From Campylobacterota bacterium (GTDB taxonomy: Bacteria > Campylobacterota > Campylobacteria > Campylobacterales > Nitratiruptoraceae): a stretch of DNA of 64,000 nucleotides. This document shows positions 1 through 64,000 of the stretch, piece after piece. Where the stretch lies: assembly GCA_013153715.1 (NCBI GenBank), contig JAADDW010000013.1:28765-92764 (forward strand), in the 5' to 3' direction. A program made the translations under genes and the position numbers. How positions within the stretch are numbered: position 1 is the first letter of the stretch; each line of letters begins with the position of its first letter. Under the pieces are notes generated by a model, which was not told where the DNA came from, searched no databases, and worked only from the letters and a program-made list of their open reading frames with translations.

Positions 1-382
1 CAAGGCTGGGATCCCTGTGGTCGATGCCCTGGAGAACTCTGTCAGCATGATAGACAACGCCTACATGAAGGAGAAGCTCTACATTGTGAAGCAGATGGTG
101 GAGAAGGGCTCCTCCATCAGGGACGCCTTCAAGGAGACGGGGCTCTTCGAGAGTATGATACTCCAGATGGTGGCGGCTGGAGAGGCCAGCGGACAGCTGG
201 ACGCCATGTTGGAGAAGGTGACCGAGTACTACGCCATGAAGTTCGACTACATCTTGGATAACCTCTCCACCTATATCGAACCCATCATGTTGGCGGTCAT
301 CGCCGCCCTGGTCCTCCTCCTGGCCCTCGGTATCTTCCTCCCCATGTGGGATCTGGCCAGCGCCGTCAAAGGGCATCGCTAG
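1..382 (+). CDS. GspF/PilC-family secretion/pilus platform protein, C-terminal fragment (5' end outside the window)
   Basis: The frame of ORF 17..382 is open to the window edge. The C-terminal GspF-type segment MVAAGEASGQLDAMLEKV is followed by a terminal TM helix (IMLAVIAALVLLLALGIFLPMW). Confidence 0.8.
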   Translation, partial: KAGIPVVDALENSVSMIDNAYMKEKLYIVKQMVEKGSSIRDAFKETGLFESMILQMVAAGEASGQLDAMLEKVTEYYAMKFDYILDNLSTYIEPIMLAVIAALVLLLALGIFLPMWDLASAVKGHR

Positions 383-2379
383 GAGATGAGGCCCGCCTCT
401 CTGAGGAAGCGGGAGGGGCGGAACTCCTCCTTTCTCACAGGATCGTACCGGGCGTAGCTGAGGTAGAGAATATCCCGGGCCCGGGTCACAGCCACATAGA
501 AGAGCCGCCTCTCCTCTTCGATACTCCCCCCCTCTCTCCGGGCCAGTTTTGTATTGGGGAAGCGCCCCTCCATGAGATCGATGATATAGACCTCATCAAA
601 CTCCAACCCTTTACTCCCGTGGACTGTCAAGAGGTGGACCCCCTCTCCCTGGGCCATCTCCGAACTCCCAAGGACCATGGCGTTGTAGAAGGAGTGGATC
701 CCCCCATAGTGGCTGGCCAGCTCCCTAATGAGCCCCTTCCGCCCCTCTATCCTCTTGAGGGCCTCCTCCCGGAGTCTAGGGTCGATGGAGCCATCCTTCA
801 ATTTGGCCCTCTTGGAGGCCAGCTTCTCCACAATGTGCCGATAGATGCCGCTCTCCAAGAGGATCTGAACATACTTTTCGGTACGGCGGATGGGACGGAG
901 CCTTCTGAAGAGGGAGGCCAACTCCTCCAGGAAGAGGGCCCCCTCTTGAGAGAGTTTGGGGTGGAGGAGGAGGGGGGAGGAGAGGAAAGAATCCCCCACA
1001 ACTCCGTGGAAATTCCCCTTACTCCCCATCTGGACAAAGTCATCGAAGAGGGCCAGCTGGACATTCCGCTCCCTCTTGACAAAAGGGTTCCTCTCCAGAG
1101 GATCTAGGAGTCCCTTGACCAGATCCCCCTCTCCACACAGGACCGCCCCCTCGTAGAGCTCCTTGCCGATATGGGCCCCTATCCCTTTGGCAAACTCCAT
1201 AATATGGATAAAGGCGATCATATCCTTGGGGTTGAGGGTGAGGGCGAGGAGGTCGAAGAAGGCCTTGATCTCGGCCAGATCGAAGAAGCTTATCCCTCCC
1301 CTCCGCTTACACCCGATCCCCCGTTCCCGAAGGGCCGTCTCTATTCCGTCGGCTGAGCTGTTGTTCCTGAAGATAATGGCTATCCGATCCTTCGGAGTCG
1401 GGGAGGAGGCCACCATTCGGGCAATCCCCTCATACTGGGCGTAGAGATCGGGGAAGGCCAGGAGTTTGGGGGGGACCCCCTCCTCCCGCCTCATCACCTC
1501 CAACCTCTTGGGGAAGATCCGCTCATTGTGGGAGATGACCCTGTCGGCAAGGTCGAGAATGGGGCGGGTGGAGCGGTAGTTCTTGGAGAGGTTGAGGACC
1601 CTCCCGTTCCGATACCGCTGGGTAAAGGAGGCGATAATGGCGATATTGGCCCCGTTGAAGGCGTAGATACTCTGATCGTAATCTCCGACACAGAAGAGGC
1701 TCTCTGTCGAGAGACTCTCCAGAAAACGGGCCTGGAGATTGTTGGTATCCTGATACTCATCGACCAGAACCTCCCGAAAAGGTCTGATACTCTCCCGATA
1801 GTCGATGGCCTTGAGGAGGAGATCGTTGAAGCTGAGGTAGCCGTACTCCCCCTTGAGCTCCTCGAACTCCTGGACAATATCATCATAGACCTCCCGAAAC
1901 TCCCTCTGTTCCCGGGACCGCTCCCCTACCCACTCTCCAAAGGAGATGGCCGGTTGGCTGTTCTGGTAGAGGTTGTAGAGGTCGAAGAGGGTCCCAGCCT
2001 GGTAGGGATCTCCCTCGAAACCGGCCCTCTTAAAATCCCTCCGCCCATAGACCGTCTTGAAGAGGAGCTTCAACTCCTTGGGCTCCTTCAGTGTGAGGGT
2101 CGGATCGATCTCCTTGAGCCACCGATAGCTGACGGCGTGGAAGGTCCCCGCCTCTATGGCCAACTTCCCGAACCGCCTCTCCAGGCGACCTACCATCTCC
2201 GCCGCCGCCTTGTTGGTAAAGGTGAGGAGGAGGATCTCCCGAGGGTCGATCCCCTCTGTCAGGAGCCTCTCGATCCGTGCCACAATTGTCGAGGTCTTCC
2301 CTGTACCGGCACTGGCAATAACCAGATTGGAACCGAAGGGTGCATCGACTGCGGCCTGCTGTTCCGGGTTGAGAGCCAT
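379..2379 (-). CDS. uvrD: UvrD/PcrA/Rep-family ATP-dependent DNA helicase (666 aa)
   Basis: Start taken at ATG 2379 (MALNPEQQAAV), preceded by AAGGAGG. Motifs seen: Walker A SAGTGKTS, motif II VDEYQDTN, late motif VAVTRARD. The 1225-aa track ORF 379..4056 is this gene plus an antisense run-on across valS. Confidence 0.93.
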   Translation of the reverse strand: MALNPEQQAAVDAPFGSNLVIASAGTGKTSTIVARIERLLTEGIDPREILLLTFTNKAAAEMVGRLERRFGKLAIEAGTFHAVSYRWLKEIDPTLTLKEPKELKLLFKTVYGRRDFKRAGFEGDPYQAGTLFDLYNLYQNSQPAISFGEWVGERSREQREFREVYDDIVQEFEELKGEYGYLSFNDLLLKAIDYRESIRPFREVLVDEYQDTNNLQARFLESLSTESLFCVGDYDQSIYAFNGANIAIIASFTQRYRNGRVLNLSKNYRSTRPILDLADRVISHNERIFPKRLEVMRREEGVPPKLLAFPDLYAQYEGIARMVASSPTPKDRIAIIFRNNSSADGIETALRERGIGCKRRGGISFFDLAEIKAFFDLLALTLNPKDMIAFIHIMEFAKGIGAHIGKELYEGAVLCGEGDLVKGLLDPLERNPFVKRERNVQLALFDDFVQMGSKGNFHGVVGDSFLSSPLLLHPKLSQEGALFLEELASLFRRLRPIRRTEKYVQILLESGIYRHIVEKLASKRAKLKDGSIDPRLREEALKRIEGRKGLIRELASHYGGIHSFYNAMVLGSSEMAQGEGVHLLTVHGSKGLEFDEVYIIDLMEGRFPNTKLARREGGSIEEERRLFYVAVTRARDILYLSYARYDPVRKEEFRPSRFLREAGLIS

Positions 2380-2426
2380 GGGACTCCCTCCTTTGAGAGA
2401 TTTGGGACCCGTTATTCTACCCTCTT

Positions 2427-2435
2427 TGCTATAAT
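2427..2435 (+). promoter_or_regulatory. Putative extended -10 promoter (TGCTATAAT) for valS
   Basis: TGCTATAAT lies 29 nt upstream of the valS ATG, with AGGAG between them. The same TGnTA(C/T)AAT element recurs upstream of several other operons in the window. Confidence 0.45.
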
Positions 2436-2463
2436 TACAGTAAATTTTCCTCAGGAGCACCCA

Positions 2464-5085
2464 ATGAATGAGAAGCACTACGACCCCACCAAGGTAGAGT
2501 CCTCCTATTACAAAATATGGGAGGAGCGGGGGTACTTTGAGATAGATGGAAATCGGGAGATCCAGAAGGAGGGACGCCGTTTTTCCATCATGATGCCCCC
2601 CCCCAATGTGACCGGCCGCCTCCACATCGGCCACGCCCTGACCTTCACCCTCCAGGATATTATTGTCCGTTACAAGAGGATGGACGGCTTCGAGACCCTC
2701 TGGCAACCCGGAACGGACCATGCCGGAATTGCGACCCAAAATGTTGTGGAACGCCAGCTCCTGGCCAAGGGGATCAGGAAGGAGGAGATTGGAAGGGAGG
2801 AGTTCCTCAAACATGTCTGGCGGTGGAAGGAGGAGAGCGGTAACGCCATTGTCACCCAACTCAGAACCCTTGGAGTCTCCCCAGCATGGAGTCGGGAGCG
2901 CTTCACAATGGACGAGGGGCTCAAGAACGCCGTCCGAAAGGCCTTTGTCCAGCTCTACAATGAGGGGCTCATTGTCAGGGGAAACTACCTCGTCAACTGG
3001 TGTACCCATGACGGGGCTCTCAGCGATATTGAGGTGGATTACAGGGAGGAGGAGGGTGCCCTCTACTATATCCGCTACCCCCTTGTCGACGGAGAGGAGA
3101 GTCTCGTTGTCGCAACGACCCGACCCGAAACCTACTTTGGGGATACGGCGGTCATGGTCCATCCCGAAGATCAGCGGTACAAGAGGTTCATCGGCAAGAA
3201 GGTACGGCTCCCCCTCATCGACAGGGAGATACCTGTCATCGCCGATAGCCATGTCGATATGGAGTTTGGAACGGGGGTGGTCAAGGTGACTCCCGCCCAC
3301 GACCCCAACGACTATGAGGTCGGGAAGCGCCACAATCTCCCCTCCATCACCATCTTTGATGAGAAGGGGATCCTCAACGACCAGGCCGGAGAGTTTGCAG
3401 GTCAGGAGAGGCTCCAGGCCAGGGAGAAAATTGTGGAGAGGCTCCAGGAAGAGGGGTTCATAGAGAAGATAGAGCCCCACACCCACCAGGTGGGCCACTG
3501 CTACCGGTGCGGCAATGTGATTGAGCCCTACATCTCCACCCAGTGGTTCGTCAAAAAGGAGATCGCCCAAGGGGCCATCGAGGCTGTCAAGAGGGGAGAG
3601 ATCCGCTTCTTCCCCCCCCAATGGCTCAACAACTACAACGCCTGGATGGAGGAGCTCAAGGATTGGTGTATTTCGAGACAACTCTGGTGGGGCCATAGAA
3701 TTCCGGTCTGGTACTGCCGCAGTTGTCACCATGAGTGGGCCAGCGAAGCCGAAGAGGAGCAACGGTGTCCCCAGTGTGGGAGCACCGACATCTACCAGGA
3801 TCCCGATGTCCTCGACACCTGGTTCAGCTCCGCCCTCTGGCCCTTCAGCACCCTCGGCTGGGGAAATGGGGAGTGGGGGAAAGGGGTGAAGTGGAATGAA
3901 GATGACCTGGAGAAGTTCTACCCCAACTCCCTCCTCATCACAGGTTTCGACATTCTCTTCTTCTGGGTCGCCCGAATGATGATGATGGGGGAGCACTTCC
4001 TCGGCAAGCTCCCCTTCTACCATGTCTATCTCCACGCCCTGGTGAGAGATGAGCACGGGGTCAAGATGAACAAATCCCTAGGGAATGTGATCGACCCCCT
4101 CGACACCATTCGGGAGTACAGCGCCGACGCCCTCAGGTTCACCCTGGCCGTTCTGGCAGTCCAGGGGAGGGATATTCGGCTGAGCAAGGAGAAGCTGGAG
4201 CTCTCCAGAAACTTCACCAATAAACTCTACAACGCCGCCCGCTTCCTCCTCATGGACCGAGACTCCTTCCCAGACCTGGGGGAGATCACCATCGAGACAG
4301 ACCTGGGGAGATATATGGCGAGCCGTCTGGCCCGGGCCACAGAGGAGGTCCGCTCCAATCTGGAGAGCTACCGGTTCAACGACGGGGCGACAACCCTCTA
4401 CCGCTTCCTCTGGGGAGAGTTCTGTGACTGGGGGATCGAGCTCTCCAAGGCGGAGCGGGAGGCCATTCCGGAATTGGGAGCCATCTTCAAGGAGGCTATG
4501 AAGCTCCTCCACCCCTTCATGCCCTTCATCACCGAACACCTCTACCAGATGTTGAGTGGGACGACCCTGGAGGAGAACCGCTCCATCATGGTCATGGAGT
4601 ACCCCCAAGGGGGAAGGGTCGATAGGGAGATTGAGGAGATCTTCCAACAGATCATCGACGCCATCGTCTCCATACGGCGGGCCAAGGGGCTCATCGATAT
4701 GGCCAACAGGGAGATACCGAAGGCCCTGGTCAGAGCCGATCTTCCCGACTACGCCCGGGCCTATATCCAGCGGCTGGCCAAGGTGAAGGAGGTAGAGTTC
4801 TCCCAGAGACGGATAGAGAGGGGGATCACCGACATCGGAAAGTATCTGACCATCTCCATACCTCTCGACGGAATAGATCTCCAGCCCATTATCCAGAGGC
4901 TCTCCAGGGAGAGGGCCAAGGGGCTCAAGGAGAAGGAGAAGTTAGAGAAGCTCCTCTCCAATGAGAAATTTATCGCCAATGCCCCCGAGGAGGTTGTCCA
5001 GCAGAACAGGGAGGCCCTCCAAGAGGTGGAGGAGCGGCTGGCCAAGATCGATGAGGAGCTCCGCTACCTCCAGGAGCTCCACTGA
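2464..5085 (+). CDS. valS: Valine--tRNA ligase (873 aa)
   Basis: Sequence starts MNEKHYDPTKVE. Class I HIGH region (NVTGRLHIGHAL), KMSKS-type loop (VKMNKSLGN) and a C-terminal coiled coil are present. ATG 2464 has an AGGAG upstream. The upstream part of track ORF 1528..5085 is antisense to uvrD. Confidence 0.96.
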   Translation: MNEKHYDPTKVESSYYKIWEERGYFEIDGNREIQKEGRRFSIMMPPPNVTGRLHIGHALTFTLQDIIVRYKRMDGFETLWQPGTDHAGIATQNVVERQLLAKGIRKEEIGREEFLKHVWRWKEESGNAIVTQLRTLGVSPAWSRERFTMDEGLKNAVRKAFVQLYNEGLIVRGNYLVNWCTHDGALSDIEVDYREEEGALYYIRYPLVDGEESLVVATTRPETYFGDTAVMVHPEDQRYKRFIGKKVRLPLIDREIPVIADSHVDMEFGTGVVKVTPAHDPNDYEVGKRHNLPSITIFDEKGILNDQAGEFAGQERLQAREKIVERLQEEGFIEKIEPHTHQVGHCYRCGNVIEPYISTQWFVKKEIAQGAIEAVKRGEIRFFPPQWLNNYNAWMEELKDWCISRQLWWGHRIPVWYCRSCHHEWASEAEEEQRCPQCGSTDIYQDPDVLDTWFSSALWPFSTLGWGNGEWGKGVKWNEDDLEKFYPNSLLITGFDILFFWVARMMMMGEHFLGKLPFYHVYLHALVRDEHGVKMNKSLGNVIDPLDTIREYSADALRFTLAVLAVQGRDIRLSKEKLELSRNFTNKLYNAARFLLMDRDSFPDLGEITIETDLGRYMASRLARATEEVRSNLESYRFNDGATTLYRFLWGEFCDWGIELSKAEREAIPELGAIFKEAMKLLHPFMPFITEHLYQMLSGTTLEENRSIMVMEYPQGGRVDREIEEIFQQIIDAIVSIRRAKGLIDMANREIPKALVRADLPDYARAYIQRLAKVKEVEFSQRRIERGITDIGKYLTISIPLDGIDLQPIIQRLSRERAKGLKEKEKLEKLLSNEKFIANAPEEVVQQNREALQEVEERLAKIDEELRYLQELH

Positions 5086-5777
5086 TGGTCAGGGAGAGAA
5101 TCTATGAGATGCTCCAGCTCCAGAACGACCTTAACAACAGGACCAACGGCCTCCAGTGGAGGGAGGGGATCACCCAGAAGGGGAAGGTGATCAATTGGAA
5201 GAGGGCCATCTACATGGAGGGGATGGAGCTCATCGACTCCTTTCCATGGAAACATTGGAAGAGTATAGACTCAGCTCCAGACTATGAGAATATGGAGATA
5301 GAGCTCGTAGATATTTGGCACTTCCTCATGAGCTACCTCCTCCAACACAACCCCCTTGGAGAGGCGGCCCAGATCATAGAGGAGGCCCTCGGGAGCAGGA
5401 GCGATATTAGGATCCCCCGCCAGTGGGGGGCCCAGGAGAATAGGGCCCTGGACAGCTATCTCGATCCCTTCGAGGAGTTGATAGCCCTCGCCCTCATCAA
5501 AGGGGATAGCCCGGAGCTCCAGAGGCTCCTGACAGAGCAGTTCTTCAAGGCCTGTGACGCTGTGGGGCTCCCCTTCGACACCCTCTACCGCCTCTACATC
5601 GGGAAGAACGCCCTCAACCAGTTTCGCCAGGACCACGGCTACAGGGAGGGGAGTTACAGGAAGATCTGGGGGGAGAGGGAGGATAATGAGGTCCTCCAGG
5701 AGATTCTCCAGGAGAACCCTACAATCAGCTACCCCCTCCTCATGGAGGAGCTGGCCAAACGGTACCCTACTCTTTGA
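5085..5777 (+). CDS. dut: Dimeric (all-alpha) dUTPase-family protein
   Basis: 230 aa, resembling the dimeric dUTPase family known from Campylobacter jejuni (recognised from memory). The start overlaps the valS stop (TGATG). Confidence 0.7.
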   Translation: MVRERIYEMLQLQNDLNNRTNGLQWREGITQKGKVINWKRAIYMEGMELIDSFPWKHWKSIDSAPDYENMEIELVDIWHFLMSYLLQHNPLGEAAQIIEEALGSRSDIRIPRQWGAQENRALDSYLDPFEELIALALIKGDSPELQRLLTEQFFKACDAVGLPFDTLYRLYIGKNALNQFRQDHGYREGSYRKIWGEREDNEVLQEILQENPTISYPLLMEELAKRYPTL

Positions 5778-6693
5778 AGGCCATGGCCTCGGCCCGCTGG
5801 AGGAGCTCCCGAGCCCCCTGCTCTATCATGGACTCCGCCAGCTCCCGACCGAGCCCCTGGAAATTTTCGACCCTCCCGAAGATCTTATCCTTCAGGAGCT
5901 CCCTCCCGTTGGGGAGCCCTATAACCGCTTTCACCACAATATCCCCCCCCTCCAAGAGGGTGGCCCGGACACCGATGGGTACCTGACACCCCCCTCCCAG
6001 GGCATCGACAAACTCCCGCTCTATCCCTGTCTCAATGGCACTCTTCCTGTCATTGAGGGGGGAGATCACCTCCACAATCTCCGGACGGCACTCGATTCCG
6101 AGGGCCCCCTGTCCCATGGCGGGGATCAACAGATTTTCATCGATCTTTTCCGCATACTTGACGCTCCCCTCCATTCCCAGCCGCTTCACCCCCGCATAGG
6201 CCAAGATAATGGCATCGAACTCCCCCTCCTTCAACTTTCGGATGCGGGTATCCACATTGCCCCGGAGATTTCTGATCTGGAGATCGGGGCGGTAGTGGAG
6301 GAGTTGCATACGGCGTCGGAGACTTGTGGTCCCGACAACTCCGTTTGGGGGGAGATCCTCCAGGGAGCCGTAGTTCTCACTGAGGAGGAGATCATTGGTC
6401 ACCTCCCTCTCCGTCACAGCCCCCAGGACCAATCCCTCGGGAAGCTGGGTAGGGAGATCCTTGAGGCTGTGGACAGCCAGATCGGCCTCTCCCCGGAGCA
6501 TGGCCTCCTCCAACTCCTTGGTGAAGAGCCCCTTCCCTCCAATGAGGGCCAGGGGGGTATCGAGAATCTTATCCCCCTTTGTCTTGAATATTTTGAGCTC
6601 CACCGTGTGGCCCAAAGCCTCCAGCTTCCCCTTGATGAAGTGGGACTGCCAGAGGGCCAATTTGCTCCCCCGGGTCGCTATGACCAACCTCAT
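5767..6693 (-). CDS. hemC: Porphobilinogen deaminase (hydroxymethylbilane synthase)
   Basis: N-terminus MRLVIATRGSKLALWQS, 308 aa, with the cofactor-Cys region GGCQVPIG. ATGA overlap with the upstream dsb-like gene. Confidence 0.95.
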   Translation of the reverse strand: MRLVIATRGSKLALWQSHFIKGKLEALGHTVELKIFKTKGDKILDTPLALIGGKGLFTKELEEAMLRGEADLAVHSLKDLPTQLPEGLVLGAVTEREVTNDLLLSENYGSLEDLPPNGVVGTTSLRRRMQLLHYRPDLQIRNLRGNVDTRIRKLKEGEFDAIILAYAGVKRLGMEGSVKYAEKIDENLLIPAMGQGALGIECRPEIVEVISPLNDRKSAIETGIEREFVDALGGGCQVPIGVRATLLEGGDIVVKAVIGLPNGRELLKDKIFGRVENFQGLGRELAESMIEQGARELLQRAEAMAFKE

Positions 6694-7544
6694 CGCTCTC
6701 CACTTTCCTTGGGGAGATACTTCTTATACTTCTCTCTCCGCATATCATACTTCCCATCGAAGAAGAGGGTTGGGGTCCCCTTGATCATGAGGGATCTGGC
6801 CTTGGCCATATCTTCCCGGAGCTCCCTGACAATCTCCGGCCTGTTGATCTCCTCTTTGGTCAGATGGAGCCCCAACTTCTTATTGAGCTCGTCCAGAACC
6901 TTCTGCTCATCTTTCTCCTCATAGTTGAAGTCGGTCTGGTAGATCTTCTCGATGAGATCCTTCTTCCCCTGCTCCTTCAGATAGATAATCGCCTTGGCTA
7001 GAGGGACAGAGGCAGGGTGGAGGGAGGCGATGGGGAGGTGGTAGTAGTAGAGGGCAAAGAGATCGGGGTGCTCCTTGGCGGCTTTAAAGAGTTTGGGGAC
7101 CACCTCCCTACAGAAGGGACAGAGGGGATCGCTGAAGACAACCAGCTTATGTTTGGCATCTCTATTTCCGAAGATATGGTGTCTCTCATCGTAATAGGAG
7201 CTGTCGAGACTCCTGATGATCCGATCCTTCATACTCCTATTGGTCTTCACATCGAGGAGATCGGGGGCCACATAGCGCCCCTTGGAGAAGAGAATATCGG
7301 TATTGGTCACCTTCTTCTCCCTCCCCAACTCCTTGACCTTCAGGGTGAACTGGACAATGAAAGCCTCCCACCCCTCCAGCCACGGAAGGGACTGCTTCTC
7401 AAGGATTTTCACATCGAGGACCTTGAGATCGGGGTTATTACTGAGCCCCTTCTCCACAAATTTGATAATCTCCTTCTCTGTGGCCGCCGAAAGGACCAAC
7501 CCAGAGGCCAGACTAACGCTCAATAATCTCAACATCAATGACAT
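6690..7544 (-). CDS. Periplasmic thiol:disulfide oxidoreductase (DsbA/DsbC/DsbG-like)
   Basis: Signal peptide MSLMLRLLSVSLASGLVLSAA and a thioredoxin-fold CPFC active site (FSDPLCPFCREV). Confidence 0.8.
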   Translation of the reverse strand: MSLMLRLLSVSLASGLVLSAATEKEIIKFVEKGLSNNPDLKVLDVKILEKQSLPWLEGWEAFIVQFTLKVKELGREKKVTNTDILFSKGRYVAPDLLDVKTNRSMKDRIIRSLDSSYYDERHHIFGNRDAKHKLVVFSDPLCPFCREVVPKLFKAAKEHPDLFALYYYHLPIASLHPASVPLAKAIIYLKEQGKKDLIEKIYQTDFNYEEKDEQKVLDELNKKLGLHLTKEEINRPEIVRELREDMAKARSLMIKGTPTLFFDGKYDMRREKYKKYLPKESGER

Positions 7545-7911
7545 CGTTCTCCTCCATACTCTTCTTTCTCCTCCTGGAGCGGAGTCCCAAGACCCTCTTG
7601 GCCAGAAAACGGCTCAGGACCCCAAATTGGAGGAGTATTCCTAGAAAATCGGTAAAGAAACCGGGGAGAATGAGGAGGAGAGCCCCCACCAGGGAGTAGA
7701 GGTTCATGGCCTCAAACTCCTCCAGAGAGATCTCCCCACTCCTCAGAGCCCCCATTGTGGCGGTCAGCTGGATATGCATATTGGAGATAATCCAGAAACC
7801 GTAGGCCGCCGTAGCCACAATCTCCACAAATGTCCAGAAGGGCCCTATGAGAGAGGCGATCTGGACAGAGATATAGATCTCAACGAAGAGATAGAGCAGT
7901 AGGTAGAGCAT
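7513..7911 (-). CDS. fxsA: FxsA-family inner membrane protein
   Basis: 132 aa with an FxsA-like N-terminus (MLYLLLYLFVEIYISVQIASLIG), several TM helices and a basic tail (RSRRRKK). Confidence 0.8.
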   Translation of the reverse strand: MLYLLLYLFVEIYISVQIASLIGPFWTFVEIVATAAYGFWIISNMHIQLTATMGALRSGEISLEEFEAMNLYSLVGALLLILPGFFTDFLGILLQFGVLSRFLAKRVLGLRSRRRKKSMEENDVIDVEIIER

Positions 7912-7915
7912 CGTT

Positions 7916-9622
7916 TCACTTTTTGGCCAATTCTACAATATAATCCTTAACATGCCCCATCTCTACCTCCTCCCGATGGAGATCCCTCCGTCGGACCACC
8001 TCGACCTTCCCCTCCTTGAGCCCCCTCCCGACAATGATGGCGTAGGGAAAACCGATGAGCTCAAAATCCCTGATCTTGACGCCGAAACGGTCGGGGCGGT
8101 CATCGAGAATCACCTCAACCTGGGCCTGGAGGAGCTCCCTGTAGAGCTCCTCTGCAAAGAGCCTCTGGCCCTCCTCTTTCATATTGGAGACAACAATATC
8201 GACGGTGTAGGGGGCAATCTCCTGGGGCCAGATCATCCCTCTCTCATCGTGGTTCTGTTCGATGGCCGCCGCTATGAGCCGGCTCACACCGATACCGTAG
8301 GTCCCCATCACAAAGGGGCGGGCCTTCCCATTCTCATCGAGGAAGACGGCCCCCATGGCTTCGCTATATCGGGTCCCCAGCTGGAAGATGTGGCCCACCT
8401 CGATCCCCTTGGTGATCTTCAGAGGGGCCCCACAGTGGGGACAGCCGTCTCCCTCCCGAACCTCCGCAATATCACAGAAGAGGCTCTCATCGAAGCGGCT
8501 CAGATCGGCACCGATGAGGTGGTAGTCCTCCCTATTCCCTCCGCAGATGACCCCCCGAGCCCCCTGGAGGTCCCTGTCCAGAACGATACGGCAGTTCTGG
8601 TCGAAGGGGGCGATGAAACCGGGGACAATACCTGCCTCCCTCAACTCTCCATCACCCACATCTCGGAGCTCATTGGCACCTACAGCGTTGAGGGCCTTCA
8701 CCTCCTGGAGCTCATCGCTCCCCCGGAGGAAGAAGAGGACAATCTCCTCCCTGTCGTCGAAGACCGCCTTTTTGGCCACCGCCTTGACAAAGTAGTAGGG
8801 GTGGACCTTGAAGAATTTGGAGAGCTCCTCAATGGAGGTGAGGTTGGGGGTGTAGAAGGGTTCAAAGTTACTGAATTCCGGAGCCTCTTGGGGGGGAGTC
8901 GGCGCCCTCCTGGTGGCGGCCTCCACATTGGCGGCATAGGAACAGCCGGTACAGAGGGCTATATCGTCCTCTCCGCTCTCGGCCAGAACCATAAACTCCT
9001 TACTGGCACTCCCTCCAATGGCCCCCACATCGGCCTCGACAACCCGGAACTCCAGACCGATCCGCTCCACTATCCTCCGGTAGGTCTCCTCCATGAGCCG
9101 GTACTCCCTCTCCATATCCTCATAACTGCTGTGGAAGGAGTAGCCATCTTTCATAACAAATTCTCGGGCCCTCAGAAGTCCAAATCGGGGCCTCGCCTCA
9201 TCTCGGAATTTGAGACCTATCTGGTAGAGGTTGATGGGGAGCTGTTTGTAACTGGTTATCCTCCCCCGGACCAGATTGACCATCATCTCCTCATGGGTCG
9301 GGCCCAGGAGAAAGCAGTTCTCCTTCCGATCTGTGAAGCGGAGGAGCTCCTTGCCATACTTCCCTAACCGTCCACTCTCCTCCCAGAGATCGCAGGGGGT
9401 GACGAAGCCCAGCTGAACCTCAATGGCCCCAGCCCGATCCAGCTCCTCCTTCACAATGGAGCGGATCTTCTCCAGGACAATCTTCCCCAGGGGGAGGAAG
9501 TTGTAGATCCCACTGGCCACCTGCTGAATGAACCCCCCCTGAACCAGATATTTATGGCTTGGGAGAACAGCATCCTTGGGAGGCTCCTTCAGTGTATGGA
9601 TAAATGTCCCGCTAAACCTCAC
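7916..9622 (-). CDS. proS: Proline--tRNA ligase (568 aa from GTG 9622)
   Basis: Class II ProRS sequence ([18 protein letters not shown]). I prefer GTG 9622 because TAAGGAG sits 5 nt upstream. The track start 9628 lies inside that Shine-Dalgarno sequence. Confidence 0.93.
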
Positions 9623-10919
9623 GCTCACTCCTTAGGTTCATATAGTATTCACATTTGTACCGGTTCAACCCCACATCTTCCTCGATGTCAAAGAAGAATT
9701 TGATCGCTTCGGCAATGGTATCCGCCTTCGGTTCATTGGCTACCCCCTTGAGCTTCTTGGTCGGTCTGTGGAGGAAGCGGTTGAAGGCGTTGTGGAGGAG
9801 CTTCTCAATATTTTTCCGATCCTCCGGCCGGATGAACCCCTTCTTCACAGCCCTCTCCAGTTCGGCCAGGGCCGCCTCTCTGGCTTGGGAGCGGATCTCC
9901 TTGATAATCGGCTCTATCTCCAGGGTCTGGAGCCAGTGGAAGAACTCATTGACAAAGCGACCCACAATCTTGTACCCCTCTTTGGCCTGCTCTTCCCGAA
10001 GGGTCATATTCTTCTCGACAATGGCCTTCAGATCATCGACGGCCACAACCTCGATCCCCCTCTCCTCCACCTCTATATCCCGGGGGACAGCCATATCGAA
10101 CCAGACCCGCCGGAAGGCCCGGGGCTCCACCAGGCTATCTGTGATAATGGGTTCGGGAGAGGAGGTGGCGCTGAAGAGGAGGGGGATTCTGTTGATCAGT
10201 TGGGGGAGATCGGCGATGGTGGCTACTGCGATGGAGGGGTCGATCTCCCGAGCAACCCTCTCCACCTTCTCCCGATCCCTCCCGACCAGGGTGACCCGAG
10301 CCCCCCGTCCCATGAGATGTTTGGCGGCCAGGGTCCCCATCTCCCCGGCTCCGACGACAACAGCCTCCCTCCCCTCCAGGGAGCCCACCATATCTTCGGC
10401 CATGGCGACGGCGGCGCTGGCTATGGAGACGGGATTTTTCGATATATCTGTCAGATTACGGACCTGGGCGGAACATTTAAAGGCGTAGTGCATGACCCGC
10501 CCCAGCTTCTGGCCACAGAACCCCTCCTCGAAGGCCTCCTTGTAGGCATCCTTCAGCTGGCCGGAGATCTGGGTCTCCCCCACCACCAGGCTATCCAGGC
10601 CGCTGGCCACACTGAAGATATGGTGGATAGCCCCATTATCCTCGTAGAGGTCGGCCCTCCCCTCCAGCTCCTCCAGATGGAGTCCGCTGTAGTCGGCTAT
10701 CTCCCGGAGAATGGTCTCCGTGGCGTCGTAGGGGTCCCGGACACTGGTTATGAATTCGACCCGGTTACAGGTAGAGAGGAGGATCACCTCATTGATCTGG
10801 GGATCGGTCAGGAGTCTCCGGGCCACCCTTCCCCGTCTCTCCTTGCTGTCCAGAGCCAGTTGCTCCCGGGTCACCAGGTCTGTATTCTTATGGGAGAAGC
10901 TCACAACGAGATAGTGCAT
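9612..10919 (-). CDS. hemA: Glutamyl-tRNA reductase
   Basis: Starts [19 protein letters not shown], with catalytic-Cys region LSTCNRVE and NADPH-binding VVGAGEMG. 435 aa. Confidence 0.95.
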
Positions 10920-11803
10920 CAGTAGGTCCTCTCGATGAGACTATCCATGATCTCCGCCAACCTTCCCCCCTCATCTCCCAGGGCCTCCAATCCTTCCCGG
11001 GCCAATCTCCGGGCCTCGGCCTTGGCCTGCTCAATACCTCCGCTGACCAGGAGCTGTCCCCTCAACCACTCCTCCTCCTCTCGGTTCAGGGGGCGGCCAT
11101 GCATAGATTTGAGCCGCTCCCTCTCAGGTTCTGCCAACCAGTGGTAGAGATAGATGTAGGGGAGAGTACTCTTTCCCTCCCTAAAATCGCTCATGGCAGG
11201 TTTCCCGAGGGTACTGCTATCCCCCGTAATGTCCAGGAGGTCATCGACAATCTGGAAGGCTATACCGAGATTTCTCCCGTAAATTCCGTAGCTCTCAGGG
11301 TCCTTGCCGGCCAGCCAGGCGGCAGAGCGGGCACTGGCCTCAATGAGGGAGGCCGTCTTCTTATAGACCATATCGAGGTAGAGCTCCTTGTCGGGGTTGA
11401 ATTCCCGGGAGAGCTCTACATCCAGGAGCTCCCCGACACTGAGGAGGGTGACAGCGTTGGAGATGATCTCTGGAATGGGGAGGGGGAGGTGGACCAGCTG
11501 GGAGAAGGCCTTGGAATAGAGAATATCGCCGAGCATAATGGCGCTCCTGTTACCGTAGAGAGAGTTGATGGAGGGAGCACCCCGTCTCAGCTCAGCTCCG
11601 TCGATCACATCGTCGTGGAGGAGGCTGGCCAGGTGGATCATCTCCACAATGGCCGCCAAATCCACAGCTTCAGGGGCGATGGCCAAGATCAGCTTGGAGC
11701 GGAGCATCTTCCCGGCCGGAAGGTGGTTGGCCAACTCCACCACCCGCTCCTCTCCAATCTCCTCAATGGAGGAGCGCACTCTCTGCTCTACCGCTTCTAC
11801 CAT
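10919..11803 (-). CDS. ispB: Polyprenyl (octaprenyl-type) diphosphate synthase (294 aa)
   Basis: Two DDxxD motifs (LLHDDVIDG and FQIVDDLLD). Start taken at ATG 11803 (MVEAVEQ), because the longer track ORF would overlap the upstream 92-aa gene. Confidence 0.88.
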   Translation of the reverse strand: MVEAVEQRVRSSIEEIGEERVVELANHLPAGKMLRSKLILAIAPEAVDLAAIVEMIHLASLLHDDVIDGAELRRGAPSINSLYGNRSAIMLGDILYSKAFSQLVHLPLPIPEIISNAVTLLSVGELLDVELSREFNPDKELYLDMVYKKTASLIEASARSAAWLAGKDPESYGIYGRNLGIAFQIVDDLLDITGDSSTLGKPAMSDFREGKSTLPYIYLYHWLAEPERERLKSMHGRPLNREEEEWLRGQLLVSGGIEQAKAEARRLAREGLEALGDEGGRLAEIMDSLIERTY

Positions 11804-11807
11804 ACCC

Positions 11808-12086
11808 CTACTCGCTCTTGGAGAGGATCTGCCCCATATACTCGATGTAGAGGGAGTGGATCCGGTTCTCCAACTCCTTCCGCCTCTCCTCATTGTGGAG
11901 GAGTCTCTCCACCTCCCGTTCCACATCTATACCGCACCGCTCTTCGGCAATGATCTCCAGGGCGGCCAGCCACTCCACCATCTTCTCCAGCTCCCCTTCC
12001 ACCACATTGCGGTTGGCGTGGAAAATGGTATCGAAAAATCTGCTCCTGGGACTCCCTCCGAGAAAATCGTCATCTTCAAAATACAT
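11808..12086 (-). CDS. Small conserved protein, HP0242/DUF2018-like (92 aa)
   Basis: Strong RBS (AAAAAGGAGAGGCT then ATG). The segment GSPRSRFFDTIFHANRNVVEGELEKMVEWLAALE resembles my recollection of the H. pylori knotted protein HP0242. It occupies the same position upstream of ispB. Confidence 0.6.
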   Translation of the reverse strand: MYFEDDDFLGGSPRSRFFDTIFHANRNVVEGELEKMVEWLAALEIIAEERCGIDVEREVERLLHNEERRKELENRIHSLYIEYMGQILSKSE

Positions 12087-12115
12087 AGCCTCTCCTTTTT
12101 TGTTTTAAAAGTATA

Positions 12116-15100
12116 TCATTTTCTCTTGAGGGCCACATAGAGGAGGGGAACAATGAAGAGGTTGATGAGGGTGGCCCAGCCAATCCCAAATCCGAGGGTG
12201 ACAGCCATAGGTTGGAGAATGAGACTCTGACCGCTGGCAAAGAAGATGAGGGTGGAGAGGCCGAGAATTGTGGTTATGGAGGTGAGGAGGATCGGTCTGA
12301 CCCGGAGCTTGGCCCGCTCCACAACCTCCCTCCTGTTCCGGGCCCGCCTGATAAAATCGACCATGATGAGTCCATCATTGACGACGACCCCTGCCAGCCC
12401 CACCACCCCCAACATTCCGGGCATCGTGATATGGAGCCCCATAATCTTATTTCCCAAGAGGACACCGAAGAGGGAGAGGGGGATGACCGAGAGGACTATG
12501 AGGGAGTCGAGGAGAGAGTTGAACATGAGGACCAGAGAGGCGAAGATGAGGAAGAGGGCTATCGTGAAGGCTCGGGAGATCTCCCTTATCAGTTTTCGGT
12601 TCTCCCGCTCCTCCCCCTTGATCTTCACCCCTATCCCCATGGCACGGACCCTCTCCAGAACGGGGGCGATCTGCTGGTAGAACTCCCTCGATGTGAGCCG
12701 CCTCTTGTCCAGGGAGCCGTAGATCGTTCTGATCTTCTCCCCATTCTCCTTGATGATCTCGTGGAAGTGGTGGAGAATATGGAGATCGGCGACCTGGGAG
12801 AGGGGGACGGTCCCACTTCTGTCCGGAAGATCGATTCGGAGCCCCTTGAACCTCTGGAAATCATCTCTCTCCCGATCCTGGATGCGGATGTAGAGGAGCT
12901 CTCCCCCCTTGAACATCTTTCCAAACTCGGCGTCGAGATAGAGGGGCTTCAGATAGGTAGCCAGATAGCCCTCCGTTATTCCAAGGCTCTCTCCATACCG
13001 ATTGATAAATAACTTCACCTCCCTCTCCCCTTCCCGGGCGTCGTCGGTAATATTGGAGACTCCCTGGATCCTCTCCATCGCCTCTTCAACCATCTTGATA
13101 GCCTCTAAAACTCTCTCTTCATCTCTATAGATCAGGGAGATCTCTATATCGCTCTTCACAATCCCGGCCTGGGGAACGATGACGGCGATCTCCTGGAAGG
13201 GGGGTTTCCGGAAGGGAGCTACCACCCTCTCAATATCCCTGGCTATCTCAGCCGCCCTTCGGGAACGGACCATATCACTCCCATCATACTCGATGGAGAA
13301 GAGGGGGGTGATGTAGCGGTCAACGAAGTTCTCCGGCTTCGGCTCGTGGAGGTTGATGAAGATGTGGAAGTTGTTGGGAGAGATGTCGGCGTTGTTCTTG
13401 GCATCCATCTTCATACCGACAATAGCCGTTATCGACTTGACCTCATCGGGACGGACACTCTTCAAGAGGGCCTCCTCCACCCTCTCCACAAGCCTTTGGG
13501 TCTCCTCGATCTTGCTGTTGACATCGACCCTCCCGGCAATGTAGATCTGGGTCGTATCGAAGGAGGGGAAGAGCTGAAATTTACTCTCCCGGGCCAAGAG
13601 GAGGGTCCCCACAACTATCCCCCCGACCAGGAGGAGACTCCAGAGGCGGGGGGCTCTGAGGAGGAGGCTCAGGAACCATCCGTAGGCTCCGGCCACCCTC
13701 TGCCAGATGGCCCTCCCCCTCTCCCCTCCCTTGGCTACCCGGAGGAGGTCCTTGGCGTGGAGGGGGAGGAAGTAGAAGGCCTCGAAGAGGGAGCTGAGGA
13801 GGAGGATGGAGATGACAATGGGGAGGATCCGGATGAAGGAGCCCATCTCCCCGCTGATAATGATGAGGGGGAGGAAGGCGAAGATCGTTGTGGCCGTGGC
13901 TGTGAGAACGGCCGGAAACATCTCGGCGGCCCCGTTGATGGCGGCACTCTTGGGGTCCTCTCCCATCTCCAGATGGCGGTAGATATTCTCCGCCACCACA
14001 ATGGCCTCATCCACCAACATACCGAGGGCGATGAGGGCCCCGAAGAGGGAGAGCATATTGAGGCTGTACCCCAGAACCTCCAAGGAGATGAGCCCCACCA
14101 TGAAGCTCACCGGTATCCCCATACCGACAACCAGGGCGATACGCCAATCCACTGTCAGGAGGAGGGCGGTGAAGACCAGAATGAGGCCAAAGAAGAGGTT
14201 ACTGGTCACCGTGTTGAGTCTGTTCCTGATCCAGACGGAGGTATCGGTATAGATTTTGAAGGTATAGCCCGGATACCGCTCCTCGTAGTCCGCCAAGAGC
14301 TCCTTGATCTGGCGGACCAACTCGATGGCGTTTCCCTCCTTGGTCTTGGTCACATTGAGGGAGAGAGTCGGTCTCCCATTGAAGTGGGAGAGGGTCTCGG
14401 GTCGGGAGAGTGTGAAATGGACAGAGGCTATCTCCCCGAGTCTCACCGAGTTCCCCCCGATCTTCAGAACGGTATCGGCAATCTCCTCCTCCCTCTTCCG
14501 TCCATTCTGGGTGGTGATGAAGAGGTGGTTTCCCCTCTCCTCTATGGAGCCGATAGGGAAGATGGTGGAGATCTGTTTCACCGCCTCAACCACATCGAGG
14601 AGGTGGAGACCGTAGGCCTCGATCCTCCCCTTGTCCAACTCTATCTCCAGCTCCTCCTCCCTGTATCCCCGGATATCGACGGAGCTCAACTCCCCCATAT
14701 CGAGGAGCTCCCTCTTCAACTGCTGGGCCAGCTCTAGGAGTTTGAGCTCCTCCCTCTCCCCCCCCTCTCCCTGGCCGGCAATGGCGATGAGGACCAGGGG
14801 AAAGGACCTTTTGAGGAGGGTGGCGACAGGTTCATCCATATCGGCCGGGAGATCCTTCCGAATCAAGCTGATCCTATCCTTTACATCGTTGAGGACCAGG
14901 AGGGGTTCCGCCCCTTCCCGTACATCGGCGACAATGGTGAAACGGCCATTCTTGATGATGGCATCTATATCTCCGAGATCTTCAATCCCTTTGAGCCCAT
15001 CCTCCAGGTTGGAGACCACCATCTGGTCCAGCGTCTGGGCGCTGGCCCCAGGGTATCCCCCCCTGATGAGGATCTTATTCAGCTCTACAGGTGGGAAGAT

Positions 15101-15211
15101 CTCCTTGGGAACACTCTGGTAGGCGAAGATAGAAAGAATGAGGGTGAGGAGGAGGAGTGTGTGGTTGAGTGCACTCTTCTCTATTGCAAATTCTAGGAAT
15201 TTCCGGATCAT
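12116..15211 (-). CDS. RND-family (AcrB/AcrD/AcrF-like) efflux transporter, inner membrane subunit
   Basis: 1031 aa with an AcrB-like N-terminus (MIRKFLEFAIEKSALNHTLLL). Two large extramembrane loops alternate with two blocks of TM helices. Confidence 0.92.
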   Translation of the reverse strand: MIRKFLEFAIEKSALNHTLLLLTLILSIFAYQSVPKEIFPPVELNKILIRGGYPGASAQTLDQMVVSNLEDGLKGIEDLGDIDAIIKNGRFTIVADVREGAEPLLVLNDVKDRISLIRKDLPADMDEPVATLLKRSFPLVLIAIAGQGEGGEREELKLLELAQQLKRELLDMGELSSVDIRGYREEELEIELDKGRIEAYGLHLLDVVEAVKQISTIFPIGSIEERGNHLFITTQNGRKREEEIADTVLKIGGNSVRLGEIASVHFTLSRPETLSHFNGRPTLSLNVTKTKEGNAIELVRQIKELLADYEERYPGYTFKIYTDTSVWIRNRLNTVTSNLFFGLILVFTALLLTVDWRIALVVGMGIPVSFMVGLISLEVLGYSLNMLSLFGALIALGMLVDEAIVVAENIYRHLEMGEDPKSAAINGAAEMFPAVLTATATTIFAFLPLIIISGEMGSFIRILPIVISILLLSSLFEAFYFLPLHAKDLLRVAKGGERGRAIWQRVAGAYGWFLSLLLRAPRLWSLLLVGGIVVGTLLLARESKFQLFPSFDTTQIYIAGRVDVNSKIEETQRLVERVEEALLKSVRPDEVKSITAIVGMKMDAKNNADISPNNFHIFINLHEPKPENFVDRYITPLFSIEYDGSDMVRSRRAAEIARDIERVVAPFRKPPFQEIAVIVPQAGIVKSDIEISLIYRDEERVLEAIKMVEEAMERIQGVSNITDDAREGEREVKLFINRYGESLGITEGYLATYLKPLYLDAEFGKMFKGGELLYIRIQDRERDDFQRFKGLRIDLPDRSGTVPLSQVADLHILHHFHEIIKENGEKIRTIYGSLDKRRLTSREFYQQIAPVLERVRAMGIGVKIKGEERENRKLIREISRAFTIALFLIFASLVLMFNSLLDSLIVLSVIPLSLFGVLLGNKIMGLHITMPGMLGVVGLAGVVVNDGLIMVDFIRRARNRREVVERAKLRVRPILLTSITTILGLSTLIFFASGQSLILQPMAVTLGFGIGWATLINLFIVPLLYVALKRK

Positions 15212-15263
15212 TACCCCTCTTTGACCTGCCTCCCCGGAGGGGGCAAGCCTCTTTGCTCATGGT

Positions 15264-15272
15264 ATTGTAGCA
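15264..15272 (-). promoter_or_regulatory. Putative extended -10 promoter (TGCTACAAT) for the RND pump gene
   Basis: The minus strand reads TGTGCTACAAT 53 nt upstream of ATG 15211, with AAGAGGGG as RBS. Confidence 0.4.
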
Positions 15273-15290
15273 CATTGTGGGATCGAGGGG

Positions 15291-15575
15291 CTAGAAGATC
15301 GTATCGAGGACCTGGTTCTTGAACCTCTGCTGTTCCAATCTCTGTTTCAGGAGGCGGTTCTCCTCCCGCAGAATCTCATACTGGTCAAGGAGTTTATTGA
15401 TTTTTCGGCTGGTATAGTAGATCTCATTGGCAAGGTAAACCTTCGGAAGGAATAGAGCGAGTATGACGGCCACTATCAGCGTCACCAACAGAAGCTCTCG
15501 AAATCCAATTTTCTGTCTGCTCTCCTCATACTCACGGTAGGCTTCTAATAGCTCCTCTCTATCGGCTCTTCTCAT
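15291..15575 (-). CDS. Small bitopic membrane protein, FtsL-like by position
   Basis: 94 aa with one TM helix (LLLVTLIVAVILALFL) followed by a coiled coil. It overlaps the 3' end of rsmH by 17 nt, the usual position of ftsL after rsmH/mraW. Confidence 0.55.
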   Translation of the reverse strand: MRRADREELLEAYREYEESRQKIGFRELLLVTLIVAVILALFLPKVYLANEIYYTSRKINKLLDQYEILREENRLLKQRLEQQRFKNQVLDTIF

Positions 15576-16485
15576 GACTCTCCTTGAATTGGAATAGGCG
15601 TAGCTTGGCGCTTCGGCTCCGGGGGTTGCGGCGAACCTCCTCTTGGGAAGCGGTGATTGGCTTTTTTACTATTATCGACCCTAATGCGTGATTTTTTCCA
15701 CATTCGCATCTAAAATTTTCATCGGGACAGATACAGTTTCGGGCCCACCGCTTGAAATACCCCTTCACTATCCGATCCTCAAGGGAGTGGAAGGTGATGA
15801 TGGCCACCTTCGCCCCCTCAGGTCGGAAGCGCTCCAAGCTCTCCAACAGCCTTTCCAATTCACCTAACTCCTGATTCACCTCTATACGGATACCCTGGAA
15901 TACCTGTGTGGCAGGATGGATCTTTCCCCTCCTTGGAATGATGCTCTCTACAATTGCCGCAAGCTCCTTGCCGCTCCTGATGGGGCGGCGCCTCACAATC
16001 TCATAGGCCACCCTCCTATACTCCCTCACCTCCCCATACTCCCTGAGAACCCTCTCCAACTCCTTGAGATCGTACCTATTGACAACATCTGCCGCTGTGA
16101 GAGGGGCACTCTGGTCCATACGCATATCGAGGAGATCGCTCTCGAAACTGAAACCCCTCTCCAGCTTGTCGAGCTGGAGACTGGAGACCCCTATATCTGC
16201 CAGAACCCCTCTGATGGGATAGTTCTCCAGGAGCTGGGGGAGAATCTGGCTGAATCTCCCGTGGAAGAGTTTCACCCTCTCGCCGAAGGGGGCCAATCTC
16301 TTCCGGGAGAAGTCGAGGGCTTCCCTATCCCTATCGATCCCGAGAATCTTGATTTGGGGGTTGCTCTGGAGGAGGGCCTCGCTGTGGCCCCCAAAACCGA
16401 GGGTAGCATCGACAATATAACCATCGCTCTCCTTGAAAGTGTTGACAACAGCCTCTTTGAGGACGGGAATGTGTGGTCTTTCCAA
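15559..16485 (-). CDS. rsmH: 16S rRNA (cytosine1402-N4)-methyltransferase
   Basis: N-terminus HIPVLKEAV, with DATLGFGGHS SAM motif and FHSLEDR. TTG start at 16485. Confidence 0.93.
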   Translation of the reverse strand: MERPHIPVLKEAVVNTFKESDGYIVDATLGFGGHSEALLQSNPQIKILGIDRDREALDFSRKRLAPFGERVKLFHGRFSQILPQLLENYPIRGVLADIGVSSLQLDKLERGFSFESDLLDMRMDQSAPLTAADVVNRYDLKELERVLREYGEVREYRRVAYEIVRRRPIRSGKELAAIVESIIPRRGKIHPATQVFQGIRIEVNQELGELERLLESLERFRPEGAKVAIITFHSLEDRIVKGYFKRWARNCICPDENFRCECGKNHALGSIIVKKPITASQEEVRRNPRSRSAKLRLFQFKESHEKSR

Positions 16486-16486
16486 A

Positions 16487-17782
16487 TTAAGCCTTCAGGG
16501 TGGAGATTGAGTCGAAAAGAGCCCCTATCACCTGGTCGATCTCCTCGAAGTTGATGATATAGGGCGGCATAAGATACACAACATTCCCTAAAGGTCGAAT
16601 AAAAACCCCCATTTTTAGGGCTTTTTGGTTGATTTGGAGCCCGATCCGTTTCGATATATCATACCCCCCCAACTCGATGGCGGCAATCATACCCCGCTGG
16701 CGGATGTCGGTGACATTGGGGAGCTCCCTGAAGGGCTCCAGCCTCTCCCAGATGTAGCGGCTCTTCTTCCTGTTCTCCTCCAGAACATTCTCCCTCTCGA
16801 AGATGTCCAAGGTGGCGTTGGCCGCCGCACAGGCTGTAGCGTTGCCCGTATAGCTGTGAGAGTGGAGGAAGGCCTTGAACTCCAGGTAGTCGCAGTAGAA
16901 GGCCCTATAGACCTCATCGGTTGTGAGGACCACCGAGAGGGGGAGGTACCCTCCCGTCAACCCTTTGGAGAGGCAGATGAAATCCGGCTTGATCCCCGCC
17001 TGTTCATAGGCGAACATTGTCCCGGTCCTCCCGAAGCCGACAGCTATCTCATCGACAATGAAGAGGACCCCGTACTCTTCACAGAGCCTCTTGGCTTCAG
17101 AGAGATAGCGGGGGTGGTACATATGCATATACCCGGCACACTGGACCAGGGGCTCCACAATCATCGCCGAAATCTCCTCTCCCCTCTCCTCCAAGACCCT
17201 CTCCAGCTCCTGGACCGCCTCCAGGGCCCCCTCCTCGCTCCGATCCTTGGGGACAGGGACCTGGAGGGTCTCTATCATGATCTCCCTGTAGGTCTCCTTG
17301 TAGAGCTCCACATCTCCCACAGCCAGGGCCCCCAAGGTCTCGCCGTGGTAGCTGTTGGTCAGGGAGAGGAAGTAGGGGCGGACCTCTCCCCTGTTCTTAT
17401 GGTAGTGGAAGGCCATCTTCAGAGCCACCTCCACAGCACTACTCCCATTGTCGGCATAGAAGGCTTTATCCATAGAGGTCAGGGAGCAGAGCCGCTCGGT
17501 CAGGACCACTATCTGTTCATGGGTGAAACCGGCGAAGATGAGGTGTTCCACCTGCTCCAACTGCTCCCGAATCTTCCTGTTGATGTAGGGGTTGGAGTGG
17601 CCGAAGAGGTTGACCCACCAACTACTGATAGCGTCGATATACCTATTTCCGTCATAATCGTAGAGATAGACTCCCTTGGCCCTCTTGATGGGGATGATGG
17701 GAATGGTCTCATGGTCCTTCATCTGGGTACAGGGGTGCCAGATATGGGCAAGGTCTCTCTGCATCAACTCTTGATTGGTCAT
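16487..17782 (-). CDS. bioA: Adenosylmethionine-8-amino-7-oxononanoate aminotransferase
   Basis: Class III aminotransferase with HIWHPCTQMKDH, FIVDEIAVGFGRTG and the PLP-lysine region LSKGLTGG. Confidence 0.93.
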   Translation of the reverse strand: MTNQELMQRDLAHIWHPCTQMKDHETIPIIPIKRAKGVYLYDYDGNRYIDAISSWWVNLFGHSNPYINRKIREQLEQVEHLIFAGFTHEQIVVLTERLCSLTSMDKAFYADNGSSAVEVALKMAFHYHKNRGEVRPYFLSLTNSYHGETLGALAVGDVELYKETYREIMIETLQVPVPKDRSEEGALEAVQELERVLEERGEEISAMIVEPLVQCAGYMHMYHPRYLSEAKRLCEEYGVLFIVDEIAVGFGRTGTMFAYEQAGIKPDFICLSKGLTGGYLPLSVVLTTDEVYRAFYCDYLEFKAFLHSHSYTGNATACAAANATLDIFERENVLEENRKKSRYIWERLEPFRELPNVTDIRQRGMIAAIELGGYDISKRIGLQINQKALKMGVFIRPLGNVVYLMPPYIINFEEIDQVIGALFDSISTLKA

Positions 17783-17862
17783 TGTAAAGTCCTTTTTTAT
17801 GGGGAATTAATAAGAGATTAACTACAATAGCGGAGCAACCATTATTATACAAAAGGTTCCCG

Positions 17863-19338
17863 ATGATAAGCTGGATGCAGAAGCATAAAAAGTATCTCGT
17901 CATAACCATCTGGATCAGTACCATCGCCTTTGTCGGAGCCGGATTTGTCGGGTGGGGAGCCTACAAATTCGGAACGGGGGCCAGTGCTGTCGCCGAAGTG
18001 GGGGATCGGGCCATTACGGTGAGGGAGTTCCAGAGGAAGTACCAGGAGCTCTACAGCTACTACAACCGTATCATGGGGGGGAAGTTCGATCGGGAGATGG
18101 CCAAGAAGTACAGACTTGAGGAGCAGGCCCTCCAGACCCTCATCCAAGAGGCCCTCCTCGAAAATTTCGCCTCCGATCACGGCCTCATTGTGACGGAAGA
18201 GGAGGTGGCCAAGAGAATAGCCTCCATGGAGGCCTTTGCAGACAAGAAGGGGGAGTTTAGCAAGGAGATCTATCTGGAGGTCCTCCGAAATAACAGGATG
18301 AAGCCCAAGGATTTTGAAGAGGAGATAGAGAGAGAGATCCTCCTGGAAAAGGTTCTGGCCGCCCTCCAGCCCAAGCTCTTCGATCTGGAGTTCAATACAA
18401 CGGCGGCCTCCCTCTTCATCGGGGATAAGATAGAGTACAAACCCCTCGACGGGAGGAAGTTGGAGGTGGAGGTGAAGGAAGAGGAGCTGAAGAGCTACCA
18501 CGCCGCCCACAAGGGGAACTATCTCACACCTGCCCGATATAGAATTGCCCTGATTGAGGTGGAGGGAAAGGAGATCCCCATCGATGAGGGGGAGCTCAAG
18601 AGGTTCTACGAGAAGGAGAGAATCAAGTATAGCGACAATTCGGGTAAAATCCTCCCCTTTGAGGAGGCCCGTCCCCTTGTGGAGCGGGACCTCCGACTGA
18701 AACGGGCCAAGCGGGAAGCCCTCAAGAGATATGTGGCCCTGAAGAAGGGGGAGATCCAGCCTGAAAGGGAGCTGGTCATCGATGAGCAGAATAGCACCCT
18801 CCCTCCAGAGCTCCTGAAGAAGGTGGCAGAGGCGGCTCCCAACCAGACCCTGAAACCCATTAGGGATGGGGAGAGCTATCTTGTCGTCAAACTCCTCTCC
18901 AAAGAGCCCCCCAAACCCATGGAGTTCACAGAGGCACGCCCTCTAGTGGAAAGGGATCTCCGCCGGGAAAAACGGATCGAGAAGATGGAGGAGCTGGCCG
19001 AGAGACTCCTGAAGGAGGGGTTCCACGGGATCAAAACCGACTACATCTGCCGGGACGATGTGGATAAGTTGAAGGAGCTGGAGCCGGGAGAGGCGGCCCT
19101 CTTCCTCAAGGAGCTCTTCATCTCCCGGAAACCTACAGGAGCGATCCCCATCTCCCAGGAGAAGATGGTCCTCTATAAAATTCTGGATCAGAAACTGGTG
19201 GTGGAGGAGAAGGTTGAGAAGGGGAGGAGCCTCATTGCCGGAAATGGCCACAGGCTGAAGAGTGAGATCGAGAACCGAAACCTTCTGAACCTCCTCCAGC
19301 AACTCTATGAGATTAAAATCTACTACAAAGGATCCTGA
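17863..19338 (+). CDS. PpiD/SurA-N-like periplasmic chaperone (no obvious parvulin domain)
   Basis: N-terminus MISWMQKHKKYLVITIWISTIAFVGAGFVGWG is typical of PpiD. It sits directly upstream of ftsA-ftsZ, as I recall for C. jejuni Cj0694-0696. Confidence 0.75.
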   Translation: MISWMQKHKKYLVITIWISTIAFVGAGFVGWGAYKFGTGASAVAEVGDRAITVREFQRKYQELYSYYNRIMGGKFDREMAKKYRLEEQALQTLIQEALLENFASDHGLIVTEEEVAKRIASMEAFADKKGEFSKEIYLEVLRNNRMKPKDFEEEIEREILLEKVLAALQPKLFDLEFNTTAASLFIGDKIEYKPLDGRKLEVEVKEEELKSYHAAHKGNYLTPARYRIALIEVEGKEIPIDEGELKRFYEKERIKYSDNSGKILPFEEARPLVERDLRLKRAKREALKRYVALKKGEIQPERELVIDEQNSTLPPELLKKVAEAAPNQTLKPIRDGESYLVVKLLSKEPPKPMEFTEARPLVERDLRREKRIEKMEELAERLLKEGFHGIKTDYICRDDVDKLKELEPGEAALFLKELFISRKPTGAIPISQEKMVLYKILDQKLVVEEKVEKGRSLIAGNGHRLKSEIENRNLLNLLQQLYEIKIYYKGS

Positions 19339-20682
19339 TTGCCCCGCAATATCTTGGCTATTGACATCGGCTCGATCAAGGTATGCAGTGTCATAGCCCG
19401 TGTCGATGATGATGGAATCATTCAGGTTCTCGGCAGTGGTGTGAAGCGGTCCCAAGGGATACGGAGGGGCGGAATCACCAATATCGATCTGGCGGCCAAA
19501 TCCATCAGGGAATCCTACCAGACAGCCTGTCGGGTGGCGGGGACATCCCCTGACAGGGCCATTGTCTCCATATCGGGACCCCAGATCAAGGGGACATCCA
19601 GCGAGAGTATTGTCAATATTCCCAATAAGGAGATCTCCCTCAGCGAGATTAACAGAGCCCTCCAGACCGCCCACTACAACGCCAACATTCCCCACGACTA
19701 CGAGGTCCTCCACATCCTCCCCTACAAATTCAAGGTGGACGATCAGGACTTCATTGAGGATCCCCTCGGAATGACAGCCAACCGGTTGGAGGTAGATGTC
19801 TATATCGTCTCAGCTCCCAAATCCAGTATCTTCAACCTGAAGAAGGCGGTCAAACAGGCCGGAATAGAGGTGGAGAACATCGTTTTAGCGGGATATGCCT
19901 CCTCCCTAGCCGTCTTGAGAGATGAGGAGAAGGGGTTGGGAGCGGCAGTTATCGATATGGGGGGGAGCACCTGCGACCTTGTCATCCACAACTACAACTC
20001 CATTGTCGAGAATAAATTTCTCGGAGTCGGCTCTCTCCACATCACCAATGACCTCTCCATCGCCCTCCATACACCTCCCCAGAGTGCCGAAGAGATCAAA
20101 ATCCTCTACGGAGATCTCCGGGAACAGAAGAGCGACTTTATCGAGATCCCTGTCATGGGAGATTCGGGACAGACAGATCAGGTCTCCCTGGAGACAGTCT
20201 ATAATGTGATCTATGCCCGGGTAGAGGAGACCCTCATGATCTTGGCCAAACTCTTGGACGAGAGCCGCTGGAAGGATCAGCTGGGAGCGGGAGTCATCTT
20301 GACGGGAGGAATGAGCAAGCTGGGAGGCATTAAGGAGTTGGCGGGGGCCCTCTTCGACAACCTCCCCACCCGGGTGGGAAAACCGAAAGCCCTCGACGGC
20401 TTCTTCGACGAACTCAACGACCCCATGTTCTCTACCGTCGTCGGACTTGTCCTCTATGGAGCCGCCCAGCACACCCTCTATGAAATTGACTGCAATAAGA
20501 GGTTGAGGACTAAAAAGAGTATAAATTTCTCCGATAATGAAGAAAATAGGGAAGAACTCCCGGAACCGGATAAGAAGTTGGAGAGACTGGAGAAACTCAG
20601 TCTGATGGAGGAGGAGAAGGAGAGCGAACAGCTCACCAAAAAGGTATCCAAACTGACCAGATGGCTCACACAGCTCTTTTAA
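19339..20682 (+). CDS. ftsA: Cell division protein FtsA
   Basis: TTG start immediately after the ppiD-like stop. Actin-fold motifs are present (LAIDIGSIKVCSV and VIDMGGSTCDLV). Confidence 0.93.
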   Translation: MPRNILAIDIGSIKVCSVIARVDDDGIIQVLGSGVKRSQGIRRGGITNIDLAAKSIRESYQTACRVAGTSPDRAIVSISGPQIKGTSSESIVNIPNKEISLSEINRALQTAHYNANIPHDYEVLHILPYKFKVDDQDFIEDPLGMTANRLEVDVYIVSAPKSSIFNLKKAVKQAGIEVENIVLAGYASSLAVLRDEEKGLGAAVIDMGGSTCDLVIHNYNSIVENKFLGVGSLHITNDLSIALHTPPQSAEEIKILYGDLREQKSDFIEIPVMGDSGQTDQVSLETVYNVIYARVEETLMILAKLLDESRWKDQLGAGVILTGGMSKLGGIKELAGALFDNLPTRVGKPKALDGFFDELNDPMFSTVVGLVLYGAAQHTLYEIDCNKRLRTKKSINFSDNEENREELPEPDKKLERLEKLSLMEEEKESEQLTKKVSKLTRWLTQLF

Positions 20683-20706
20683 CCTATCACAGAGGAAGGA
20701 TGCGAG

Positions 20707-21843
20707 ATGCAGGAACCATTTAACATTGAAGAGGTCTCTAAAATCACCGGCGCCAACATCAAGGCTGTAGGAGTTGGAGGAGGGGGCGGTAATATGATCG
20801 CCCATATGATCAACGAGGGGATCGAAGGGATAGAGCTCATTGTCGCCAATACCGATTCCCAAGCCTTGGCAACCTCCAAAGCCCATACAAAGATTCAGTT
20901 GGGCGAGAAACTGACCCGGGGATTGGGGGCCGGTATGCAACCGGAGATTGGACGGGAAGCGGCCCTGGAGAGTTACGACCTCATCAAGGAGAAGTTGGAC
21001 GGAGCCGATATTGTCTTCATCTCAGCCGGTATGGGTGGCGGAACCGGAACCGGAGCGGCCCCGGTCATCGCCCAGGCGGCCAAGGAGGTGGGAGCCCTCA
21101 CCATCTCCGTCGTAACGAGACCCTTCAAATTTGAGGGACGGAAGCGGGCAAAACTGGCTGAAGAGGGGATCGAAGAGCTCAAGAAGGAGAGCGACTCCAT
21201 CGTCGTCATTCCCAATGATAAGCTCTTCTCTATTGTCGATAGGAAGTTGGGACTCAAAGATAGCTTCAAGATAGTCGATGACATCTTGGCCCGGGCCGTT
21301 GGAGGAATTAGTGGGGTGATCCTCTCCTACGGAGAGAACGATATTAACCTGGACTTTGCAGATGTGAAGACGGTCATGAGCCATAGGGGATTGGCTCTTA
21401 TGGGTGTCGGCGAGGCTACAGGGGAGAATTCGGCCTATGAGGCCATCAAGAGCGCCATCGAATCGCCCCTCTTGGACAACCTCTCCATCAACGGGGCTAT
21501 GGGAGTTCTGGTCCACTTCACCCTCCACCCAGAGTACCCCTTGATCGATATAGGGGAGGCGATGAATGTGGTCTTTGAGAGTGCCGACGACGATGCCCAT
21601 GTGATCTTCGGAACAACAACCAATAGCAATATGGCCCCTGACCAGGTGAAGATCACCCTCATCGCCACAGGCTTTGAGGAGGCCGCCGCTGCCGCCGCAT
21701 CTGGAGAGAAGGAGAAGAAGACCATCCAGATCGCCAAACCCTCCATCAAGGAACAGGCTCAGATGAGGAAGAAAGTGGTGGGCTTCGATGGAAATGAAGA
21801 TGTCCTCGACATTCCCACCTTCCTCCGCCAACAGATGGATTGA
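20707..21843 (+). CDS. ftsZ: Cell division GTPase FtsZ
   Basis: GVGGGGGNMIAHM and tubulin signature GMGGGTGTGAAPVIA. The C-terminal peptide DIPTFLRQQ is present. Confidence 0.97.
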   Translation: MQEPFNIEEVSKITGANIKAVGVGGGGGNMIAHMINEGIEGIELIVANTDSQALATSKAHTKIQLGEKLTRGLGAGMQPEIGREAALESYDLIKEKLDGADIVFISAGMGGGTGTGAAPVIAQAAKEVGALTISVVTRPFKFEGRKRAKLAEEGIEELKKESDSIVVIPNDKLFSIVDRKLGLKDSFKIVDDILARAVGGISGVILSYGENDINLDFADVKTVMSHRGLALMGVGEATGENSAYEAIKSAIESPLLDNLSINGAMGVLVHFTLHPEYPLIDIGEAMNVVFESADDDAHVIFGTTTNSNMAPDQVKITLIATGFEEAAAAAASGEKEKKTIQIAKPSIKEQAQMRKKVVGFDGNEDVLDIPTFLRQQMD

Positions 21844-22608
21844 TCACCGAATAACGGTGATGGGGCCCTCACTCCGTCCGTTGATGAACTGCTGAACATA
21901 GGGGTTGGAGGAGTGGCGGAACTCCTCCTTCCTCCCATACTCAATAATTCTCCCGTCGTAGAGCATGGCGAAGTAGTCTCCCGCCTTGAAACTCTCCTCT
22001 ATATCGTGGCTGATGAGGACAGAGGTGACATGGAGCTGTTCCTGGAGTGATCGGATCAGCTTTGTAATAAGGTCGCTGGTGATGGGGTCGAGACCGCTGG
22101 TAGGCTCGTCGTAGAGGATTATCTCCGGATCGAGGATAGTGGCCCGGGCCAACCCCACCCGTTTCCGCATACCTCCACTCAACTCATCTGGATAGAGTTT
22201 GAGGACATCATCGGGATTGAGGGCCACCATCTTCAACCGCTCCCGAACCTTCCTCTCAATCTCCCGCTCCCCCATCTCTGTATGTTCCCTGAGGGGAAAG
22301 CTCACATTCTCATAGACATTCATACTATCAAAGAGGGCTCCACTCTGGAAGAGGTAGCCAATCTTCTTCCGCATCCGCATCACCGTCTCCTCATCGGCCC
22401 GGGCCATATCGACATCTTCGACCCAGACCTCTCCCCGATCCGGCTTGAGGAGACGGACAATATGTTTGATAATCGTTGACTTCCCCCCTCCCGAGAGCCC
22501 GAGGATCACCGTTGTCTTCCCCCGGACCACATTGAGATTGACCCCCTTCAAAACTCTCTTGGGACCAAAACTCTTATGGAGATTCTTAATCCGAATGATA
22601 TGGTCCAA
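21844..22608 (-). CDS. ABC transporter ATP-binding protein, MlaF-like
   Basis: Walker A GLSGGGKST, signature LSGGMRKRV, Walker B ILYDEP, and an MlaF-like tail NPYVQQFINGRSEGP. TTG start at 22608. Its stop abuts the ftsZ stop, with no intergenic base. Confidence 0.8.
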   Translation of the reverse strand: MDHIIRIKNLHKSFGPKRVLKGVNLNVVRGKTTVILGLSGGGKSTIIKHIVRLLKPDRGEVWVEDVDMARADEETVMRMRKKIGYLFQSGALFDSMNVYENVSFPLREHTEMGEREIERKVRERLKMVALNPDDVLKLYPDELSGGMRKRVGLARATILDPEIILYDEPTSGLDPITSDLITKLIRSLQEQLHVTSVLISHDIEESFKAGDYFAMLYDGRIIEYGRKEEFRHSSNPYVQQFINGRSEGPITVIR

Positions 22609-23031
22609 AACTCACCCCTTCAATCCAAAATAGAGCCCCCACCAGAGGTGGAGACAGACTTAAGGGACATGGAAAGGATTATAATATAATTTACTGGGAA
22701 GACCAAATCAGATGGGAGAGTTAGAAAGCAGAAGGGAAACAGGAGGGGAATAGATGGCTTGGGAGTGACTCCGACGGTGGAATTCTGGGATCAAAAGGGA
22801 AAATTGACGAAAACTTAAAATGGTCACTATTCTCAGGGCTAAAGAAGTTATTCTCTTAGTTTTCCCAAATTTCTTCCTCTGGTGAATGGGTATGAATAGG
22901 CTCTATTGTTGATCAAAAAGTTGATAAAAAATGGGAAAAGTACTTCCTACTCTCCCCTCTTTTGTGTGGGAATATTGAAGAAGGCAATCAAAAGGAAGCT
23001 TTGAAGAAATTTGAAATGGTCACCAAAAGAG

Positions 23032-23106
23032 TGGCTCCGGATGCAGGATTCGAACCTGCGACCAACCGGTTAACAGCCGGTTGCTCTACCGCTGAGCTAA
23101 TCCGGA
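23032..23106 (-). tRNA. tRNA-Asn (anticodon GTT), CCA encoded
   Basis: 75-nt cloverleaf folded by hand. Acceptor TCCGGAT/ATCCGGA; D arm GCTC-AGCGGTA-GAGC; anticodon arm ACCGG-CTGTTAA-CCGGT; T arm GCAGG-TTCGAAT-CCTGC; discriminator G; CCA. Confidence 0.95.
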
Positions 23107-23128
23107 ACATCTTCTTTTTGTGAGTAGA

Positions 23129-23157
23129 ATTATAGAGAAATTCTTCCCCTTTGTCAA
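23129..23157 (-). promoter_or_regulatory. Consensus sigma70-type promoter for tRNA-Asn
   Basis: The minus strand reads TTGACA, a 17-nt spacer, then TATAAT. The -10 box ends 22 nt upstream of tRNA position 1. Confidence 0.6.
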
Positions 23158-23266
23158 GTCTCTCTCCAGGTGGAAGGGGGAAGGATCTTTGGAGTTGGGG
23201 GAGGGAGGAGAAGTGGCGGTGGGGAGTTCCTCTCTCCCCCGTAACTGCGTGGGGAGAGGGGTGAGG

Positions 23267-23287
23267 CAGAGGGAGCGCCTCCCTCTG
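23267..23287 (-). terminator. GC-rich hairpin downstream of the beta-helix gene (possible terminator, no U-tract)
   Basis: CAGAGGGAG-CGC-CTCCCTCTG forms a perfect 9-bp stem about 36 nt after the stop at 23323. No T-run follows. Confidence 0.3.
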
Positions 23288-23322
23288 GTTGTCGGAGGTC
23301 GGATCCACCTCTCCGGCCAGGA

Positions 23323-24621
23323 TTACTCATCGCTGGAGACCTCATCTCCGAAGAAAATCCTATCCCCATCTATATGGATGGAGTCGAAGGCCGGATCGGT
23401 CTTCTCCACATGGATATAGTTCCAGCGGAGAGAGCCGTCGCTTCCGCACCCCTCCTCCAATTTGGCCACAATAGAGAGATCTCTATTGACATAGATCCAG
23501 TCAAATGTCCCTCGATCGTAGTGGATATAGTATCCGCTGAACTGGAAGCTTTTCCCTTTCAACTTCTGGATAACCTCCTCCCTCGGTGTCATCTCTTTCC
23601 ACTCCCGCGCAAGGGTTATTCCACACTCCTCGGGGTTCTCCTTGCAGTACTCCTTTCCGGCATTGAACCCCTCTTCATACTCCTTAGCACTATCCTCCTC
23701 TGTGGGGCCACACGCCATGGGAGTATCGAAGAGCTTCTCCTTAAATTTCTCTACCGTCGCCTGGTGCGGATACTCCACCGCTCCCACATCGGGTTCCGAA
23801 TCCCTGGGGATCAACATAACATCTTCTATACTCGATTTGGCCTTATTCGCCTTTCCGATCAGAGGTGAGTTCCCCTTGAGGGAGAAGTCCCCTCCCTTCA
23901 CATCTCTATATCCAAACTCCTCTGTCTGGGTGTTGGAGCTCCCAAGCTCCTCCATGGAGATGCCGATGGCCTCCTTGATGAAGTTATTCCTGAAGACATA
24001 GGTAATACCCAACTCGGTCTGATCGCTACCTTTGAAATGGACTCTCTCAACGGCACTGTTGAGGACCATCAATTGGGGAGAATTTCCCTCCTCATCCTCT
24101 CCCTTGGAGAGGACCACAATATCTCCCCTCTCACCCTCTGACTCTGGAGCGATATTGTTGATCAGGGTCGAGTTTTTGATAATGACACTGTAATTTCCCT
24201 CGGCATAGACCCCCGCCCCTCCAATACCGGCATGACCGTTGGAGATGACGGCAACATTGGCGACAAAGGGTGACGAGTTGACAAAGACCGATCCCCCTCG
24301 CCTCCCTGCAGAGTTGTTCACCATCCAGACCTTATCCACTCCACCATTTCCACTGATCCAGATCCCCCCTCCATCATCTCCAGCAGAGTTGGAGTCGACG
24401 GCACTCCCAGAGAGACTCAGGGCATTCTGGTCGCCTACAGAGAAGAATATCGCCCCTCCGTTGAGGGAGGCATCATTCCCCGAGACTGTGGAGCTCTGGA
24501 TACGGACCTCTATCCTCGCCCCCTCTGCACAGATCGCCCCTCCAGAGGACCCTGCACTATTTCCGTCGAGTCGGGAGTTGTCTACGATGACCCTGATAGA
24601 AGTTGGTGACAGCACTAGCAC
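23323..24621 (-). CDS. Right-handed parallel beta-helix protein with Pmp-type GGAI repeats and an unassigned Cys-containing C-terminal domain
   Basis: 432 aa with repeated G-rich beta-helix rungs (SSGGAICAEG, LNGGAIFFSV, GGIWISGNGG, GGSVFVNSS, GGAGVYAEGN). GTG start with no obvious signal peptide. The last ~130 aa match nothing I recognise. Confidence 0.7.
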   Translation of the reverse strand: MLVLSPTSIRVIVDNSRLDGNSAGSSGGAICAEGARIEVRIQSSTVSGNDASLNGGAIFFSVGDQNALSLSGSAVDSNSAGDDGGGIWISGNGGVDKVWMVNNSAGRRGGSVFVNSSPFVANVAVISNGHAGIGGAGVYAEGNYSVIIKNSTLINNIAPESEGERGDIVVLSKGEDEEGNSPQLMVLNSAVERVHFKGSDQTELGITYVFRNNFIKEAIGISMEELGSSNTQTEEFGYRDVKGGDFSLKGNSPLIGKANKAKSSIEDVMLIPRDSEPDVGAVEYPHQATVEKFKEKLFDTPMACGPTEEDSAKEYEEGFNAGKEYCKENPEECGITLAREWKEMTPREEVIQKLKGKSFQFSGYYIHYDRGTFDWIYVNRDLSIVAKLEEGCGSDGSLRWNYIHVEKTDPAFDSIHIDGDRIFFGDEVSSDE

Positions 24622-24624
24622 TCT

Positions 24625-25545
24625 TTAACTTTTGGAGACTCTCTCGAAGAAAAGGGTGGTTCCGACTCTCCTCTCTCCGATCTCCCCCTCCTCCAGGAGT
24701 CGGGAGATCTCCTGGGCCGTCTCGGAGGTGAAGAGGGTCTCAATATCCCACTGGCTCAAGGGTCTCCGATCCAGGAGGTGGAGGAGCTCCTCCCGATTGA
24801 GGTGGATCCGATACTCCCCCTCTCCCTTGGAGCGGGTCACAATGGAGACGGGGAGCCCCTCCAGGAGATTGGAGAGCTGGAAGAGCCGCTGGGGGGTGAC
24901 AGGGTGGACCCTGTAGGCTGGAGGGCGGTCGATCGTTCCGAGATCGATCCGGTCCGCTCCTATTCTCTCCAGGGCCTCCCTGAGGGCCCTGAACTCCTCC
25001 TCTCTGTCGTTGATCCCCTGGACGACGAGGATCTCCACAAAGAGGAGCCCCTTGAAGAGCTCCCTGAAGGCGGCGATCCCATCGATAATCTTCCCGATCT
25101 CCATACCCTTGAGGGGGCGGTCCAACCTCTTGAAACACCGCTGGGTGGCACAGTCCAGAGAGAGCTTGACCATATCGAGACGGGCAAGGCTCTCCCGAAT
25201 GGAGGGGTCGGTAATGGTAGAGCTGTTGGAGAGGATCAGGAGTTGGGGGAGACCCTGGAGGGTTCGGAGCTCCGTGATGAGGGTGTCAAGGTGGGGATAG
25301 AGTGTGGGTTCTCCATTGGCGGTGATGGTGAGGGTGTCGAGCTGGGGAAAGCGGGCCAACTCACCCTCTACCTGGGAGACAATGGCCTCTACAGGGGGAG
25401 GGTTCTCTATGGAGCGGGTCGGTTTCGCCCCTCCCAGTTCGCAGTAGAGGCAGTCGAAGGTACAGCTCTTCCGCTCCGGGGAGAGATCGATCCCCAGGGA
25501 GAGACCGAACCGCCGTGATCTGATGGGACCGAAGGTGTACCTCAT
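24625..25545 (-). CDS. Radical SAM domain protein
   Basis: CxxxCxxC cluster motif (CTFDCLYC) near the N-terminus. 306 aa. ATGA overlap with hemE upstream, and the same hemE-radical SAM adjacency as I recall for C. jejuni Cj1243-1244. Confidence 0.88.
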
Positions 25546-26564
25546 CGGCGGGTCAGATCGTGGACCAGCTCCACAAGGTATTTGGCATTCTCCACAGGGA
25601 GGTCTGGGAGCATACCGTGGCCCAGATTGAAGATGTGGCCCTCCCGAGCCCCCATGACCTCAATAATCTCCTCGACCCCCTTCTTGGTGGCCTCCCTGTC
25701 GTAGAGCCGGGCAGGTTCCATATTGCCCTGGAGGACATACCGCTCTCCCAGCTCCCTCTTGGCCAGCTCCATAGGTGTCCCCCAATCGACTCCGAAGACA
25801 TCAAATTGCCCATAGATCCCGTCTAGATAGCCTGCAATCCCCTTAGGGAAGAGAATGACGGGAATTTCGGGATGCCGCTCTTTGAGGAACTGGGCGATCT
25901 CCACCATGTAGCTCCAGCTGAACTCGAAGAAGGCCTCCCTCTCTAGGGCGCTGGCCCAGCTGTCGAAGATCTGGACCGCATTGACCCCAGCCTCTATCTG
26001 TTTCAGGAGGTAGGCCTTGATGGCCTCACTCAATTTGATCAGGAGGGCGTGGAGAACCTCTGGCTCGGTATAGACCATCTTCTTGATGGCGGCGTAGGTC
26101 TTGGAACCGCTCCCCTCCACCATGTAGGTAGCCAGGGTCCAGGGGGCTCCGCTGAAGCCGATGAGGGCCTTCTCCTTGGGGAGCCTCTCCCTGACAATAC
26201 CGATTGTCTCATAGACATAGCCCAGCCGCTCCTCGGGATAGTCGTAGAGGGCCTCCACATCGTCGAGACTCCGTATGGGCCTCTCCAGGAGGGGACCCTC
26301 CCCCTTCTGGAAATGGAGCTCCATACCCATCTCCATAGGGATGACGAGAATGTCGCTGAAGAGGATGGCGGCATCGACATCGAGGATCTCCACAGGCTGG
26401 AGGGTGACCTGGGCCGCCAGTTCAGGATCTTTACAGAGGGAGAGGAAATCTCCCGCCCTGTTCCGAACCTCCATATACTCGGGGAGGTAGCGCCCCGCCT
26501 GGCGCATCATCCAGATCGGGGTATAGGGGGTCTTCTTCCGAAAACAGGCATCGACAAAGATCAT
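25542..26564 (-). CDS. hemE: Uroporphyrinogen decarboxylase
   Basis: [15 protein letters not shown] signature near the N-terminus. 340 aa. Confidence 0.95.
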
Positions 26565-27097
26565 CGCTCACCCCTCTGCTCCGAATGGGTCGCCCCTTTG
26601 TGGAGGAAGTAGAGACCGACTGCCAGGGCGAAGATGGAGAGGGCGAAGTAGAGCATCTCCAAAGCCCCGTTATATTCCATGTTAATAACCCGCTTGAAGA
26701 AGCTGACGATGAGAACCATGACGATCACCTTGGCCAGCTTATCCTTGAGCTGGTCTAGGTTCTTGATCTTGAGGATCTCACTACTCTCACTACTCTCGGC
26801 CGGGTCTATCTTGGAGATGAAGAGCTCATAGAGACCGAAGCTGAAGAGGAGCATGACCACGGCGATAAGGTAGAGGTCCACAGCTCCGATAATATCCCCT
26901 ACAATCTTCTCGTGGAAGTTGGAGGGGTGGTGGTGGGTGAGGAGGGCCTCCAAGGTATAGACCGCCACATTGTAAATATCCATACTGGCGACCACAAAGA
27001 GGATGAGGGCCCCGACCATGCCGAAGACAACGGCGAGGAGGGAGAAGAGACGGGTATTCCAGAGGGCGTGTTCAAAGATCTTCTCAAGAATGTTCAT
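26561..27097 (-). CDS. yqhA: YqhA/UPF0114-family membrane protein
   Basis: 178 aa with N-terminus [26 protein letters not shown] and several TM helices. 4-nt overlaps on both sides. Confidence 0.78.
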
Positions 27098-28125
27098 AGC
27101 TCATACTCCATCTCTACCCATTTCTGGGCAATTCTGACGGCGTTGGTGGCGGCTCCGACCCTCAAATTGTCGGCCACAATCCAGATATGGAGGACATTGT
27201 CCCGATAGAGATCCTTCCTGATCCGTCCGACAAAGGTCTCATCTTTCTCCACAACCATAATGGGCATCGGATAGAGGAGGTTCTCGGGATCATCGACAAC
27301 TACAATATTCTCCCCCTTCCTCAAGACATCTCGGGCCCTTTCGGGATCTATATCCCTCTCAAACCAGATGGTCACCGCCTCACTATGGCCCCGGAGGACC
27401 GGAACCCGGACACAGGTGGCGGCCACTTCGATCTCCTTGTGCATGATCTTCTTGGTCTCATTGACCATCTTCATCTCTTCCTTGGTGTAGCCATTCTCCA
27501 TGAAGCGGTCGATCTGGGGAATGACATTGAGGGCGATCTGGTGGGGGAAGACCTCGTGGGGGCTCTCATCGAGTTTGAAGGCGAAGAAGTCCTTCATCTG
27601 CATGACCATCTCCTCCATGGCACTCTTTCCAGCACCGCTGGTAGCCTGGTAGGTGGCCACATCGACCCGTTTGACCCCAAAGGCGTCGTCGAGAGGTTTG
27701 AGGGCCTGGACCATCTGGATTGTCGAGCAGTTGGGGTTGGCGATGATCCCCTTGTTCCTCCAGGCCCCAATATCTTGGGGGTTGACCTCGGGAACGACCA
27801 GGGGAACCTGGGGATCCATACGGAAGTGGCTGGTGTTGTCGATGACCACCGCCCCAGCCTCTGCGGCAAAGGGGGCAAAGTGGGCGGAGACACTCCCTCC
27901 GGCGCTGAAGAGGGCGATCTCGATCTCCTCCTCTTCAAAAATACTCTCCGTCAACTCCTTGACGACAATCTCTTCCCCCCTGAATTCCACTGTACTCCCC
28001 GCACTTCGGGCGCTGGCCAGGGGGAGGAGTTTCGCCACTGGAAAATCGACCTCCTCCAGAACCCTTATCATCTCCTCCCCGACGGCACCTGTAGCTCCAA
28101 CAACGGCCACATTAAACTTCTTCAT
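27094..28125 (-). CDS. asd: Aspartate-semialdehyde dehydrogenase (343 aa)
   Basis: Start at ATG 28125 ([16 protein letters not shown]), preceded by GAGGAGG. Active-site region IANPNCSTI is present. The track start 28191 adds an implausible basic extension. Confidence 0.93.
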
Positions 28126-30571
28126 CGTTCTCCTCCTCTTTCGGACATTTTGCGATACTGACCACCTTGTCTCCCGACTCGACCCGGACAATCTTGACTC
28201 CGCTCGTATTCCTTCCAGCCTTGCGGATACTCTCCATATCGACCCGTATCATCTTGCCGCTAGATGTGAGGGCCATGAGATCCTTGTCATTTTCGACGGT
28301 CACGACACCCACCACATTACCGGTCTTGGGTGTGAGCTTCATGGCGATCACACCCTTTCCACCCCTCGACTGCTCCCGATACTCTCTGGCCTCGGTCCGC
28401 TTACCGATCCCCCTCTCGCTGACGGTGAGGAGCTCCTGATCTTCGCTGTAGATCGTCTCGGCTCCGACAACAAAATCCCCCTCATACTTGAAGCGGATCC
28501 CGGTCACTCCCCGGGCATTCCGCCCCATCTGGCGGACCTCATCGACCTTGAACCGGATACAGATCCCCTTCTGGGTGATGATGAAGAGCCACTGGGTTCT
28601 GGGATCGACAATTTTGGCGGTCACCAACTCATCATCTTCGTCGAGGGTGATTGCCCGGACCCCCTTGGAACGGATATTACTGAACTCTGCAAGATTGGTC
28701 CGCTTGACAACCCCGTTTCGGGTAAAGAAGGCCAGGGATTTATCTTGGCTGAAGTCGGTGGTCGGAATGATCGCCTTGATCTTCTCCTCTGGTTCCAGCT
28801 GGAGCAGGTTGACGACAGCCTTCCCTTTGGCGTTCCGTCCCGCCTCGGGAATTTTATAGACCTTGAGCCAGTAGAGCTGGCCCCGATCGGTAATGAACAT
28901 CAGGGTATCGTGGGCGTTGGAGACAAAGAAGTCCTCAATAAAGTCGTCCTCGTAGGTGGTCACCGCCGTCTTCCCTTTCCCCCCCCGTTTCTGCTTCTCA
29001 TAGAGCTTGAGGGGGACCCTCTTGATATACCCCCTGTGGGTGATGGTGACCACCATCGGTTCATTGGGGATCAGATCCTCTATCTCGATCTCATCGTAAT
29101 CTTCGACAATCTGGGTGAGGCGGGGGGTGGAGAATCTCTCCTTGAGCTCCAGGAGCTCCTCCTTGATAATCTCATTGAGCCGCTCCTCACTCTTGAGAAT
29201 TCCCTTGAGCCTCTCAATCTCCTCCTGGAGCTCCCTATACTCCTCTCCCAGTTTGGACTGCTCCAATCCTGTGAGGCGCTGGAGCTTCATCTCCAAAATG
29301 GCTGTGGTCTGCTTCTCACTGAGTTGGAGACTCTCCATGAGGACCGATCGGGCAATTCGGCTATCCTCACTCCCCTTGATGTCGCCAATGACACCATCAA
29401 TATTGTCCAGAGCCTTCAGGAGCCCCTCGATAATATGGAGCCGTGCCTTGGCCTTCTCCAGCTCGTGGATCGTCCTCCGAATCACAACGGTACGCCGATG
29501 GTTGAGGAAGAGGTGGAGGAGTTCCAAGAGGGTAAAGACCTTGGGTTCCCTGTTGTGAATGGCGAGGAGGTTGATGCCGAAGGTGGTCTCCATGAGGGTC
29601 TGTTTGTAGAGATTGTTGAGGACAATCTCGCTGATGGCATCCTTCTTGAGCTCTATGACCACCCGAATCCCCTCCTTGTCACTCTCGTCCCGTATCTCCC
29701 CGATGCCGTCGATCTGCTTCTCCTTGACAAGGTTGGCGATCTGCTCAATGAGCCGAGACTTATTGACCTGGTAGGGGATCTCATCGATGACAATGGCCTC
29801 CCTGTTCTTGAGTCTCTCCATATGGGTCTTGGCCCTTACCTTGATCCGCCCCCGCCCCGTTCTGTAGGCCGTCACAATTCCCTGTTTTCCGTAGATAATC
29901 CCCCCTGTCGGGAAGTCGGGCCCTTGGATATGTTCCATGACCTGGGCAAGGTCGGCCCCGGGATTGTCGATGAGGAGGACCAGGGCGTCCACCAGCTCAT
30001 CCAGCCTGTGGGAGGGGATATTGGTGGCCATACCAACAGCTATTCCGCTGGAGCCGTTGAGGAGGAGGTTGGGGAGTCGGGCCGGAAGGAGATCGGGCTC
30101 TGTCAGGGTATCGTCGTAGTTGGGAACGAAATCGACTGTCTCCTTATCAATATCCCTCAAGAGCTCTTCGGCCACCGCCGTCATTCTCGCCTCGGTGTAC
30201 CGCATAGCCGCCGCATTGTCACCGTCGATGGAGCCGAAGTTCCCCTGACCGTCGATGAGGGGCATACGGACGCTGAAGGGCTGGGCCATGCGGACCAGGG
30301 CCTCATAGACGGCACTATCACCGTGGGGATGGTATTTACCGATCACATCCCCCACAATCCGGGCGCTCTTCTTGTAGGGGGCCCTGCTGGTGAGCCCCAA
30401 CTCATTCATGGCGTAGAGTATCCGTCTATGGACAGGCTTCAATCCATCCCGTGCGTCGGGGAGGGCCCGCCCAATAATGACACTCATGGAGTAGTCGAGG
30501 TAGCTGTTTTTGACAGATTCCTCTATATCGATCTCTTGAATATCTTGCCTCTTTTCAAAAAGATCACCCAT
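28112..30571 (-). CDS. gyrA: DNA gyrase subunit A
   Basis: [19 protein letters not shown] and active-site region [10 protein letters not shown] prefer ATG 30571 (GAGGA 5 nt upstream) over ATG 30583, which has no SD and lies 22 nt from a TATAAT at 30605..30610. Confidence 0.95.
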
Positions 30572-30656
30572 CGGTATCCTCATAGTAGAATTTAAATTTG
30601 GGATATTATATCCTTTTTACGATAACAGGAAATTGAGAGGAAAAGGGGCTCTACCT

Positions 30657-30682
30657 CTGCCTGTCCCCGAAGGGGGAGGCAG
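30657..30682 (-). terminator. GC-rich hairpin between nirA and gyrA (candidate terminator)
   Basis: CTGCCT(GT)CCCC-GAAG-GGGG-AGGCAG forms 6+4 bp with a 2-nt bulge and a GAAG loop. On the minus strand a TTTT run follows about 12 nt later. Two more short GC hairpins lie at about 30695-30738. Confidence 0.3.
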
Positions 30683-30759
30683 TGGTCAAAGAACTCCGGA
30701 CGGCTCCGGTCTCCCACCTCCTCGGTCCGAGGGGGTCCAGGGGCCAGAGAGGGTCTCGG

Positions 30760-32643
30760 TTATAGTTCCTGGAGAATCTCGCTGAATACCTGGTAGCGCC
30801 CCTTTGGTGCCACCATTTTATAGACAACATCGGCGATCTGCTCTGGGAGGGCGGGGTTGAGTTTTCTGGGATTTTCGGGTCTGGAGGAGCCTACAGGCTG
30901 GAAGTTGTGGACCTCCAAGTAGGCCTTGTTGGCGGTGAGGTTTTTGTAGATCTCCAGACCGAAATCGAAGATCTCCAGGGGCTCGAAACGGCCGATGGGT
31001 CTCTGTCTGAGGAGGCTGAAGCGGTACTCCAGGCCGGCCCGCTCCAAGAGATAGTTGAACTTCATGAAGAAGGCGACGGCTCCACTGGAGAAAGGGGCCA
31101 GCACCCGATGGTAGAAGGCTTCAAAGCTTCCGTGGCCGCTCCTGGCAAACTCGTTGACGATCTGCTCCACGAGATACTTGACATCGGAGAGCGGTACAGC
31201 TCTGAGAATGGTACGCCCTCCCCGGATAGCGTGAAAACTTCCGCCCATGAGGATCTCCACCGCCTCCACCGTCTCTCCGTCGGCCCTGGCCTTGGCTCCG
31301 ATGAAGCCAATATCCCCCCACTCATGGATCCCACACCCCTTGACACAGGCGCTCCAGTGCATCCGTATCCTCCCCACATCGGGTACCTTCTGGCTCAAAT
31401 AGTGGGCGAGCTCAATGGCGTCGGGCTTGTTGGTGATGACCCCGAAGCTACACTCATTCTTCCCGGCACAGGCAACTAGGTTGTTGAAGTAGGGAGAGTG
31501 GACATTTTTGTAGCGGGTAAAGAAGGGGTGGCGGAGGACCCGGTCGATTTTGGCCTGGGGAATAGATGTGATATAGAGGTTCTGCTCGACACTCAAGCGG
31601 ATCTCCCCCCCGTGCTCTCCGGCTATTTGGGCCGCTTCGACCATGTCGCTCCCACGGAAGATTCCCCCTGGAACGACGGCGTGGAGGGCGAAATTCCCAT
31701 CCCGGAGCTGGACCCTCCCCATGGCGGGCTCGAAGTGCTCCATCCGGGCCAGGGTCTGGCCGGCCGGGGCGAAGGTGGTCCCTGCATACTCTTCCAAGGC
31801 CCTCCTGAAGTTCTCCATCCCCACCGCTTCGATGAGGAAGTAGAGGCGGTTCCTGTTGCGGTTGTCTCGGAAGCCGTATTCCCGAAAGAGCTCGATGAGT
31901 TTCTGGTAGAAGGGGACCACCTCATCAGGGGTGAGAAAGAGATCGGCATCCCTGGCGATCTTGCCCACCTTCCCTCCCAAATAGACATTGTAGCCATAGA
32001 GGCCGTCCCGCACGGCCAGGGCGAAACAGGCATCGTGGCCGTAGAGGTTGCACCGGTTGGCAAAGGAGCCAGAGATGGAGGTGTTGAACTTGCGGGGCAG
32101 GGTCCCAATCCACTGGGGCCGCTTCAAGAAGAGCTCCTGCATCGCCAGGAGGATAGGGTAGCTGGGGAGGACATTATCGAAGGCCAGGCCGTCCAAGGGA
32201 TCGGTGACAATGTTGCGCAGATTATCGATACCGGTCTGATAGGTGGTGATCCCCACCCTCTCGAAGCGCTGGAATATCTCGGGGAGATCTTCAATTCTGA
32301 TATGGCGGAGTTCCACCTGCATCCGGGTCGTCAAATCGACGGTGTCCTGGCCAAACTCCCGGGCCACCTCCCCCAGGCATACCGCCTGTTCCGGAGTGAG
32401 TCGTCCCCCCGGAATACGGACCCGCAACATGAAGCGCTCCGGAGTGAACTCATGCTTATCGAAGAGGCCAAAGTATTTGAGCAAGACCGCCTTGTCCCCT
32501 TCGCCGAGGGCTCTGTACCCCTTCTGGGCCGCCTCCAGGAGGCGTTCGTAGGCCTGCTGGGGGGTATATTGCTCCTTAATCCTCTCGACTCTGTTGATCT
32601 TTCTGCTCCGCTTCTCTCTGGCTCTGGCTAAGAGGTCGATCAT
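30760..32643 (-). CDS. nirA: Ferredoxin-type nitrite/sulfite reductase (siroheme-[4Fe-4S]), NirA-like, with a C-terminal extension
   Basis: Two nitrite/sulfite reductase repeats. Cluster/siroheme cysteines are ACAGKNEC (Cx5C) and SACVKGCG (Cx3C). 627 aa. Sits next to nasA, narK, glnB and amtB. Confidence 0.85.
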   Translation of the reverse strand: MIDLLARAREKRSRKINRVERIKEQYTPQQAYERLLEAAQKGYRALGEGDKAVLLKYFGLFDKHEFTPERFMLRVRIPGGRLTPEQAVCLGEVAREFGQDTVDLTTRMQVELRHIRIEDLPEIFQRFERVGITTYQTGIDNLRNIVTDPLDGLAFDNVLPSYPILLAMQELFLKRPQWIGTLPRKFNTSISGSFANRCNLYGHDACFALAVRDGLYGYNVYLGGKVGKIARDADLFLTPDEVVPFYQKLIELFREYGFRDNRNRNRLYFLIEAVGMENFRRALEEYAGTTFAPAGQTLARMEHFEPAMGRVQLRDGNFALHAVVPGGIFRGSDMVEAAQIAGEHGGEIRLSVEQNLYITSIPQAKIDRVLRHPFFTRYKNVHSPYFNNLVACAGKNECSFGVITNKPDAIELAHYLSQKVPDVGRIRMHWSACVKGCGIHEWGDIGFIGAKARADGETVEAVEILMGGSFHAIRGGRTILRAVPLSDVKYLVEQIVNEFARSGHGSFEAFYHRVLAPFSSGAVAFFMKFNYLLERAGLEYRFSLLRQRPIGRFEPLEIFDFGLEIYKNLTANKAYLEVHNFQPVGSSRPENPRKLNPALPEQIADVVYKMVAPKGRYQVFSEILQEL

Positions 32644-32843
32644 GTTCTCTCCAAAATGGGTATATTTATGGAACAGCTCTCCTCTGGGTCGATTAAAGGA
32701 GCGGGGAGGTCAGCTCTGGCCGGCCTTTTTTCTACCCGCTTCCAAACCGCCCCGAAGGAGGGGCTTATAGATAGACTTCGTGCCGATACTCCTCCTTGCC
32801 TCCATCTGTATGGTGAAGGCGGGGGAGTCTCTCCGGGAGGTCT

Positions 32844-35129
32844 TCAGGCTTTTTGCCCCTCCTTGGCCATACTCTTCTCCCGTGATCTGCTCCCTTCCTC
32901 CATCGTCAGCTCCCCTGCGATCTCATCTTCTAAAGTGAGGCCCTGGGGAGACTTTTCGCTTATGATCTGGACCGCCGTCTGCTTGTAGTTGGGCTCGCCG
33001 CTGATGGGGTCGAAGAGGCTCTGGGTTAGGGTATTGACCAGCTGGGTACCATAGTGGAAGGGGACGAAGAGCTGGCCAGGGGCGACCAGATTGGTTACCC
33101 GCACCACCAGGTTTTCCACCCTGCCCCGGGGGCTCTTAAGGGTGATGCGGTCATAGTTTTTGACTCCGAGCCTGGCCGCATCTCTGGGATTGATGTCGAT
33201 CCAGGCCTCAGGGGCCAGACTGTCCAGGATGGCAATTTGGCCTGTCTTGGTTCGGGTGTGGAAGTGCTCCACGGTGCGGCCTGTGTTGAGTAGCAGAGGG
33301 AAGGCTCTACTCGGTGGCTCTTCCAGGGGTCTCCAATCGGCCGCTATGAAGCGGGCCCTCCCATCTCCATGGGCAAAGGGCATATCTTCGCCGTAAAGTC
33401 TGGCGCACCCTTGGGGATAGCTCTCGTTACAGGGCCACTGGATCCCGCCAAGGGCTTCGATCTTCTCATAGCTCATACCGCTATAGTCGCAGAGCCGTCC
33501 CTTGGAGATCCGCCGAATCTCTTCAAAGGCATCTCGGGGCTCCCTCCACCCTGGAAAGAGGAGATCCCGTACTCCAAAGGAGCCACTAAACTCCAGTACA
33601 ATCTCAAAGTCACTCTTGCTCTGGGCTGGAGGCTCCACCGCCTTATTGGCCTTGTTACAACGGCGCTCGCTGTTGGTATAGGTCCCCTCCTTCTCCCCCC
33701 AGGTGGCGGCGGCAAAGATCACATCGGCAATGTGGGCCGTATCGCTCATGAAGGCATCCTGTACTACCAGGAGCTCCAACTTTTTGAGGGCTCGGCGCAC
33801 TCTATTCTGATCGGGGAAGCTCACCAACGGATTGGTGCAGATGACCCAGAGGGCCTTGATCTCGCCCCGATCGATGGCGTCGATGATCTCGCCATATCTG
33901 TAGCCCCGCTTGGTTGGAACGAGATCGACTGGCACGCCCACCAAATCGGCATACTCTTGGCGATCCCTTTCACTCTCAAACTTTCGATAGCCCGGAATGG
34001 CTGAGGTGAAGCCAAACTCCCGGGTCCCCATGGCGTTGCACTGGCCCGTAATGCTGAAAGGGGCAGACCCCTCCTTACCGATTTTACCTGTCATGAGGGC
34101 TAGGTTGTTGATGGCACTCACCGTATCGGTCCCCTGGGCCGACTGGTTGATCCCCATGGTCCAGCAGATGAGGCTCTTCTCATTGGTGGCGTAGAGCTTG
34201 GCCAACTGGTAGAGGAGTTTGGTATCGAGCCCTGTGATGTAGGCCACCTCGCCGGGCTTGTAGTTCTGGATGTGGCCCACAAACTCCCTCCAGCCGTTGG
34301 TATAACCCTTGATGAAGGTCTCGTTATACCACCCCTGCTCCCAGATAATGTAGGCCAACCCATTGAGGAGAGCCAGATCGGTCCTGGGTTTTATGGGGAC
34401 ATAGATGTCGGCTAGTTGACTGGTTTTGGAGCGCCGCGGGTCGATGACGACGATCTTCTTGTTCCTCCGATTTTTCATGAGGTGGTGGACGATGATGGGG
34501 TGGTTGTCGGCCAGGTTGGCTCCGATGACCAGGACCACATCGGCTCTGGCAATATCCCCATAGCTCCCTGGGGGACCATCGGAGCCGAAGCTCTGCTTGT
34601 AACCCATGACCGCACTGGCCATACAGAGGGTCGTATTGCCATCATAATTGGTGGTCTGGAGTCCCAGCTGGACCAACTTGCCCAGGGCGTAGAACTCCTC
34701 GGTCAGGAGCTGTCCTGTGGAGATGACCGCCAGGGCCCCTTTGCCGTATCTCTCTTGGATCTGCCTGAACTTCTGGGCTGTGTAGTCAAAGGCCTCCTCC
34801 CAGCCCACATCTACCAATCTCCCCCCTTTGCGTATCTTGGGGGTGAGTGTGCGGTTGGGGGCGTAGAGCATCTGGTGTTCACTGAGCCCCTTGGGGCAGA
34901 GGGTGCCGATATTGACCGGATGTTTGGGATCCCCCTTGGTGTAGGTGGCTCTGCCCTCCTTGACACCGATATAAAGGCCGCACCCCACACCGCAATAGCC
35001 GCAGGTCGATCTGACCCAGCGATCGGGCTTTTTGGCCTTGGCGATCTTACCAAAGATGGGATCGTCTGCAAGAGCGTATCTCTCCTCCTTGATCTCCACT
35101 CCAAGGAGCTCTTTTATTCTCCGAACCAT
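32844..35129 (-). CDS. nasA: Assimilatory nitrate reductase-type molybdopterin oxidoreductase catalytic subunit (NasA/NarB-like)
   Basis: N-terminal FeS motif CGYCGVGCG...TLCPKG, and Mo-ligand Cys region NTTLCMASAVMGYKQSFG typical of the Nas/NarB/Nap clade. No signal or Tat peptide. RBS AGGGGGA, 9 nt after the upstream stop. Confidence 0.85.
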   Translation of the reverse strand: MVRRIKELLGVEIKEERYALADDPIFGKIAKAKKPDRWVRSTCGYCGVGCGLYIGVKEGRATYTKGDPKHPVNIGTLCPKGLSEHQMLYAPNRTLTPKIRKGGRLVDVGWEEAFDYTAQKFRQIQERYGKGALAVISTGQLLTEEFYALGKLVQLGLQTTNYDGNTTLCMASAVMGYKQSFGSDGPPGSYGDIARADVVLVIGANLADNHPIIVHHLMKNRRNKKIVVIDPRRSKTSQLADIYVPIKPRTDLALLNGLAYIIWEQGWYNETFIKGYTNGWREFVGHIQNYKPGEVAYITGLDTKLLYQLAKLYATNEKSLICWTMGINQSAQGTDTVSAINNLALMTGKIGKEGSAPFSITGQCNAMGTREFGFTSAIPGYRKFESERDRQEYADLVGVPVDLVPTKRGYRYGEIIDAIDRGEIKALWVICTNPLVSFPDQNRVRRALKKLELLVVQDAFMSDTAHIADVIFAAATWGEKEGTYTNSERRCNKANKAVEPPAQSKSDFEIVLEFSGSFGVRDLLFPGWREPRDAFEEIRRISKGRLCDYSGMSYEKIEALGGIQWPCNESYPQGCARLYGEDMPFAHGDGRARFIAADWRPLEEPPSRAFPLLLNTGRTVEHFHTRTKTGQIAILDSLAPEAWIDINPRDAARLGVKNYDRITLKSPRGRVENLVVRVTNLVAPGQLFVPFHYGTQLVNTLTQSLFDPISGEPNYKQTAVQIISEKSPQGLTLEDEIAGELTMEEGSRSREKSMAKEGQKA

Positions 35130-35138
35130 CTCATCCCC

Positions 35139-36716
35139 CTATGGTCGTTGTGCCCCGGCGAAGAAGTTGCCGGGCATCCCTGTCTTGACGGCAGTGGCGT
35201 AAAAGAGGAGCCGCCCGACAAACTCGGTGGCAGAGGCCAGGACCACTCCGAAGAGCTGGAAGGCGAAGGCAAATCCAAAACTCCCAGCGTTGAGGGCGAT
35301 GGTGGCGAATAGTGGTAAGACCACCGCCCCCAGGGGCAGGGAGATCTTACGAAAGTGGAAGAGTTTGCGGAAGGTGTGTTCCAGCAGATATTGAGCCCGA
35401 CCGATCTGGTAGGAGAACTCATGGTCTTCCCCTACCATCTCATAGAAGCGCTGGCTCTCAAAAAAGAGGTAAATGTGCACGCTTCCAAGCAAGATGGAGA
35501 TGGCCAGCAAAATGTTGGCCACCTGGGGGTTGCCCTCAAGGGTGGCGATGAGGGCGAGGATCTGGGTACCGATGTAGCCGGTCGAAAAGAAACGGTAGGT
35601 TGTGACAGCCCTGTTCCAGGTGGGTTTGGCTGGAATGCGGTAGATCATGGATTGGGCGTAGATGCCGTAGATCCCCACTACCGCCGTGACAGCTTCCAGG
35701 AGTAATCGCAAGGGGCCATCGATATTGAGGTAGTAGAGGAGAGTGACAACTCCCATGAGGGCGGTAAAAGCTCCAAGGGCTACAGCTTCTCGACTGAGCC
35801 AGGAAGTTTTGAGGTTCTTCATGGCGTTTACCGCCTTGATGGGGCGCCCCAGATGGAGGGCCGAAAAGGGCAAACCGATGGCGCTCAGGGCAAAAACCAG
35901 AGAGACCATGGCAAAACTCGGCTCTGGGAGCTGGGTGAATTCTGCCGCCAGATCCCCAAGAAAGAGGGCGATGAAGCCAACGAGGCTTACCTGGGTGAGG
36001 AGAGTCATGACCACTAGGGGGAGCTCTCTGTGGGCTGGGCGGATGAGGTCCCTGTCCATTGGCTCCAGATGCTCTGGCATCTCCTCGGGCAGGGTGTAGC
36101 GGGTGGTGGCCTTGGTGTACCTGGCATCGATCAAATAGGGGGCGTTGCCCTCCTTTTCCATATCCTCGGCCAGCCACCGCTCCACATCGACCACCTCAAT
36201 TTCGATGGCCCCCTCGGGGCAGGCCTGGACACAGGCTGGGGTCTGACCCGCCTCAATACGGTCATAGCACATGTGGCACTTGGTGACAATGTGGCGCTCT
36301 TCGTGGAAGATAGGGGCGTCGTAGGGGCAGTTCCAGGTACAGTACTGACACCCAATACAGGCCGGATCGTCATGGATGACGATACCATTTTCCAGCTTGA
36401 TATAGGCGTTGGTGGGACAACCTTTGAGACAGGCTGGATCGATACAGTGGTTGCAACTTATGGAGAGGAACATCTGCAATACATGGGGGAATTCTCCCCC
36501 CTCCACCTCGCCGACCCGCCGCCACTTGATCTGGGGCGGATTGTTGTTCTGCTCATTGCAGGCAACCTCACAGCAGTGACAGCCGATGCATTTGGTGGCG
36601 TCGAAATGGAAGCGGTACTGCTGACCCTCTTTGAGTGGTGGCAGTTGGAGAGAGTAACTGCCACACTGCAGGCCGGTTTGGGCTTTGTAGTCGATGAAGC
36701 TCTCGACTGCTGTCAT
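35139..36716 (-). CDS. Fusion protein: DmsB/NrfC-like four-cluster ferredoxin domain plus DmsC-like 8-TM membrane anchor
   Basis: The N-terminal ~190 aa carry four Cys groups (CIGCHCCEVAC, CNHCIDPACLKGC, CIGCQYCTWNCP, CHMCYDRIEAGQTPACVQACP). The C-terminal ~300 aa have 8 hydrophobic helices and the DmsC-type loop HLGRPIKAVNAMKNLKTSWLSRE. Confidence 0.85.
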   Translation of the reverse strand: MTAVESFIDYKAQTGLQCGSYSLQLPPLKEGQQYRFHFDATKCIGCHCCEVACNEQNNNPPQIKWRRVGEVEGGEFPHVLQMFLSISCNHCIDPACLKGCPTNAYIKLENGIVIHDDPACIGCQYCTWNCPYDAPIFHEERHIVTKCHMCYDRIEAGQTPACVQACPEGAIEIEVVDVERWLAEDMEKEGNAPYLIDARYTKATTRYTLPEEMPEHLEPMDRDLIRPAHRELPLVVMTLLTQVSLVGFIALFLGDLAAEFTQLPEPSFAMVSLVFALSAIGLPFSALHLGRPIKAVNAMKNLKTSWLSREAVALGAFTALMGVVTLLYYLNIDGPLRLLLEAVTAVVGIYGIYAQSMIYRIPAKPTWNRAVTTYRFFSTGYIGTQILALIATLEGNPQVANILLAISILLGSVHIYLFFESQRFYEMVGEDHEFSYQIGRAQYLLEHTFRKLFHFRKISLPLGAVVLPLFATIALNAGSFGFAFAFQLFGVVLASATEFVGRLLFYATAVKTGMPGNFFAGAQRP

Positions 36717-36737
36717 GCTCGCTCCAATTTTTTGGGG

Positions 36738-36776
36738 TATTGTACTAGTTTTTAGATAGTTCTACTGGCTAGTTTT
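36738..36776 (-). promoter_or_regulatory. Putative promoter (TACAAT) with two AAAAACTAG direct repeats upstream of the FeS/DmsC-nasA-nirA genes
   Basis: On the minus strand, TACAAT ends 22 nt before ATG 36716, with GGAG between. AAAAACTAG abuts the -10 box and recurs 24 nt further upstream (plus-strand CTAGTTTTT at 36744..36752 and 36768..36776). Confidence 0.45.
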
Positions 36777-37102
36777 TGTGCAACATCATTATCAATGAAT
36801 AAACAGGAGCGGGGAGTTCCAAAATTGGTTCTGGAGAGAGATCGGACTCAATCGAAAAAAGCCCCTTATCGGATCGGAGTGGTCCCAGGTAAAGGAGAAG
36901 TGGAGCTCTGGATGAGTATCCGTCGATTTTTGAAGGGATGAGAGAACTGCGGCGTAAGTGGTGGGAGTAAATTCAGGAAAACTCCCCCTTGGCTAGATTG
37001 TCCAGCAAAACCAGAATTCCCGCCTCTAGACATGGGAAGTATATCACCTCTCCTCCAGCCTAGGAGCCGAAGAGGGCGCCTCCCCGGGACTCTGAGAAGC
37101 TG

Positions 37103-38725
37103 TCATCTGAGGAGCAGAAAGAGCAGGAGCACATTCAGGAGGAAGGAGAGGATGAAGGCCATTTTATAGACCCTGACCGGCTCACGCTCAATCAGAGAGG
37201 CGTCGGGATCAAAGTAGGGTTTGACCTTGGTAGGGTGGGTGAGCTCATAGTCCATCTCGCTGTAGTGGGTGTAGCGGCGCTCCGGTTCCGGTTCAATGGC
37301 CCGCATGATGATGCTCTCCAGCCACTGAGGGACCGCTCCGTTGAACTCCTGTACCCTCTTTGCCGGCCTGAAAATCGGATTTTGGAAGGGTTCAATCTCG
37401 CCATAGGGGTAGCGGCGGGTGAGGGCTTCGTAGAGGGTGACACCAATGGCGAAGATCTCGCTGGCCTCGCTGATGGGTTCCCCCTTGAAGCGTTCGGGGG
37501 CTAGGTAGCTGGGAGTCCCTGCCCGACTTGTGATGGAGAAGATCTCGACGACAGAGCCAAAGTCTACCAGTTTGAAGACCTCCTTACCGTGGCGGCGGGT
37601 GATGAGGATATTCTCCGGTTTGATGTCGCCATGGACCAGGTTGTGTTTGAGGAGGAAGCTGGAAGAGCGTACCAGGAATTTAGCTAGTTCAATGGCCCCA
37701 TCCACATGGATAGGCCGCCTCTTGATCCGCTCCTTGAGGCTCTCGCCTTCGATGTACTCCATGATGTAGTAGCGCATGGAGCGGTTTTTGGGGATGACCG
37801 CCTTGGGGAAGAAGCCGGCCTTGAGCCGCTTGGCGTTCCAAGCCTCCTTGACGAAGAGATCCAGGAGCCCTCCATCCTCTATCGCCTCTATGGGAGGGAA
37901 TTTCATCACATACCTCTTCCCTTTCTGCTCCACCAGCCAGGTCCGCTCGTTCTGGATCAACGGTTCAATGAGGCGGTATCCATCGATGAGTTGGCCCTTT
38001 TTGAGGGTGGTGGGGATCGGGAGCTTCTGGCGCCTGAGTTCGATTTGCTTGTCGATCCCCTTGATCTCGATGACGACGGCACTGGTATCGTCTGGCAGAT
38101 TATCTCTCCACTTCCTACTGGCATATTTGACGAGGGAGGAGGCATCGATGAGGTGCTCCTGAACTTCACCCCTGTCCAGAACCGCCGTAAGGCCATCGCT
38201 GGCCACTACAATCTTATCCCCTGGACGGATAAAGTTCTCAAAGAGGTAGGGCTCCACATCTGCCTCTAGACCGATGGCCTGGGTGAGGATGTGGCTCCCC
38301 GGTTCGAGGGTATGGTCGAAGGAGAGCTTCTGGAGCACCCCATCACGGAGGAGAAAGATGGGGCTATCCCCCACATTGGCCCCATAGAGTCTGTTCCCCT
38401 GGATCACCACCATAGCCAAGGTAGTGAGCATCTCGGGCCTCCCATACTCTGCAAGTGACTCCTTATAGAGGATCTGGTTGATGTTCCTGATGAAGGTGAG
38501 GATCGACTTTTCGATCTCCCACGACCTTGGAGGGTTCTTGAAGGTGGAGAGCATGTAGCCCACCACCCGTTGGGCCCCCTGGCGTCCCGCCAGGGCGCTC
38601 CCCACTCCGTCGCAGACGATGCCGATGACCAGATCGTCGTAGGCTCTGACCCCAAAGGCGTCGCCACTGACAAGCTCTTTTCCTCTGGCCAGACCAAAGC
38701 CGGAGAGTCGTACCAGCTCCCTCAT
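37103..38725 (-). CDS. Bifunctional PP2C-type phosphatase / Hanks-type Ser/Thr protein kinase with C-terminal TM anchor
   Basis: N-terminal PP2C motifs: VCDGVGS, VASDGL, DDTSAVV. Kinase motifs: VMKF lysine, HGDIKPENILI, VDFGS, GTPSYLAPE. Terminal hydrophobic helix AFILSFLLNVLLLFLLL. The start overlaps the narK stop by 1 nt (TGATG). Confidence 0.88.
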   Translation of the reverse strand: MRELVRLSGFGLARGKELVSGDAFGVRAYDDLVIGIVCDGVGSALAGRQGAQRVVGYMLSTFKNPPRSWEIEKSILTFIRNINQILYKESLAEYGRPEMLTTLAMVVIQGNRLYGANVGDSPIFLLRDGVLQKLSFDHTLEPGSHILTQAIGLEADVEPYLFENFIRPGDKIVVASDGLTAVLDRGEVQEHLIDASSLVKYASRKWRDNLPDDTSAVVIEIKGIDKQIELRRQKLPIPTTLKKGQLIDGYRLIEPLIQNERTWLVEQKGKRYVMKFPPIEAIEDGGLLDLFVKEAWNAKRLKAGFFPKAVIPKNRSMRYYIMEYIEGESLKERIKRRPIHVDGAIELAKFLVRSSSFLLKHNLVHGDIKPENILITRRHGKEVFKLVDFGSVVEIFSITSRAGTPSYLAPERFKGEPISEASEIFAIGVTLYEALTRRYPYGEIEPFQNPIFRPAKRVQEFNGAVPQWLESIIMRAIEPEPERRYTHYSEMDYELTHPTKVKPYFDPDASLIEREPVRVYKMAFILSFLLNVLLLFLLLR

Positions 38726-39999
38726 CAGATTCTACCGCCTGCATCCAGACCCCAGGTGGTGCGCCACCGGGTCTTAACGAGACTCAGCCCCACGATGGCC
38801 AGCAAGACGATCCCAGCAAAAACATAAAAGCCTACTGCGTAGGTGCCAAAGGTAGCCTTGCTCCATCCAAGGATCTTGATGAGAGCTGTCCCCCCGAGAC
38901 CTCCGGCACACCCGACAATTCCTGTCATGATCCCCATATCTCTACCGAAGCGTTGGGGTACCAGCTGGAAGACCGCTCCGTTGGCCATCCCGAGGAAGCT
39001 CATGATCAGGAACAAGATCACAATGGCTATATGGAAGTTGTGGACAAAGGTGTTGAGGATCGCCAGGACGAAGACCCCTCCATAGAAGATGTACAAGGAT
39101 TTGACCCCTCCCAGGCGATCGGCGATGGCCCCTCCGACAGGGCGTAACATTGCCCCTGCGAAGATACACAAGGCTCCAAAGTAGCCAGCCACCACCTTAA
39201 CATTGGGTTCACTGAGGAGCTTGAGACCGATTTCGGCCATCTCCTCCTGATAGACATTCATCAAATAGACCTTCATATAGTTGGCAAAGCCGACAAACCC
39301 TCCAAAACTCACGGCGTAAAAGAGGCTGAACCACCAGGTATCCCTGTCCCGTAGGAGCTTGAGGTAATCTACCCAGCTCTTCTCGCGGGGGGTATAGACC
39401 TCCGGTGGGGCATCCTTGGCCAAGAGGATATAGGTGATGAGGATGATGGTCGAGAGGATCCCGCCTACGAGGAAAACCGCTGGCCAGCCCCAGATCTCGG
39501 CGATCTTCGGAGCGAAGAGATAGTCGATGACCACACCGATATTTCCAGCTCCCGCTAATCCCAGGACCAACCCCTGGAGGCGGGGTGGGTACCACTGGCC
39601 CGCTTGGGGCAAAGCTACGGCGAAACTGGCTCCGGCAAATCCGAGACCAGAGGCGACGGCCAAGAGCTCATAGTAGGTGATAGACTCTCCCCGAAAGTAG
39701 GTGTAAAAGAGGGAGGCGATGACGACGGACTGGGCCAAGATGGCTGTTCTCTTGGGGCCGATATTGTCCACGAGAAAGCCCAGGAGGATCCGCAGGATCG
39801 CTCCCCCCAGAATGGGAATGGCCAAGAGGGTAGCCTTCTGGTTGGGGTCCAGGAGATAGCCATGTCTGGCCAGGGATTCGGCGATCTCCGTGGCCAGGGG
39901 CCCCAGCATAGTCCAGACCATAAAGCTAAAATCGAAGTACAGGAAGGCGGCGATGAGGGTCGGCAGATGGCCTGCCCTTTTGAGCTCACCCAGTCTCAT
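38725..39999 (-). CDS. narK: MFS nitrate/nitrite transporter (NarK/NasA-transporter type, 424 aa)
   Basis: About 12 TM helices and an NNP-like Gly-rich segment. Start taken at ATG 39999 (MRLGELKRAGH), with AAGGAG 5 nt upstream. The track start 40101 adds a non-hydrophobic AT-rich extension. Confidence 0.87.
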   Translation of the reverse strand: MRLGELKRAGHLPTLIAAFLYFDFSFMVWTMLGPLATEIAESLARHGYLLDPNQKATLLAIPILGGAILRILLGFLVDNIGPKRTAILAQSVVIASLFYTYFRGESITYYELLAVASGLGFAGASFAVALPQAGQWYPPRLQGLVLGLAGAGNIGVVIDYLFAPKIAEIWGWPAVFLVGGILSTIILITYILLAKDAPPEVYTPREKSWVDYLKLLRDRDTWWFSLFYAVSFGGFVGFANYMKVYLMNVYQEEMAEIGLKLLSEPNVKVVAGYFGALCIFAGAMLRPVGGAIADRLGGVKSLYIFYGGVFVLAILNTFVHNFHIAIVILFLIMSFLGMANGAVFQLVPQRFGRDMGIMTGIVGCAGGLGGTALIKILGWSKATFGTYAVGFYVFAGIVLLAIVGLSLVKTRWRTTWGLDAGGRI

Positions 40000-40012
40000 T
40001 GAGGCTCCTTTA

Positions 40013-40045
40013 GATCTTTTACGGGATTTTATATGAAAAAAGATC
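40013..40045. promoter_or_regulatory. 8-bp inverted repeat GATCTTTT-N17-AAAAGATC bracketing the putative narK -10 box
   Basis: The arms at 40013..40020 and 40038..40045 are perfectly complementary. The minus-strand TATAAA (40028..40033) lies between them. Confidence 0.35.
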
Positions 40046-40061
40046 AACTTAGTGTTTAAGA

Positions 40062-40083
40062 TTTGATCAATAAGTTGAACAAA
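40062..40083. promoter_or_regulatory. Near-perfect palindrome TTTGATCAA-TAAG-TTGAACAAA in the narK/glnB divergent region
   Basis: 9-bp arms with one mismatch and a 4-bp centre, located between the two divergent promoters. Candidate dimeric regulator site. Confidence 0.35.
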
Positions 40084-40093
40084 TTCATAATGA

Positions 40094-40486
<393 letters not shown>

Positions 40487-40495
40487 GAGGGAACA

Positions 40496-41719
40496 ATGAA
40501 GATCGTAGCCGCTGACAATGTCTGGATCCTCACCTCAACGGCCCTCGTTCTTCTCATGAGCGTCCCCGCTCTTGCCATCTTCTATGGAGGTCTGACCAAG
40601 ACCAAGAGTATCCTCAATACGATGATGATGGTCATCGTCGCCTTCTGTATCACCTCCTTCCTCTGGCTCCTCTTTGGCTACTCCCTGGCCTTCGGTTCCG
40701 ACCTGGGAGGGGTCATTGGAAGTCTGGAATACCTCTTCCTCAACGGTATCAACCCTTCCGATCCTGCACCTGCGGCGGAGAACCTCTACCACTACCTCTT
40801 CATCTTCTTCCAGATGACCTTCGCCGCCATCACTGTGGCCCTCATGGCGGGAGCCTTTGTGGAGCGTATGAAGTTTGGAGCGTGGATGGCCATCAGCGCC
40901 CTCTGGGCCATCCTGGTCTACTTCCCAGTTGCCCACTGGATCTGGGGGGGAGGCTTTCTCTCCGACTGGGGAGTCCTCGACTTCGCAGGGGGGTTAGTGG
41001 TCCATGAGACCAGCGGGGTCTCAGCCCTGGTAGGAGCCATCCTTCTCGGAGCCAGAAAGGAGAATGTGATGCAACCCTCCAATCTCCCTCTGGTCGGAAT
41101 TGGAACGGGGCTCCTCTGGTTCGGCTGGTTCGGTTTCAACGGGGGGAGCGCCCTCGCCATGAACGCCCAGGCTGTCAGCGCCGCCTTCGTTACCACAGTG
41201 GCCGCCTTTGTTGGAGGCTTCGTCTGGATGGTGCTGGAATGGATCAAATTCAAGAAACCCACCTCCCTCGGGCTCTTCACAGGGGTCATCGCCGGACTGG
41301 CGACGATCACTCCTGCTAGTGGCTTCGTCGACATCTTTGGAGCTGTACTCATCGGGACCATAGCGGCCCTCGTCTGTTTCTGGGCAGTTGTCTCCCTCAA
41401 ACAGCGGTTTGGCTATGACGACAGCCTCGATGTCTTCGGTGTCCACGGTGTCGGCGGAATGACGGGAGCCCTCCTCCTCGCCCTCTTCGCCAAGCCCGAA
41501 GTCGCCGATGTGAAGGGGCTCTTCTTCGGAGGAGGGCTGGGACAACTGGGCTCCCAGTTGGCAGGAATTCTCGTCGTGGGCCTCTATAGCCTCCTCATGA
41601 CAGTTCTCATCTTCAAGGTGGTCGATCGGTTCATGGGTCTCCGGGTCGATCGAGACGCTGAGATCGAAGGGCTCGACGAGGCGATCCACGGCGAACGGGC
41701 CTACCTGAAGGAGTACTAG
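40496..41719 (+). CDS. amtB: Ammonium transporter (Amt family)
   Basis: 407 aa with about 11 TM helices and Amt signatures (DFAGGLVVHETSGVSALVGA, FGVHGVGGMTGALL). 9 nt after glnB. Confidence 0.95.
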   Translation: MKIVAADNVWILTSTALVLLMSVPALAIFYGGLTKTKSILNTMMMVIVAFCITSFLWLLFGYSLAFGSDLGGVIGSLEYLFLNGINPSDPAPAAENLYHYLFIFFQMTFAAITVALMAGAFVERMKFGAWMAISALWAILVYFPVAHWIWGGGFLSDWGVLDFAGGLVVHETSGVSALVGAILLGARKENVMQPSNLPLVGIGTGLLWFGWFGFNGGSALAMNAQAVSAAFVTTVAAFVGGFVWMVLEWIKFKKPTSLGLFTGVIAGLATITPASGFVDIFGAVLIGTIAALVCFWAVVSLKQRFGYDDSLDVFGVHGVGGMTGALLLALFAKPEVADVKGLFFGGGLGQLGSQLAGILVVGLYSLLMTVLIFKVVDRFMGLRVDRDAEIEGLDEAIHGERAYLKEY

Positions 41720-41756
41720 TCTCGCTCTGAGGGGTTCCCCTCACCCCTCCACCTCC

Positions 41757-41951
41757 CAGAGGATCGTAGAGGATCGGGAGGATGCATTGATCCTCTCCTA
41801 CCGGATCACCAACGATGAGGAGATACTCTTCCTGGCCAAGCGGTGGCTCCCCCATATGCGGATCATCTCTCCCACCTACCTCCAGGAGAGGTTGGAAGGG
41901 ATGGTAAAGGAGTTCCTCCGAAAGAGTGAGGAGTTGAGAGAAAAAGGGTGA
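41757..41951 (+). pseudogene. Remnant resembling the C-terminal end of a WYL/YafY-type regulator (5' three-quarters missing)
   Basis: The frame is open from the amtB stop to TGA 41949..41951 with no ATG or GTG start. It reads QRIVEDREDALILSYRITNDEEILFLAKRWLPHMRIISPTYLQERLEGMVKEFLRKSEELREKG, which resembles the C-terminal extension of WYL-domain regulators. Recognition is from memory only. Confidence 0.4.
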
Positions 41952-42154
41952 CAGGCCTCCACCGCTAGGCTGAGTTCTGGCCTCTGACGGAGGATCTCCC
42001 TCTAGGTGCCAAAGTCCCATCGGCCCCAGATTTTCAGGGGAGGTTCCCCAAATCTCCCCATCCTCTCTCCATGGAGGAAGAGACTATGGCGACCCCGTGT
42101 AATTTTTCACCCATTTTTGGCGATAATATCACAATCTGAAAGAGGGAGAGACCC

Positions 42155-43435
42155 ATGGGAAAGCTCAAGAAGTGGTGGAACTCCTATAAAAAGGCGCTCT
42201 TCTATCAGGAAGGGAAGCCCCTCTCCTTCGGGGCCCATCTAGCCATCTTCACCTACCTCTTCTTCGTTCTCTGGCTGGTAGGGAAGGGGATCGATTTCCA
42301 GACCTCCTTCCTCCAACCTCCCTACCGCCAATTTGGCCACCTCTGTATCGACTTTGCAAAGCGGGTAGAGCGGGCCGAGGAGCTCCACAGGGAGCTTACG
42401 GAGCTGGTACCGATAGAGGAGTTCGACCGCCGTCTGAACGGGAAGGACCTCGAAAACTTCTTTGGAAGCCACCCCCTCTGTCAGAAGTTGGGAGAACGGT
42501 TTCTGGCGGTTCTCACCGATTTGGAGATCCGCTCCCGACTCAAGGGGATTGAGAGGATCAAGGGGGAGATAGGGAGGCTCCGGAGGGAGATCACCCAGAG
42601 GGAGAAACAGTACTCCAGCATGCTCCTAGAGCGGATTGCCCAGGTCGATCGGAACCGCTCCATTCTGGTAACCGATGTAGACCATATCAAGAGGGAGATT
42701 GAGGAGCGGAAGAGAAGGATCGCCCAGCTGGAGAGGGAGATGAGGGAGCTCCGAAATATCTCCTCCATTCCAAATTACAGGGAGTTCATCTCCTTCCTCC
42801 GGGAAAATGGGAAGAGAATTCTCCAAGAGCAGAGGAGGGCCTATCTTCTCTATACCTTCAACTACCTCCTCTACGCCTACTCCTTCCTCATTCCGGCCTT
42901 CCTCATCTTCTGGTTCCTCTACCGCCTCTTCCAGCGGAAGAGGTTCCAGATCCTCCAGAAACTGGCTCTCCACACCCTCAATGTTATAGCCCTCTTCATG
43001 ATCTACTACCTTGCGATCCTCATCTACGAGGTCATTCCCAAGGTCTGGCTCCGGAAGTTTCTGGAGTGGCTCCAATCCCTCAACCTCCAATTTCTCTTCT
43101 CCATCGGGGGAATTCTCCTCCTCATGGGGCTCTTCTGGCTCATCATTGCCGCCATTCAGAGGCGATCCCAGAGCCCCTCGGCGGAAAAGGGTGTCAAATA
43201 CCTCTACCTTCGGGATGGGAGGTGCGGCTTCTGCGGAGCCCGCCCCCGACAGGGCGACCGCTACTGCTCCCTCTGCGGGAGGCGACTCTTCCATAGATGT
43301 CCCCAGTGTGGCAACTCCGTTCCTGCAGGGGCCCCCTTCTGCCCCCACTGCGGAGGGAAGAACTCACTGGATCAACATCAGTTTGGCCAGTCCCAAAAAG
43401 GCAAAGAAGCCGACCACATCGGTGACGGTCGTTAG
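42155..43435 (+). CDS. Membrane protein with long coiled coil and C-terminal double zinc ribbon; function unknown
   Basis: 426 aa. One N-terminal TM, a ~130-aa heptad-rich segment (EIGRLRREITQREKQ...RRIAQLEREMRELR), three TM helices, then four CxxC pairs (CGFCG, CSLCG, CPQCG, CPHCG). RBS AGAGGGAGAG. Confidence 0.75.
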   Translation: MGKLKKWWNSYKKALFYQEGKPLSFGAHLAIFTYLFFVLWLVGKGIDFQTSFLQPPYRQFGHLCIDFAKRVERAEELHRELTELVPIEEFDRRLNGKDLENFFGSHPLCQKLGERFLAVLTDLEIRSRLKGIERIKGEIGRLRREITQREKQYSSMLLERIAQVDRNRSILVTDVDHIKREIEERKRRIAQLEREMRELRNISSIPNYREFISFLRENGKRILQEQRRAYLLYTFNYLLYAYSFLIPAFLIFWFLYRLFQRKRFQILQKLALHTLNVIALFMIYYLAILIYEVIPKVWLRKFLEWLQSLNLQFLFSIGGILLLMGLFWLIIAAIQRRSQSPSAEKGVKYLYLRDGRCGFCGARPRQGDRYCSLCGRRLFHRCPQCGNSVPAGAPFCPHCGGKNSLDQHQFGQSQKGKEADHIGDGR

Positions 43436-44722
43436 GAGAACACTGCTCCCCACGGCCGGATCGGATCCGATCTTTTTGAGGAGGAGGGGGATGACAGCCC
43501 CAAAGAAGCCGGCGGCTAGGAGATTGATGACCATGGCCAGGGCGATAACCACCCCCAACATCTGGTCATGGAACCAGACCCAGGCTATGGCCCCCATAAT
43601 GACGGCGAAGATGAGGCCGTTGAAGAGGGCTATGAGGGTCTCCTTCATGAGGGCCCTCTTGGCGTTCTGCCAGTCGATCTCCCCCAAGGCCAGCTTCCGG
43701 ACGACAACTGTCAGGGTCTGGGTTCCGGCATTGCCCCCCATGGAGGCCACTATCGGCATGAGGACGGCGAGGGCCACATATTTTTGGATCGTCTCATCGA
43801 AGAGGCCGATGACTAGGGAGGCGAGAATGGCTGTACCTAGATTGATAAGGAGCCACCAGGCCCGCTTTTTGGTGACCTCTCCAATGTCTTCATCCTCTTC
43901 ACTCTCCTCATCGACCCCGGCCAGATTGTAGATCTGCTCTGTCGCCTGCTCCTCTACCAGATCGATAATATCATCGGAAGTGATCCGCCCCAGGAGCCTC
44001 CCATTCCCATCGACCACCGCCACGACGGCCAGATCGTAGTCTTCAAACTTCTTGATGAGATCTCCAATGGGGTCTGTCGCCTTGACAGCAATAGGTTCGT
44101 ACCGCTTCTCATGGATAATATCGCTGAACCGTGTCTCGAAGTCGTAGAGGATCAGATCCTCCAGGGGAATAATGGCCCGGAGCCGATCCTCCCTATCGAC
44201 AACATAGACTTGGTGGATATTGGAGAGCTCCCCCATAGCCTTGAGCCGGCGGAGCCTCTCGATGGCCTCGGCTATCCGCTCATCTTCATAGGCCTTGAAG
44301 ACCTCGGTCTGCATATAGGCCCCAGCCTGGTCCTCCTCATAGCCGATGAGCTCCTGGATCTCCTCTTTGTACTCGGTACTGATATTCTCCAGGACCCGCT
44401 GTTCCAGCCTCTCATCAATATCCTCAATATCCTTGACTAGGTCGGTTGCATCGTCACTATCCAGCTCTTCAATGGCCTCCGCCAACTCTTTGACACTCAG
44501 GTGCTCTATAGCATCGTCCCGGAGACCCTCAGGCAGCTCCAAAAGAACCTCTCCCAGTATCCCCTTTGGGAGCTGCTTGAGAGTCTTGTAGAAGAGCCTC
44601 TCATCTTCATGTTTCAAATATTTGAGATAGGCCGCTATATCGCTGGGGTGGAGGTTGACCTCCTCCCCAGCAAGGAGTTTCTCAAGCTCTTTTCCAACTC
44701 TAATCAGTTCTCTTCTCTCCAT
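43364..44722 (-). CDS. mgtE: Magnesium transporter MgtE
   Basis: MgtE N-domain, two CBS domains and a C-terminal 5-TM domain (GNAGTQTLTVVVR, DPAVGSSVLLTTVTDVVGF). Confidence 0.93.
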   Translation of the reverse strand: MERRELIRVGKELEKLLAGEEVNLHPSDIAAYLKYLKHEDERLFYKTLKQLPKGILGEVLLELPEGLRDDAIEHLSVKELAEAIEELDSDDATDLVKDIEDIDERLEQRVLENISTEYKEEIQELIGYEEDQAGAYMQTEVFKAYEDERIAEAIERLRRLKAMGELSNIHQVYVVDREDRLRAIIPLEDLILYDFETRFSDIIHEKRYEPIAVKATDPIGDLIKKFEDYDLAVVAVVDGNGRLLGRITSDDIIDLVEEQATEQIYNLAGVDEESEEDEDIGEVTKKRAWWLLINLGTAILASLVIGLFDETIQKYVALAVLMPIVASMGGNAGTQTLTVVVRKLALGEIDWQNAKRALMKETLIALFNGLIFAVIMGAIAWVWFHDQMLGVVIALAMVINLLAAGFFGAVIPLLLKKIGSDPAVGSSVLLTTVTDVVGFFAFLGLAKLMLIQ

Positions 44723-45890
44723 TTTCTCCTCCTATGTATGAGACTAGTTTGATCTTCTCTATCCTGTGGGCAGTCTCCCCTTGGGCCAGGAGCTTCTCAA
44801 TCTCCCTCTTGTACCGCCGTACCATCTTTTTGAAGCGCCGGAGCTCTTTGCCGTAGAGTCTGCTCCGGGCGATCCGGACAACCCGGAGAGGGTTGATGGG
44901 CCTATTGTTTTTGTAGAGTCCAAAGTGGAGGTGGGGACCTGTACTGAGCCCCGTACTCCCCACATAACCGATGACCTCTCCCTGCCGCACATAGCGCCCC
45001 TTTCTGATCCCCTTCCGGAAACGGGAGAGGTGGGCGTAGAGGGTCTTGTACCCCTCTTTGTGGGCGATGATCACCACATTTCCATATCCCCCCTTCCGTC
45101 CGGCGAAGATGACCCGTCCATCTCCCGCCGAACGGACAGGGGTCCCCCTTCTCGCCCCGAAATCGACACCCAGATGGGCCCTCCATCTGTGGAGAACGGG
45201 GTGCCACCGCCTCAATGTGAAGCGGGAGGTAATTCGGGCACCATGGATAGGGCGCTTCAGGAGAAAGCGGTCCATCTCCCTCCCCTGTTCATTGTAGTAC
45301 CGCCCCTTGTAGTTGAAGACATAGTGCCTCCTCCCCCGCATCTCGACCATGGCCACCTTGACCACAGGCATACCGAAGAGCTGGCCCAGGCGGTATTTCT
45401 GATCGTAGAGTATAGCCAATCGGTCCCCCTTCCTGATAGAGTGGGTAAAGTCCAGGGACCTCTTAAAGGCTTGGACAAACTCATGGGCTAACCGAATGTT
45501 CCCTGTTGTATTGAGTATCTCGCTGTAGGGGGGACCATCCAAGGAGATGAGGAGCCGCTCCTCCCTCTTGGTGTAATCTATCGGGATGAGGTCTATCCCG
45601 TACCCCTTCCCCCCCCGAAATATATGGATCTGGAGCTCCTCGTTGATCGGTATGAGAACCTGCTCGATGGAGCCATTGTCGTCTAACAGGGTGTAGTAGG
45701 GAACTCCCGCCCTCAATTCGCTGACCAGCTCCTTCTCCTCTCCATCCAGAGAGTAGTAGAGTTCCTTGGGAAGCCCGCTCCTCTCCAGATACTGGAGGAA
45801 ACTCTGGGATCGGGCCCACCGCCCCAACTCTATGGAACCGGCACTCAGAAGTGTAGCCACAAGGGGCACAACGGCAGCGAATCGCATCAT
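44700..45890 (-). CDS. M23/LytM-family peptidoglycan metalloendopeptidase (Csd3-like in size)
   Basis: Signal peptide MMRFAAVVPLVATLLSAGS. M23 motifs HLGVDFGA, GYGNVVIIAH and GSTGLSTGPHLHFGLY. A minus-strand TACAAT (45912..45917) lies 22 nt upstream. Confidence 0.88.
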   Translation of the reverse strand: MMRFAAVVPLVATLLSAGSIELGRWARSQSFLQYLERSGLPKELYYSLDGEEKELVSELRAGVPYYTLLDDNGSIEQVLIPINEELQIHIFRGGKGYGIDLIPIDYTKREERLLISLDGPPYSEILNTTGNIRLAHEFVQAFKRSLDFTHSIRKGDRLAILYDQKYRLGQLFGMPVVKVAMVEMRGRRHYVFNYKGRYYNEQGREMDRFLLKRPIHGARITSRFTLRRWHPVLHRWRAHLGVDFGARRGTPVRSAGDGRVIFAGRKGGYGNVVIIAHKEGYKTLYAHLSRFRKGIRKGRYVRQGEVIGYVGSTGLSTGPHLHFGLYKNNRPINPLRVVRIARSRLYGKELRRFKKMVRRYKREIEKLLAQGETAHRIEKIKLVSYIGGENGEKRTD

Positions 45891-45985
45891 CTTCTCCTTG
45901 AAAAAGTTTCTATTGTATCCTAAAAGCCCTTAAAGATGGACATTTAGGGGGTCCGTACCAAGAGGAGCCCTCATGAAAATGTGGT

Positions 45986-46702
45986 ATGATAACCATAATC
46001 CAAATAAAAGGAGCTCTCTTGATACGACTGCTCATTATCGGTATCCTCACCCTCACGCTCCTCGGAGGGGAGAGGGAAATTCTCTCAGTTGAAGGGGGGT
46101 ACGGCTCCATAGAGGCCGTCTCCCTCCCCAAGGGGACCAGCGGTATCGTCGTCCACCACTTTGATGGGGAACACTCTACAATCATCGCCCGGGCCATTCT
46201 GGAGGCCCCGGATCGGATCCGCTTCGTTGTCTATGACGCCCTCGCCCAGCCCAACCTTCCCAAGCCGAAGATGGGGCCCCAGAAGGGAGATACCCTCATC
46301 CTCCAATACCTCTACCACCGGCTCGTAGCCATAGCCCCCAACTACAAGAGTTACGAGGAACTGAGGTCCAAGATAGATGGGGAGTGGATCCATCCGGACC
46401 TCTTTGCCGCCGAGCTGGCCAAGGAGAAGCACCCGGCCCCAACCCGCCAAGATTTCCGCAATTTCTGTAACAAATTTGCTGTCGGAAGGGTGGCCATCAT
46501 TCTCAAGGAGAGGGCCCATATTCTGGACTGCTACAGCTTCTCCACCCTCCAGACAGTTCCCATGGAGAGAGTGGATGAGAAGGTCCAGAAGCCCTTCTAT
46601 ACCAGAATTACGAAGATCGAGGGCTCCCTCTTCAACTTCTTTGGCCCCAAAGAGATGGAGGACTACTACACCTACTATACCCGACTGATGGAGGGGAGAT
46701 GA
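45986..46702 (+). CDS. Conserved exported hypothetical protein (tentatively PgbA-N-like)
   Basis: Hydrophobic N-terminus LLIRLLIIGILTLTLLGG. An in-frame TTG at 46019 with AAAGGAG 5 nt upstream may be the true start. The family assignment is a weak recollection. Confidence 0.6.
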   Translation: MITIIQIKGALLIRLLIIGILTLTLLGGEREILSVEGGYGSIEAVSLPKGTSGIVVHHFDGEHSTIIARAILEAPDRIRFVVYDALAQPNLPKPKMGPQKGDTLILQYLYHRLVAIAPNYKSYEELRSKIDGEWIHPDLFAAELAKEKHPAPTRQDFRNFCNKFAVGRVAIILKERAHILDCYSFSTLQTVPMERVDEKVQKPFYTRITKIEGSLFNFFGPKEMEDYYTYYTRLMEGR

Positions 46703-48078
46703 AAAAGAGCGATATTCAGGAACTGAGACGCCTCATAGGAGAGGAGAATGTCCACGATGACCGGCCCCACCAGCTGGCCTACTCCTACGATGCCACCCGG
46801 GACCACTATGAGCCGGAGGCTGTCCTCTTCCCACGGAATGAGGAAGATGTGAGCAAGGTCCTCCGATACTGCAATGAACGGAGGATCCCCGTAGTTCCCC
46901 GAGGTGCGGGGAGCGGATTTACAGGGGGAGCCCTCCCTATCCGAGGGGGAGTTGTCCTGGCTCTGGAACGCCACATGAACAGGATCAAGGAGATCGATCT
47001 CAAGAATATGGTGGCCGTCGTGGAGCCCGGAGTGATCAACAAGGAGCTCCAGCGGGAGGTGGAGCGCCATGGACTCTTCTACCCCCCCGATCCGGCCAGC
47101 CAGGAGTACTCGACCATTGGAGGGAATGTGGCCGAGAACGCCGGGGGGATGCGGGCCGCCAAATATGGGATTACAAAGGACTATGTCATGGCCCTCCGGG
47201 CCGTCCTCCCCAACGGAGAGATTATCAGGGCCGGAAAGAGGACCATTAAAGATGTGGCGGGCTACAATCTGGCCGGAATTCTGGTAGGGAGCGAAGGGAC
47301 CCTGGCCGTCATTACGGAGATCACCCTCAGACTCCTCTCCAAACCTCGGCTGACCAAGACGGTCATGGGGGTCTTCCCCACTGTGGGAGAGGCTATGAAC
47401 GCCGTCTATAAATCCCTGGCCGGTGGGGCCAACCCCGTCGCCATGGAGTTCCTCGACAATCTGACAATCAGAGCCGTAGAGGAGAAGTTCCACAAGGGGC
47501 TCCCCGTCGATGCGGGGGCCATTCTCATCAGCGACATCGATGGAAATGTGGAGGAGGAGATCGACTACCAGATAGCCCTCCTGGAGCGGTTCTTCAAAGA
47601 GAATGGAGCCACCCAGTTCCATATTGCCCGAAATAGTCGGGAGGCCGCCGACATCTGGTTTGCCCGGCGGAATGCGAGCCAATCCATAACGATCTACGGC
47701 TCCAAGAAGATCAACGAAGATGTAACCGTTCCCCGGAGCGAACTCCCCCGTTATCTGGAGGAGGTGGAGAGGATAGCCCAGAAGTACAGGGTGACCATCC
47801 CCTGTTTCGGCCACACAGGGGACGGAAATGTCCATACCAATGTAATGGTCGATGGGGAGAATAGGGAGGAGGTGGAGCGGGGCTACAAGGCCATTGAGGA
47901 GATCTTCAGGGTGACCATCGATTTGGGTGGAACACTGAGTGGGGAGCACGGAATAGGCCTCTCCAAGGCCCCCTTCATGAAGATGGCCTTTACCGAGGGC
48001 GAACTGGAGCTCTTCAGGAGGATCAAGGCGGCCTTCGATCCCAACAATATCCTCAATCCGGGGAAGATGGGGCTCTGA
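46699..48078 (+). CDS. glcD: FAD-linked oxidase, GlcD/D-lactate dehydrogenase family
   Basis: FAD-binding PCMH-type domain (PVVPRGAGSGFTGGALP) and C-terminal GGTLSGEHGIG. 459 aa. Confidence 0.85.
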   Translation: MKKSDIQELRRLIGEENVHDDRPHQLAYSYDATRDHYEPEAVLFPRNEEDVSKVLRYCNERRIPVVPRGAGSGFTGGALPIRGGVVLALERHMNRIKEIDLKNMVAVVEPGVINKELQREVERHGLFYPPDPASQEYSTIGGNVAENAGGMRAAKYGITKDYVMALRAVLPNGEIIRAGKRTIKDVAGYNLAGILVGSEGTLAVITEITLRLLSKPRLTKTVMGVFPTVGEAMNAVYKSLAGGANPVAMEFLDNLTIRAVEEKFHKGLPVDAGAILISDIDGNVEEEIDYQIALLERFFKENGATQFHIARNSREAADIWFARRNASQSITIYGSKKINEDVTVPRSELPRYLEEVERIAQKYRVTIPCFGHTGDGNVHTNVMVDGENREEVERGYKAIEEIFRVTIDLGGTLSGEHGIGLSKAPFMKMAFTEGELELFRRIKAAFDPNNILNPGKMGL

Positions 48079-48087
48079 CCGTTCCCC

Positions 48088-48894
48088 ATGTGGCGCAGGG
48101 TCAAGGAGTTTATCGGTACCATCTACGACCCCGATATAGAGATCTACGCCTCCTCCCTCAGCTTCTATACAATCTTCTCCATCATCCCCCTCCTCCTGGT
48201 CTCCTTCACGGTCTATCTCAAATTCACCGACTTCGACCATGAGATGCTCAAGGATTTCATCCTCCACAATCTCATTCCCTCCAAGCAGGCGGAGATCAAA
48301 GGGTATATCGACCAATTTCTGGCCAACAGCTCCAAACTGGGGGTGATCGGAGTGGTCTTCATCATCTTCGCCTCCCTCATGTTCTTCCAGAACTACGAGC
48401 AGGTGGTCAACAAAATCTTCCTGACCAAGCCAAAACCGATCTTCAAGGCCATCAGCACCTACTGGACCCTCGTCACTCTGACCCCTGTGGCCCTGGCCAT
48501 CTCCATCTACCTCATCACCAAAATCCAACGCTATATCGACTCCCCCTACCTCGATCTCCTAGCCATCTTCTCCTATCTCGTCATCTGGATCCTCTTCTTC
48601 ATCAACTACCTCATCTCCATTAACCGCCGTATGACCCTGAAGAGTGTCTTCATCTCCTCCTTTGTCGCCTCCCTCATCTGGTACGGGAGTAAACTGATCT
48701 TTGTTTACTATGTCCTCTACAACAAGACCTACTCCACCCTCTACGGCTCCTTCTCCACAATCCTCTTCTTCTTCCTCTGGATCTACATTTCGTGGCTTAT
48801 CTACCTCTACGGTGTCAAGCTATGTTACATAATGAACCGCGAGAACTATTTCCACGATGAGGAGTATGCCGACGATCCAATGTTTATAGATTGA
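48088..48894 (+). CDS. YihY/BrkB-family membrane protein
   Basis: 268 aa with the N-terminal SLSFYTIFSIIPLLL motif typical of YihY, and about 6 TM helices. Confidence 0.78.
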   Translation: MWRRVKEFIGTIYDPDIEIYASSLSFYTIFSIIPLLLVSFTVYLKFTDFDHEMLKDFILHNLIPSKQAEIKGYIDQFLANSSKLGVIGVVFIIFASLMFFQNYEQVVNKIFLTKPKPIFKAISTYWTLVTLTPVALAISIYLITKIQRYIDSPYLDLLAIFSYLVIWILFFINYLISINRRMTLKSVFISSFVASLIWYGSKLIFVYYVLYNKTYSTLYGSFSTILFFFLWIYISWLIYLYGVKLCYIMNRENYFHDEEYADDPMFID

Positions 48895-50055
48895 GAGGAG
48901 ACTCCCGAGGAGCCAGAGCCAGAGGAACCAGCGGGGGAGGTGGAGTTCCACCACTCCAATATCGTTGTGGAGGAGGGAGACAATGGGGTCCAGAAGACCT
49001 CCAACTCCCAGGAGATGGAGGAGGAGGGCGATGAGGTAGAAAGGGGGGAAGAGGAGGGAGATGAGGGGGGAGAGTAACTGCCACCAGCTGAAGAGTCCAA
49101 AGATGGTGAGGGTGACGGGGGAGATCATGAGATAGACCCAGAAGTTGAGGGCGACCAGCTGGAACCAGAGGGGGAGTCTCCTGTAGTGGTGGAGGAAGAG
49201 GTAGATAGAGAAGACTCCGGCCACGGAGAGCCAGAAGCCCAGGGAAAAGAGGAATTGGGGGTAGAGGGCGACGACGGCAGTGGCCACCCAGCCGAGGAGC
49301 TCGAAACTGAGGAGTTGGATGTGGCGGTCGTAGAGCCAGAAGGCGGCCAGACTGAGGGCAAAGGCTCTCACAAGGGAGGGTATCTCTCCGACAAAGAGGA
49401 GGTACCCCAGAGCTACGGCAAATCCTCCCACCATCGAGAGTTTGCGGAGGTGGATGAAGGGACAACACCGCTGGAAGAGGGGACGGAGAAGGGTAAAGGT
49501 GAAGAGGGTCACAGCCCCGATAATGATAGTGAGGTGGAGCCCACTGATGGCCACAAGGTGGGAGAGTCCCAGGGCGGAGAGCCGTTCCCGGAGCTCCTTG
49601 GAGAGGGAGGTGGCGAGGAAGAGGGCCCCAAAGAGTTCCTGGCCGTAGGGATCCCTATGTTGCCGGGCAATCATCTCCTTGAGGAGGAAGCGCCTATCCT
49701 TGGGAAGGACCTCCTCAATATAGCTGACCCAGTAACTCCCCTTGAGGAAGTCGAGGAAGGAGGGGGTGCGGCGGGTTCTGATGATCATGACCCGAACCCT
49801 CCTATCTCGGAGATCCTTGATCTCCTCCCTGGTAGAGGTATAGAAGGTGAAATGGGGGGTCCGGAGCTTCAGGATCTCTCTCCCATCTTTGGTATACTGG
49901 TTGACGACAACCGCTTCGGTATGGAAGAAACGGCTCTGGAGGAGCTCCCTGTAGTGGGAGTAGTCGAGGGCGAGGGAGATGGAGGCGATGAAGAGGAGAA
50001 GGGAGAGGAAGAGGAGCCTCTCCTTGAAGGAGGTAAAGAGGGGGAGGCGCTCCAT
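48820..50055 (-). CDS. comEC: ComEC/Rec2-family DNA uptake channel (short form, no metallo-beta-lactamase domain)
   Basis: Competence-domain signature LGLSHLVAISGLHLTIIIG. A polytopic 411-aa protein. Confidence 0.85.
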   Translation of the reverse strand: MERLPLFTSFKERLLFLSLLLFIASISLALDYSHYRELLQSRFFHTEAVVVNQYTKDGREILKLRTPHFTFYTSTREEIKDLRDRRVRVMIIRTRRTPSFLDFLKGSYWVSYIEEVLPKDRRFLLKEMIARQHRDPYGQELFGALFLATSLSKELRERLSALGLSHLVAISGLHLTIIIGAVTLFTFTLLRPLFQRCCPFIHLRKLSMVGGFAVALGYLLFVGEIPSLVRAFALSLAAFWLYDRHIQLLSFELLGWVATAVVALYPQFLFSLGFWLSVAGVFSIYLFLHHYRRLPLWFQLVALNFWVYLMISPVTLTIFGLFSWWQLLSPLISLLFPPFYLIALLLHLLGVGGLLDPIVSLLHNDIGVVELHLPRWFLWLWLLGSLLSIYKHWIVGILLIVEIVLAVHYVT

Positions 50056-51479
50056 CAGATGTGGGGAGGGGTGATCTCCAACTTACTCTCCCTCATCTCA
50101 TAATCCCGATTAATCTCGGTGGCCTCTTCAGCAAATTTGACAAACTCTTTGTGGAAGTAGAGCTTCACAACTCCTGTCGGTCCATTCCTCTGTTTCCCAA
50201 TAATGATCTCTGCCTCCTCAATCTTCTTCTCCCGAAACCCCTCTATATCGGGGGGCTTGAGCCCCTTCTCCGCCGCCTCTTTCTCCTTCTGCTTCAGCTC
50301 CTTCAGCCGGTAGACATCGTCCCGGTAGACAAAGAGGATGAGGTCGGCATCCTGTTCGATGGCCCCAGACTCCCTGAGGTCCGAGAGCATGGGGCGTTTA
50401 TCCGGCCGACTCTCCAGGGAGCGGTTGAGCTGGGAGAGGGCGATAATGGGCATCTCCAGCTCCCGGGCCAGGAGTTTGAGGTTCCTCGAAATCTCACTGA
50501 TCTCCAGATGGCGATCTTTCCCTCCACTCCCCCCCATGAGCTGGAGGTAGTCAACGATGGCCAGCTCCACCTCTGGGTGTTGGGATTTGAGTTTCCTCAA
50601 CCGGGCCCGGAGCTGGTGGATATTGAGGACCCCCTCATCGTCGATGAAGAGGGAGCTGTTGGAGTACTCATCACTCAGTTTGGAGACCTCGCTCCACTCT
50701 ATGTCGTTGAGGCTCCCCGTCCTCAACCTCTGGAGGGGGATCGAGGCCTTGGCCGAGATCATCCTCATCATGAGCTGTTCGGCAGGCATTTCGAGGGAGA
50801 AGATGGCCACTCCCTTCTTCTGGTTGAGGACCGCCTGGGCGATATTGAGGCTGAAGGCGGTCTTTCCCATGGAGGGGCGGGCCGCAATGATAATCAGATC
50901 TCCGGGGTTGAAACCGGCCGTCTTGATATTGAGCTCGTGGAAGCCCGTATCGAGGCCTGTGAGAATGGAGTTTCCCCGCTCCTTCATTTTGAGGAGGTGT
51001 CTGAGGGTCTCCTCCATCACCTTTCGGGAATCCTTAAAGTCGCTGGAACTGGTCTCGTTGGTGATCCTGTAGAGTTTGGACTGGATCTCGTCGATGAGAT
51101 CCACGGCGGGAAGGTTCTCCTCCAAGGTGACCCTCTTGATCTCTGTCGCCAGGTGGAGGAGCTCCCGCTTGACAGACTTCTCTTTGATCTCCCGGACATA
51201 GGCGGCTGTATTGGAGATCGGATTGGCGGCCAGAATCTCGGCATAGAGCTCCCCATTAAAGAGCTTCTTGGCCACGAGTCTCTCCTTGACAAAGTCCTCG
51301 TCGATGGGGAGCCCCTCCCTCTCCAGCTCCTCCATGGCCTCGAAGACCACCCTGTGGAAAGGGTGGTAGAAATCCTTGGCTTCGAGGGTCGCCGCTACCT
51401 CCTCAAAATTCTGGGGATCGAAGATGATGGAAGCGAGGACGGCCCGCTCCATATTCAGATTGTATAGATGGCTCTCCAC
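50055..51479 (-). CDS. dnaB: Replicative DNA helicase DnaB
   Basis: Walker A ARPSMGKTAFSLN, Walker B region LAIVDYLQLM, and motif SQLNRSLE. 474 aa. Confidence 0.95.
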   Translation of the reverse strand: MESHLYNLNMERAVLASIIFDPQNFEEVAATLEAKDFYHPFHRVVFEAMEELEREGLPIDEDFVKERLVAKKLFNGELYAEILAANPISNTAAYVREIKEKSVKRELLHLATEIKRVTLEENLPAVDLIDEIQSKLYRITNETSSSDFKDSRKVMEETLRHLLKMKERGNSILTGLDTGFHELNIKTAGFNPGDLIIIAARPSMGKTAFSLNIAQAVLNQKKGVAIFSLEMPAEQLMMRMISAKASIPLQRLRTGSLNDIEWSEVSKLSDEYSNSSLFIDDEGVLNIHQLRARLRKLKSQHPEVELAIVDYLQLMGGSGGKDRHLEISEISRNLKLLARELEMPIIALSQLNRSLESRPDKRPMLSDLRESGAIEQDADLILFVYRDDVYRLKELKQKEKEAAEKGLKPPDIEGFREKKIEEAEIIIGKQRNGPTGVVKLYFHKEFVKFAEEATEINRDYEMRESKLEITPPHI

Positions 51480-51504
51480 ATACTCCCTTTCTCTCTATTC
51501 TACC

Positions 51505-52572
51505 CTATTTTCCTGAAGACCTCTTCCGAGCCATCTTCTCCACCTCATGGAGGAAACGGTCCACCAGCTCCTCCTCAGGGAGTTTGGCCACAACCTCCCC
51601 CTCCACCATGATGAGACCGCTCCCCTTCCCATAGGCGATGGCTACATCGGCATGCTTCGCCTCCCCGATGGCGTTGACAGCGCACCCCATCACCGAAACG
51701 GTGAGAGGGGTCTTGATGTGGCGGGTCCGCTCCTCCACCTCAGCCACAGCCTTGACCAGATCGGCCTCAATTCTCCCACAGGTGGGACAGGAGATGATAT
51801 TGAGCCCCTCACGGGCAACTCCCGCATCCTTCAGAATGGCCCTCCCCACCTCTACCTCCTTCTCCAGCTCCCCTGTCAGGGAGACCCGAAGGGTATCGCC
51901 AATTCCGTCGAGGAGGAGGGATCCGATGCCGATGGCACTCTTTATAGTCCCGTGGAAGAGGGTTCCCGCCTCAGTCACACCAAGGTGAAAGGGGTAGGGG
52001 ACGAGGGGGCGCAACTTCCTATAGGCCTCTACCGTCCTCGGGACATCGCTGGCCTTCATGCTCACCTTAATATCGGTGAAATCCAGATCCTCCAAGAGCC
52101 GAATATGGTAGAGGGCGCTCTGGACCATGGCTTCGGCCGTCGCCCCATATCTCCCCTCGATCTCCCTTTCGAGGCTTCCGGCATTGATCCCGATCCGAAT
52201 AGGGATACTCCGCTCCTTGCAGGCCTTGACAACCTCCCTAATCCGCTTTTTGGAGCCGATATTCCCCGGATTGATCCGGATACAGTCTACTACCTCTGCC
52301 GCAATGAGGGCGAGCCGATAGTTAAAGTGAATATCGGCCACTATCGGGAGGGGGCTCCGCTCCTTAATCTCCTTGAGGGCCCGGGCATCCTCTTCCTCGG
52401 GAACGGCCACCCGCACAATGTCGCACCCTGCAAAGTGGAGTCTCTTGATCTGTTCCACCGTCTCCGCCACATCGGCCGTCCGGCTGAAGGTCATAGATTG
52501 GACAGAGATAGGGGCACCTCCCCCTACAGCCACACCGCCTACATGGATCTGTTTTGTCGGATACCGTTCCAT
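51505..52572 (-). CDS. ispG: 4-hydroxy-3-methylbut-2-en-1-yl diphosphate synthase
   Basis: Contains [12 protein letters not shown] and RINPGNIG, with FeS cysteines in ISCPTCGR and [11 protein letters not shown]. 355 aa. Confidence 0.95.
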
Positions 52573-52605
52573 GGGGCTCCTCAGTTGTGGTTTGGAGCAA
52601 TTATA

Positions 52606-54441
52606 TCACGCCAGATCGACGGGATCAATATCGACCTCACAGAGGCTGTTCCTACTCCCGTAGATCCCCTGGAGGAGCTTCTTGATAGAGGGGGACCGGA
52701 TCAGAATATGGTACCGGTATCTGCCGGCGATCCTCTCTATGGGGCTCTTGCCATAGCCGACAATTTCGACATCAAAATTCCTCAACCTTCCGAGAACCTC
52801 CTCCATAGCCTCCCGAGCCCTCTCCTCCCTCTTGTGGGTGAAGAGGAGCCTGGCCAACCTCATGGAAGGAGGATAGAGCCCCCTTCTGAGCTCCAACTCA
52901 TTCTTGACAAACTCCTCGTAGTCCCTGAAGCTCTCGAAGAACTCCCTCTGTTTTGTCTGGACAATCACATCGCCCCTCTCCCCCCTCCTCCCCGCCCGTC
53001 CGGCCACCTGGAGGAAGAGGCTCAAGGCCCTCTCCCGTGCCCGGTAATCTGCCATAGCGAGGAGGTAATCTATCCCCATAACCACTGTAAGGGCCAGATC
53101 GGGGTAGTCGTGGCCCTTGGAGAGCATCTGGGTCCCGACAAGAATGTCGATCTCCCTCCTGCTGAAGGCCTGGAGGGTCTCTCTCAACTGCCTATGGGTC
53201 TTGATCCGATCCCTATCGAAACGGCCTATGGAGAGAGAGGGGAAGAGCTCCTTCAATCGATCGCCCACCTCCTTTGTCCCGAGGCGGTTGGCAGAGAGAT
53301 CGGAGGAGCCACAGGAGGGGCAGTGGGTCGGAATGGGCTGGGCGATATTGCAGTAGTGGCAGAGCATAACCCTCCTGTCCAGGTGGAGACTCATACCCAC
53401 ATCGCAGAAGGGGCACTCAATATAGTCCCCACACCTCTGGCACTGGAGATATTTGAAGTGGCCCCGGGTCGGGAGGAAGATGATGGCCTGCTTCCCCTGG
53501 GCCACAACCCTCTCTAGATGGGAGAGGAGGGTCGGAGTGATCCCCTCCTCCCTGTCGAAGATGGTCCTATACCCCCCTCCGTGGTAACTTCCCCGGAGAC
53601 GGTAGTGGGGGAATTTTGCATAGGAGGTGACCGCAGGGGTCGCACTCCCGAGGATAACTGGAATTTTCAAGAACTTCCCCGCCATGAGGGCGAGATCTCT
53701 CCCATGGATACGGGGGCGGGAGGGGGCCTTATAGCTATCATCGTGCTCCTCATCTACCACGATGAGGCCCAGATTCTCCAGGGGGAGGGAGAGGGCACTC
53801 CTCGGTCCCGCCACAATATAGATCCTGCCGCTGTAGAGGGCTTCTAACCTCTTCTGGCGCTCCCGTCGAGTGAGTTGGCTGTGCCAGATGGCGACACTCT
53901 CTCCAAAGTACCCCCTCAACCTCTCCTCCATCTGGGGGGTCAGAGAGATCTCCGGCATGAGGAAGATCCCCCGTTCCCCCCTCTGGAGAACCTGCTGGAA
54001 GAGGGAGATGTAGATCTCCGTCTTTCCACTCCCCGTATCGCCAAAGAGGAGGGCCCTCTTCTGGGAGAGGAGAAAGTTGGCCGCCTCCTGTTGCTGGGGT
54101 GTCAGGGTGGGAGAGTCCAAAATCTCTGGCGGAGGGGGTTCTCCCTCCTGGGAGGGAAAGGGGGCTGGAATGAAGAGGGCAAAGGCCTCTCCCAGAGAGG
54201 AGAGATAGTAGGTAGAGATGAAATGGGCCATCTTCCGCTGGAGATCCCGATACCTATATCCCTCTCTCCGGAGGATGGGGAGAGAGGGGTAGGGAGGCTC
54301 TTCCACCTCACCAATGACGACCCCCCTCTTCTCTACCCCCTTGAGAGTGACGGTGACAACCTCCCCCACCGTGAGGGGGAAGTCGCTCTTGTAGGTCAGG
54401 GTGAGTGGGGATTTGAGGATCGCTATGGAGTAGTAGGTCAT
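52606..54441 (-). CDS. priA: Primosomal protein N' (PriA helicase)
   Basis: Walker A GDTGSGKTE, DEEHD box, and Zn-binding Cys cluster (CQRCG...CPFCD...CHYC...CPSCG). I prefer ATG 54441, which forms an ATGA overlap with the upstream pilin gene stop, over GTG 54459. Confidence 0.92.
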   Translation of the reverse strand: MTYYSIAILKSPLTLTYKSDFPLTVGEVVTVTLKGVEKRGVVIGEVEEPPYPSLPILRREGYRYRDLQRKMAHFISTYYLSSLGEAFALFIPAPFPSQEGEPPPPEILDSPTLTPQQQEAANFLLSQKRALLFGDTGSGKTEIYISLFQQVLQRGERGIFLMPEISLTPQMEERLRGYFGESVAIWHSQLTRRERQKRLEALYSGRIYIVAGPRSALSLPLENLGLIVVDEEHDDSYKAPSRPRIHGRDLALMAGKFLKIPVILGSATPAVTSYAKFPHYRLRGSYHGGGYRTIFDREEGITPTLLSHLERVVAQGKQAIIFLPTRGHFKYLQCQRCGDYIECPFCDVGMSLHLDRRVMLCHYCNIAQPIPTHCPSCGSSDLSANRLGTKEVGDRLKELFPSLSIGRFDRDRIKTHRQLRETLQAFSRREIDILVGTQMLSKGHDYPDLALTVVMGIDYLLAMADYRARERALSLFLQVAGRAGRRGERGDVIVQTKQREFFESFRDYEEFVKNELELRRGLYPPSMRLARLLFTHKREERAREAMEEVLGRLRNFDVEIVGYGKSPIERIAGRYRYHILIRSPSIKKLLQGIYGSRNSLCEVDIDPVDLA

Positions 54442-54893
54442 TGGGTCAGGAGCTGACACCCCTTTTGTGAGTGGTCGCAGTCAAATTTCCCACTGCTCCC
54501 GTCGTAGGTAAACTCCACATCCCCATCTGAGAGGATATATTTATACTTATTCTTGCTGACCTTCATCCAGTGGCCAGCGGCATTCTTTGAATAGATAGGG
54601 TAGGCGAGGAGGGGATACTCTTTACTCCCTGTAAAGAGTGGCTCATTCTCACTCCCTGCGGCCGCATCGTCCAACTCATCTGGGTAGGGAGAGGCCTCCC
54701 CTTTCAGAATTCTCACATTCTTGACGGCGAGAATGGCGGCCCTGACAGCGGCCACATCATTTCTCCCCTTTGTGATGATGGCATCATCCCGCGTCACCCA
54801 GAGTTTGGGCATGGCGACAGCCGCAAGAATACCCAAGATGACGATAACCACTATAAGTTCAATGAGTGTGAAACCCTCTCTACATCTTAACAA
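54438..54893 (-). CDS. Prepilin-type N-terminal cleavage/methylation domain protein (pseudopilin)
   Basis: MLRCREG|FTLIELIVVIVILGILAAVAMP is a class III signal with Glu+5. TTG start. 151 aa. Confidence 0.8.
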   Translation of the reverse strand: MLRCREGFTLIELIVVIVILGILAAVAMPKLWVTRDDAIITKGRNDVAAVRAAILAVKNVRILKGEASPYPDELDDAAAGSENEPLFTGSKEYPLLAYPIYSKNAAGHWMKVSKNKYKYILSDGDVEFTYDGSSGKFDCDHSQKGCQLLTQ

Positions 54894-55356
54894 AGCGCCC
54901 CCTTAACTGTACAGGATATCCCCTCATATTGATTCCCCTCTGAACCCCTCGACAGACCCTATCTTCCTGATGGTCTCCAAATTCTATGGAGAGATCAAAT
55001 CCCCTAGGGGTCCTCTCCACCTTCAAGATGACACACTCCTCTACTTCGCCGGCCCTGAAGAGGGCCCTCCTGCCGGGTATATCGACTCTGATAGAGCCTT
55101 GACTCGCCCCCTCCAGAATGGTATGGGACATCTGGCTCAGATCGTCCTCCACACGCATCTGGGAGAAGGCGTAGGTCACAATCTCATCTGTAGCTACTTT
55201 GATGAGGTAGAGGCTCTTGGAGATCTGAGCCTCTTCGTCCAGCCCCATGAGCCTCGGGAGGGCATTGGCGGCGAGGATACCGAGGATCGTTATGATCAGG
55301 ACCAGCTCCCACATTCTGGTGAGACCGACAGCGGTCCCCCCCTCAACTCGCCCCAT
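54880..55356 (-). CDS. Pilin-like protein with degenerate class III signal
   Basis: The N-terminal helix MWELVLIITILGILAANALPRL resembles a pilin helix, but the G/FTLIE cleavage motif is absent. RBS AAAAGGGGGG. 158 aa. Confidence 0.55.
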   Translation of the reverse strand: MGRVEGGTAVGLTRMWELVLIITILGILAANALPRLMGLDEEAQISKSLYLIKVATDEIVTYAFSQMRVEDDLSQMSHTILEGASQGSIRVDIPGRRALFRAGEVEECVILKVERTPRGFDLSIEFGDHQEDRVCRGVQRGINMRGYPVQLRGRFVKM

Positions 55357-55389
55357 AGGCCCCCCTTTTTCAAGAGAAGGGGGAGAGTA

Positions 55390-55833
55390 CTAGTAAGTAA
55401 CTCCCTGTCCCTTGATCTGAATGGTCACCTCTTTGACCAACTGCTTCACACCCTGGCAGACATCTCCATCACCGCCTTCATGGCTAATCACGAGGTTCTT
55501 GTCGTCTGACCAGTCAAAGGTGATACAATCCTCTTTGTCTCCATCATTTGTTTCGGCTTTGAAAGTGACTGTCTTACTTCCGATGGTCGCACTCCCTTCG
55601 GCTTCCATCTCTGTAATGACATTGGACATATCGGCACCACTATCTTCAAATTTTCCCGTAGCTGTCACATAGCTCGCAATCTCATTCTTCGCCGTTTGGA
55701 TATTGGTAGCCAGTTGGGAGATTTTGGCGTCTGTACGAGTAGCCATGAGCTTGGGAATAGCCACTGCGGCAAGGATACCGAGAATGACGATCACGAAGAT
55801 CAACTCGATCATGGTAAAACCGCCTCGTCTCAT
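55390..55833 (-). CDS. Prepilin-type N-terminal cleavage/methylation domain protein (pilin/pseudopilin)
   Basis: MRRGG|FTMIELIFVIVILGILAAVAIPKL is a canonical class III signal. RBS AAAGGAG. 147 aa. Visibly lower GC than flanking genes. Confidence 0.85.
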   Translation of the reverse strand: MRRGGFTMIELIFVIVILGILAAVAIPKLMATRTDAKISQLATNIQTAKNEIASYVTATGKFEDSGADMSNVITEMEAEGSATIGSKTVTFKAETNDGDKEDCITFDWSDDKNLVISHEGGDGDVCQGVKQLVKEVTIQIKGQGVTY

Positions 55834-55908
55834 AGAGAGCTCCTTTAGTGTGGAATTTTTCTAGCAGGTCTTCCTGCGATTTCTATTATCGGCAGGAGGA
55901 AAATTATT

Positions 55909-56127
55909 TTAGCTTTTTTGACAATTTTTGGCAAGTTCTTTAAATTTCTGTTCAGTAAGAAAGCAGTCGTAGCACTTTTTCAGGTAGGCATGGAGCAATC
56001 TTTTGGCGCTGTTGTTGGAATTGGGGTGGAGATGTTTGGCAAATTCCCGCTCCATATAGTCTGCAAACTCATCTGACAGCTCCATTTCATACTCTTTTCC
56101 CTCTATTTGAATCTTAACTTTCTTCAA
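55909..56127 (-). CDS. Small hypothetical protein (72 aa), first gene of the pilin operon
   Basis: TTG start with GAAGGGGG upstream. Sequence MKKVKIQIEGKEYEMELSDEFADYMEREFAKHL. AT-rich compared with its neighbours. Any ZapA-like resemblance is only a loose impression. Confidence 0.5.
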   Translation of the reverse strand: MKKVKIQIEGKEYEMELSDEFADYMEREFAKHLHPNSNNSAKRLLHAYLKKCYDCFLTEQKFKELAKNCQKS

Positions 56128-56200
56128 AGAATTAACTACCCCCTTCTCGCTCCTTGACTCCTGCTCTCTCTATTTTTAAGCTCTGTTTAAACTTCGTAAA

Positions 56201-56209
56201 ATTGTAGCA
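56201..56209 (-). promoter_or_regulatory. Putative extended -10 promoter (TGCTACAAT) for the pilin operon
   Basis: The minus strand reads TTTTTTTGCTACAAT 74 nt upstream of TTG 56127. Confidence 0.4.
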
Positions 56210-56292
56210 AAAAAAGCCTTTGGGCTCGGCAAAACTGGAGCCTGGAAAGGGTGAAATCTCCTGTGGGATGGGGGAAAGGAGAGGGGAGGGAG

Positions 56293-56928
56293 TTACCCCT
56301 CCAAGGGGAGGAACTCCCCTTCACTCTCGTCGAAGTAGAGGAGTTGGCCACTCTCGATTTTGAGATACCAGCCGTGGAGGAAGAGCTCTTGGGCCTCCAC
56401 CTTCCGCCTCACTTCGGGATAGGTGAGGAGATTTTCCAACTGGAAGAGGACGGAGATCTTCTCCGTCGTTCTCAGGAGGAGCTCCCTATCTCCACTCCCC
56501 ACCTTCTGGAGGGCCGCCTCCTTGGCTTTCTGGCCTAGCTGGAGCCACCTTCTGGTGTGGATCAGACTCTCATCTTCCGGAAGCTCCTTGTAGAGGCTCT
56601 CACAGGCGCCACAGTGGCTGTGGCCACAGACAATAATATCCCGCACCTGGAGGACACTTACGGCATACTCGATGGCGGCGGCGGCCGCATGGTAGTCGTC
56701 GTCTGGCTGGAAAGGGGGGACAAAGTTACCAATATCCCTGAAGATGAAGAGGTCACCGGGAGCCGCATCTGTAATGAGATTGGGGACAACCCGGGAATCA
56801 CTGCATCCGATGAAGAGGGTCTTGGGACTCTGTCCCTTTCGGGCCAGGTCGAGAAAGAGCTCTTCATGGTCTCCCAGACGGTACTCTCTGAATCTCTTAT
56901 ACCCTTGGATGAGTCCCTTAACTTCCAT
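56293..56928 (-). CDS. can: Beta-class carbonic anhydrase
   Basis: Zn-ligand motifs FIGCSDSRV and VCGHSHCGAC. 211 aa. Confidence 0.9.
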   Translation of the reverse strand: MEVKGLIQGYKRFREYRLGDHEELFLDLARKGQSPKTLFIGCSDSRVVPNLITDAAPGDLFIFRDIGNFVPPFQPDDDYHAAAAAIEYAVSVLQVRDIIVCGHSHCGACESLYKELPEDESLIHTRRWLQLGQKAKEAALQKVGSGDRELLLRTTEKISVLFQLENLLTYPEVRRKVEAQELFLHGWYLKIESGQLLYFDESEGEFLPLEG

Positions 56929-56949
56929 ACTCTATCCTTATATTGATTA

Positions 56950-56958
56950 TGTTACAAT
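56950..56958 (+). promoter_or_regulatory. Putative extended -10 promoter (TGTTACAAT) for ppk
   Basis: TGTTACAAT lies 63 nt upstream of ATG 57021, with AAAGGGA as RBS. Confidence 0.4.
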
Positions 56959-57020
56959 CCATTTAATTCTACCACAGAGAGGGTGGAAAGTTCTCTGAAA
57001 CCTTCTTAAAAAGGGATATA

Positions 57021-59114
57021 ATGGACCTGAAAGATCCAAAACTCTACATTAATCGGGAACTCTCTTGGCTCCGCTTCAACACCCGTGTCCTGGAAGAGGC
57101 CCAGGATAGGACCAATCCCCTCCTGGAGAGGTTGAAATTCATAGCCATCTACGGAACCAATTTAGATGAGTTCTATATGATTCGGGTGGCGGGATTGAAG
57201 AAGCTCTTCAAATATGGAATTCGGGTGACCGGTCCGGACAAAATGACCCCCTTGGAACAGCTCCAGGCCATCAGAGAGTATCTCCACAGAGAGAAGAAGA
57301 GCCTGGAGAAGACCTTTTTCGAGATCATAGAGGCCCTCAAAAAGGAGGGACTCTGGCTCAAGAACTACCAGGAGCTCGACGGTCCCTCCAAAGAGAGGAT
57401 CAACAACTATTTTTATACCAATCTCTACCCTGTCATTCTCCCCATTGCCGTCGATGCCACCCACCCCTTTCCCCACCTCAATAATCTCTCCTTCGCCCTG
57501 GTTCTGAAACTCCACGATCCCCAAGAGGGAGAGATCAAATATGGATTGGTTCGAATCCCCCGGGTCCTCCCCCGATTTATAGAGCTGGAGAATACCTACA
57601 TTCCGATTGAATCTGTTGTCCAGGCCCATCTGGAATCCCTCTTTCCGGGCTATAGGGTTCTGGCTTCCGCCCCCTTTCGGGTTACCCGAAATGCAGATAT
57701 AGAGATTGAAGAGGAAGAGGCCGACGACTTCATGGAACTCCTGGAAGAGGGGTTAAAACTGAGGCGGAAAGGGGAGATCGTACGGCTGGAGATCGGGGCC
57801 GGTGCGGAGGAGGATCTTGTAGAGTTTCTCAACGACCATCTCAAAATCCATAGGGAAGATATATACTACTATAATATTCCCCTCAATCTCGGCTCCCTCT
57901 GGGAGATCGTCTCAAACAAGAACTTCCCCCACCTCCTCTTTGAGCCCTACACCCCCAAAATCCTCCCCCCTCTGGACAGTAACGAACCCATTCTGACCAT
58001 CCTCGAACATGAAGAGGATATTATGCTCTACCACCCCTACGAGAGTTTCGATCCTGTGGTCCGCTTCATCAAAGAGGCCAGCAAAGACCCGGATGTTCTC
58101 GCTATCCGTATGACCCTCTACCGGGTCGGAAAGAACTCTCCCATTGTGAAGGCCCTCATTGAGGCCGCCGAAAGTGGGAAGCAGGTGACAGCTATGGTGG
58201 AGCTGAAAGCCCGCTTCGACGAGGAGAACAACCTCATCTGGGCCAGGAGGCTGGAACAGGCGGGGGCCCATGTGATCTTCGGTATCCCGGGCTTCAAGGT
58301 CCATGCCAAGATAGCCCAGGTCATCAAGAGGGATGGGGAGAGATTGAAGCAATATACCCATCTGGCCACAGGGAATTACAACCCCTCCACCGCCCGGATC
58401 TATACCGATGTGAGCTACTTCACGACGAGGAAGGAGATTACCGACGACTCGACCCGCTTCTTCCACTATCTGACAGGCTTTTCCAAGAGGGGGAAACTCC
58501 AGACCCTCTACATGTCTCCCACCCAGATAAAGCCCAAACTCCTCTCCCTCATCGAGAAGGAGCGGGAGCGGGGAGAGGAGGGGCATATCATCGCCAAAAT
58601 GAACGCCCTGGTCGATCAAGATGTGATAGAGGCCCTCTACAGAGCCTCCATGGCCGGTGTGAAGATAGACCTCATCGTCAGGGGAATCTGCTGTCTCCGT
58701 CCCGGCATAGAGGGGGTCAGCGAGACCATACGGGTCATCTCCATCGTCGGGAAGTATCTGGAGCATGCACGGATATTCTACTTCAGACATGGAGAGCCCC
58801 AGCTCTTCATCTCCAGTGCCGACTGGATGCCCCGAAACTTGGAGAGGCGGATCGAGCTGATGACCCCTATCTTCGATAGAGAGATAGCAGACAGACTCCA
58901 GGAGATTCTCAATATCCAACTGAAGGATAATGTGAAGGCGAGGGAGCTCCAACCGGACGGGGAGTACCGCAAACTCCACCCTCCCAAGGGAAAACCTCCC
59001 ATCAACTCCCAGCTCCTGATGGAGGAATATACTAAAATCCTCTATAATACCCACAGAAAGAATACAACATCCAGGGCCAAGAAATTGGCCAAGCGGTTAC
59101 TGAAGGAGAGCTGA
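57021..59114 (+). CDS. ppk: Polyphosphate kinase 1
   Basis: N-terminus [19 protein letters not shown], with two PLD-like HKD-type domains (KVHAKIAQV). 697 aa. Confidence 0.95.
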
Positions 59115-59650
59115 TGCTTCTGAGATACAGAGAGTGGTTTCCCCTCTGCGGCCCCGATGTCTGGATCGCCCCCACAGCCACCGTCATCGGTGATGTGAAG
59201 ATCGGGAAGGAGAGCTCCATCTGGTTCGGAGCAGTTGTACGGGGAGATGTCCACTCCATCACAATTGGGGAGCGGACCAATATCCAAGACCTGACGATGA
59301 TCCATGTGACCCACTATACCAAAGAGGATAGGAGCGACGGCTTCCCCACAGTTATTGGAAACGATGTGACGGTGGGCCATAGGGTGATGCTCCATGGCTG
59401 TACCATTGAAGATGGCTCTCTCATCGGAATGAATGCTACAATCCTGGACGGAGCTGTAATCGGGAGGGAGTCCATTGTTGGAGCGGGGGCCCTGGTGACT
59501 GGGGGAAAGGTCTTCCCTCCCCGCTCCCTCATTCTCGGCTCCCCAGCCCGGGTGGTTCGGGAGTTGAGGGATGAAGAGGTAGAGGAGCTCTACGCCTCTG
59601 CCCGACGGTATGTGGAGTATATGAGGGAGTATATCGACCACATCAGGTGA
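59114..59650 (+). CDS. Gamma-carbonic-anhydrase-like hexapeptide-repeat protein (YrdA/PaaY family)
   Basis: Left-handed beta-helix repeats (VIGDVKIGKESSIWFGAVVRGD, VGHRVMLHGCTIEDGSLIGMNATI). TGATG overlap with ppk. Confidence 0.85.
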   Translation: MLLRYREWFPLCGPDVWIAPTATVIGDVKIGKESSIWFGAVVRGDVHSITIGERTNIQDLTMIHVTHYTKEDRSDGFPTVIGNDVTVGHRVMLHGCTIEDGSLIGMNATILDGAVIGRESIVGAGALVTGGKVFPPRSLILGSPARVVRELRDEEVEELYASARRYVEYMREYIDHIR

Positions 59651-59670
59651 AACTGAAGGGAAACTGGAAG

Positions 59671-59689
59671 AAATTTATCAGATAAATTT
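59671..59689. promoter_or_regulatory. Perfect 19-bp palindrome AAATTTATC-A-GATAAATTT upstream of sqr
   Basis: The 9-bp arms are perfectly complementary. It lies 21 nt after the preceding stop and 123 nt before the sqr ATG. Confidence 0.4.
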
Positions 59690-59755
59690 ATAAGACCTAT
59701 CACTGGCTATTATAAGTTTAAGATTTGGTTCCATTTTTCCTTTACATTATCTTTT

Positions 59756-59800
59756 TTTAAAGATTGGAGGGATATAATACAGTGTTACTAAATCTTTAAA
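59756..59800. promoter_or_regulatory. 10-bp inverted repeat TTTAAAGATT-N25-AATCTTTAAA bracketing a TATAAT box upstream of sqr
   Basis: The arms at 59756..59765 and 59791..59800 are perfectly complementary, and TATAAT lies at 59773..59778. The right arm touches the RBS (AAAGGGG). A third related copy, TTTAAGATTTGG, lies at 59717..59728. Confidence 0.4.
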
Positions 59801-59811
59801 GGGGTTTAAGA

Positions 59812-61284
59812 ATGGCTAGAATCGTTGTGCTGGGTGCGGGAGTATCGGGACATACCGCTGCCACTTTCGCCAAACATTGGCTCGGAGATAAACATGAGGT
59901 GGTAGTTGTCTCTCCCAATAGCAAGTGGAACTGGATTCCCTCCAATATCTGGGTCGGTGTTGGGGAGATGAGTCCAGAAGATGTGGTCTTCGAATTGGCT
60001 CCTGTCTATAAGAAGGCCGGTATCGACTTCCGGCAAGCGAAAGCGATCTCTATCCACCCGGAAGGGAAAAAAGAGAGTGACAAACCCTTTGTAACAATCG
60101 AATATACAGACCCCAACAGGGCAGGGGAGACCGAGGAGATCGAGTATGACTACCTCATCAATGCGACCGGTCCCAAGCTGAAATTTGAGGCCACTCCGGG
60201 ACTGGGACCCGATGCCAACTCCCTCTCTGTCTGTACCTACGGCCACGCCGCCGAAGCCAATACCCACTTCCAAGAGGCCATTGAACGGATGAAGAAGGGG
60301 GAGAAACAGAAGTTCCTCATCGGAACGGGTCACGGTATGTGTACCTGCCAAGGGGCGGCCTTCGAGTATATCTTCAACATCGAACATGAGCTCAACAGGG
60401 CCGGAGTTCGGGACAAAGCGGAGATCAAGTGGATCTCCAATGAGCAGTTCCTCGGAGATTTCGGGGTTGCAGGACTCCACATCAAGTGGGGAGGCCACAT
60501 TGTGAGCTCCAAAGTTCTCGCCGAGTCCCTCTTTGCCGAGCGGGGGGTTGACTGGATTACAGGGGCCCATGTGAAAGAGGTCCAGAAGGGAAAACTGGCC
60601 TACGAGCTCCTCGACGGAACAGAAGGAGAGGAAGAGTTCGATTTCGCCATGCTCATTCCACCCTTCAGCGGTGTCGGACTGAAGGCCTACGACAAAGAGG
60701 GGAACGACATTACAGATAAGCTCTTCGCTCCCAACGGCTTCATGAAGGTCGATGCAGACTACACCCAGAAACCCTTTGAAGAGTGGAAGGCCAGCGACTG
60801 GCCCAAGTACTACCAGAACCCGGATTACAAGAATATCTTCGCCGTCGGTATCGCATTTGCGCCACCCCACCCCATCTCAAAACCTGCCAAATCGGTCAAC
60901 GGAACACCGATTACACCGGCACCTCCAAGGACAGGTATGCCCTCTGGAATTATTGGAAAGACGGTGGCCCAGACCATCACAGAGGTTATCCAAGGGAAGT
61001 ACAGCCTCGATGAGGTGACAGAGAAGGGACACCACGCCTCTATGGCCGAAATGGGAGCGGCCTGTGTTGCCTCTACAGGAAAGGGTATCTTTGACGGAAG
61101 TGCGGTAGCCCTCACAGTCTATCCTGTTGTCCCCGACTACGATCGCTATCCAGGAACGGGACGGGATCCAGAGTACACCTTCGGTGAGATCGGTCTGGCA
61201 GGCCACTGGATCAAACATATTCTCCACCACATGTTCATGTGGAAGGCCCAGCTCAAACCTGGCTGGACAATTATCCCCGAATAA
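59812..61284 (+). CDS. sqr: Sulfide:quinone oxidoreductase-family flavoprotein
   Basis: N-terminal FAD fold IVVLGAGVSGHTAA. SQR-type redox cysteines occur in GMCTCQGAAFEY and MGAACVAS. The C-terminus is amphipathic. 490 aa. I did not assign an SQR type. Confidence 0.82.
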   Translation: MARIVVLGAGVSGHTAATFAKHWLGDKHEVVVVSPNSKWNWIPSNIWVGVGEMSPEDVVFELAPVYKKAGIDFRQAKAISIHPEGKKESDKPFVTIEYTDPNRAGETEEIEYDYLINATGPKLKFEATPGLGPDANSLSVCTYGHAAEANTHFQEAIERMKKGEKQKFLIGTGHGMCTCQGAAFEYIFNIEHELNRAGVRDKAEIKWISNEQFLGDFGVAGLHIKWGGHIVSSKVLAESLFAERGVDWITGAHVKEVQKGKLAYELLDGTEGEEEFDFAMLIPPFSGVGLKAYDKEGNDITDKLFAPNGFMKVDADYTQKPFEEWKASDWPKYYQNPDYKNIFAVGIAFAPPHPISKPAKSVNGTPITPAPPRTGMPSGIIGKTVAQTITEVIQGKYSLDEVTEKGHHASMAEMGAACVASTGKGIFDGSAVALTVYPVVPDYDRYPGTGRDPEYTFGEIGLAGHWIKHILHHMFMWKAQLKPGWTIIPE

Positions 61285-61302
61285 TCTAGAGAAGGAGCGG
61301 AG

Positions 61303-61482
61303 ATGGCAAAAGATTACCAGGAGATACAGAAGAATATCACCCCCTACGATAATAAGACCTACGGCACAATGATCCCCGGACCCTTCCAGCGGTTCTTGAG
61401 GAAGTGTATTATCTGGCAGTTCATCAGATTTATCGTTATCAATCTAAAGATGCTCATGGTGGTGGCCAAATCCCACCACTGA
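61303..61482 (+). CDS. Small membrane protein (59 aa), below the ORF-track cutoff
   Basis: An ATG sits 5 nt after GAAGGAG. Sequence MAKDYQEIQKNITPYDNKTYGTMIPGPFQRFLRKCIIWQFIRFIVINLKMLMVVAKSHH. One hydrophobic helix. 18 nt after the sqr stop and 37 nt before the next gene. Confidence 0.6.
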   Translation: MAKDYQEIQKNITPYDNKTYGTMIPGPFQRFLRKCIIWQFIRFIVINLKMLMVVAKSHH

Positions 61483-61519
61483 TCTCTGGGGGGCCTCCCC
61501 CACCACCGAAGGGGAAGAG

Positions 61520-62317
61520 ATGGCAGAGATACTCACCTACCCGGACCAGAGGCTCCTCCAGATCTCTGGGTTGGTCCGTGATTTCAAAGATCCTCAACTC
61601 GATGAGATCATCGACGAACTCAAGAGGAGCGCCCTGGAACGGAACCTCAAGGGGCTGGCCGCCATCCAGATCGGCATCCCTCTCCGTATCATTCTCTTCC
61701 GTAGAGAGGGCGGAGAGTGGGAGGTAATGATCAATCCGGCCATCTACGGCAAGGAGGGGGAGTACTTCCCCTCCACCGAGAGGGATGAGAGTCTCCCCGG
61801 GGCCGAGGTCACAGTCCGCCGCTACCCCACAATCAAGGTGGCCTACGAAGATCGGGAGGGGAATACCCGCTACTACACAGCCCATGGGGAGGAGTCGGTC
61901 TGGCTCCAGAGGAAGATCGATATGGTCTTCGGAGGCTATCTCTTCGATAAGCTGGATAAAAAGGGGCAGAGGGAGTTTTTCAGGAAGTACGGGAGCTATG
62001 GAGATACCTGCCCCACCTACTTTGTCAAAGATAGAATTCTGACCGGACTCCGCCTCTTTCTGATCCTCCATCTCCTCACCCTCCTGGCTGGATGGGTGGT
62101 AGAGGGGGCCCGGAGAGTCATGGAGTGGACATTCCCCCTCCTCGGGGTGGAGATCCTCTGGCTCCTCATCTATGTCTTCTACGCCCGGTACGAGACCAAG
62201 AAGTACAAGAACTGTACCTCCTGCCAGAACGCCAACATTCTAGGGACAGCCGGCCTCTATCTGGCCTCTATCCTCCTCATCTTCCTCATCTCCCTCCTTC
62301 TGAAAAGAGTTCTATAG
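61520..62317 (+). CDS. Peptide-deformylase-fold protein lacking catalytic residues, fused to a C-terminal 3-TM domain
   Basis: PDF motif 1 is retained (KGLAAIQIG). Motif 2 EGCLS is replaced by ERDES, and motif 3 QHExDH by QRKIDM. The C-terminal ~90 aa have three TM helices and a CTSC motif. RBS GAAGGGGAAGAG. Confidence 0.8.
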   Translation: MAEILTYPDQRLLQISGLVRDFKDPQLDEIIDELKRSALERNLKGLAAIQIGIPLRIILFRREGGEWEVMINPAIYGKEGEYFPSTERDESLPGAEVTVRRYPTIKVAYEDREGNTRYYTAHGEESVWLQRKIDMVFGGYLFDKLDKKGQREFFRKYGSYGDTCPTYFVKDRILTGLRLFLILHLLTLLAGWVVEGARRVMEWTFPLLGVEILWLLIYVFYARYETKKYKNCTSCQNANILGTAGLYLASILLIFLISLLLKRVL

Positions 62318-63395
62318 TCCGTTTGAAGACTCTGCAGAGCCCCTCCACCTCCCCCCTGGTGGTCCTCTCATTGGGGGCGTGGATCCTGTCATTGATGACT
62401 CCGAACTCTATGGTCTTGACCCCGTGGGCCGCAAAGAAGCGGGCGTCGCTGGTCCCTCCGGCTGTAGAGTGGGAGGGCCTTATGGAGGTGACCTCCTCAA
62501 TGGCCCGATCTATGGTCCGGACCACCTTTGAATTGGGATCTGTCAAAAAGGGCCTCGCCGACTCTGTCAGCTTGAGGGAGTAGTTCATCCCGTCAAAGTA
62601 GCTGTGGACGAAGGCCTCGACATCTTCCATAGTGGTCTTCCGATTGTTCCGTACATTGAACATCATCTTCAATGTGCCCGGAGTCACATTGGTCACCTCC
62701 ATCCCCGCCCGAATGTCGGTAATGACAAATTTACTGGGGGCGAAGAACTCATCTCCCTCGTCCAGATCGACCCCCGCCATCTGGGGGAGAACCTGGGCAA
62801 CCTTGTGGATCGGATTGACCGCCTTTTCGGGATAGGCCGCATGGCCTTGGACACCGATCTTCTCTATCACTCCATTGATGGATCCCCTCCTCCCGATCTT
62901 TATGGTATCGCCGAAGGTACTCTCGCAGGTCGGCTCCGCCACAATGGCGTAGTCCGGAATGAGTCCGAGGGGTTCCAACTCCTCCAGGACATAGCGGGTC
63001 CCCCACCTGGCCTCTCCCTCCTCATCGCTGGTAATGAGGAGAGAGAGGGTTCCATTGAAGGATTCAACCTCCTTGAGGGCTTGGAGAGAGGCGGCCACTC
63101 CGCTCTTCATATCCTGAGCCCCCCGTCCGTAGATATACTCTCCCTCCCACCGAGGCTGGAAGGGGTCACTCTCCCACCCCTCCCCAGGGGGGACTACATC
63201 GATATGGCCTCCAAAGCAGAGATGGTCCCCCTCCCCAAACTTTCTATAGAGAAAGAGGTTTCTCACCCCCTCCTTCTCAAACCAGAGGGCCTCATAGTCT
63301 GGAAGGTACTCCCTAATAAAATTCAGACTCCCACACTCCCTAGGTGTGATGGTGGGGAAGCGGAGGAGCTCTTCAAAGAGTTCAATGACCTCCAT
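62286..63395 (-). CDS. dapE: Succinyl-diaminopimelate desuccinylase (M20 peptidase)
   Basis: LCFGGHIDVVPPG, ITSDEEG and the dimerisation-domain layout typical of DapE. 369 aa. Confidence 0.9.
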   Translation of the reverse strand: MEVIELFEELLRFPTITPRECGSLNFIREYLPDYEALWFEKEGVRNLFLYRKFGEGDHLCFGGHIDVVPPGEGWESDPFQPRWEGEYIYGRGAQDMKSGVAASLQALKEVESFNGTLSLLITSDEEGEARWGTRYVLEELEPLGLIPDYAIVAEPTCESTFGDTIKIGRRGSINGVIEKIGVQGHAAYPEKAVNPIHKVAQVLPQMAGVDLDEGDEFFAPSKFVITDIRAGMEVTNVTPGTLKMMFNVRNNRKTTMEDVEAFVHSYFDGMNYSLKLTESARPFLTDPNSKVVRTIDRAIEEVTSIRPSHSTAGGTSDARFFAAHGVKTIEFGVINDRIHAPNERTTRGEVEGLCRVFKRTIELFSEGGR

Positions 63396-63933
63396 TGTCC
63401 TCCCTGAAATTTTTGATCATGGAGAGATAGTCCCCAATATTTTCAAAGCGATGGTTCCCTCCATACTCCACGACCCGCCTCTGGTTCCTGTAGCGGTCCA
63501 GGGCCAACCTGTAATCGAGGACCTCATCGCCGCTCTGGAGGAGGACGAGGAAGAGGTTCCTCCGAATGTGGTGGGTATCATACTCCATGAGCTCCTTAAT
63601 ATACTCCCTCTTCCACTGAAAGGGGGTACCGTCACAGAACCGCCTCTGCTCCCCGATGAAATCCTTCAAAGTCTCATAGGGGCGGGTAGAGGGGTTGAGG
63701 AGGACCCCCTTGATCCTATATTTGTGGCCCAAATAGGTGGCGTAGTACCCTCCCAGGGAGGAGCCGATGAGGAGGTCTATATCTCCCTCTCCAATCCGTC
63801 TCTCCAGAAATTTTACAGCTTCCAGGGGGCGAGGGGGGAGGTCGGGGGCCTCCAGATCTCCAAAATACTCCTTGAGGGTCCTACTCTTCTCTCCCCATCC
63901 GCAGGAACCGAAGCCGTGGATATAGAGGATCAT
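63382..63933 (-). CDS. yqiA: YqiA-like alpha/beta hydrolase (esterase)
   Basis: Starts MILYIHGFGS, with nucleophile elbow LIGSSLGG and a C-terminal GGNHRF. 183 aa. Confidence 0.75.
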   Translation of the reverse strand: MILYIHGFGSCGWGEKSRTLKEYFGDLEAPDLPPRPLEAVKFLERRIGEGDIDLLIGSSLGGYYATYLGHKYRIKGVLLNPSTRPYETLKDFIGEQRRFCDGTPFQWKREYIKELMEYDTHHIRRNLFLVLLQSGDEVLDYRLALDRYRNQRRVVEYGGNHRFENIGDYLSMIKNFREDNGGH

Positions 63934-64000
63934 CGTGGATCTTCGTAGAAGATGTAGTTTGTCGAGTAGTCGCTGAATTCAAAGTAGACCTTCTTCCGTT
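63930..64000 (-). CDS. 3' end of an unidentified gene (5' part outside the window)
   Basis: The minus-strand frame reads ...RKKVYFEFSDYSTNYIFYEDPR, ending at a TGA that forms an ATGA overlap with the yqiA-like start. Confidence 0.4.
   Translation of the reverse strand, partial: RKKVYFEFSDYSTNYIFYEDPR

Follow-up and report, generated by a model that had tools for sequence, protein, structure and literature searches.

A candidate cytoplasm-facing quinol:nitrate oxidoreductase for nitrate assimilation, encoded by a recurrent gene pair in Campylobacterota and other phyla

Introduction

From where does an assimilatory-type nitrate reductase obtain its electrons if the gene next to it codes for a membrane-bound iron-sulfur protein of the DmsBC type? 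This question is raised by a gene pair in a Campylobacterota bacterium, found in a 64,000-nucleotide stretch of contig JAADDW010000013.1 (hereafter the window). An initial annotation proposed a cytoplasm-facing, menaquinol-driven assimilatory reductase of an architecture not known to be characterised. The results described here support this proposal, and for quinol as the electron donor the evidence consists of conserved residues of the DmsC quinol site. A full-text search of the literature returned no description of a membrane FeS-DmsC/Nas pair, and the module is missing from review articles on molybdoenzymes and on NrfD-type anchors, in agreement with the annotated novelty.

Results

A fused iron-sulfur/anchor protein with a predicted quinol site

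The gene at 35139..36716 (minus strand) encodes a fused electron-input subunit of 525 aa, in which an N-terminal DmsB-like ferredoxin domain for four [4Fe-4S] clusters is joined to a C-terminal, predicted quinol-binding anchor of the DmsC type with eight TM helices, confirming that both are parts of a single polypeptide. The FeS domain (residues ~33-177; 36186..36620, minus strand) contains 16 Cys, arranged as four groups of the CxxCxxCxxxC(P) type (C43/46/49/53, C88/91/96/100, C120/123/126/130 and C147/150/162/166), which are the four motifs initially quoted; each Cys is 99-100% conserved among 140 diverse homologues sharing at most 50% identity. The protein aligns with E. coli DmsB at 42% identity and matches Pfam Fer4_11 over residues 82-173 (E 1e-23); it misses the curated HMM cut-off for DmsB. 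The membrane domain (residues ~230-507; 35196..36029, minus strand) matches Pfam DmsC (PF04976) over residues 230-506, scoring 82.5 bits where the cut-off is 22.3, and shows 35% identity with E. coli DmsC across TM1-5. In the AlphaFold2 model, which has low confidence in the FeS domain and a pLDDT of mostly 86-98 in the membrane domain, the eight helices span residues 232-260, 268-288, 306-329, 335-360, 369-393, 397-427, 450-476 and 480-507. Foldseek matches include PsrB, ArrB, PsrC and ActC of ACIII, with a TM-score, normalised to the target, of 0.57 between PsrC (2vpw_C) and the membrane domain.

The predicted quinol-binding loop, which connects TM2 and TM3 (35787..35864, minus strand) and shares its side of the membrane with the FeS domain, carries S285, H288, S305 and E310, which align with S62, H65, S82 and E87 of E. 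coli DmsC. The HLGRP...SWLSRE stretch, initially recognised as a DmsC hallmark, is thus the counterpart of DmsC H65...E87. R502 corresponds to the TMH8 arginine R271 of DmsC. All five residues are 98-100% conserved in the 140 homologues, with H288, S305 and E310 at 100%. In DmsC the four aligned residues are listed as quinone-site residues, and replacement of H65 blocks quinol oxidation (PMC8076601). We infer from this conservation that quinol is the electron donor.

A Nas/Nap-type catalytic subunit

The second gene (32844..35129, minus strand) lies downstream of the fused gene, whose TAG stop is separated from the next ATG by a 9-nt spacer, GGGGATGAG (35130..35138, minus strand), holding a purine-rich, ribosome-binding-like stretch. 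This spacing suggests translational coupling, and in most orthologous loci it varies between an overlap of 4 nt and a gap of a few tens of nt. The 761-aa product, named 'nitrate reductase' by NCBI, is on the basis of domains, motifs and trees a predicted cytoplasmic Mo-bisPGD nitrate reductase of the Nas/Nap type. It contains the Pfam domains Molybdop_Fe4S4, Molybdopterin and Molydop_binding, and both motifs initially reported were found. CGYCGVGCG is present, and the N-terminal [4Fe-4S] (FS0) motif C43-x2-C46-x3-C50...C78 maps to 34896..35003 (minus strand) by Pfam Molybdop_Fe4S4 and alignment. The Mo-ligand motif TLCMASA (Cys169, Met170; 34611..34631, minus strand) aligns with 'lcmasav' of Desulfovibrio desulfuricans NapA, a stretch that includes the Mo ligand Cys140. 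This NapA is also the best solved-structure match (462 bits). C-M-(A/S)-S is common to our protein and all NapA, NasA and NarB references, while the FdhF references have C-H, C-Q or Sec-H instead.

Among annotated proteins, assimilatory nitrate reductases are the most closely related (35-38% identity), followed by FdhF and NapA at 29-33%; curated cut-offs for NasC and NasA are missed. In simple neighbour-joining trees with few references, the Nas/Nap group including the catalytic subunit separates from FdhF with 98-99% bootstrap, and the subunit falls into a clade with 100% bootstrap whose members are nearly all partners of fused FeS-DmsC proteins; a Cetobacterium member has no fused partner. 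The main groups of the MopB tree and of the fused-protein tree are congruent.

Orientation in the membrane

A conserved 42-residue extension (35004..35129, minus strand; consensus M..KIKDFLGFDIKEEKYALVDDPIFGK...KKPDKWV) precedes the catalytic domains. Its maximum 12-residue hydropathy is below 1.2; it has no hydrophobic core and is therefore not a Tat signal, and the RR near the N-terminus of the window's protein is K/x in most orthologues. No Tat motif was detected among 119 representatives of the fused protein or in ~65 catalytic-subunit N-termini, and across the lineages examined neither subunit has a Tat or Sec signal, extending to the family what had been noted for the window.

The loop charges of the membrane domain are strongly biased: the FeS side has 13.0 K+R and the opposite side 0.7 in 82 sequences, and the values are 12.7 and 0.9 in the set of 140, with the same direction in 140/140. 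In the control, E. coli DmsC, the bias is reversed (2 versus 6). The positive-inside bias therefore places the FeS domain, as first predicted, and also the putative quinol site on the cytoplasmic side. The accompanying generalisation that FeS plus anchor modules normally serve periplasm-facing enzymes fits most DmsC/NrfD-type complexes, which are on the P-side; SoeABC provides a precedent for a cytoplasm-facing anchor.

Gene neighbourhood and distribution

The annotated neighbours nirA, narK, glnB and amtB were all recovered by profile matches. A NirA-type sirohaem/[4Fe-4S] nitrite reductase of 627 aa is encoded at 30760..32643 (minus strand), and a NarK-family MFS nitrate/nitrite transporter (TIGR00886, 249 bits) at 38725..40101 (minus strand). 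Divergently oriented are the nitrogen-status and ammonium-uptake genes glnB (P-II; 40121..40486, plus strand) and amtB (40496..41719, plus strand), assigned by Pfam. Within the window cluster, ORFs and domains revealed no gene for a ferredoxin, flavodoxin or NasB-type donor. NirA carries an unassigned C-terminal extension of ~115 aa.

Between narK and the fused gene lies a gene that was absent from the initial list of neighbours and codes for a PP2C phosphatase joined to a Ser/Thr kinase, with a TM helix at the C-terminal end (37103..38725, minus strand). Its start overlaps the narK stop; the fusion adjoins narK in 33 of 80 Campylobacterota loci and also in Verrucomicrobia, and is a candidate regulator of nitrate uptake.

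The pair of a fused gene and a MopB gene was found again in hundreds of genomes, and the arrangement is therefore not due to chance. In Campylobacterota, Planctomycetota, Verrucomicrobiota and Myxococcota its neighbours include genes for nitrate uptake and nitrite reduction, in a context of NarK or NrtABC, NirA or NirBD, AmtB/GlnB and Moco genes. The module is thus widespread and specific to neither the window nor the phylum. A MopB gene follows the fused gene directly in 35 of a varied set of 41 metagenome loci, in five of five distant representatives and in Gimesia and Sorangium; in Sulfurimonas gotlandica it is ~0.7 kb downstream. Among 69 Campylobacterota loci, it lies within 200 nt downstream in 41, and a further 12 have it within 8 kb. 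In the remaining 16, which have unrelated housekeeping neighbours, none was found within 1.5-8 kb, which means that the two genes need not be linked, or that the fused protein could have a different function.

Discussion

Combining these data, we suggest that the pair probably constitutes a cytoplasm-facing (mena)quinol:nitrate oxidoreductase for assimilation, made of two polypeptides and three modules. In this model, the fused protein would be embedded in the membrane so that its FeS domain and quinol site are turned towards the cytoplasm. It would oxidise (mena)quinol in the S285/H288/S305/E310 pocket, and electrons would pass via the four [4Fe-4S] clusters to FS0 and the Mo-bisPGD (Cys169) of a docked catalytic subunit. 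Nitrate imported by NarK would be reduced there to nitrite, which NirA would convert to ammonium. As both half-reactions would face the cytoplasm, the process would presumably be electroneutral, unless an NrfD-type proton path were used.

The closest layout is that of SoeABC from Allochromatium vinosum and Aquifex aeolicus, an N-side iron-sulfur molybdoenzyme complex without signal peptides, whose 8-TM anchor is described as predicted to be inverted with a DmsC-like quinone site of H65, S82 and E87 (PMC8076601). SoeA, however, belongs to another MopB lineage and oxidises sulfite with electrons going to quinone, the reverse of the quinol-to-nitrate direction predicted here, and SoeB and SoeC are given as two subunits rather than one polypeptide. 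E. coli DmsABC resembles the fused protein in the 16 Cys, the eight TM helices and the quinol-site residues, but DmsAB is Tat-exported and periplasm-facing, the input module works with a Ser-ligated S/N-oxide reductase, and the genes are separate in the order A-B-C. NarGHI is likewise a cytoplasm-facing, membrane-anchored quinol:nitrate oxidoreductase and in mycobacteria also serves assimilation. NarG, however, is of an unrelated Asp-ligated lineage (its profile gives only 41 bits with the catalytic subunit), and NarI is a di-haem cytochrome b anchor with a P-side quinol site in a proton-motive redox loop. In the periplasmic Nap system of Epsilonproteobacteria, NapGH, a four-cluster ferredoxin and a membrane protein, feed menaquinol electrons to an enzyme of the Nap/Nas clade, a comparable input module; NapH, however, is not of the NrfD/DmsC type and the system is Tat-dependent. 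With NasA/NarB the catalytic subunit shares the N-terminal [4Fe-4S] and C-M-A-S motifs, a cytoplasmic location, a size of ~700-760 aa and genes for nitrite reductase and nitrate transport alongside; its identity to plasmid-borne NarB/NasA genes is 35-38%. It differs in falling below the NCBIfam cut-offs, in its family-specific 42-aa extension, in its own clade, distinct from both the NasA/NarB of proteobacteria and the NasN-like enzyme of actinobacteria, and in having a membrane FeS/anchor partner in place of a ferredoxin, flavodoxin or NasB/NasC-type flavoprotein.

Alternatively, the DmsC-type domain could be a mere tether, with a soluble ferredoxin or NAD(P)H-flavoprotein feeding the FeS domain of an assimilatory nitrate reductase. 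Campylobacterota using the rTCA cycle do produce reduced ferredoxin. The Nas enzymes that have been characterised draw on ferredoxin, flavodoxin or NAD(P)H (PMC7331816), and an FNR-like flavoprotein gene just upstream of the fused gene in Gimesia suggests that NAD(P)H may supply the electrons in certain lineages. Such a gene, however, is found in only 2 of 186 loci, and the CysJ-like genes of many Verrucomicrobia-type clusters always accompany NirA, of which CysJ is the expected partner. A tether would also have no need for the conserved quinol-site residues and TMH8 arginine, and the window cluster lacks a donor gene; we consider this model rather unlikely. The architecture, which matches respiratory complex iron-sulfur molybdoenzymes, would also suit a dissimilatory or redox-balancing analogue of NarGHI that conserves energy via an NrfD-type proton pathway. 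Ion transport has been proposed for NrfD-like subunits (PMC8076601), R502, which sits where the proposed half-channels meet, is conserved, and nitrogen-assimilation genes are absent around a more remote subfamily of fused proteins (L175, L180). Against this stand the consistent linkage to NirA/NirBD, NarK/NrtABC, AmtB and GlnB in four phyla, the respiratory Nap reported for Sulfurovum- and Sulfurimonas-type Campylobacterota in published genome studies, and an N-side quinol site, with which a simple redox loop would separate no charge, making dissimilation quite improbable.

That the substrate is not nitrate but formate, chlorate, selenate or arsenite, with a coincidental neighbourhood, might be argued from the top NCBIfam match (Fdh-alpha, which scores 600 bits and so stays under its cut-off of 666) and from the bootstrap of 28-42% for the placement inside the Nas/Nap radiation. 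The C-M-A-S motif in place of the C/Sec-H of formate dehydrogenases, the separation from FdhF and a nitrogen-assimilation context kept across phyla make this very hard to uphold. Finally, a complex on the P-side like DmsABC and most of its relatives would have to be exported by an unrecognised route and to accommodate the lack of signals on both subunits, a charge bias that runs strongly opposite to that of E. coli DmsC, and a NarK importer and cytoplasmic NirA encoded alongside; we regard it as scarcely credible.

We therefore favor quinol-driven assimilation. In sulfur- and hydrogen-oxidising Campylobacterota the quinone pool would be filled directly by these oxidations, and, if the model is true, the use of quinol (~-75 mV) for the reduction of nitrate (+420 mV) would spare these organisms costly ferredoxin or NAD(P)H.

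Organization of the gene cluster

The initial annotation placed two ORFs in the window, and both were recovered at their stated positions on the minus strand: the fused gene (35139-36716), which encodes a 525-aa protein combining a DmsB-like FeS domain with a DmsC-type anchor, and, 9 nt 3' of it, the gene for a 761-aa molybdoenzyme (MopB; 32844-35129), the stop/start junction reading TAG-GGGGATGAG-ATG. The gene order on this strand is narK, PP2C/kinase, fused gene, MopB and nirA, with glnB and amtB divergent from the cluster; profile searches of the window found all four of the neighbours named at the outset (nirA, narK, glnB and amtB). Known assimilatory nitrate reductases are fed by ferredoxin/flavodoxin or by an NAD(P)H flavoprotein. 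The window cluster has neither, as no gene for either type of donor was found in it, and the conserved partner of the catalytic subunit, here and at homologous loci, is the fused FeS-DmsC protein.

The 386 nt of intergenic DNA upstream of the fused gene (36717-37102) include a terminator-like element at about 36850-36870, a GC stem with a T-run behind it, located after the narK-kinase unit. If this stem is a terminator, the fused and MopB genes would form their own transcription unit. Across 30.0-42.5 kb of the window, a promoter/terminator motif scan gave counts equal to the shuffle level and an Rfam scan matched no RNA family. The PP2C/kinase gene (37103-38725, minus strand) overlaps the narK stop with its start codon and encodes a 540-aa protein in which a PP2C phosphatase is fused to a Ser-Thr kinase, with a TM helix at the C-terminus. 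Such a fusion was also seen at 2020-3654 of locus L101 and at loci L127, L144, L147 and L162; paired with narK, the kinase occurs at 33 of 80 Campylobacterota loci and in Verrucomicrobia-type clusters. The kinase may exert post-translational control of nitrate uptake; we found no paper on a narK-linked PP2C/kinase. In NirA (627 aa; 30760-32643, minus strand) the match to the ferredoxin-nitrite reductase profile stops near residue 497, and the C-terminal ~115 residues (about 30760-31105) are conserved in Campylobacterota orthologues and matched no Pfam family.

The fused protein combines DmsB-like and DmsC-like domains

The fused protein matches Fer4_11 and DmsC (PF04976; 82.5 bits vs a gathering threshold of 22.3) in Pfam and is 42% identical to E. 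coli DmsB and 35% identical to E. coli DmsC. The four DmsB cluster groups are complete, each of their 16 cysteines aligning with E. coli DmsB, as expected for a carrier of four [4Fe-4S] clusters. Its NCBIfam matches are all sub-threshold, DmsB being the highest, and the DmsB equivalog TIGR02951 scores 163.8 bits vs a cut-off of 214.1. An AlphaFold2 model with 82 homologues as input has a mean pLDDT of 74.6; the FeS domain is of poor quality, and the membrane domain forms eight helices with pLDDT mostly 86-98. Pfam and the alignments uphold the four-cluster ferredoxin domain read initially from the ORF, and Pfam and this model uphold the eight-helix DmsC-type membrane domain. Foldseek searches of the PDB retrieved PsrB, ArrB and EbdB with the N-terminal part and PsrC (TM-score 0.57, normalised to the target) and ActC/ActF of ACIII with the membrane part; a sequence search of the PDB retrieved the FeS domain only, and the anchor was detected there by fold only. 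In a plasmid collection, the fused protein matched separate DmsB genes only and no full-length fusion.

In a BLASTP alignment with E. coli DmsC, S285-A-L-H288-L-G-R-P pairs with S62-M-L-H65-L-G-S-P and S305-W-L-S-R-E310 pairs with S82-A-L-S-N-E87. S62, H65, S82 and E87 are listed as quinone-site residues of DmsC in the table of Calisto and Pereira (PMC8076601), and the same review describes that replacement of H65 abolishes quinol oxidation and that R271 in TMH8 is the meeting point of the proposed proton half-channels. R502 of the fused protein is the counterpart of R271. An alignment of 140 sequences combined representatives at ≤50% identity with further members from Verrucomicrobia. Across it, conservation is complete for H288, S305 and E310, 98% for R502 and 99-100% for the 16 cysteines.

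The catalytic subunit groups with Nas and Nap enzymes

The 761-aa product contains three MopB domains in Pfam, including Molybdop_Fe4S4 (63.7 bits), and has the N-terminal [4Fe-4S] motif Cx2Cx3Cx24-27C (C43, C46, C50 and C78). All NCBIfam scores are under their cut-offs, with Fdh-alpha on top (600 vs 666), followed by NasC (530 vs 1100), NasA_Halo (501 vs 1000) and NapA (415). The closest solved structure is monomeric NapA of Desulfovibrio desulfuricans (462 bits), with which the catalytic subunit shares the stretch 'lcmasav', which includes the Mo ligand Cys140 of NapA. When the plasmid collection was searched by tblastn, annotated assimilatory nitrate reductases came out on top at 35-38% identity (narB of S. 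meliloti pSymB, Pantoea and Ralstonia genes adjoining nirB(D), and a Streptomyces NR-flavoprotein fusion), with FdhF and NapA lower at 29-33%. The catalytic subunit has TLC169MASA, and C-M-(A/S)-S is common to all NapA, NasA and NarB references aligned, whereas four FdhF references carry C-Q, C-H or Sec-H instead.

In neighbour-joining trees (Kimura distances, 200 bootstraps, Thermus YdeP as outgroup), a simple method with small sampling, Nas, Nap and the catalytic subunit are split from FdhF at 98-99% bootstrap. The C-M-A-S motif and this split led us to reject a formate dehydrogenase, to which the best NCBIfam match had pointed, and uphold the reading of the CGYCGVGCG and TLCMASA motifs as those of a Nas/Nap-type enzyme. 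MopBs adjoining fused FeS-DmsC genes (eight Campylobacterota and the homologous loci L082, L084, L100, L101, L103, L175 and L180) group in one clade at 100% bootstrap, separate from NapA, proteobacterial NasA/NarB and the actinobacterial type; its branching among these groups has only 28-42% bootstrap. A tree of the fused proteins gives the same main groups as the MopB tree. The single member of the clade without a fused FeS-DmsC neighbour is on plasmid p1 of Cetobacterium somerae (L097, 6084-7007), where a SLAC1/TehA-type anion-channel gene and genes for Moco biosynthesis come after it.

A second MopB of 658 aa, which clusters with proteobacterial NasA/NarB at 90-95% bootstrap, is present directly upstream of the fused gene at two loci (L022, 5754-7754; L023, 5847-7820) and ~3.8 kb upstream at a third (L029, 2196-4160). 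Some Campylobacterota may have two distinct assimilatory-type nitrate reductases side by side.

Distribution and genomic context of the fused family

The fused family has more than 5,212 matches at E ≤1e-10, 735 clusters at 50% identity at E ≤1e-30, and is present in at least 556 species genomes. The best 80 genome loci are all from Campylobacterota, namely Sulfurimonas, Sulfurovum, Nitratifractor, Nitratiruptor, Hydrogenimonas, Arcobacter and Sulfuricurvum, and in these 80 NarK is found at 43, NirA at 42 and the PP2C/kinase at 33. Linkage to MopB was counted in the 69 loci with at least 1.5 kb of downstream DNA: the MopB orthologue starts less than 200 nt downstream of the fused gene in 41 (with a 4-nt overlap in 11 of these) and lies within 8 kb in 12 others. 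The remaining 16 (L008, L018, L020, L021, L040, L041, L045, L046, L050, L051, L055, L058, L059, L069, L070 and L071) have the fused gene without MopB within 1.5-8 kb downstream. Five of them (L008, L020, L021, L045 and L051) were examined for an alternative conserved partner and share none, having unrelated housekeeping neighbours, e.g. FtsK, cobalamin genes, a haem-copper oxidase-like gene or a tRNA synthetase. At two of the five, L008 and L021, narK and nirA still adjoin the fused gene, without MopB. Either MopB has been relocated in these genomes or the fused protein can serve another partner.

The order fused gene-MopB is kept in all five distant representatives (33-40% identity), which adjoin NarK or NrtABC, NirBD or NirA plus a CysJ-like protein, AmtB/GlnB and Moco genes. 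In metagenomes, 41 loci have a full-length fusion with sufficient DNA downstream, and MopB directly follows the fused gene in 35 of them; nitrogen-assimilation neighbours are present at 29 of the 39 metagenome loci that span at least 8 kb. The fusions at the other six of the 41 loci are the most distant ones (27-33% identity), and the two examined, L175 and L180, have a MopB of the same clade upstream and are without nitrogen-assimilation genes. These two loci (L175, 4638-8842; L180, 4551-8671) represent a distant fused subfamily of 643-670 aa with a C-M-A-S MopB and A-then-BC gene order. Among the named relatives are, from Planctomycetota, Gimesia spp., Symmachiella and Polystyrenella, from Myxococcota, Sorangium, and from Verrucomicrobiota, Chthoniobacter and Terrimicrobiaceae; the labels they carry are 'anaerobic DMSO reductase chain B', 'DmsC/YnfH family anchor' or 'formate dehydrogenase iron-sulfur subunit'. 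Complete Gimesia panareensis and Sorangium genomes have the cluster, and so does the draft genome of Sulfurimonas gotlandica GD1. In total, the context of an assimilatory enzyme, i.e. a predicted cytoplasmic enzyme together with genes for nitrate uptake and nitrite reductase, was found in the window and across phyla.

Orientation of the fused protein

The fused protein lacks an N-terminal hydrophobic stretch, and a twin-arginine motif with a hydrophobic core was found in 0 of 119 full-length fused representatives. The catalytic subunit begins with MVRRIKELLG; its RR is mostly KK or xK in ~65 orthologues, and the 42 residues preceding its first cysteine are amphipathic with the consensus KIKDFLGFDIKEEKYALVDDPIFGK. 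MopB partners in distant lineages likewise have no Tat signals. Because the RR at residues 3-4 is not conserved, a hydrophobic core is missing and none of the 119 fused homologues has the motif, Tat export is rejected, and the proposed lack of signal and Tat peptides holds for both proteins and for the orthologues checked.

Loop charges were counted with helix boundaries from the AlphaFold2 model. In 82 close homologues, K+R amount to 13.0 on the FeS/quinol-site side vs 0.7 on the other side, and in 140 diverse sequences to 12.7 vs 0.9, with the same bias in all 140. E. coli DmsC, the control, has the reverse bias, with 2 on the FeS/quinol-site side vs 6 on the other. Weiner et al. 1993 reportedly found the termini of E. 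coli DmsC to be periplasmic. Based on the reversed charge bias and the absence of export signals, the FeS domain and the quinol pocket of the fused protein are predicted to face the cytoplasm, in support of the orientation first proposed, and the anchor would thus be inverted relative to DmsC. By its charge bias, the fused protein is predicted not to share the periplasmic (P) side placement that DmsC/NrfD-like anchors have for termini, quinol site and FeS partner.

Discussion

Combining the localization predictions with the gene linkage and the phylogeny, our data support a widespread module that would consist of a Nas-type catalytic subunit and an inverted DmsBC/SoeBC-like quinol unit. The two polypeptides contain all three modules of a complex iron-sulfur molybdoenzyme, namely a Mo-bisPGD subunit, a four-cluster FeS module and a membrane anchor that would interact with quinone, and the overall layout resembles such an enzyme in the SoeABC orientation. 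We suggest that (i) quinol would be oxidised at the cytoplasm-side pocket of the fused protein, (ii) electrons would pass through its four clusters to FS0, the [4Fe-4S] cluster of the catalytic subunit, and on to the molybdenum site, and (iii) NarK-imported nitrate would be reduced in the cytoplasm by the catalytic subunit. With proton release and proton consumption both on the N-side, the simple reaction would be electroneutral. As far as sequence analysis reaches, the quinol-linked cytoplasmic assimilatory nitrate reductase proposed in the initial annotation is supported.

We infer quinol as the donor from the conservation of the quinol site and from the absence of another donor gene in the window. 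The main alternative is that a soluble donor feeds the nitrate reductase and that the DmsC domain is a tether only. A hint of such a donor is the FNR-like gene that adjoins the Gimesia cluster; this gene is, however, rare (2 of 186 loci), and an FNR-like flavoprotein is rejected as the general donor. The Gimesia gene (L184, 7224-7994; G. panareensis CP037421.1) is directly upstream of the fused gene and encodes a 256-aa FAD_binding_6/NAD_binding_1 flavoprotein, with a gene of this type in one other locus only (L109); in some Planctomycetes, electrons from NAD(P)H may come in through this protein. That the nitrate reductase has a respiratory role is unlikely given the gene context, and a substrate other than nitrate is likewise unlikely, as the C-M-A-S motif and the tree oppose it.

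Full-text searches of literature outside subscription journals turned up no account of an FeS/DmsC partner of a Nas enzyme. According to Wells et al. 2020 (PMC7331816), the canonical four-cluster and membrane-anchor subunits go with no member of the clade that comprises NasA/NasC, AioA, NapA and one formate dehydrogenase lineage. A catalogue of NrfD-like complexes from 2021 (PMC8076601) contains no nitrate reductase and no fusion and has SoeABC as the single N-side-facing member. Campylobacterota genome papers just log 'NasAB/NarB + NirA' (PMC4288042; PMC7952632). If the quinol-linked reading is true, the complex would be a second inverted NrfD-type complex next to SoeABC and a counter-example to the claim that the Nas/Nap/Fdh clade never joins canonical FeS and anchor subunits. 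It also bears on annotation: the fused partner is labelled as a DMSO reductase anchor or chain B or as an iron-sulfur subunit of formate dehydrogenase, and metagenome surveys score the enzyme as NasAB or NarB.

Donor classes of assimilatory nitrate reductases now comprise ferredoxin/flavodoxin or NAD(P)H, and a quinol-fed, membrane-anchored class would make three. We see an even chance that the module represents such a third widespread bacterial class. Its members would be quinol:nitrate oxidoreductases bound to the membrane, each pairing a subunit of a dedicated Nas-like clade with a DmsBC/SoeBC-like module that is fused and inverted. Through them, the respiratory quinone pool would feed nitrogen assimilation directly in Campylobacterota, Planctomycetota, Verrucomicrobiota, Myxococcota and others, and an NrfD-type pathway within them may move protons. 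The model is testable in cultured carriers, e.g. Gimesia, Sorangium and Sulfurimonas gotlandica. If true, the energy cost of nitrate assimilation would have to be revised for chemolithoautotrophs of vents and oxic-anoxic interfaces (Sulfurimonas, Sulfurovum and Nitratiruptor), and energy estimates would also shift for abundant soil and marine Planctomycetes and Verrucomicrobia.

What the first reader, a model, noticed from the sequence alone, without database searches (positions are those of the whole stretch)
61520..62317. Catalytically dead peptide-deformylase fold fused to a 3-TM CxxC membrane domain, downstream of sqr
Seen in the sequence:
- Residues 1 to ~165 align by eye to peptide deformylase along the whole fold (ILTYPDQRL; KGLAAIQIG for GxGLAAxQ; INP).
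- All three metal ligands and the catalytic Glu are replaced. EGCLS becomes ERDES (Cys to Asp), and QHExDH becomes QRKIDM (His to Arg, Glu to Lys, His to Met).
- The C-terminal ~90 aa add three hydrophobic helices. A K-rich loop carrying CTSC is predicted cytoplasmic, and a TCP motif lies just before TM1.
- The gene follows sqr and a 59-aa membrane ORF on the same strand with short gaps, and it has its own strong RBS.

Established knowledge: Cys90, His132, His136 and Glu133 (E. coli numbering) are essential for PDF activity.

Inference: this is a pseudo-enzyme re-purposed as a membrane-tethered peptide- or N-terminus-binding module. Given the CxxC motif and the SQR context, it might alternatively handle sulfane sulfur. 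I know of no described function for this architecture.
Basis: partly seen in the sequence, partly recalled or inferred. Interest (0 to 1): 0.62.

Follow-up and report, generated by a model that had tools for sequence, protein, structure and literature searches.

The report
Dead deformylase membrane protein beside SQR
A membrane-anchored protein with a peptide-deformylase fold that has lost every catalytic residue is the usual third gene of a conserved sulfide-oxidation operon in vent-type Campylobacterota, is mislabelled "peptide deformylase" in databases, and has an unknown function that is probably accessory to the sulfide:quinone reductase.

Summary
ORF 61520-62317 (+, 265 aa) has a complete peptide-deformylase (PDF) fold (Pfam E=6e-32; Foldseek TM 0.8-0.88). 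All three metal ligands and the catalytic Glu are replaced. The fold is fused to a three-helix membrane domain with an invariant CxxC.

It is neither an artefact nor a decaying paralog.
- All 67 complete orthologs lack both His ligands and the Glu, and all keep the CxxC.
- dN/dS is about 0.08 in both halves.
- The membrane domain is found only in this fusion: 48 clusters among 1.84 billion representatives, with no solved relative by sequence or fold.

The gene is the third of a conserved module: a ~490-aa SQR (probably type IV), a 53-59-aa micro-protein, then PDF-TM. The module occurs in Nitratiruptor, Nitrosophilus, Hydrogenimonas, Sulfurovum, Sulfurimonas-like and Arcobacteraceae genomes.
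- 71 of 72 micro-protein loci have the SQR upstream.
- 54 of 62 have PDF-TM downstream.
- None of 74 canonical def loci has either gene.

The core pair is SQR plus micro-protein. PDF-TM is a frequent accessory that has been lost several times.

Function is inferred only. My best guess is a non-catalytic accessory subunit whose cytoplasmic-face cysteine site and remodelled cleft work with the SQR. No description was found in the literature searched. Verdict: new variant of a known kind, interest about 0.6.

The parts
59651..59811 (+). AT-rich intergenic region upstream of sqr; presumed promoter region of the module
   Evidence: 161-nt gap after the preceding gene. It holds one sigma-70-like match, TTTAAA-16-TAGAAT, at 59795-59822, but the number of matches is no more than in shuffles. 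Inferred only.
59812..61284 (+). Sulfide:quinone reductase, 490 aa, no signal or TAT motif; probably type IV (SqrD)
   Evidence: Pyr_redox_2 domain. The best solved relative is A. aeolicus type I SQR 3hyv at E=1e-38, with the Cys-containing segments aligned. More than 70% identical across Campylobacterota. The type IV assignment is inferred from PMC4584964 and from the length argument against type VI.
61303..61482 (+). Conserved 59-aa micro-protein with one hydrophobic helix (about residues 36-54) carrying conserved polar residues; constant partner of this SQR
   Evidence: Alignment A4. 1,267 clusters, all named 'hypothetical', no Pfam domain. SQR lies directly upstream in 71 of 72 loci. Invariant M23, P25, R33 and K56-S57-H58; C35 in 96%. 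Kyte-Doolittle maximum 1.88.
61520..62317 (+). PDF-TM: catalytically dead peptide-deformylase fold fused to a three-helix membrane domain (265 aa)
61520..61990 (+). PDF-like domain (residues 1-157), including the basic C-terminal helix 147-157
   Evidence: Pfam match to residues 1-149. AlphaFold secondary structure and Foldseek matches to PDFs.
61778..61792 (+). ERDES (residues 87-91), in place of motif 2 EGCLS; the metal-ligand Cys is Asp
   Evidence: alignment. Family statistics: Glu 72/72 at position 87; Thr, Ser or Asp at position 89.
61907..61924 (+). QRKIDM (residues 130-135), in place of motif 3 QHExDH
   Evidence: alignment. Arg131 in 63 of 67 members; Lys132 in most; Tyr, Phe or Met at 135.
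62003..62017 (+). DTCPT (residues 162-166): conserved Cys-Pro just before TM1
   Evidence: Cys-Pro in 62 of 67 members, absent in the Sulfurovum clade. Low-pLDDT linker in the model.
62036..62095 (+). TM1 (about residues 173-192)
   Evidence: Hydropathy; AlphaFold helix 169-190.
62129..62191 (+). TM2 (about residues 204-224)
   Evidence: Hydropathy; AlphaFold helix 195-228.
62192..62236 (+). Juxtamembrane turn ETKKYKNCTSCQNAN (residues 225-239) with invariant E225 and C232-x-x-C235; the most conserved segment of the protein; predicted cytoplasmic
   Evidence: CxxC in 67 of 67 members and E225 in 67 of 67. Segment conservation 0.72 against 0.43-0.59 elsewhere, and charge bias.
62237..62305 (+). 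TM3 (about residues 240-262)
   Evidence: Hydropathy; AlphaFold helix 230-264.

Best explanation
PDF-TM is a non-catalytic, membrane-anchored accessory protein of a Campylobacterota sulfide:quinone reductase module (SQR, micro-protein, PDF-TM).

**Shown**
- It keeps the whole peptide-deformylase fold but has no metal ligands and no catalytic Glu.
- It is fused to a three-helix membrane domain found nowhere else.
- Both halves are under strong purifying selection.
- The gene sits directly behind the SQR and micro-protein genes in nearly every genome that has it.

**Inferred**
- Topology is N-in. The PDF-like domain, the Cys-Pro motif before TM1 and the invariant CxxC at the start of TM3 would then all lie at the cytoplasmic membrane surface, where a signal-less monotopic SQR would sit.
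- The cysteine site does thiol chemistry linked to SQR turnover. It could accept or pass on sulfane sulfur, or cycle as a redox-active dithiol, possibly with a bound metal.
- The remodelled former active-site cleft, with Arg-Lys in place of His-Glu, serves as a binding pocket for a partner peptide or an anionic sulfur species.
- It modulates or services the SQR. It is not required for catalysis, because some lineages have lost it.
For: - **Fold and dead site:**. All 67 orthologs lack His/Glu/His, Arg131 is present in 63 of 67, and CxxC in 67 of 67. NCBIfam deformylase models score 54-58 bits against cut-offs of 104-190.
- **Selection:** dN/dS is about 0.08 in each half over 16 pairs.
- **Exclusivity of the membrane domain:** 48 clusters among 1.84 billion representatives, all of them this fusion or truncated calls of it.
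- **Linkage:** 14 of the 15 context loci fetched by look-up or genome scan have SQR + micro-protein + PDF-like gene in the same order although the flanks differ; the exception is L011, and L009's PDF-like gene is truncated. Of micro-protein loci, 54 of 62 have PDF-TM directly downstream and 71 of 72 have SQR upstream. None of 74 canonical def loci has either gene.
- **Topology:** the pre-TM1 segment and the TM2-TM3 turn are net basic, and the TM1-TM2 loop is net acidic. The CxxC lies at the N-terminus of a predicted helix.
- **SQR side:** the SQR has no signal or TAT motif (sequence; PMC4584964 reports TAT motifs only on type II).
- **Dispensability:** 8 of 62 loci lack PDF-TM, and these are scattered among SQR lineages.
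Against: - No experiment or expression data bears on function. No RNA run holds this stretch.
- The side of the membrane on which type IV SQR acts is unknown. The related type I enzymes are generally regarded as periplasmic (from memory). If that holds here, a cytoplasmic Cys site could not touch the SQR product.
- The third Cys (Cys-Pro) is missing in the Sulfurovum clade.
- No similarity to any known sulfur-carrier or thiol-oxidoreductase family was found.
- Arg-Lys, together with Asp-Glu or Tyr at the former ligand positions, may simply be a salt-bridge or H-bond network that replaces the metal structurally rather than forming a ligand site.
- From memory of Han & Perner 2016 (PMID 26833414; paper not held), a Sulfurimonas type IV SQR expressed alone is active. 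The accessory role is therefore not catalytic necessity.
Confidence: 0.4

Rival explanations
1. Biogenesis or assembly factor. The dead PDF domain keeps the fold's ability to bind an extended peptide, and perhaps the ribosome through its basic C-terminal helix. It would hold the nascent or mature N-terminus, or another exposed segment such as the invariant T-M-x-P of the micro-protein, of SQR or the micro-protein at the membrane. That would aid membrane insertion, cofactor loading or export of a signal-less SQR.
For: - PDFs bind peptides as an added beta-strand through backbone H-bonds to motifs I and II (PMC5071857), and these strands are retained.
- LAAxQ, INP, Glu87 and Arg101 are kept.
- The C-terminal helix resembles that of Campylobacterota def proteins (KLSxxxxKxFEK).
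- The micro-protein has invariant M23 and P25 in its predicted cytoplasmic N-terminal part.
- The gene is dispensable in some lineages, as an assembly helper might be.
Against: - The invariant CxxC and E225, the best-conserved part of the protein, are unexplained by this reading.
- The cleft is heavily remodelled: motif-1 Gly->Leu, Ile->Asp/Glu/Asn, motif-2 Gly lost.
- The micro-protein motifs and the SQR termini are equally conserved where PDF-TM is absent.
- No binding data exist.
Confidence: 0.2
2. Purely structural membrane anchor or scaffold. The three cysteines, possibly across a dimer, bind a structural metal (Zn or Fe-S) that clamps the PDF-like domain to the helix bundle. The protein only tethers or organises SQR complexes in the membrane.
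For: - The Cys-bearing segments are the lowest-confidence parts of otherwise confident models, as is often seen for metal sites modelled without the metal.
- CxxC plus a third Cys lie at the same membrane face.
- Pseudo-metalloenzymes commonly act as scaffolds (PMC11266112 abstract).
Against: - The Cys-Pro cysteine is absent in one clade.
- The conserved Arg-Lys pocket would have no role.
- The SQR has its own conserved amphipathic C-terminal anchor.
Confidence: 0.15
3. Sensor. The CxxC site reports sulfide, sulfane-sulfur or quinone-pool state at the membrane and passes the signal to a regulator, for example the hybrid histidine kinase that often follows the module.
For: A PAS-HisKA-HATPase-REC-Hpt hybrid kinase lies directly downstream in 25 loci. 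In the Sulfurimonas-like locus L170 an OmpR-type regulator follows it.
Against: - The kinase is absent in the window, in the Nitratiruptor, Nitrosophilus and Hydrogenimonas loci, and in the Arcobacteraceae locus (L171), where rpsO follows PDF-TM and only an unrelated, shorter PAS kinase lies further downstream on the opposite strand.
- It also follows the micro-protein directly where PDF-TM is missing (L135, L151). The association therefore looks like clade-specific synteny with the SQR, not with PDF-TM.
Confidence: 0.1
4. It is still a peptide deformylase, or another hydrolase, that uses a non-canonical active site. This is what current database names imply.
For: Full PDF fold and the Pfam match. 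NCBI and UniRef name the orthologs 'peptide deformylase'.
Against: - All three metal ligands and the general base are replaced in 67 of 67 members, with basic residues at the His and Glu positions.
- Scores fall far below the NCBIfam equivalog cut-offs.
- Ordinary def genes with intact EGCLS/QHExDH exist in the same genera (Sulfurovum and relatives).
Confidence: 0.02

Closest known systems
Bacterial type 1 peptide deformylase (Def; e.g. E. coli 1bs4/1xen, H. pylori 2ew5)
   Same: The same alpha+beta fold over about 157 residues (Foldseek target TM 0.8-0.88, 26-31% identity). It retains LAAxQ, INP, the motif-2 Glu, the motif-3 Gln and Asp, and a basic C-terminal helix.
   Different: - No Cys/His/His metal site and no catalytic Glu. 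Arg-Lys occupy the His-Glu positions, and the GxG of motif 1 and the Gly of motif 2 are lost.
- About 100 extra residues form a membrane domain.
- It is encoded in an sqr operon instead of the usual def context.
- It scores below all NCBIfam deformylase cut-offs.
Catalytically impaired def paralogs and 'type 3' PDF-like proteins (second def-like genes of some Gram-positive bacteria; archaeal and trypanosomatid PDF-like proteins). Recalled from memory, not checked here.
   Same: PDF-fold proteins with substitutions in the three motifs, coexisting with an active Def, with no assigned function.
   Different: As far as I recall, those are soluble stand-alone proteins with partial motif changes. 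This family replaces all four key residues with a new conserved pattern (QRK[IV]D[YFM]), carries a dedicated membrane domain with CxxC, and has a fixed genomic partner.
Pseudo-metallopeptidases as scaffolds and regulators (review PMC11266112; iRhom-type pseudoproteases)
   Same: A hydrolase fold is kept under selection after loss of catalysis, and new domains are added. The expected role is binding or regulation of a partner enzyme.
   Different: Different fold families. No PDF-fold example is mentioned in that review: the term 'peptide deformylase' occurs 0 times. The partner here would be a flavoprotein oxidoreductase, not a protease.
Membrane thiol oxidoreductases with a CxxC at a helix start next to quinone (DsbB, VKOR)
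   Same: CxxC at the N-terminal end of a transmembrane helix at the membrane surface, with conserved Tyr, Asn and Gln nearby, encoded next to a quinone-reducing enzyme. This is a resemblance recalled from memory.
   Different: Three helices instead of four. The predicted face is cytoplasmic, not periplasmic. No second Cys pair in a loop. No sequence or fold match: 0 hits, and nothing better than E=3 (all generic helix bundles).
Type I/IV sulfide:quinone reductases (A. aeolicus SQR 3hyv; Chlorobaculum CT0117 SqrD)
   Same: The upstream gene is a close relative of these enzymes (E=1e-38 to 3hyv, Cys-containing segments aligned). It belongs to the highly conserved epsilonproteobacterial type IV group described in PMC4584964.
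   Different: These enzymes are described as single-subunit monotopic proteins. No accessory micro-protein or PDF-like partner was found described in the literature searched.

Membership tests
Peptide deformylase (EC 3.5.1.88; Pfam PF01327, TIGR00079) | PDF alpha+beta fold | tested here: met
   Pfam E=6.2e-32 over residues 1-149. Foldseek target TM 0.8-0.88 and rmsd about 2.2 A to many solved PDFs.
Peptide deformylase (EC 3.5.1.88; Pfam PF01327, TIGR00079) | Motif 1 G-x-G-L-A-A-x-Q | tested here: inconclusive
   L-K-G-L-A-A-I-Q. The LAAxQ part is kept (Gln50 in 69 of 72). The first Gly is Leu in most members, and the hydrophobic x is Asp, Glu, Asn or Lys.
Peptide deformylase (EC 3.5.1.88; Pfam PF01327, TIGR00079) | Motif 2 E-G-C-L-S with the metal-ligand Cys | tested here: not met
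   ERDES in the window. Cys is absent in 65 of 67 family members. The two members that have a Cys there lack both His ligands.
Peptide deformylase (EC 3.5.1.88; Pfam PF01327, TIGR00079) | Motif 3 H-E-x-x-H (two His ligands and the catalytic Glu) | tested here: not met
   QRKIDM in the window. None of 67 members has His at either position or Glu at the base position.
Peptide deformylase (EC 3.5.1.88; Pfam PF01327, TIGR00079) | Score above the curated equivalog cut-offs | tested here: not met
   NF009484 scores 57.6 bits against a cut-off of 190. TIGR00079 scores 54.0 against 103.95.
Peptide deformylase (EC 3.5.1.88; Pfam PF01327, TIGR00079) | Deformylase activity; complementation of def | not testable with these tools
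   Needs an enzyme assay or genetics.
DsbB / VKOR-type quinone-coupled membrane thiol oxidoreductases | Four-helix bundle with periplasm-facing CxxC and recognisable sequence or fold similarity | tested here: not met
   Three helices. Predicted cytoplasmic CxxC. No Pfam or NCBIfam hit for residues 150-265. No PDB sequence hit at E<=10. No Foldseek hit better than E=3.
Known sulfur-carrier or sulfurtransferase domains (rhodanese, TusA, DsrE) | Domain signature detectable by profile | tested here: not met
   Only PF01327 is found on the protein at E<=1. NCBIfam adds nothing relevant. The Cys-Pro resemblance to the TusA CPxP motif is two residues only, and recalled from memory.
Type IV sulfide:quinone reductase (SqrD) - for the upstream gene | SQR flavoprotein with the conserved cysteines, clustering with type I, no TAT signal, highly conserved in Epsilonproteobacteria | tested here: inconclusive
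   Consistent, and type VI is excluded by length and C-terminal architecture. No phylogeny with reference type IV sequences was made.
SQR + micro-protein + PDF-TM module (defined here) | Same-strand order sqr, 53-59-aa ORF, PDF-like gene with QRK-type motif 3 and C-terminal CxxC domain | tested here: met
   Window coordinates. The same order is seen in L001, L003, L004, L007, L008, L010, L012-L015, L170 and L171, and in 54 metagenome loci.

The most novel reading that the evidence does not exclude
The micro-protein and PDF-TM are previously unrecognised subunits or dedicated helpers of the dominant (type IV) sulfide:quinone reductase of vent and sediment Campylobacterota. PDF-TM would be the first pseudo-deformylase with a defined job. 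One version: it receives sulfane sulfur or redox equivalents from the SQR at the cytoplasmic membrane face through its CxxC site. Another: it guides the signal-less SQR into or across the membrane. Either would change the picture of SQR as a self-sufficient single-subunit enzyme. It could also bear on the old question of how signal-less SQRs reach their site of action.
Probability: 0.3. Interest if true: 0.8.

Novelty: new variant of a known kind. Interest (0 to 1): 0.62.

Why it matters
- **Ecology and enzymology.** Campylobacterota such as Sulfurimonas, Sulfurovum and Nitratiruptor are main sulfide oxidisers at vents, seeps and redoxclines, and type IV SQR is their most conserved sulfide-oxidising enzyme. 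Two conserved, unannotated or mis-annotated genes in the same operon suggest the enzyme does not work alone in vivo.
- **Annotation.** Genome-based metabolic reconstructions currently count PDF-TM as a second 'peptide deformylase'. That is almost certainly wrong and could mislead anyone inferring deformylase gene content from annotations.
- **Protein evolution.** This is a clean case of a metallo-hydrolase fold kept for at least five families' worth of divergence after complete loss of its metal site, with a new conserved residue pattern and a new membrane domain.

Tried and rejected
1. **Frameshift or fusion artefact: rejected.** The same 255-283-aa fusion occurs on more than 60 independent contigs.
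2. **Decaying def paralog: rejected.** dN/dS is about 0.08 in both halves, and new motifs are invariant.
3. **Stand-alone membrane domain: rejected.** All shorter hits begin inside the PDF domain and are truncated calls; three odd ones look chimeric.
4. **DsbB/VKOR or any known fold for the membrane domain: no support**.
5. **An inter-protein Cys site between micro-protein Cys35 and PDF-TM: rejected.** Cys35 is kept in all five loci without PDF-TM and is Asn in two loci with PDF-TM.
6. **SQR C-terminal tail (...PGWTxIPE) as a PDF-TM-specific ligand: not discriminating.** It is equally invariant where PDF-TM is absent.
7. **A universal fourth gene: none.** A hybrid kinase follows in 25 loci and split YeeE/YedE-like transporters in at least 5.
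8. **Type VI SQR: rejected.** Type VI enzymes are short, with one C-terminal helix.
9. **Co-transcription and expression: failed.** Only contig-level data were available, with cross-mapping from other taxa, and no RNA run holds the stretch. The isolate locus could not be submitted.
The narrower scan was swamped by canonical PDFs, so its taxon list is incomplete.
Only genus-level coexistence is shown.
12. **Han & Perner 2016: could not be read**.
Full report
**Observation.** The ORF at 61520-62317 (+) encodes 265 aa. It follows a 490-aa flavoprotein gene (59812-61284) and a 59-aa ORF (61303-61482) on the same strand, with gaps of 18 and 37 nt. Each gene has a Shine-Dalgarno-like purine run. Its 3' end overlaps tail-to-tail by 32 nt with a convergent M20-peptidase gene, so it is the last gene of the unit.

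Pfam PF01327 (Pep_deformylase) matches residues 1-149 at E=6.2e-32. HMMER alignments to solved deformylases put ERDES on EGCLS and QRKIDM on QHExDH. All NCBIfam deformylase models score far below their curated cut-offs (57.6 vs 190; 54.0 vs 103.95).

An AlphaFold model built on 23 family members (mean pLDDT 87.5) has the PDF fold in residues 1-157 followed by three long helices at 169-190, 195-228 and 230-264. Foldseek places the N-terminal part on many solved PDFs, with target TM-scores of 0.8-0.88 and rmsd about 2.2 A.

**The family.** A word-indexed search found about 45 full-length relatives. The named ones are all Nitratiruptor or Nitrosophilus and are annotated 'peptide deformylase'. Following the neighbouring genes showed that the family is much wider. 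I collected 67 complete, non-identical orthologs of 256-283 aa from genomes and metagenome contigs.

- None has His at either ligand position or Glu at the base position.
- 63 of 67 have Arg at the first His position, and most have Lys at the Glu position.
- The second His is Tyr, Phe or Met.
- The Cys is Thr, Ser or Asp in all but two, and those two also lack the His ligands.
- The pocket residues co-vary by clade: ExTAY...QRKIDY in most, ExDES...QRKIDM in the window's Nitratiruptor-like clade.
- The first Gly of motif 1 and the Gly of motif 2 are also lost, while LAAxQ, INP, Glu87, Arg101, Gln130 and Asp134 are kept.
- Nei-Gojobori dN/dS on 16 pairs of 80-94% identical orthologs is about 0.08, both for the PDF-like half and for the membrane half.

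This is a maintained pseudo-enzyme, not a decaying paralog or an assembly artefact.

**The membrane domain.** A profile of residues 146-265 was scored against 1.84 billion representative proteins. It found only 48 clusters. The full-length ones are all this fusion. The short ones begin inside the PDF domain and are therefore truncated calls. The domain has no Pfam or NCBIfam match, no PDB sequence match at E<=10, and its own model (pLDDT 82.6) has no Foldseek match better than E=3.

The best-conserved stretch of the whole protein is the turn between TM2 and TM3, Y-x-x-Y-E-x-K-K-Y-x-x-C-[TS]-x-C-Q-x-G-N. E225 and the CxxC are present in 67 of 67 members. A Cys-Pro just before TM1 is present in 62 of 67 and is missing in the Sulfurovum clade.

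Charge counts support an N-in topology: pre-TM1 and the TM2-TM3 turn are net basic, and the TM1-TM2 loop is net acidic. The PDF-like domain and all three cysteines would then lie at the cytoplasmic membrane surface. This is an inference from the positive-inside rule, not a measurement.

**Genomic context.** The order SQR (~490 aa), 53-59-aa ORF, PDF-TM is found in:
- Nitratiruptor sp. SB155-2 and Nitrosophilus kaiyonis;
- a 32%-identical metagenome relative;
- Hydrogenimonas sp. SS33 and two large MAG contigs;
- Sulfurovum and Sulfurovaceae MAGs;
- a Sulfurimonas-like contig and an Arcobacteraceae MAG.

The flanking genes differ among these loci.

In a metagenome scan seeded with the small ORF, 71 of 72 loci with upstream sequence have the SQR directly upstream, and 54 of 62 loci with at least 1 kb downstream have PDF-TM directly downstream. 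The eight exceptions carry unrelated genes there. They are scattered among SQR lineages whose nearest relatives do have PDF-TM, which indicates repeated loss.

One genome locus (L011) has PDF-TM without an SQR within 5 kb. As a control, none of 74 canonical def loci fetched in the same scan has an SQR or the small ORF nearby. Their proteins, including ones from Sulfurovum, Nitratifractor and Sulfurospirillum, are 170-190 aa with intact EGCLS and QHExDH.

The lineage therefore has an ordinary deformylase as well.

**The partners.** The upstream protein is a bona fide SQR relative. Its best solved match is the A. aeolicus type I enzyme (E=1e-38), with the Cys-containing segments aligned. It is more than 70% identical across Campylobacterota and has no signal or TAT motif.

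According to PMC4584964, Epsilonproteobacteria lack type I, type I and IV are sister groups that share the cysteines, type IV is the highly conserved one, and only type II carries TAT motifs. Type VI enzymes are short, with a single C-terminal helix (PMC9666304). I therefore call it probably type IV, without a phylogeny.

The small ORF is a real gene. It forms 1,267 clusters, all named 'hypothetical' and without a Pfam domain. M23, P25, R33 and the C-terminal K-S-H are invariant, and Cys35 is present in 96%. It has one hydrophobic helix (Kyte-Doolittle 1.88) that carries conserved Gln, Arg, Asn and Lys. It is the tighter partner of the SQR.

**Mechanism.**

*Shown:*
- a dead PDF fold;
- a unique membrane domain with an invariant CxxC;
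- purifying selection on both halves;
- fixed linkage to sqr and the micro-protein;
- dispensability in some lineages.

*Inferred:*
- N-in topology;
- physical or functional association with the SQR.

From memory of Han & Perner 2016 (PMID 26833414; not held), a Sulfurimonas type IV SQR is active when expressed alone. That fits an accessory role, not an essential one.

The explanation I favour (confidence 0.4 as a whole) is an accessory subunit. Its cytoplasmic-face cysteine site would do thiol chemistry coupled to SQR turnover, either as a sulfane-sulfur acceptor or relay or as a redox-active dithiol, possibly metal-bound. Its remodelled cleft would bind a partner segment or an anionic sulfur species.

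The main weakness is that the membrane side on which type IV SQR acts is unknown.

Rivals are:
- a biogenesis or peptide-binding factor (0.2), supported by the backbone-type peptide binding of PDFs (PMC5071857) and the retained basic C-terminal helix, but leaving the CxxC unexplained;
- a purely structural anchor with a metal-clamped Cys site (0.15);
- a sensor feeding the hybrid kinase that follows the module in 25 loci (0.1), which looks more like clade-specific synteny;
- a still-active deformylase (0.02).

The Arg-Lys pair, with Asp-Glu or Tyr opposite it, may alternatively be just a polar network that fills the former metal site.

**Comparison and novelty.**
- The protein is a structural member of the PDF superfamily but fails the catalytic membership tests.
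- It resembles known inactive def paralogs and 'type 3' PDF-like proteins (recalled from memory) in being a dead PDF. It differs by complete replacement of the site with a new conserved pattern, by a dedicated membrane domain, and by a fixed operon partner.
- The CxxC-at-helix-start geometry recalls DsbB/VKOR, but no sequence or fold relation exists.
- Literature searches combining deformylase with SQR, sulfide:quinone, Campylobacterota or pseudoenzyme terms found no description.

I rate it a new variant of a known kind, with moderate-to-high interest. The anatomy and linkage are solid and widespread in ecologically important sulfide oxidisers. The function is open.

**Limits.**
- No expression or co-transcription evidence could be obtained.

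Noticed in passing
window 61303-61482 (+); relatives in L001, L003, L004, L007-L010, L012-L015, L090-L171: The 59-aa ORF between sqr and PDF-TM belongs to a large unannotated micro-protein family: 1,267 clusters, all named 'hypothetical', no Pfam domain. M23, P25, R33 and the C-terminal K-S-H are invariant, and polar residues inside its hydrophobic helix are conserved. It follows this SQR in 71 of 72 loci, also where PDF-TM is absent, so it may be an unrecognised SQR subunit.
   Followed up: partly
L135:3747-6371; L170:6115-8400 and 8418-9167; L151:3726-5558: A hybrid sensor kinase (PAS-HisKA-HATPase-REC-Hpt) with an unassigned N-terminal region of about 160 aa lies directly downstream of the module in 25 loci. 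In L170 a convergent OmpR-type response regulator follows it. It could be a sulfide- or redox-responsive regulator of sqr. It is not present in the window.
   Followed up: partly
L104:4518-5641; L008:6538-7658; L158:340-1237: A pair of half-size Sulf_transp (YeeE/YedE-like) membrane proteins, one also matching DUF6691, follows the module in at least five loci. In L158 the pair follows the micro-protein directly.
   Followed up: partly
L009:5735-6364: In one large MAG contig the PDF-like gene is truncated to 209 aa, with TM2, the CxxC and TM3 missing, and is followed by transposase genes. The adjacent micro-protein has Asn instead of Cys35. This looks like a recent disruption.
   Followed up: partly
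L098:1219-4136: Here a full-length SQR homolog (66% identical to the window's) lies downstream of PDF-TM. It could be a second sqr copy or a rearranged module. The upstream part of the contig was not examined in detail.
   Followed up: no
L011:4992-5804: The only PDF-TM gene found without an SQR or micro-protein gene within 5 kb (Campylobacterales MAG BB8). It has CTSCK instead of CTSCQ.
   Followed up: partly
window 62286-63395 (-) versus 61520-62317 (+): The convergent M20/DapE-like peptidase gene overlaps the 3' end of PDF-TM by 32 nt, tail to tail. That leaves no room for a terminator between them, and no terminator-like site was found on the + strand.
   Followed up: no
window 56293-59650; L001:807-4156; L003:157-4152: The upstream synteny is conserved between the window and the Nitratiruptor and Nitrosophilus genomes: beta-carbonic anhydrase on the opposite strand in the relatives, then polyphosphate kinase 1, a hexapeptide-repeat protein and sqr. 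The downstream genes differ. The window's 211-aa ORF at 56293-56928 was not annotated. Window G+C is 55.4%.
   Followed up: no
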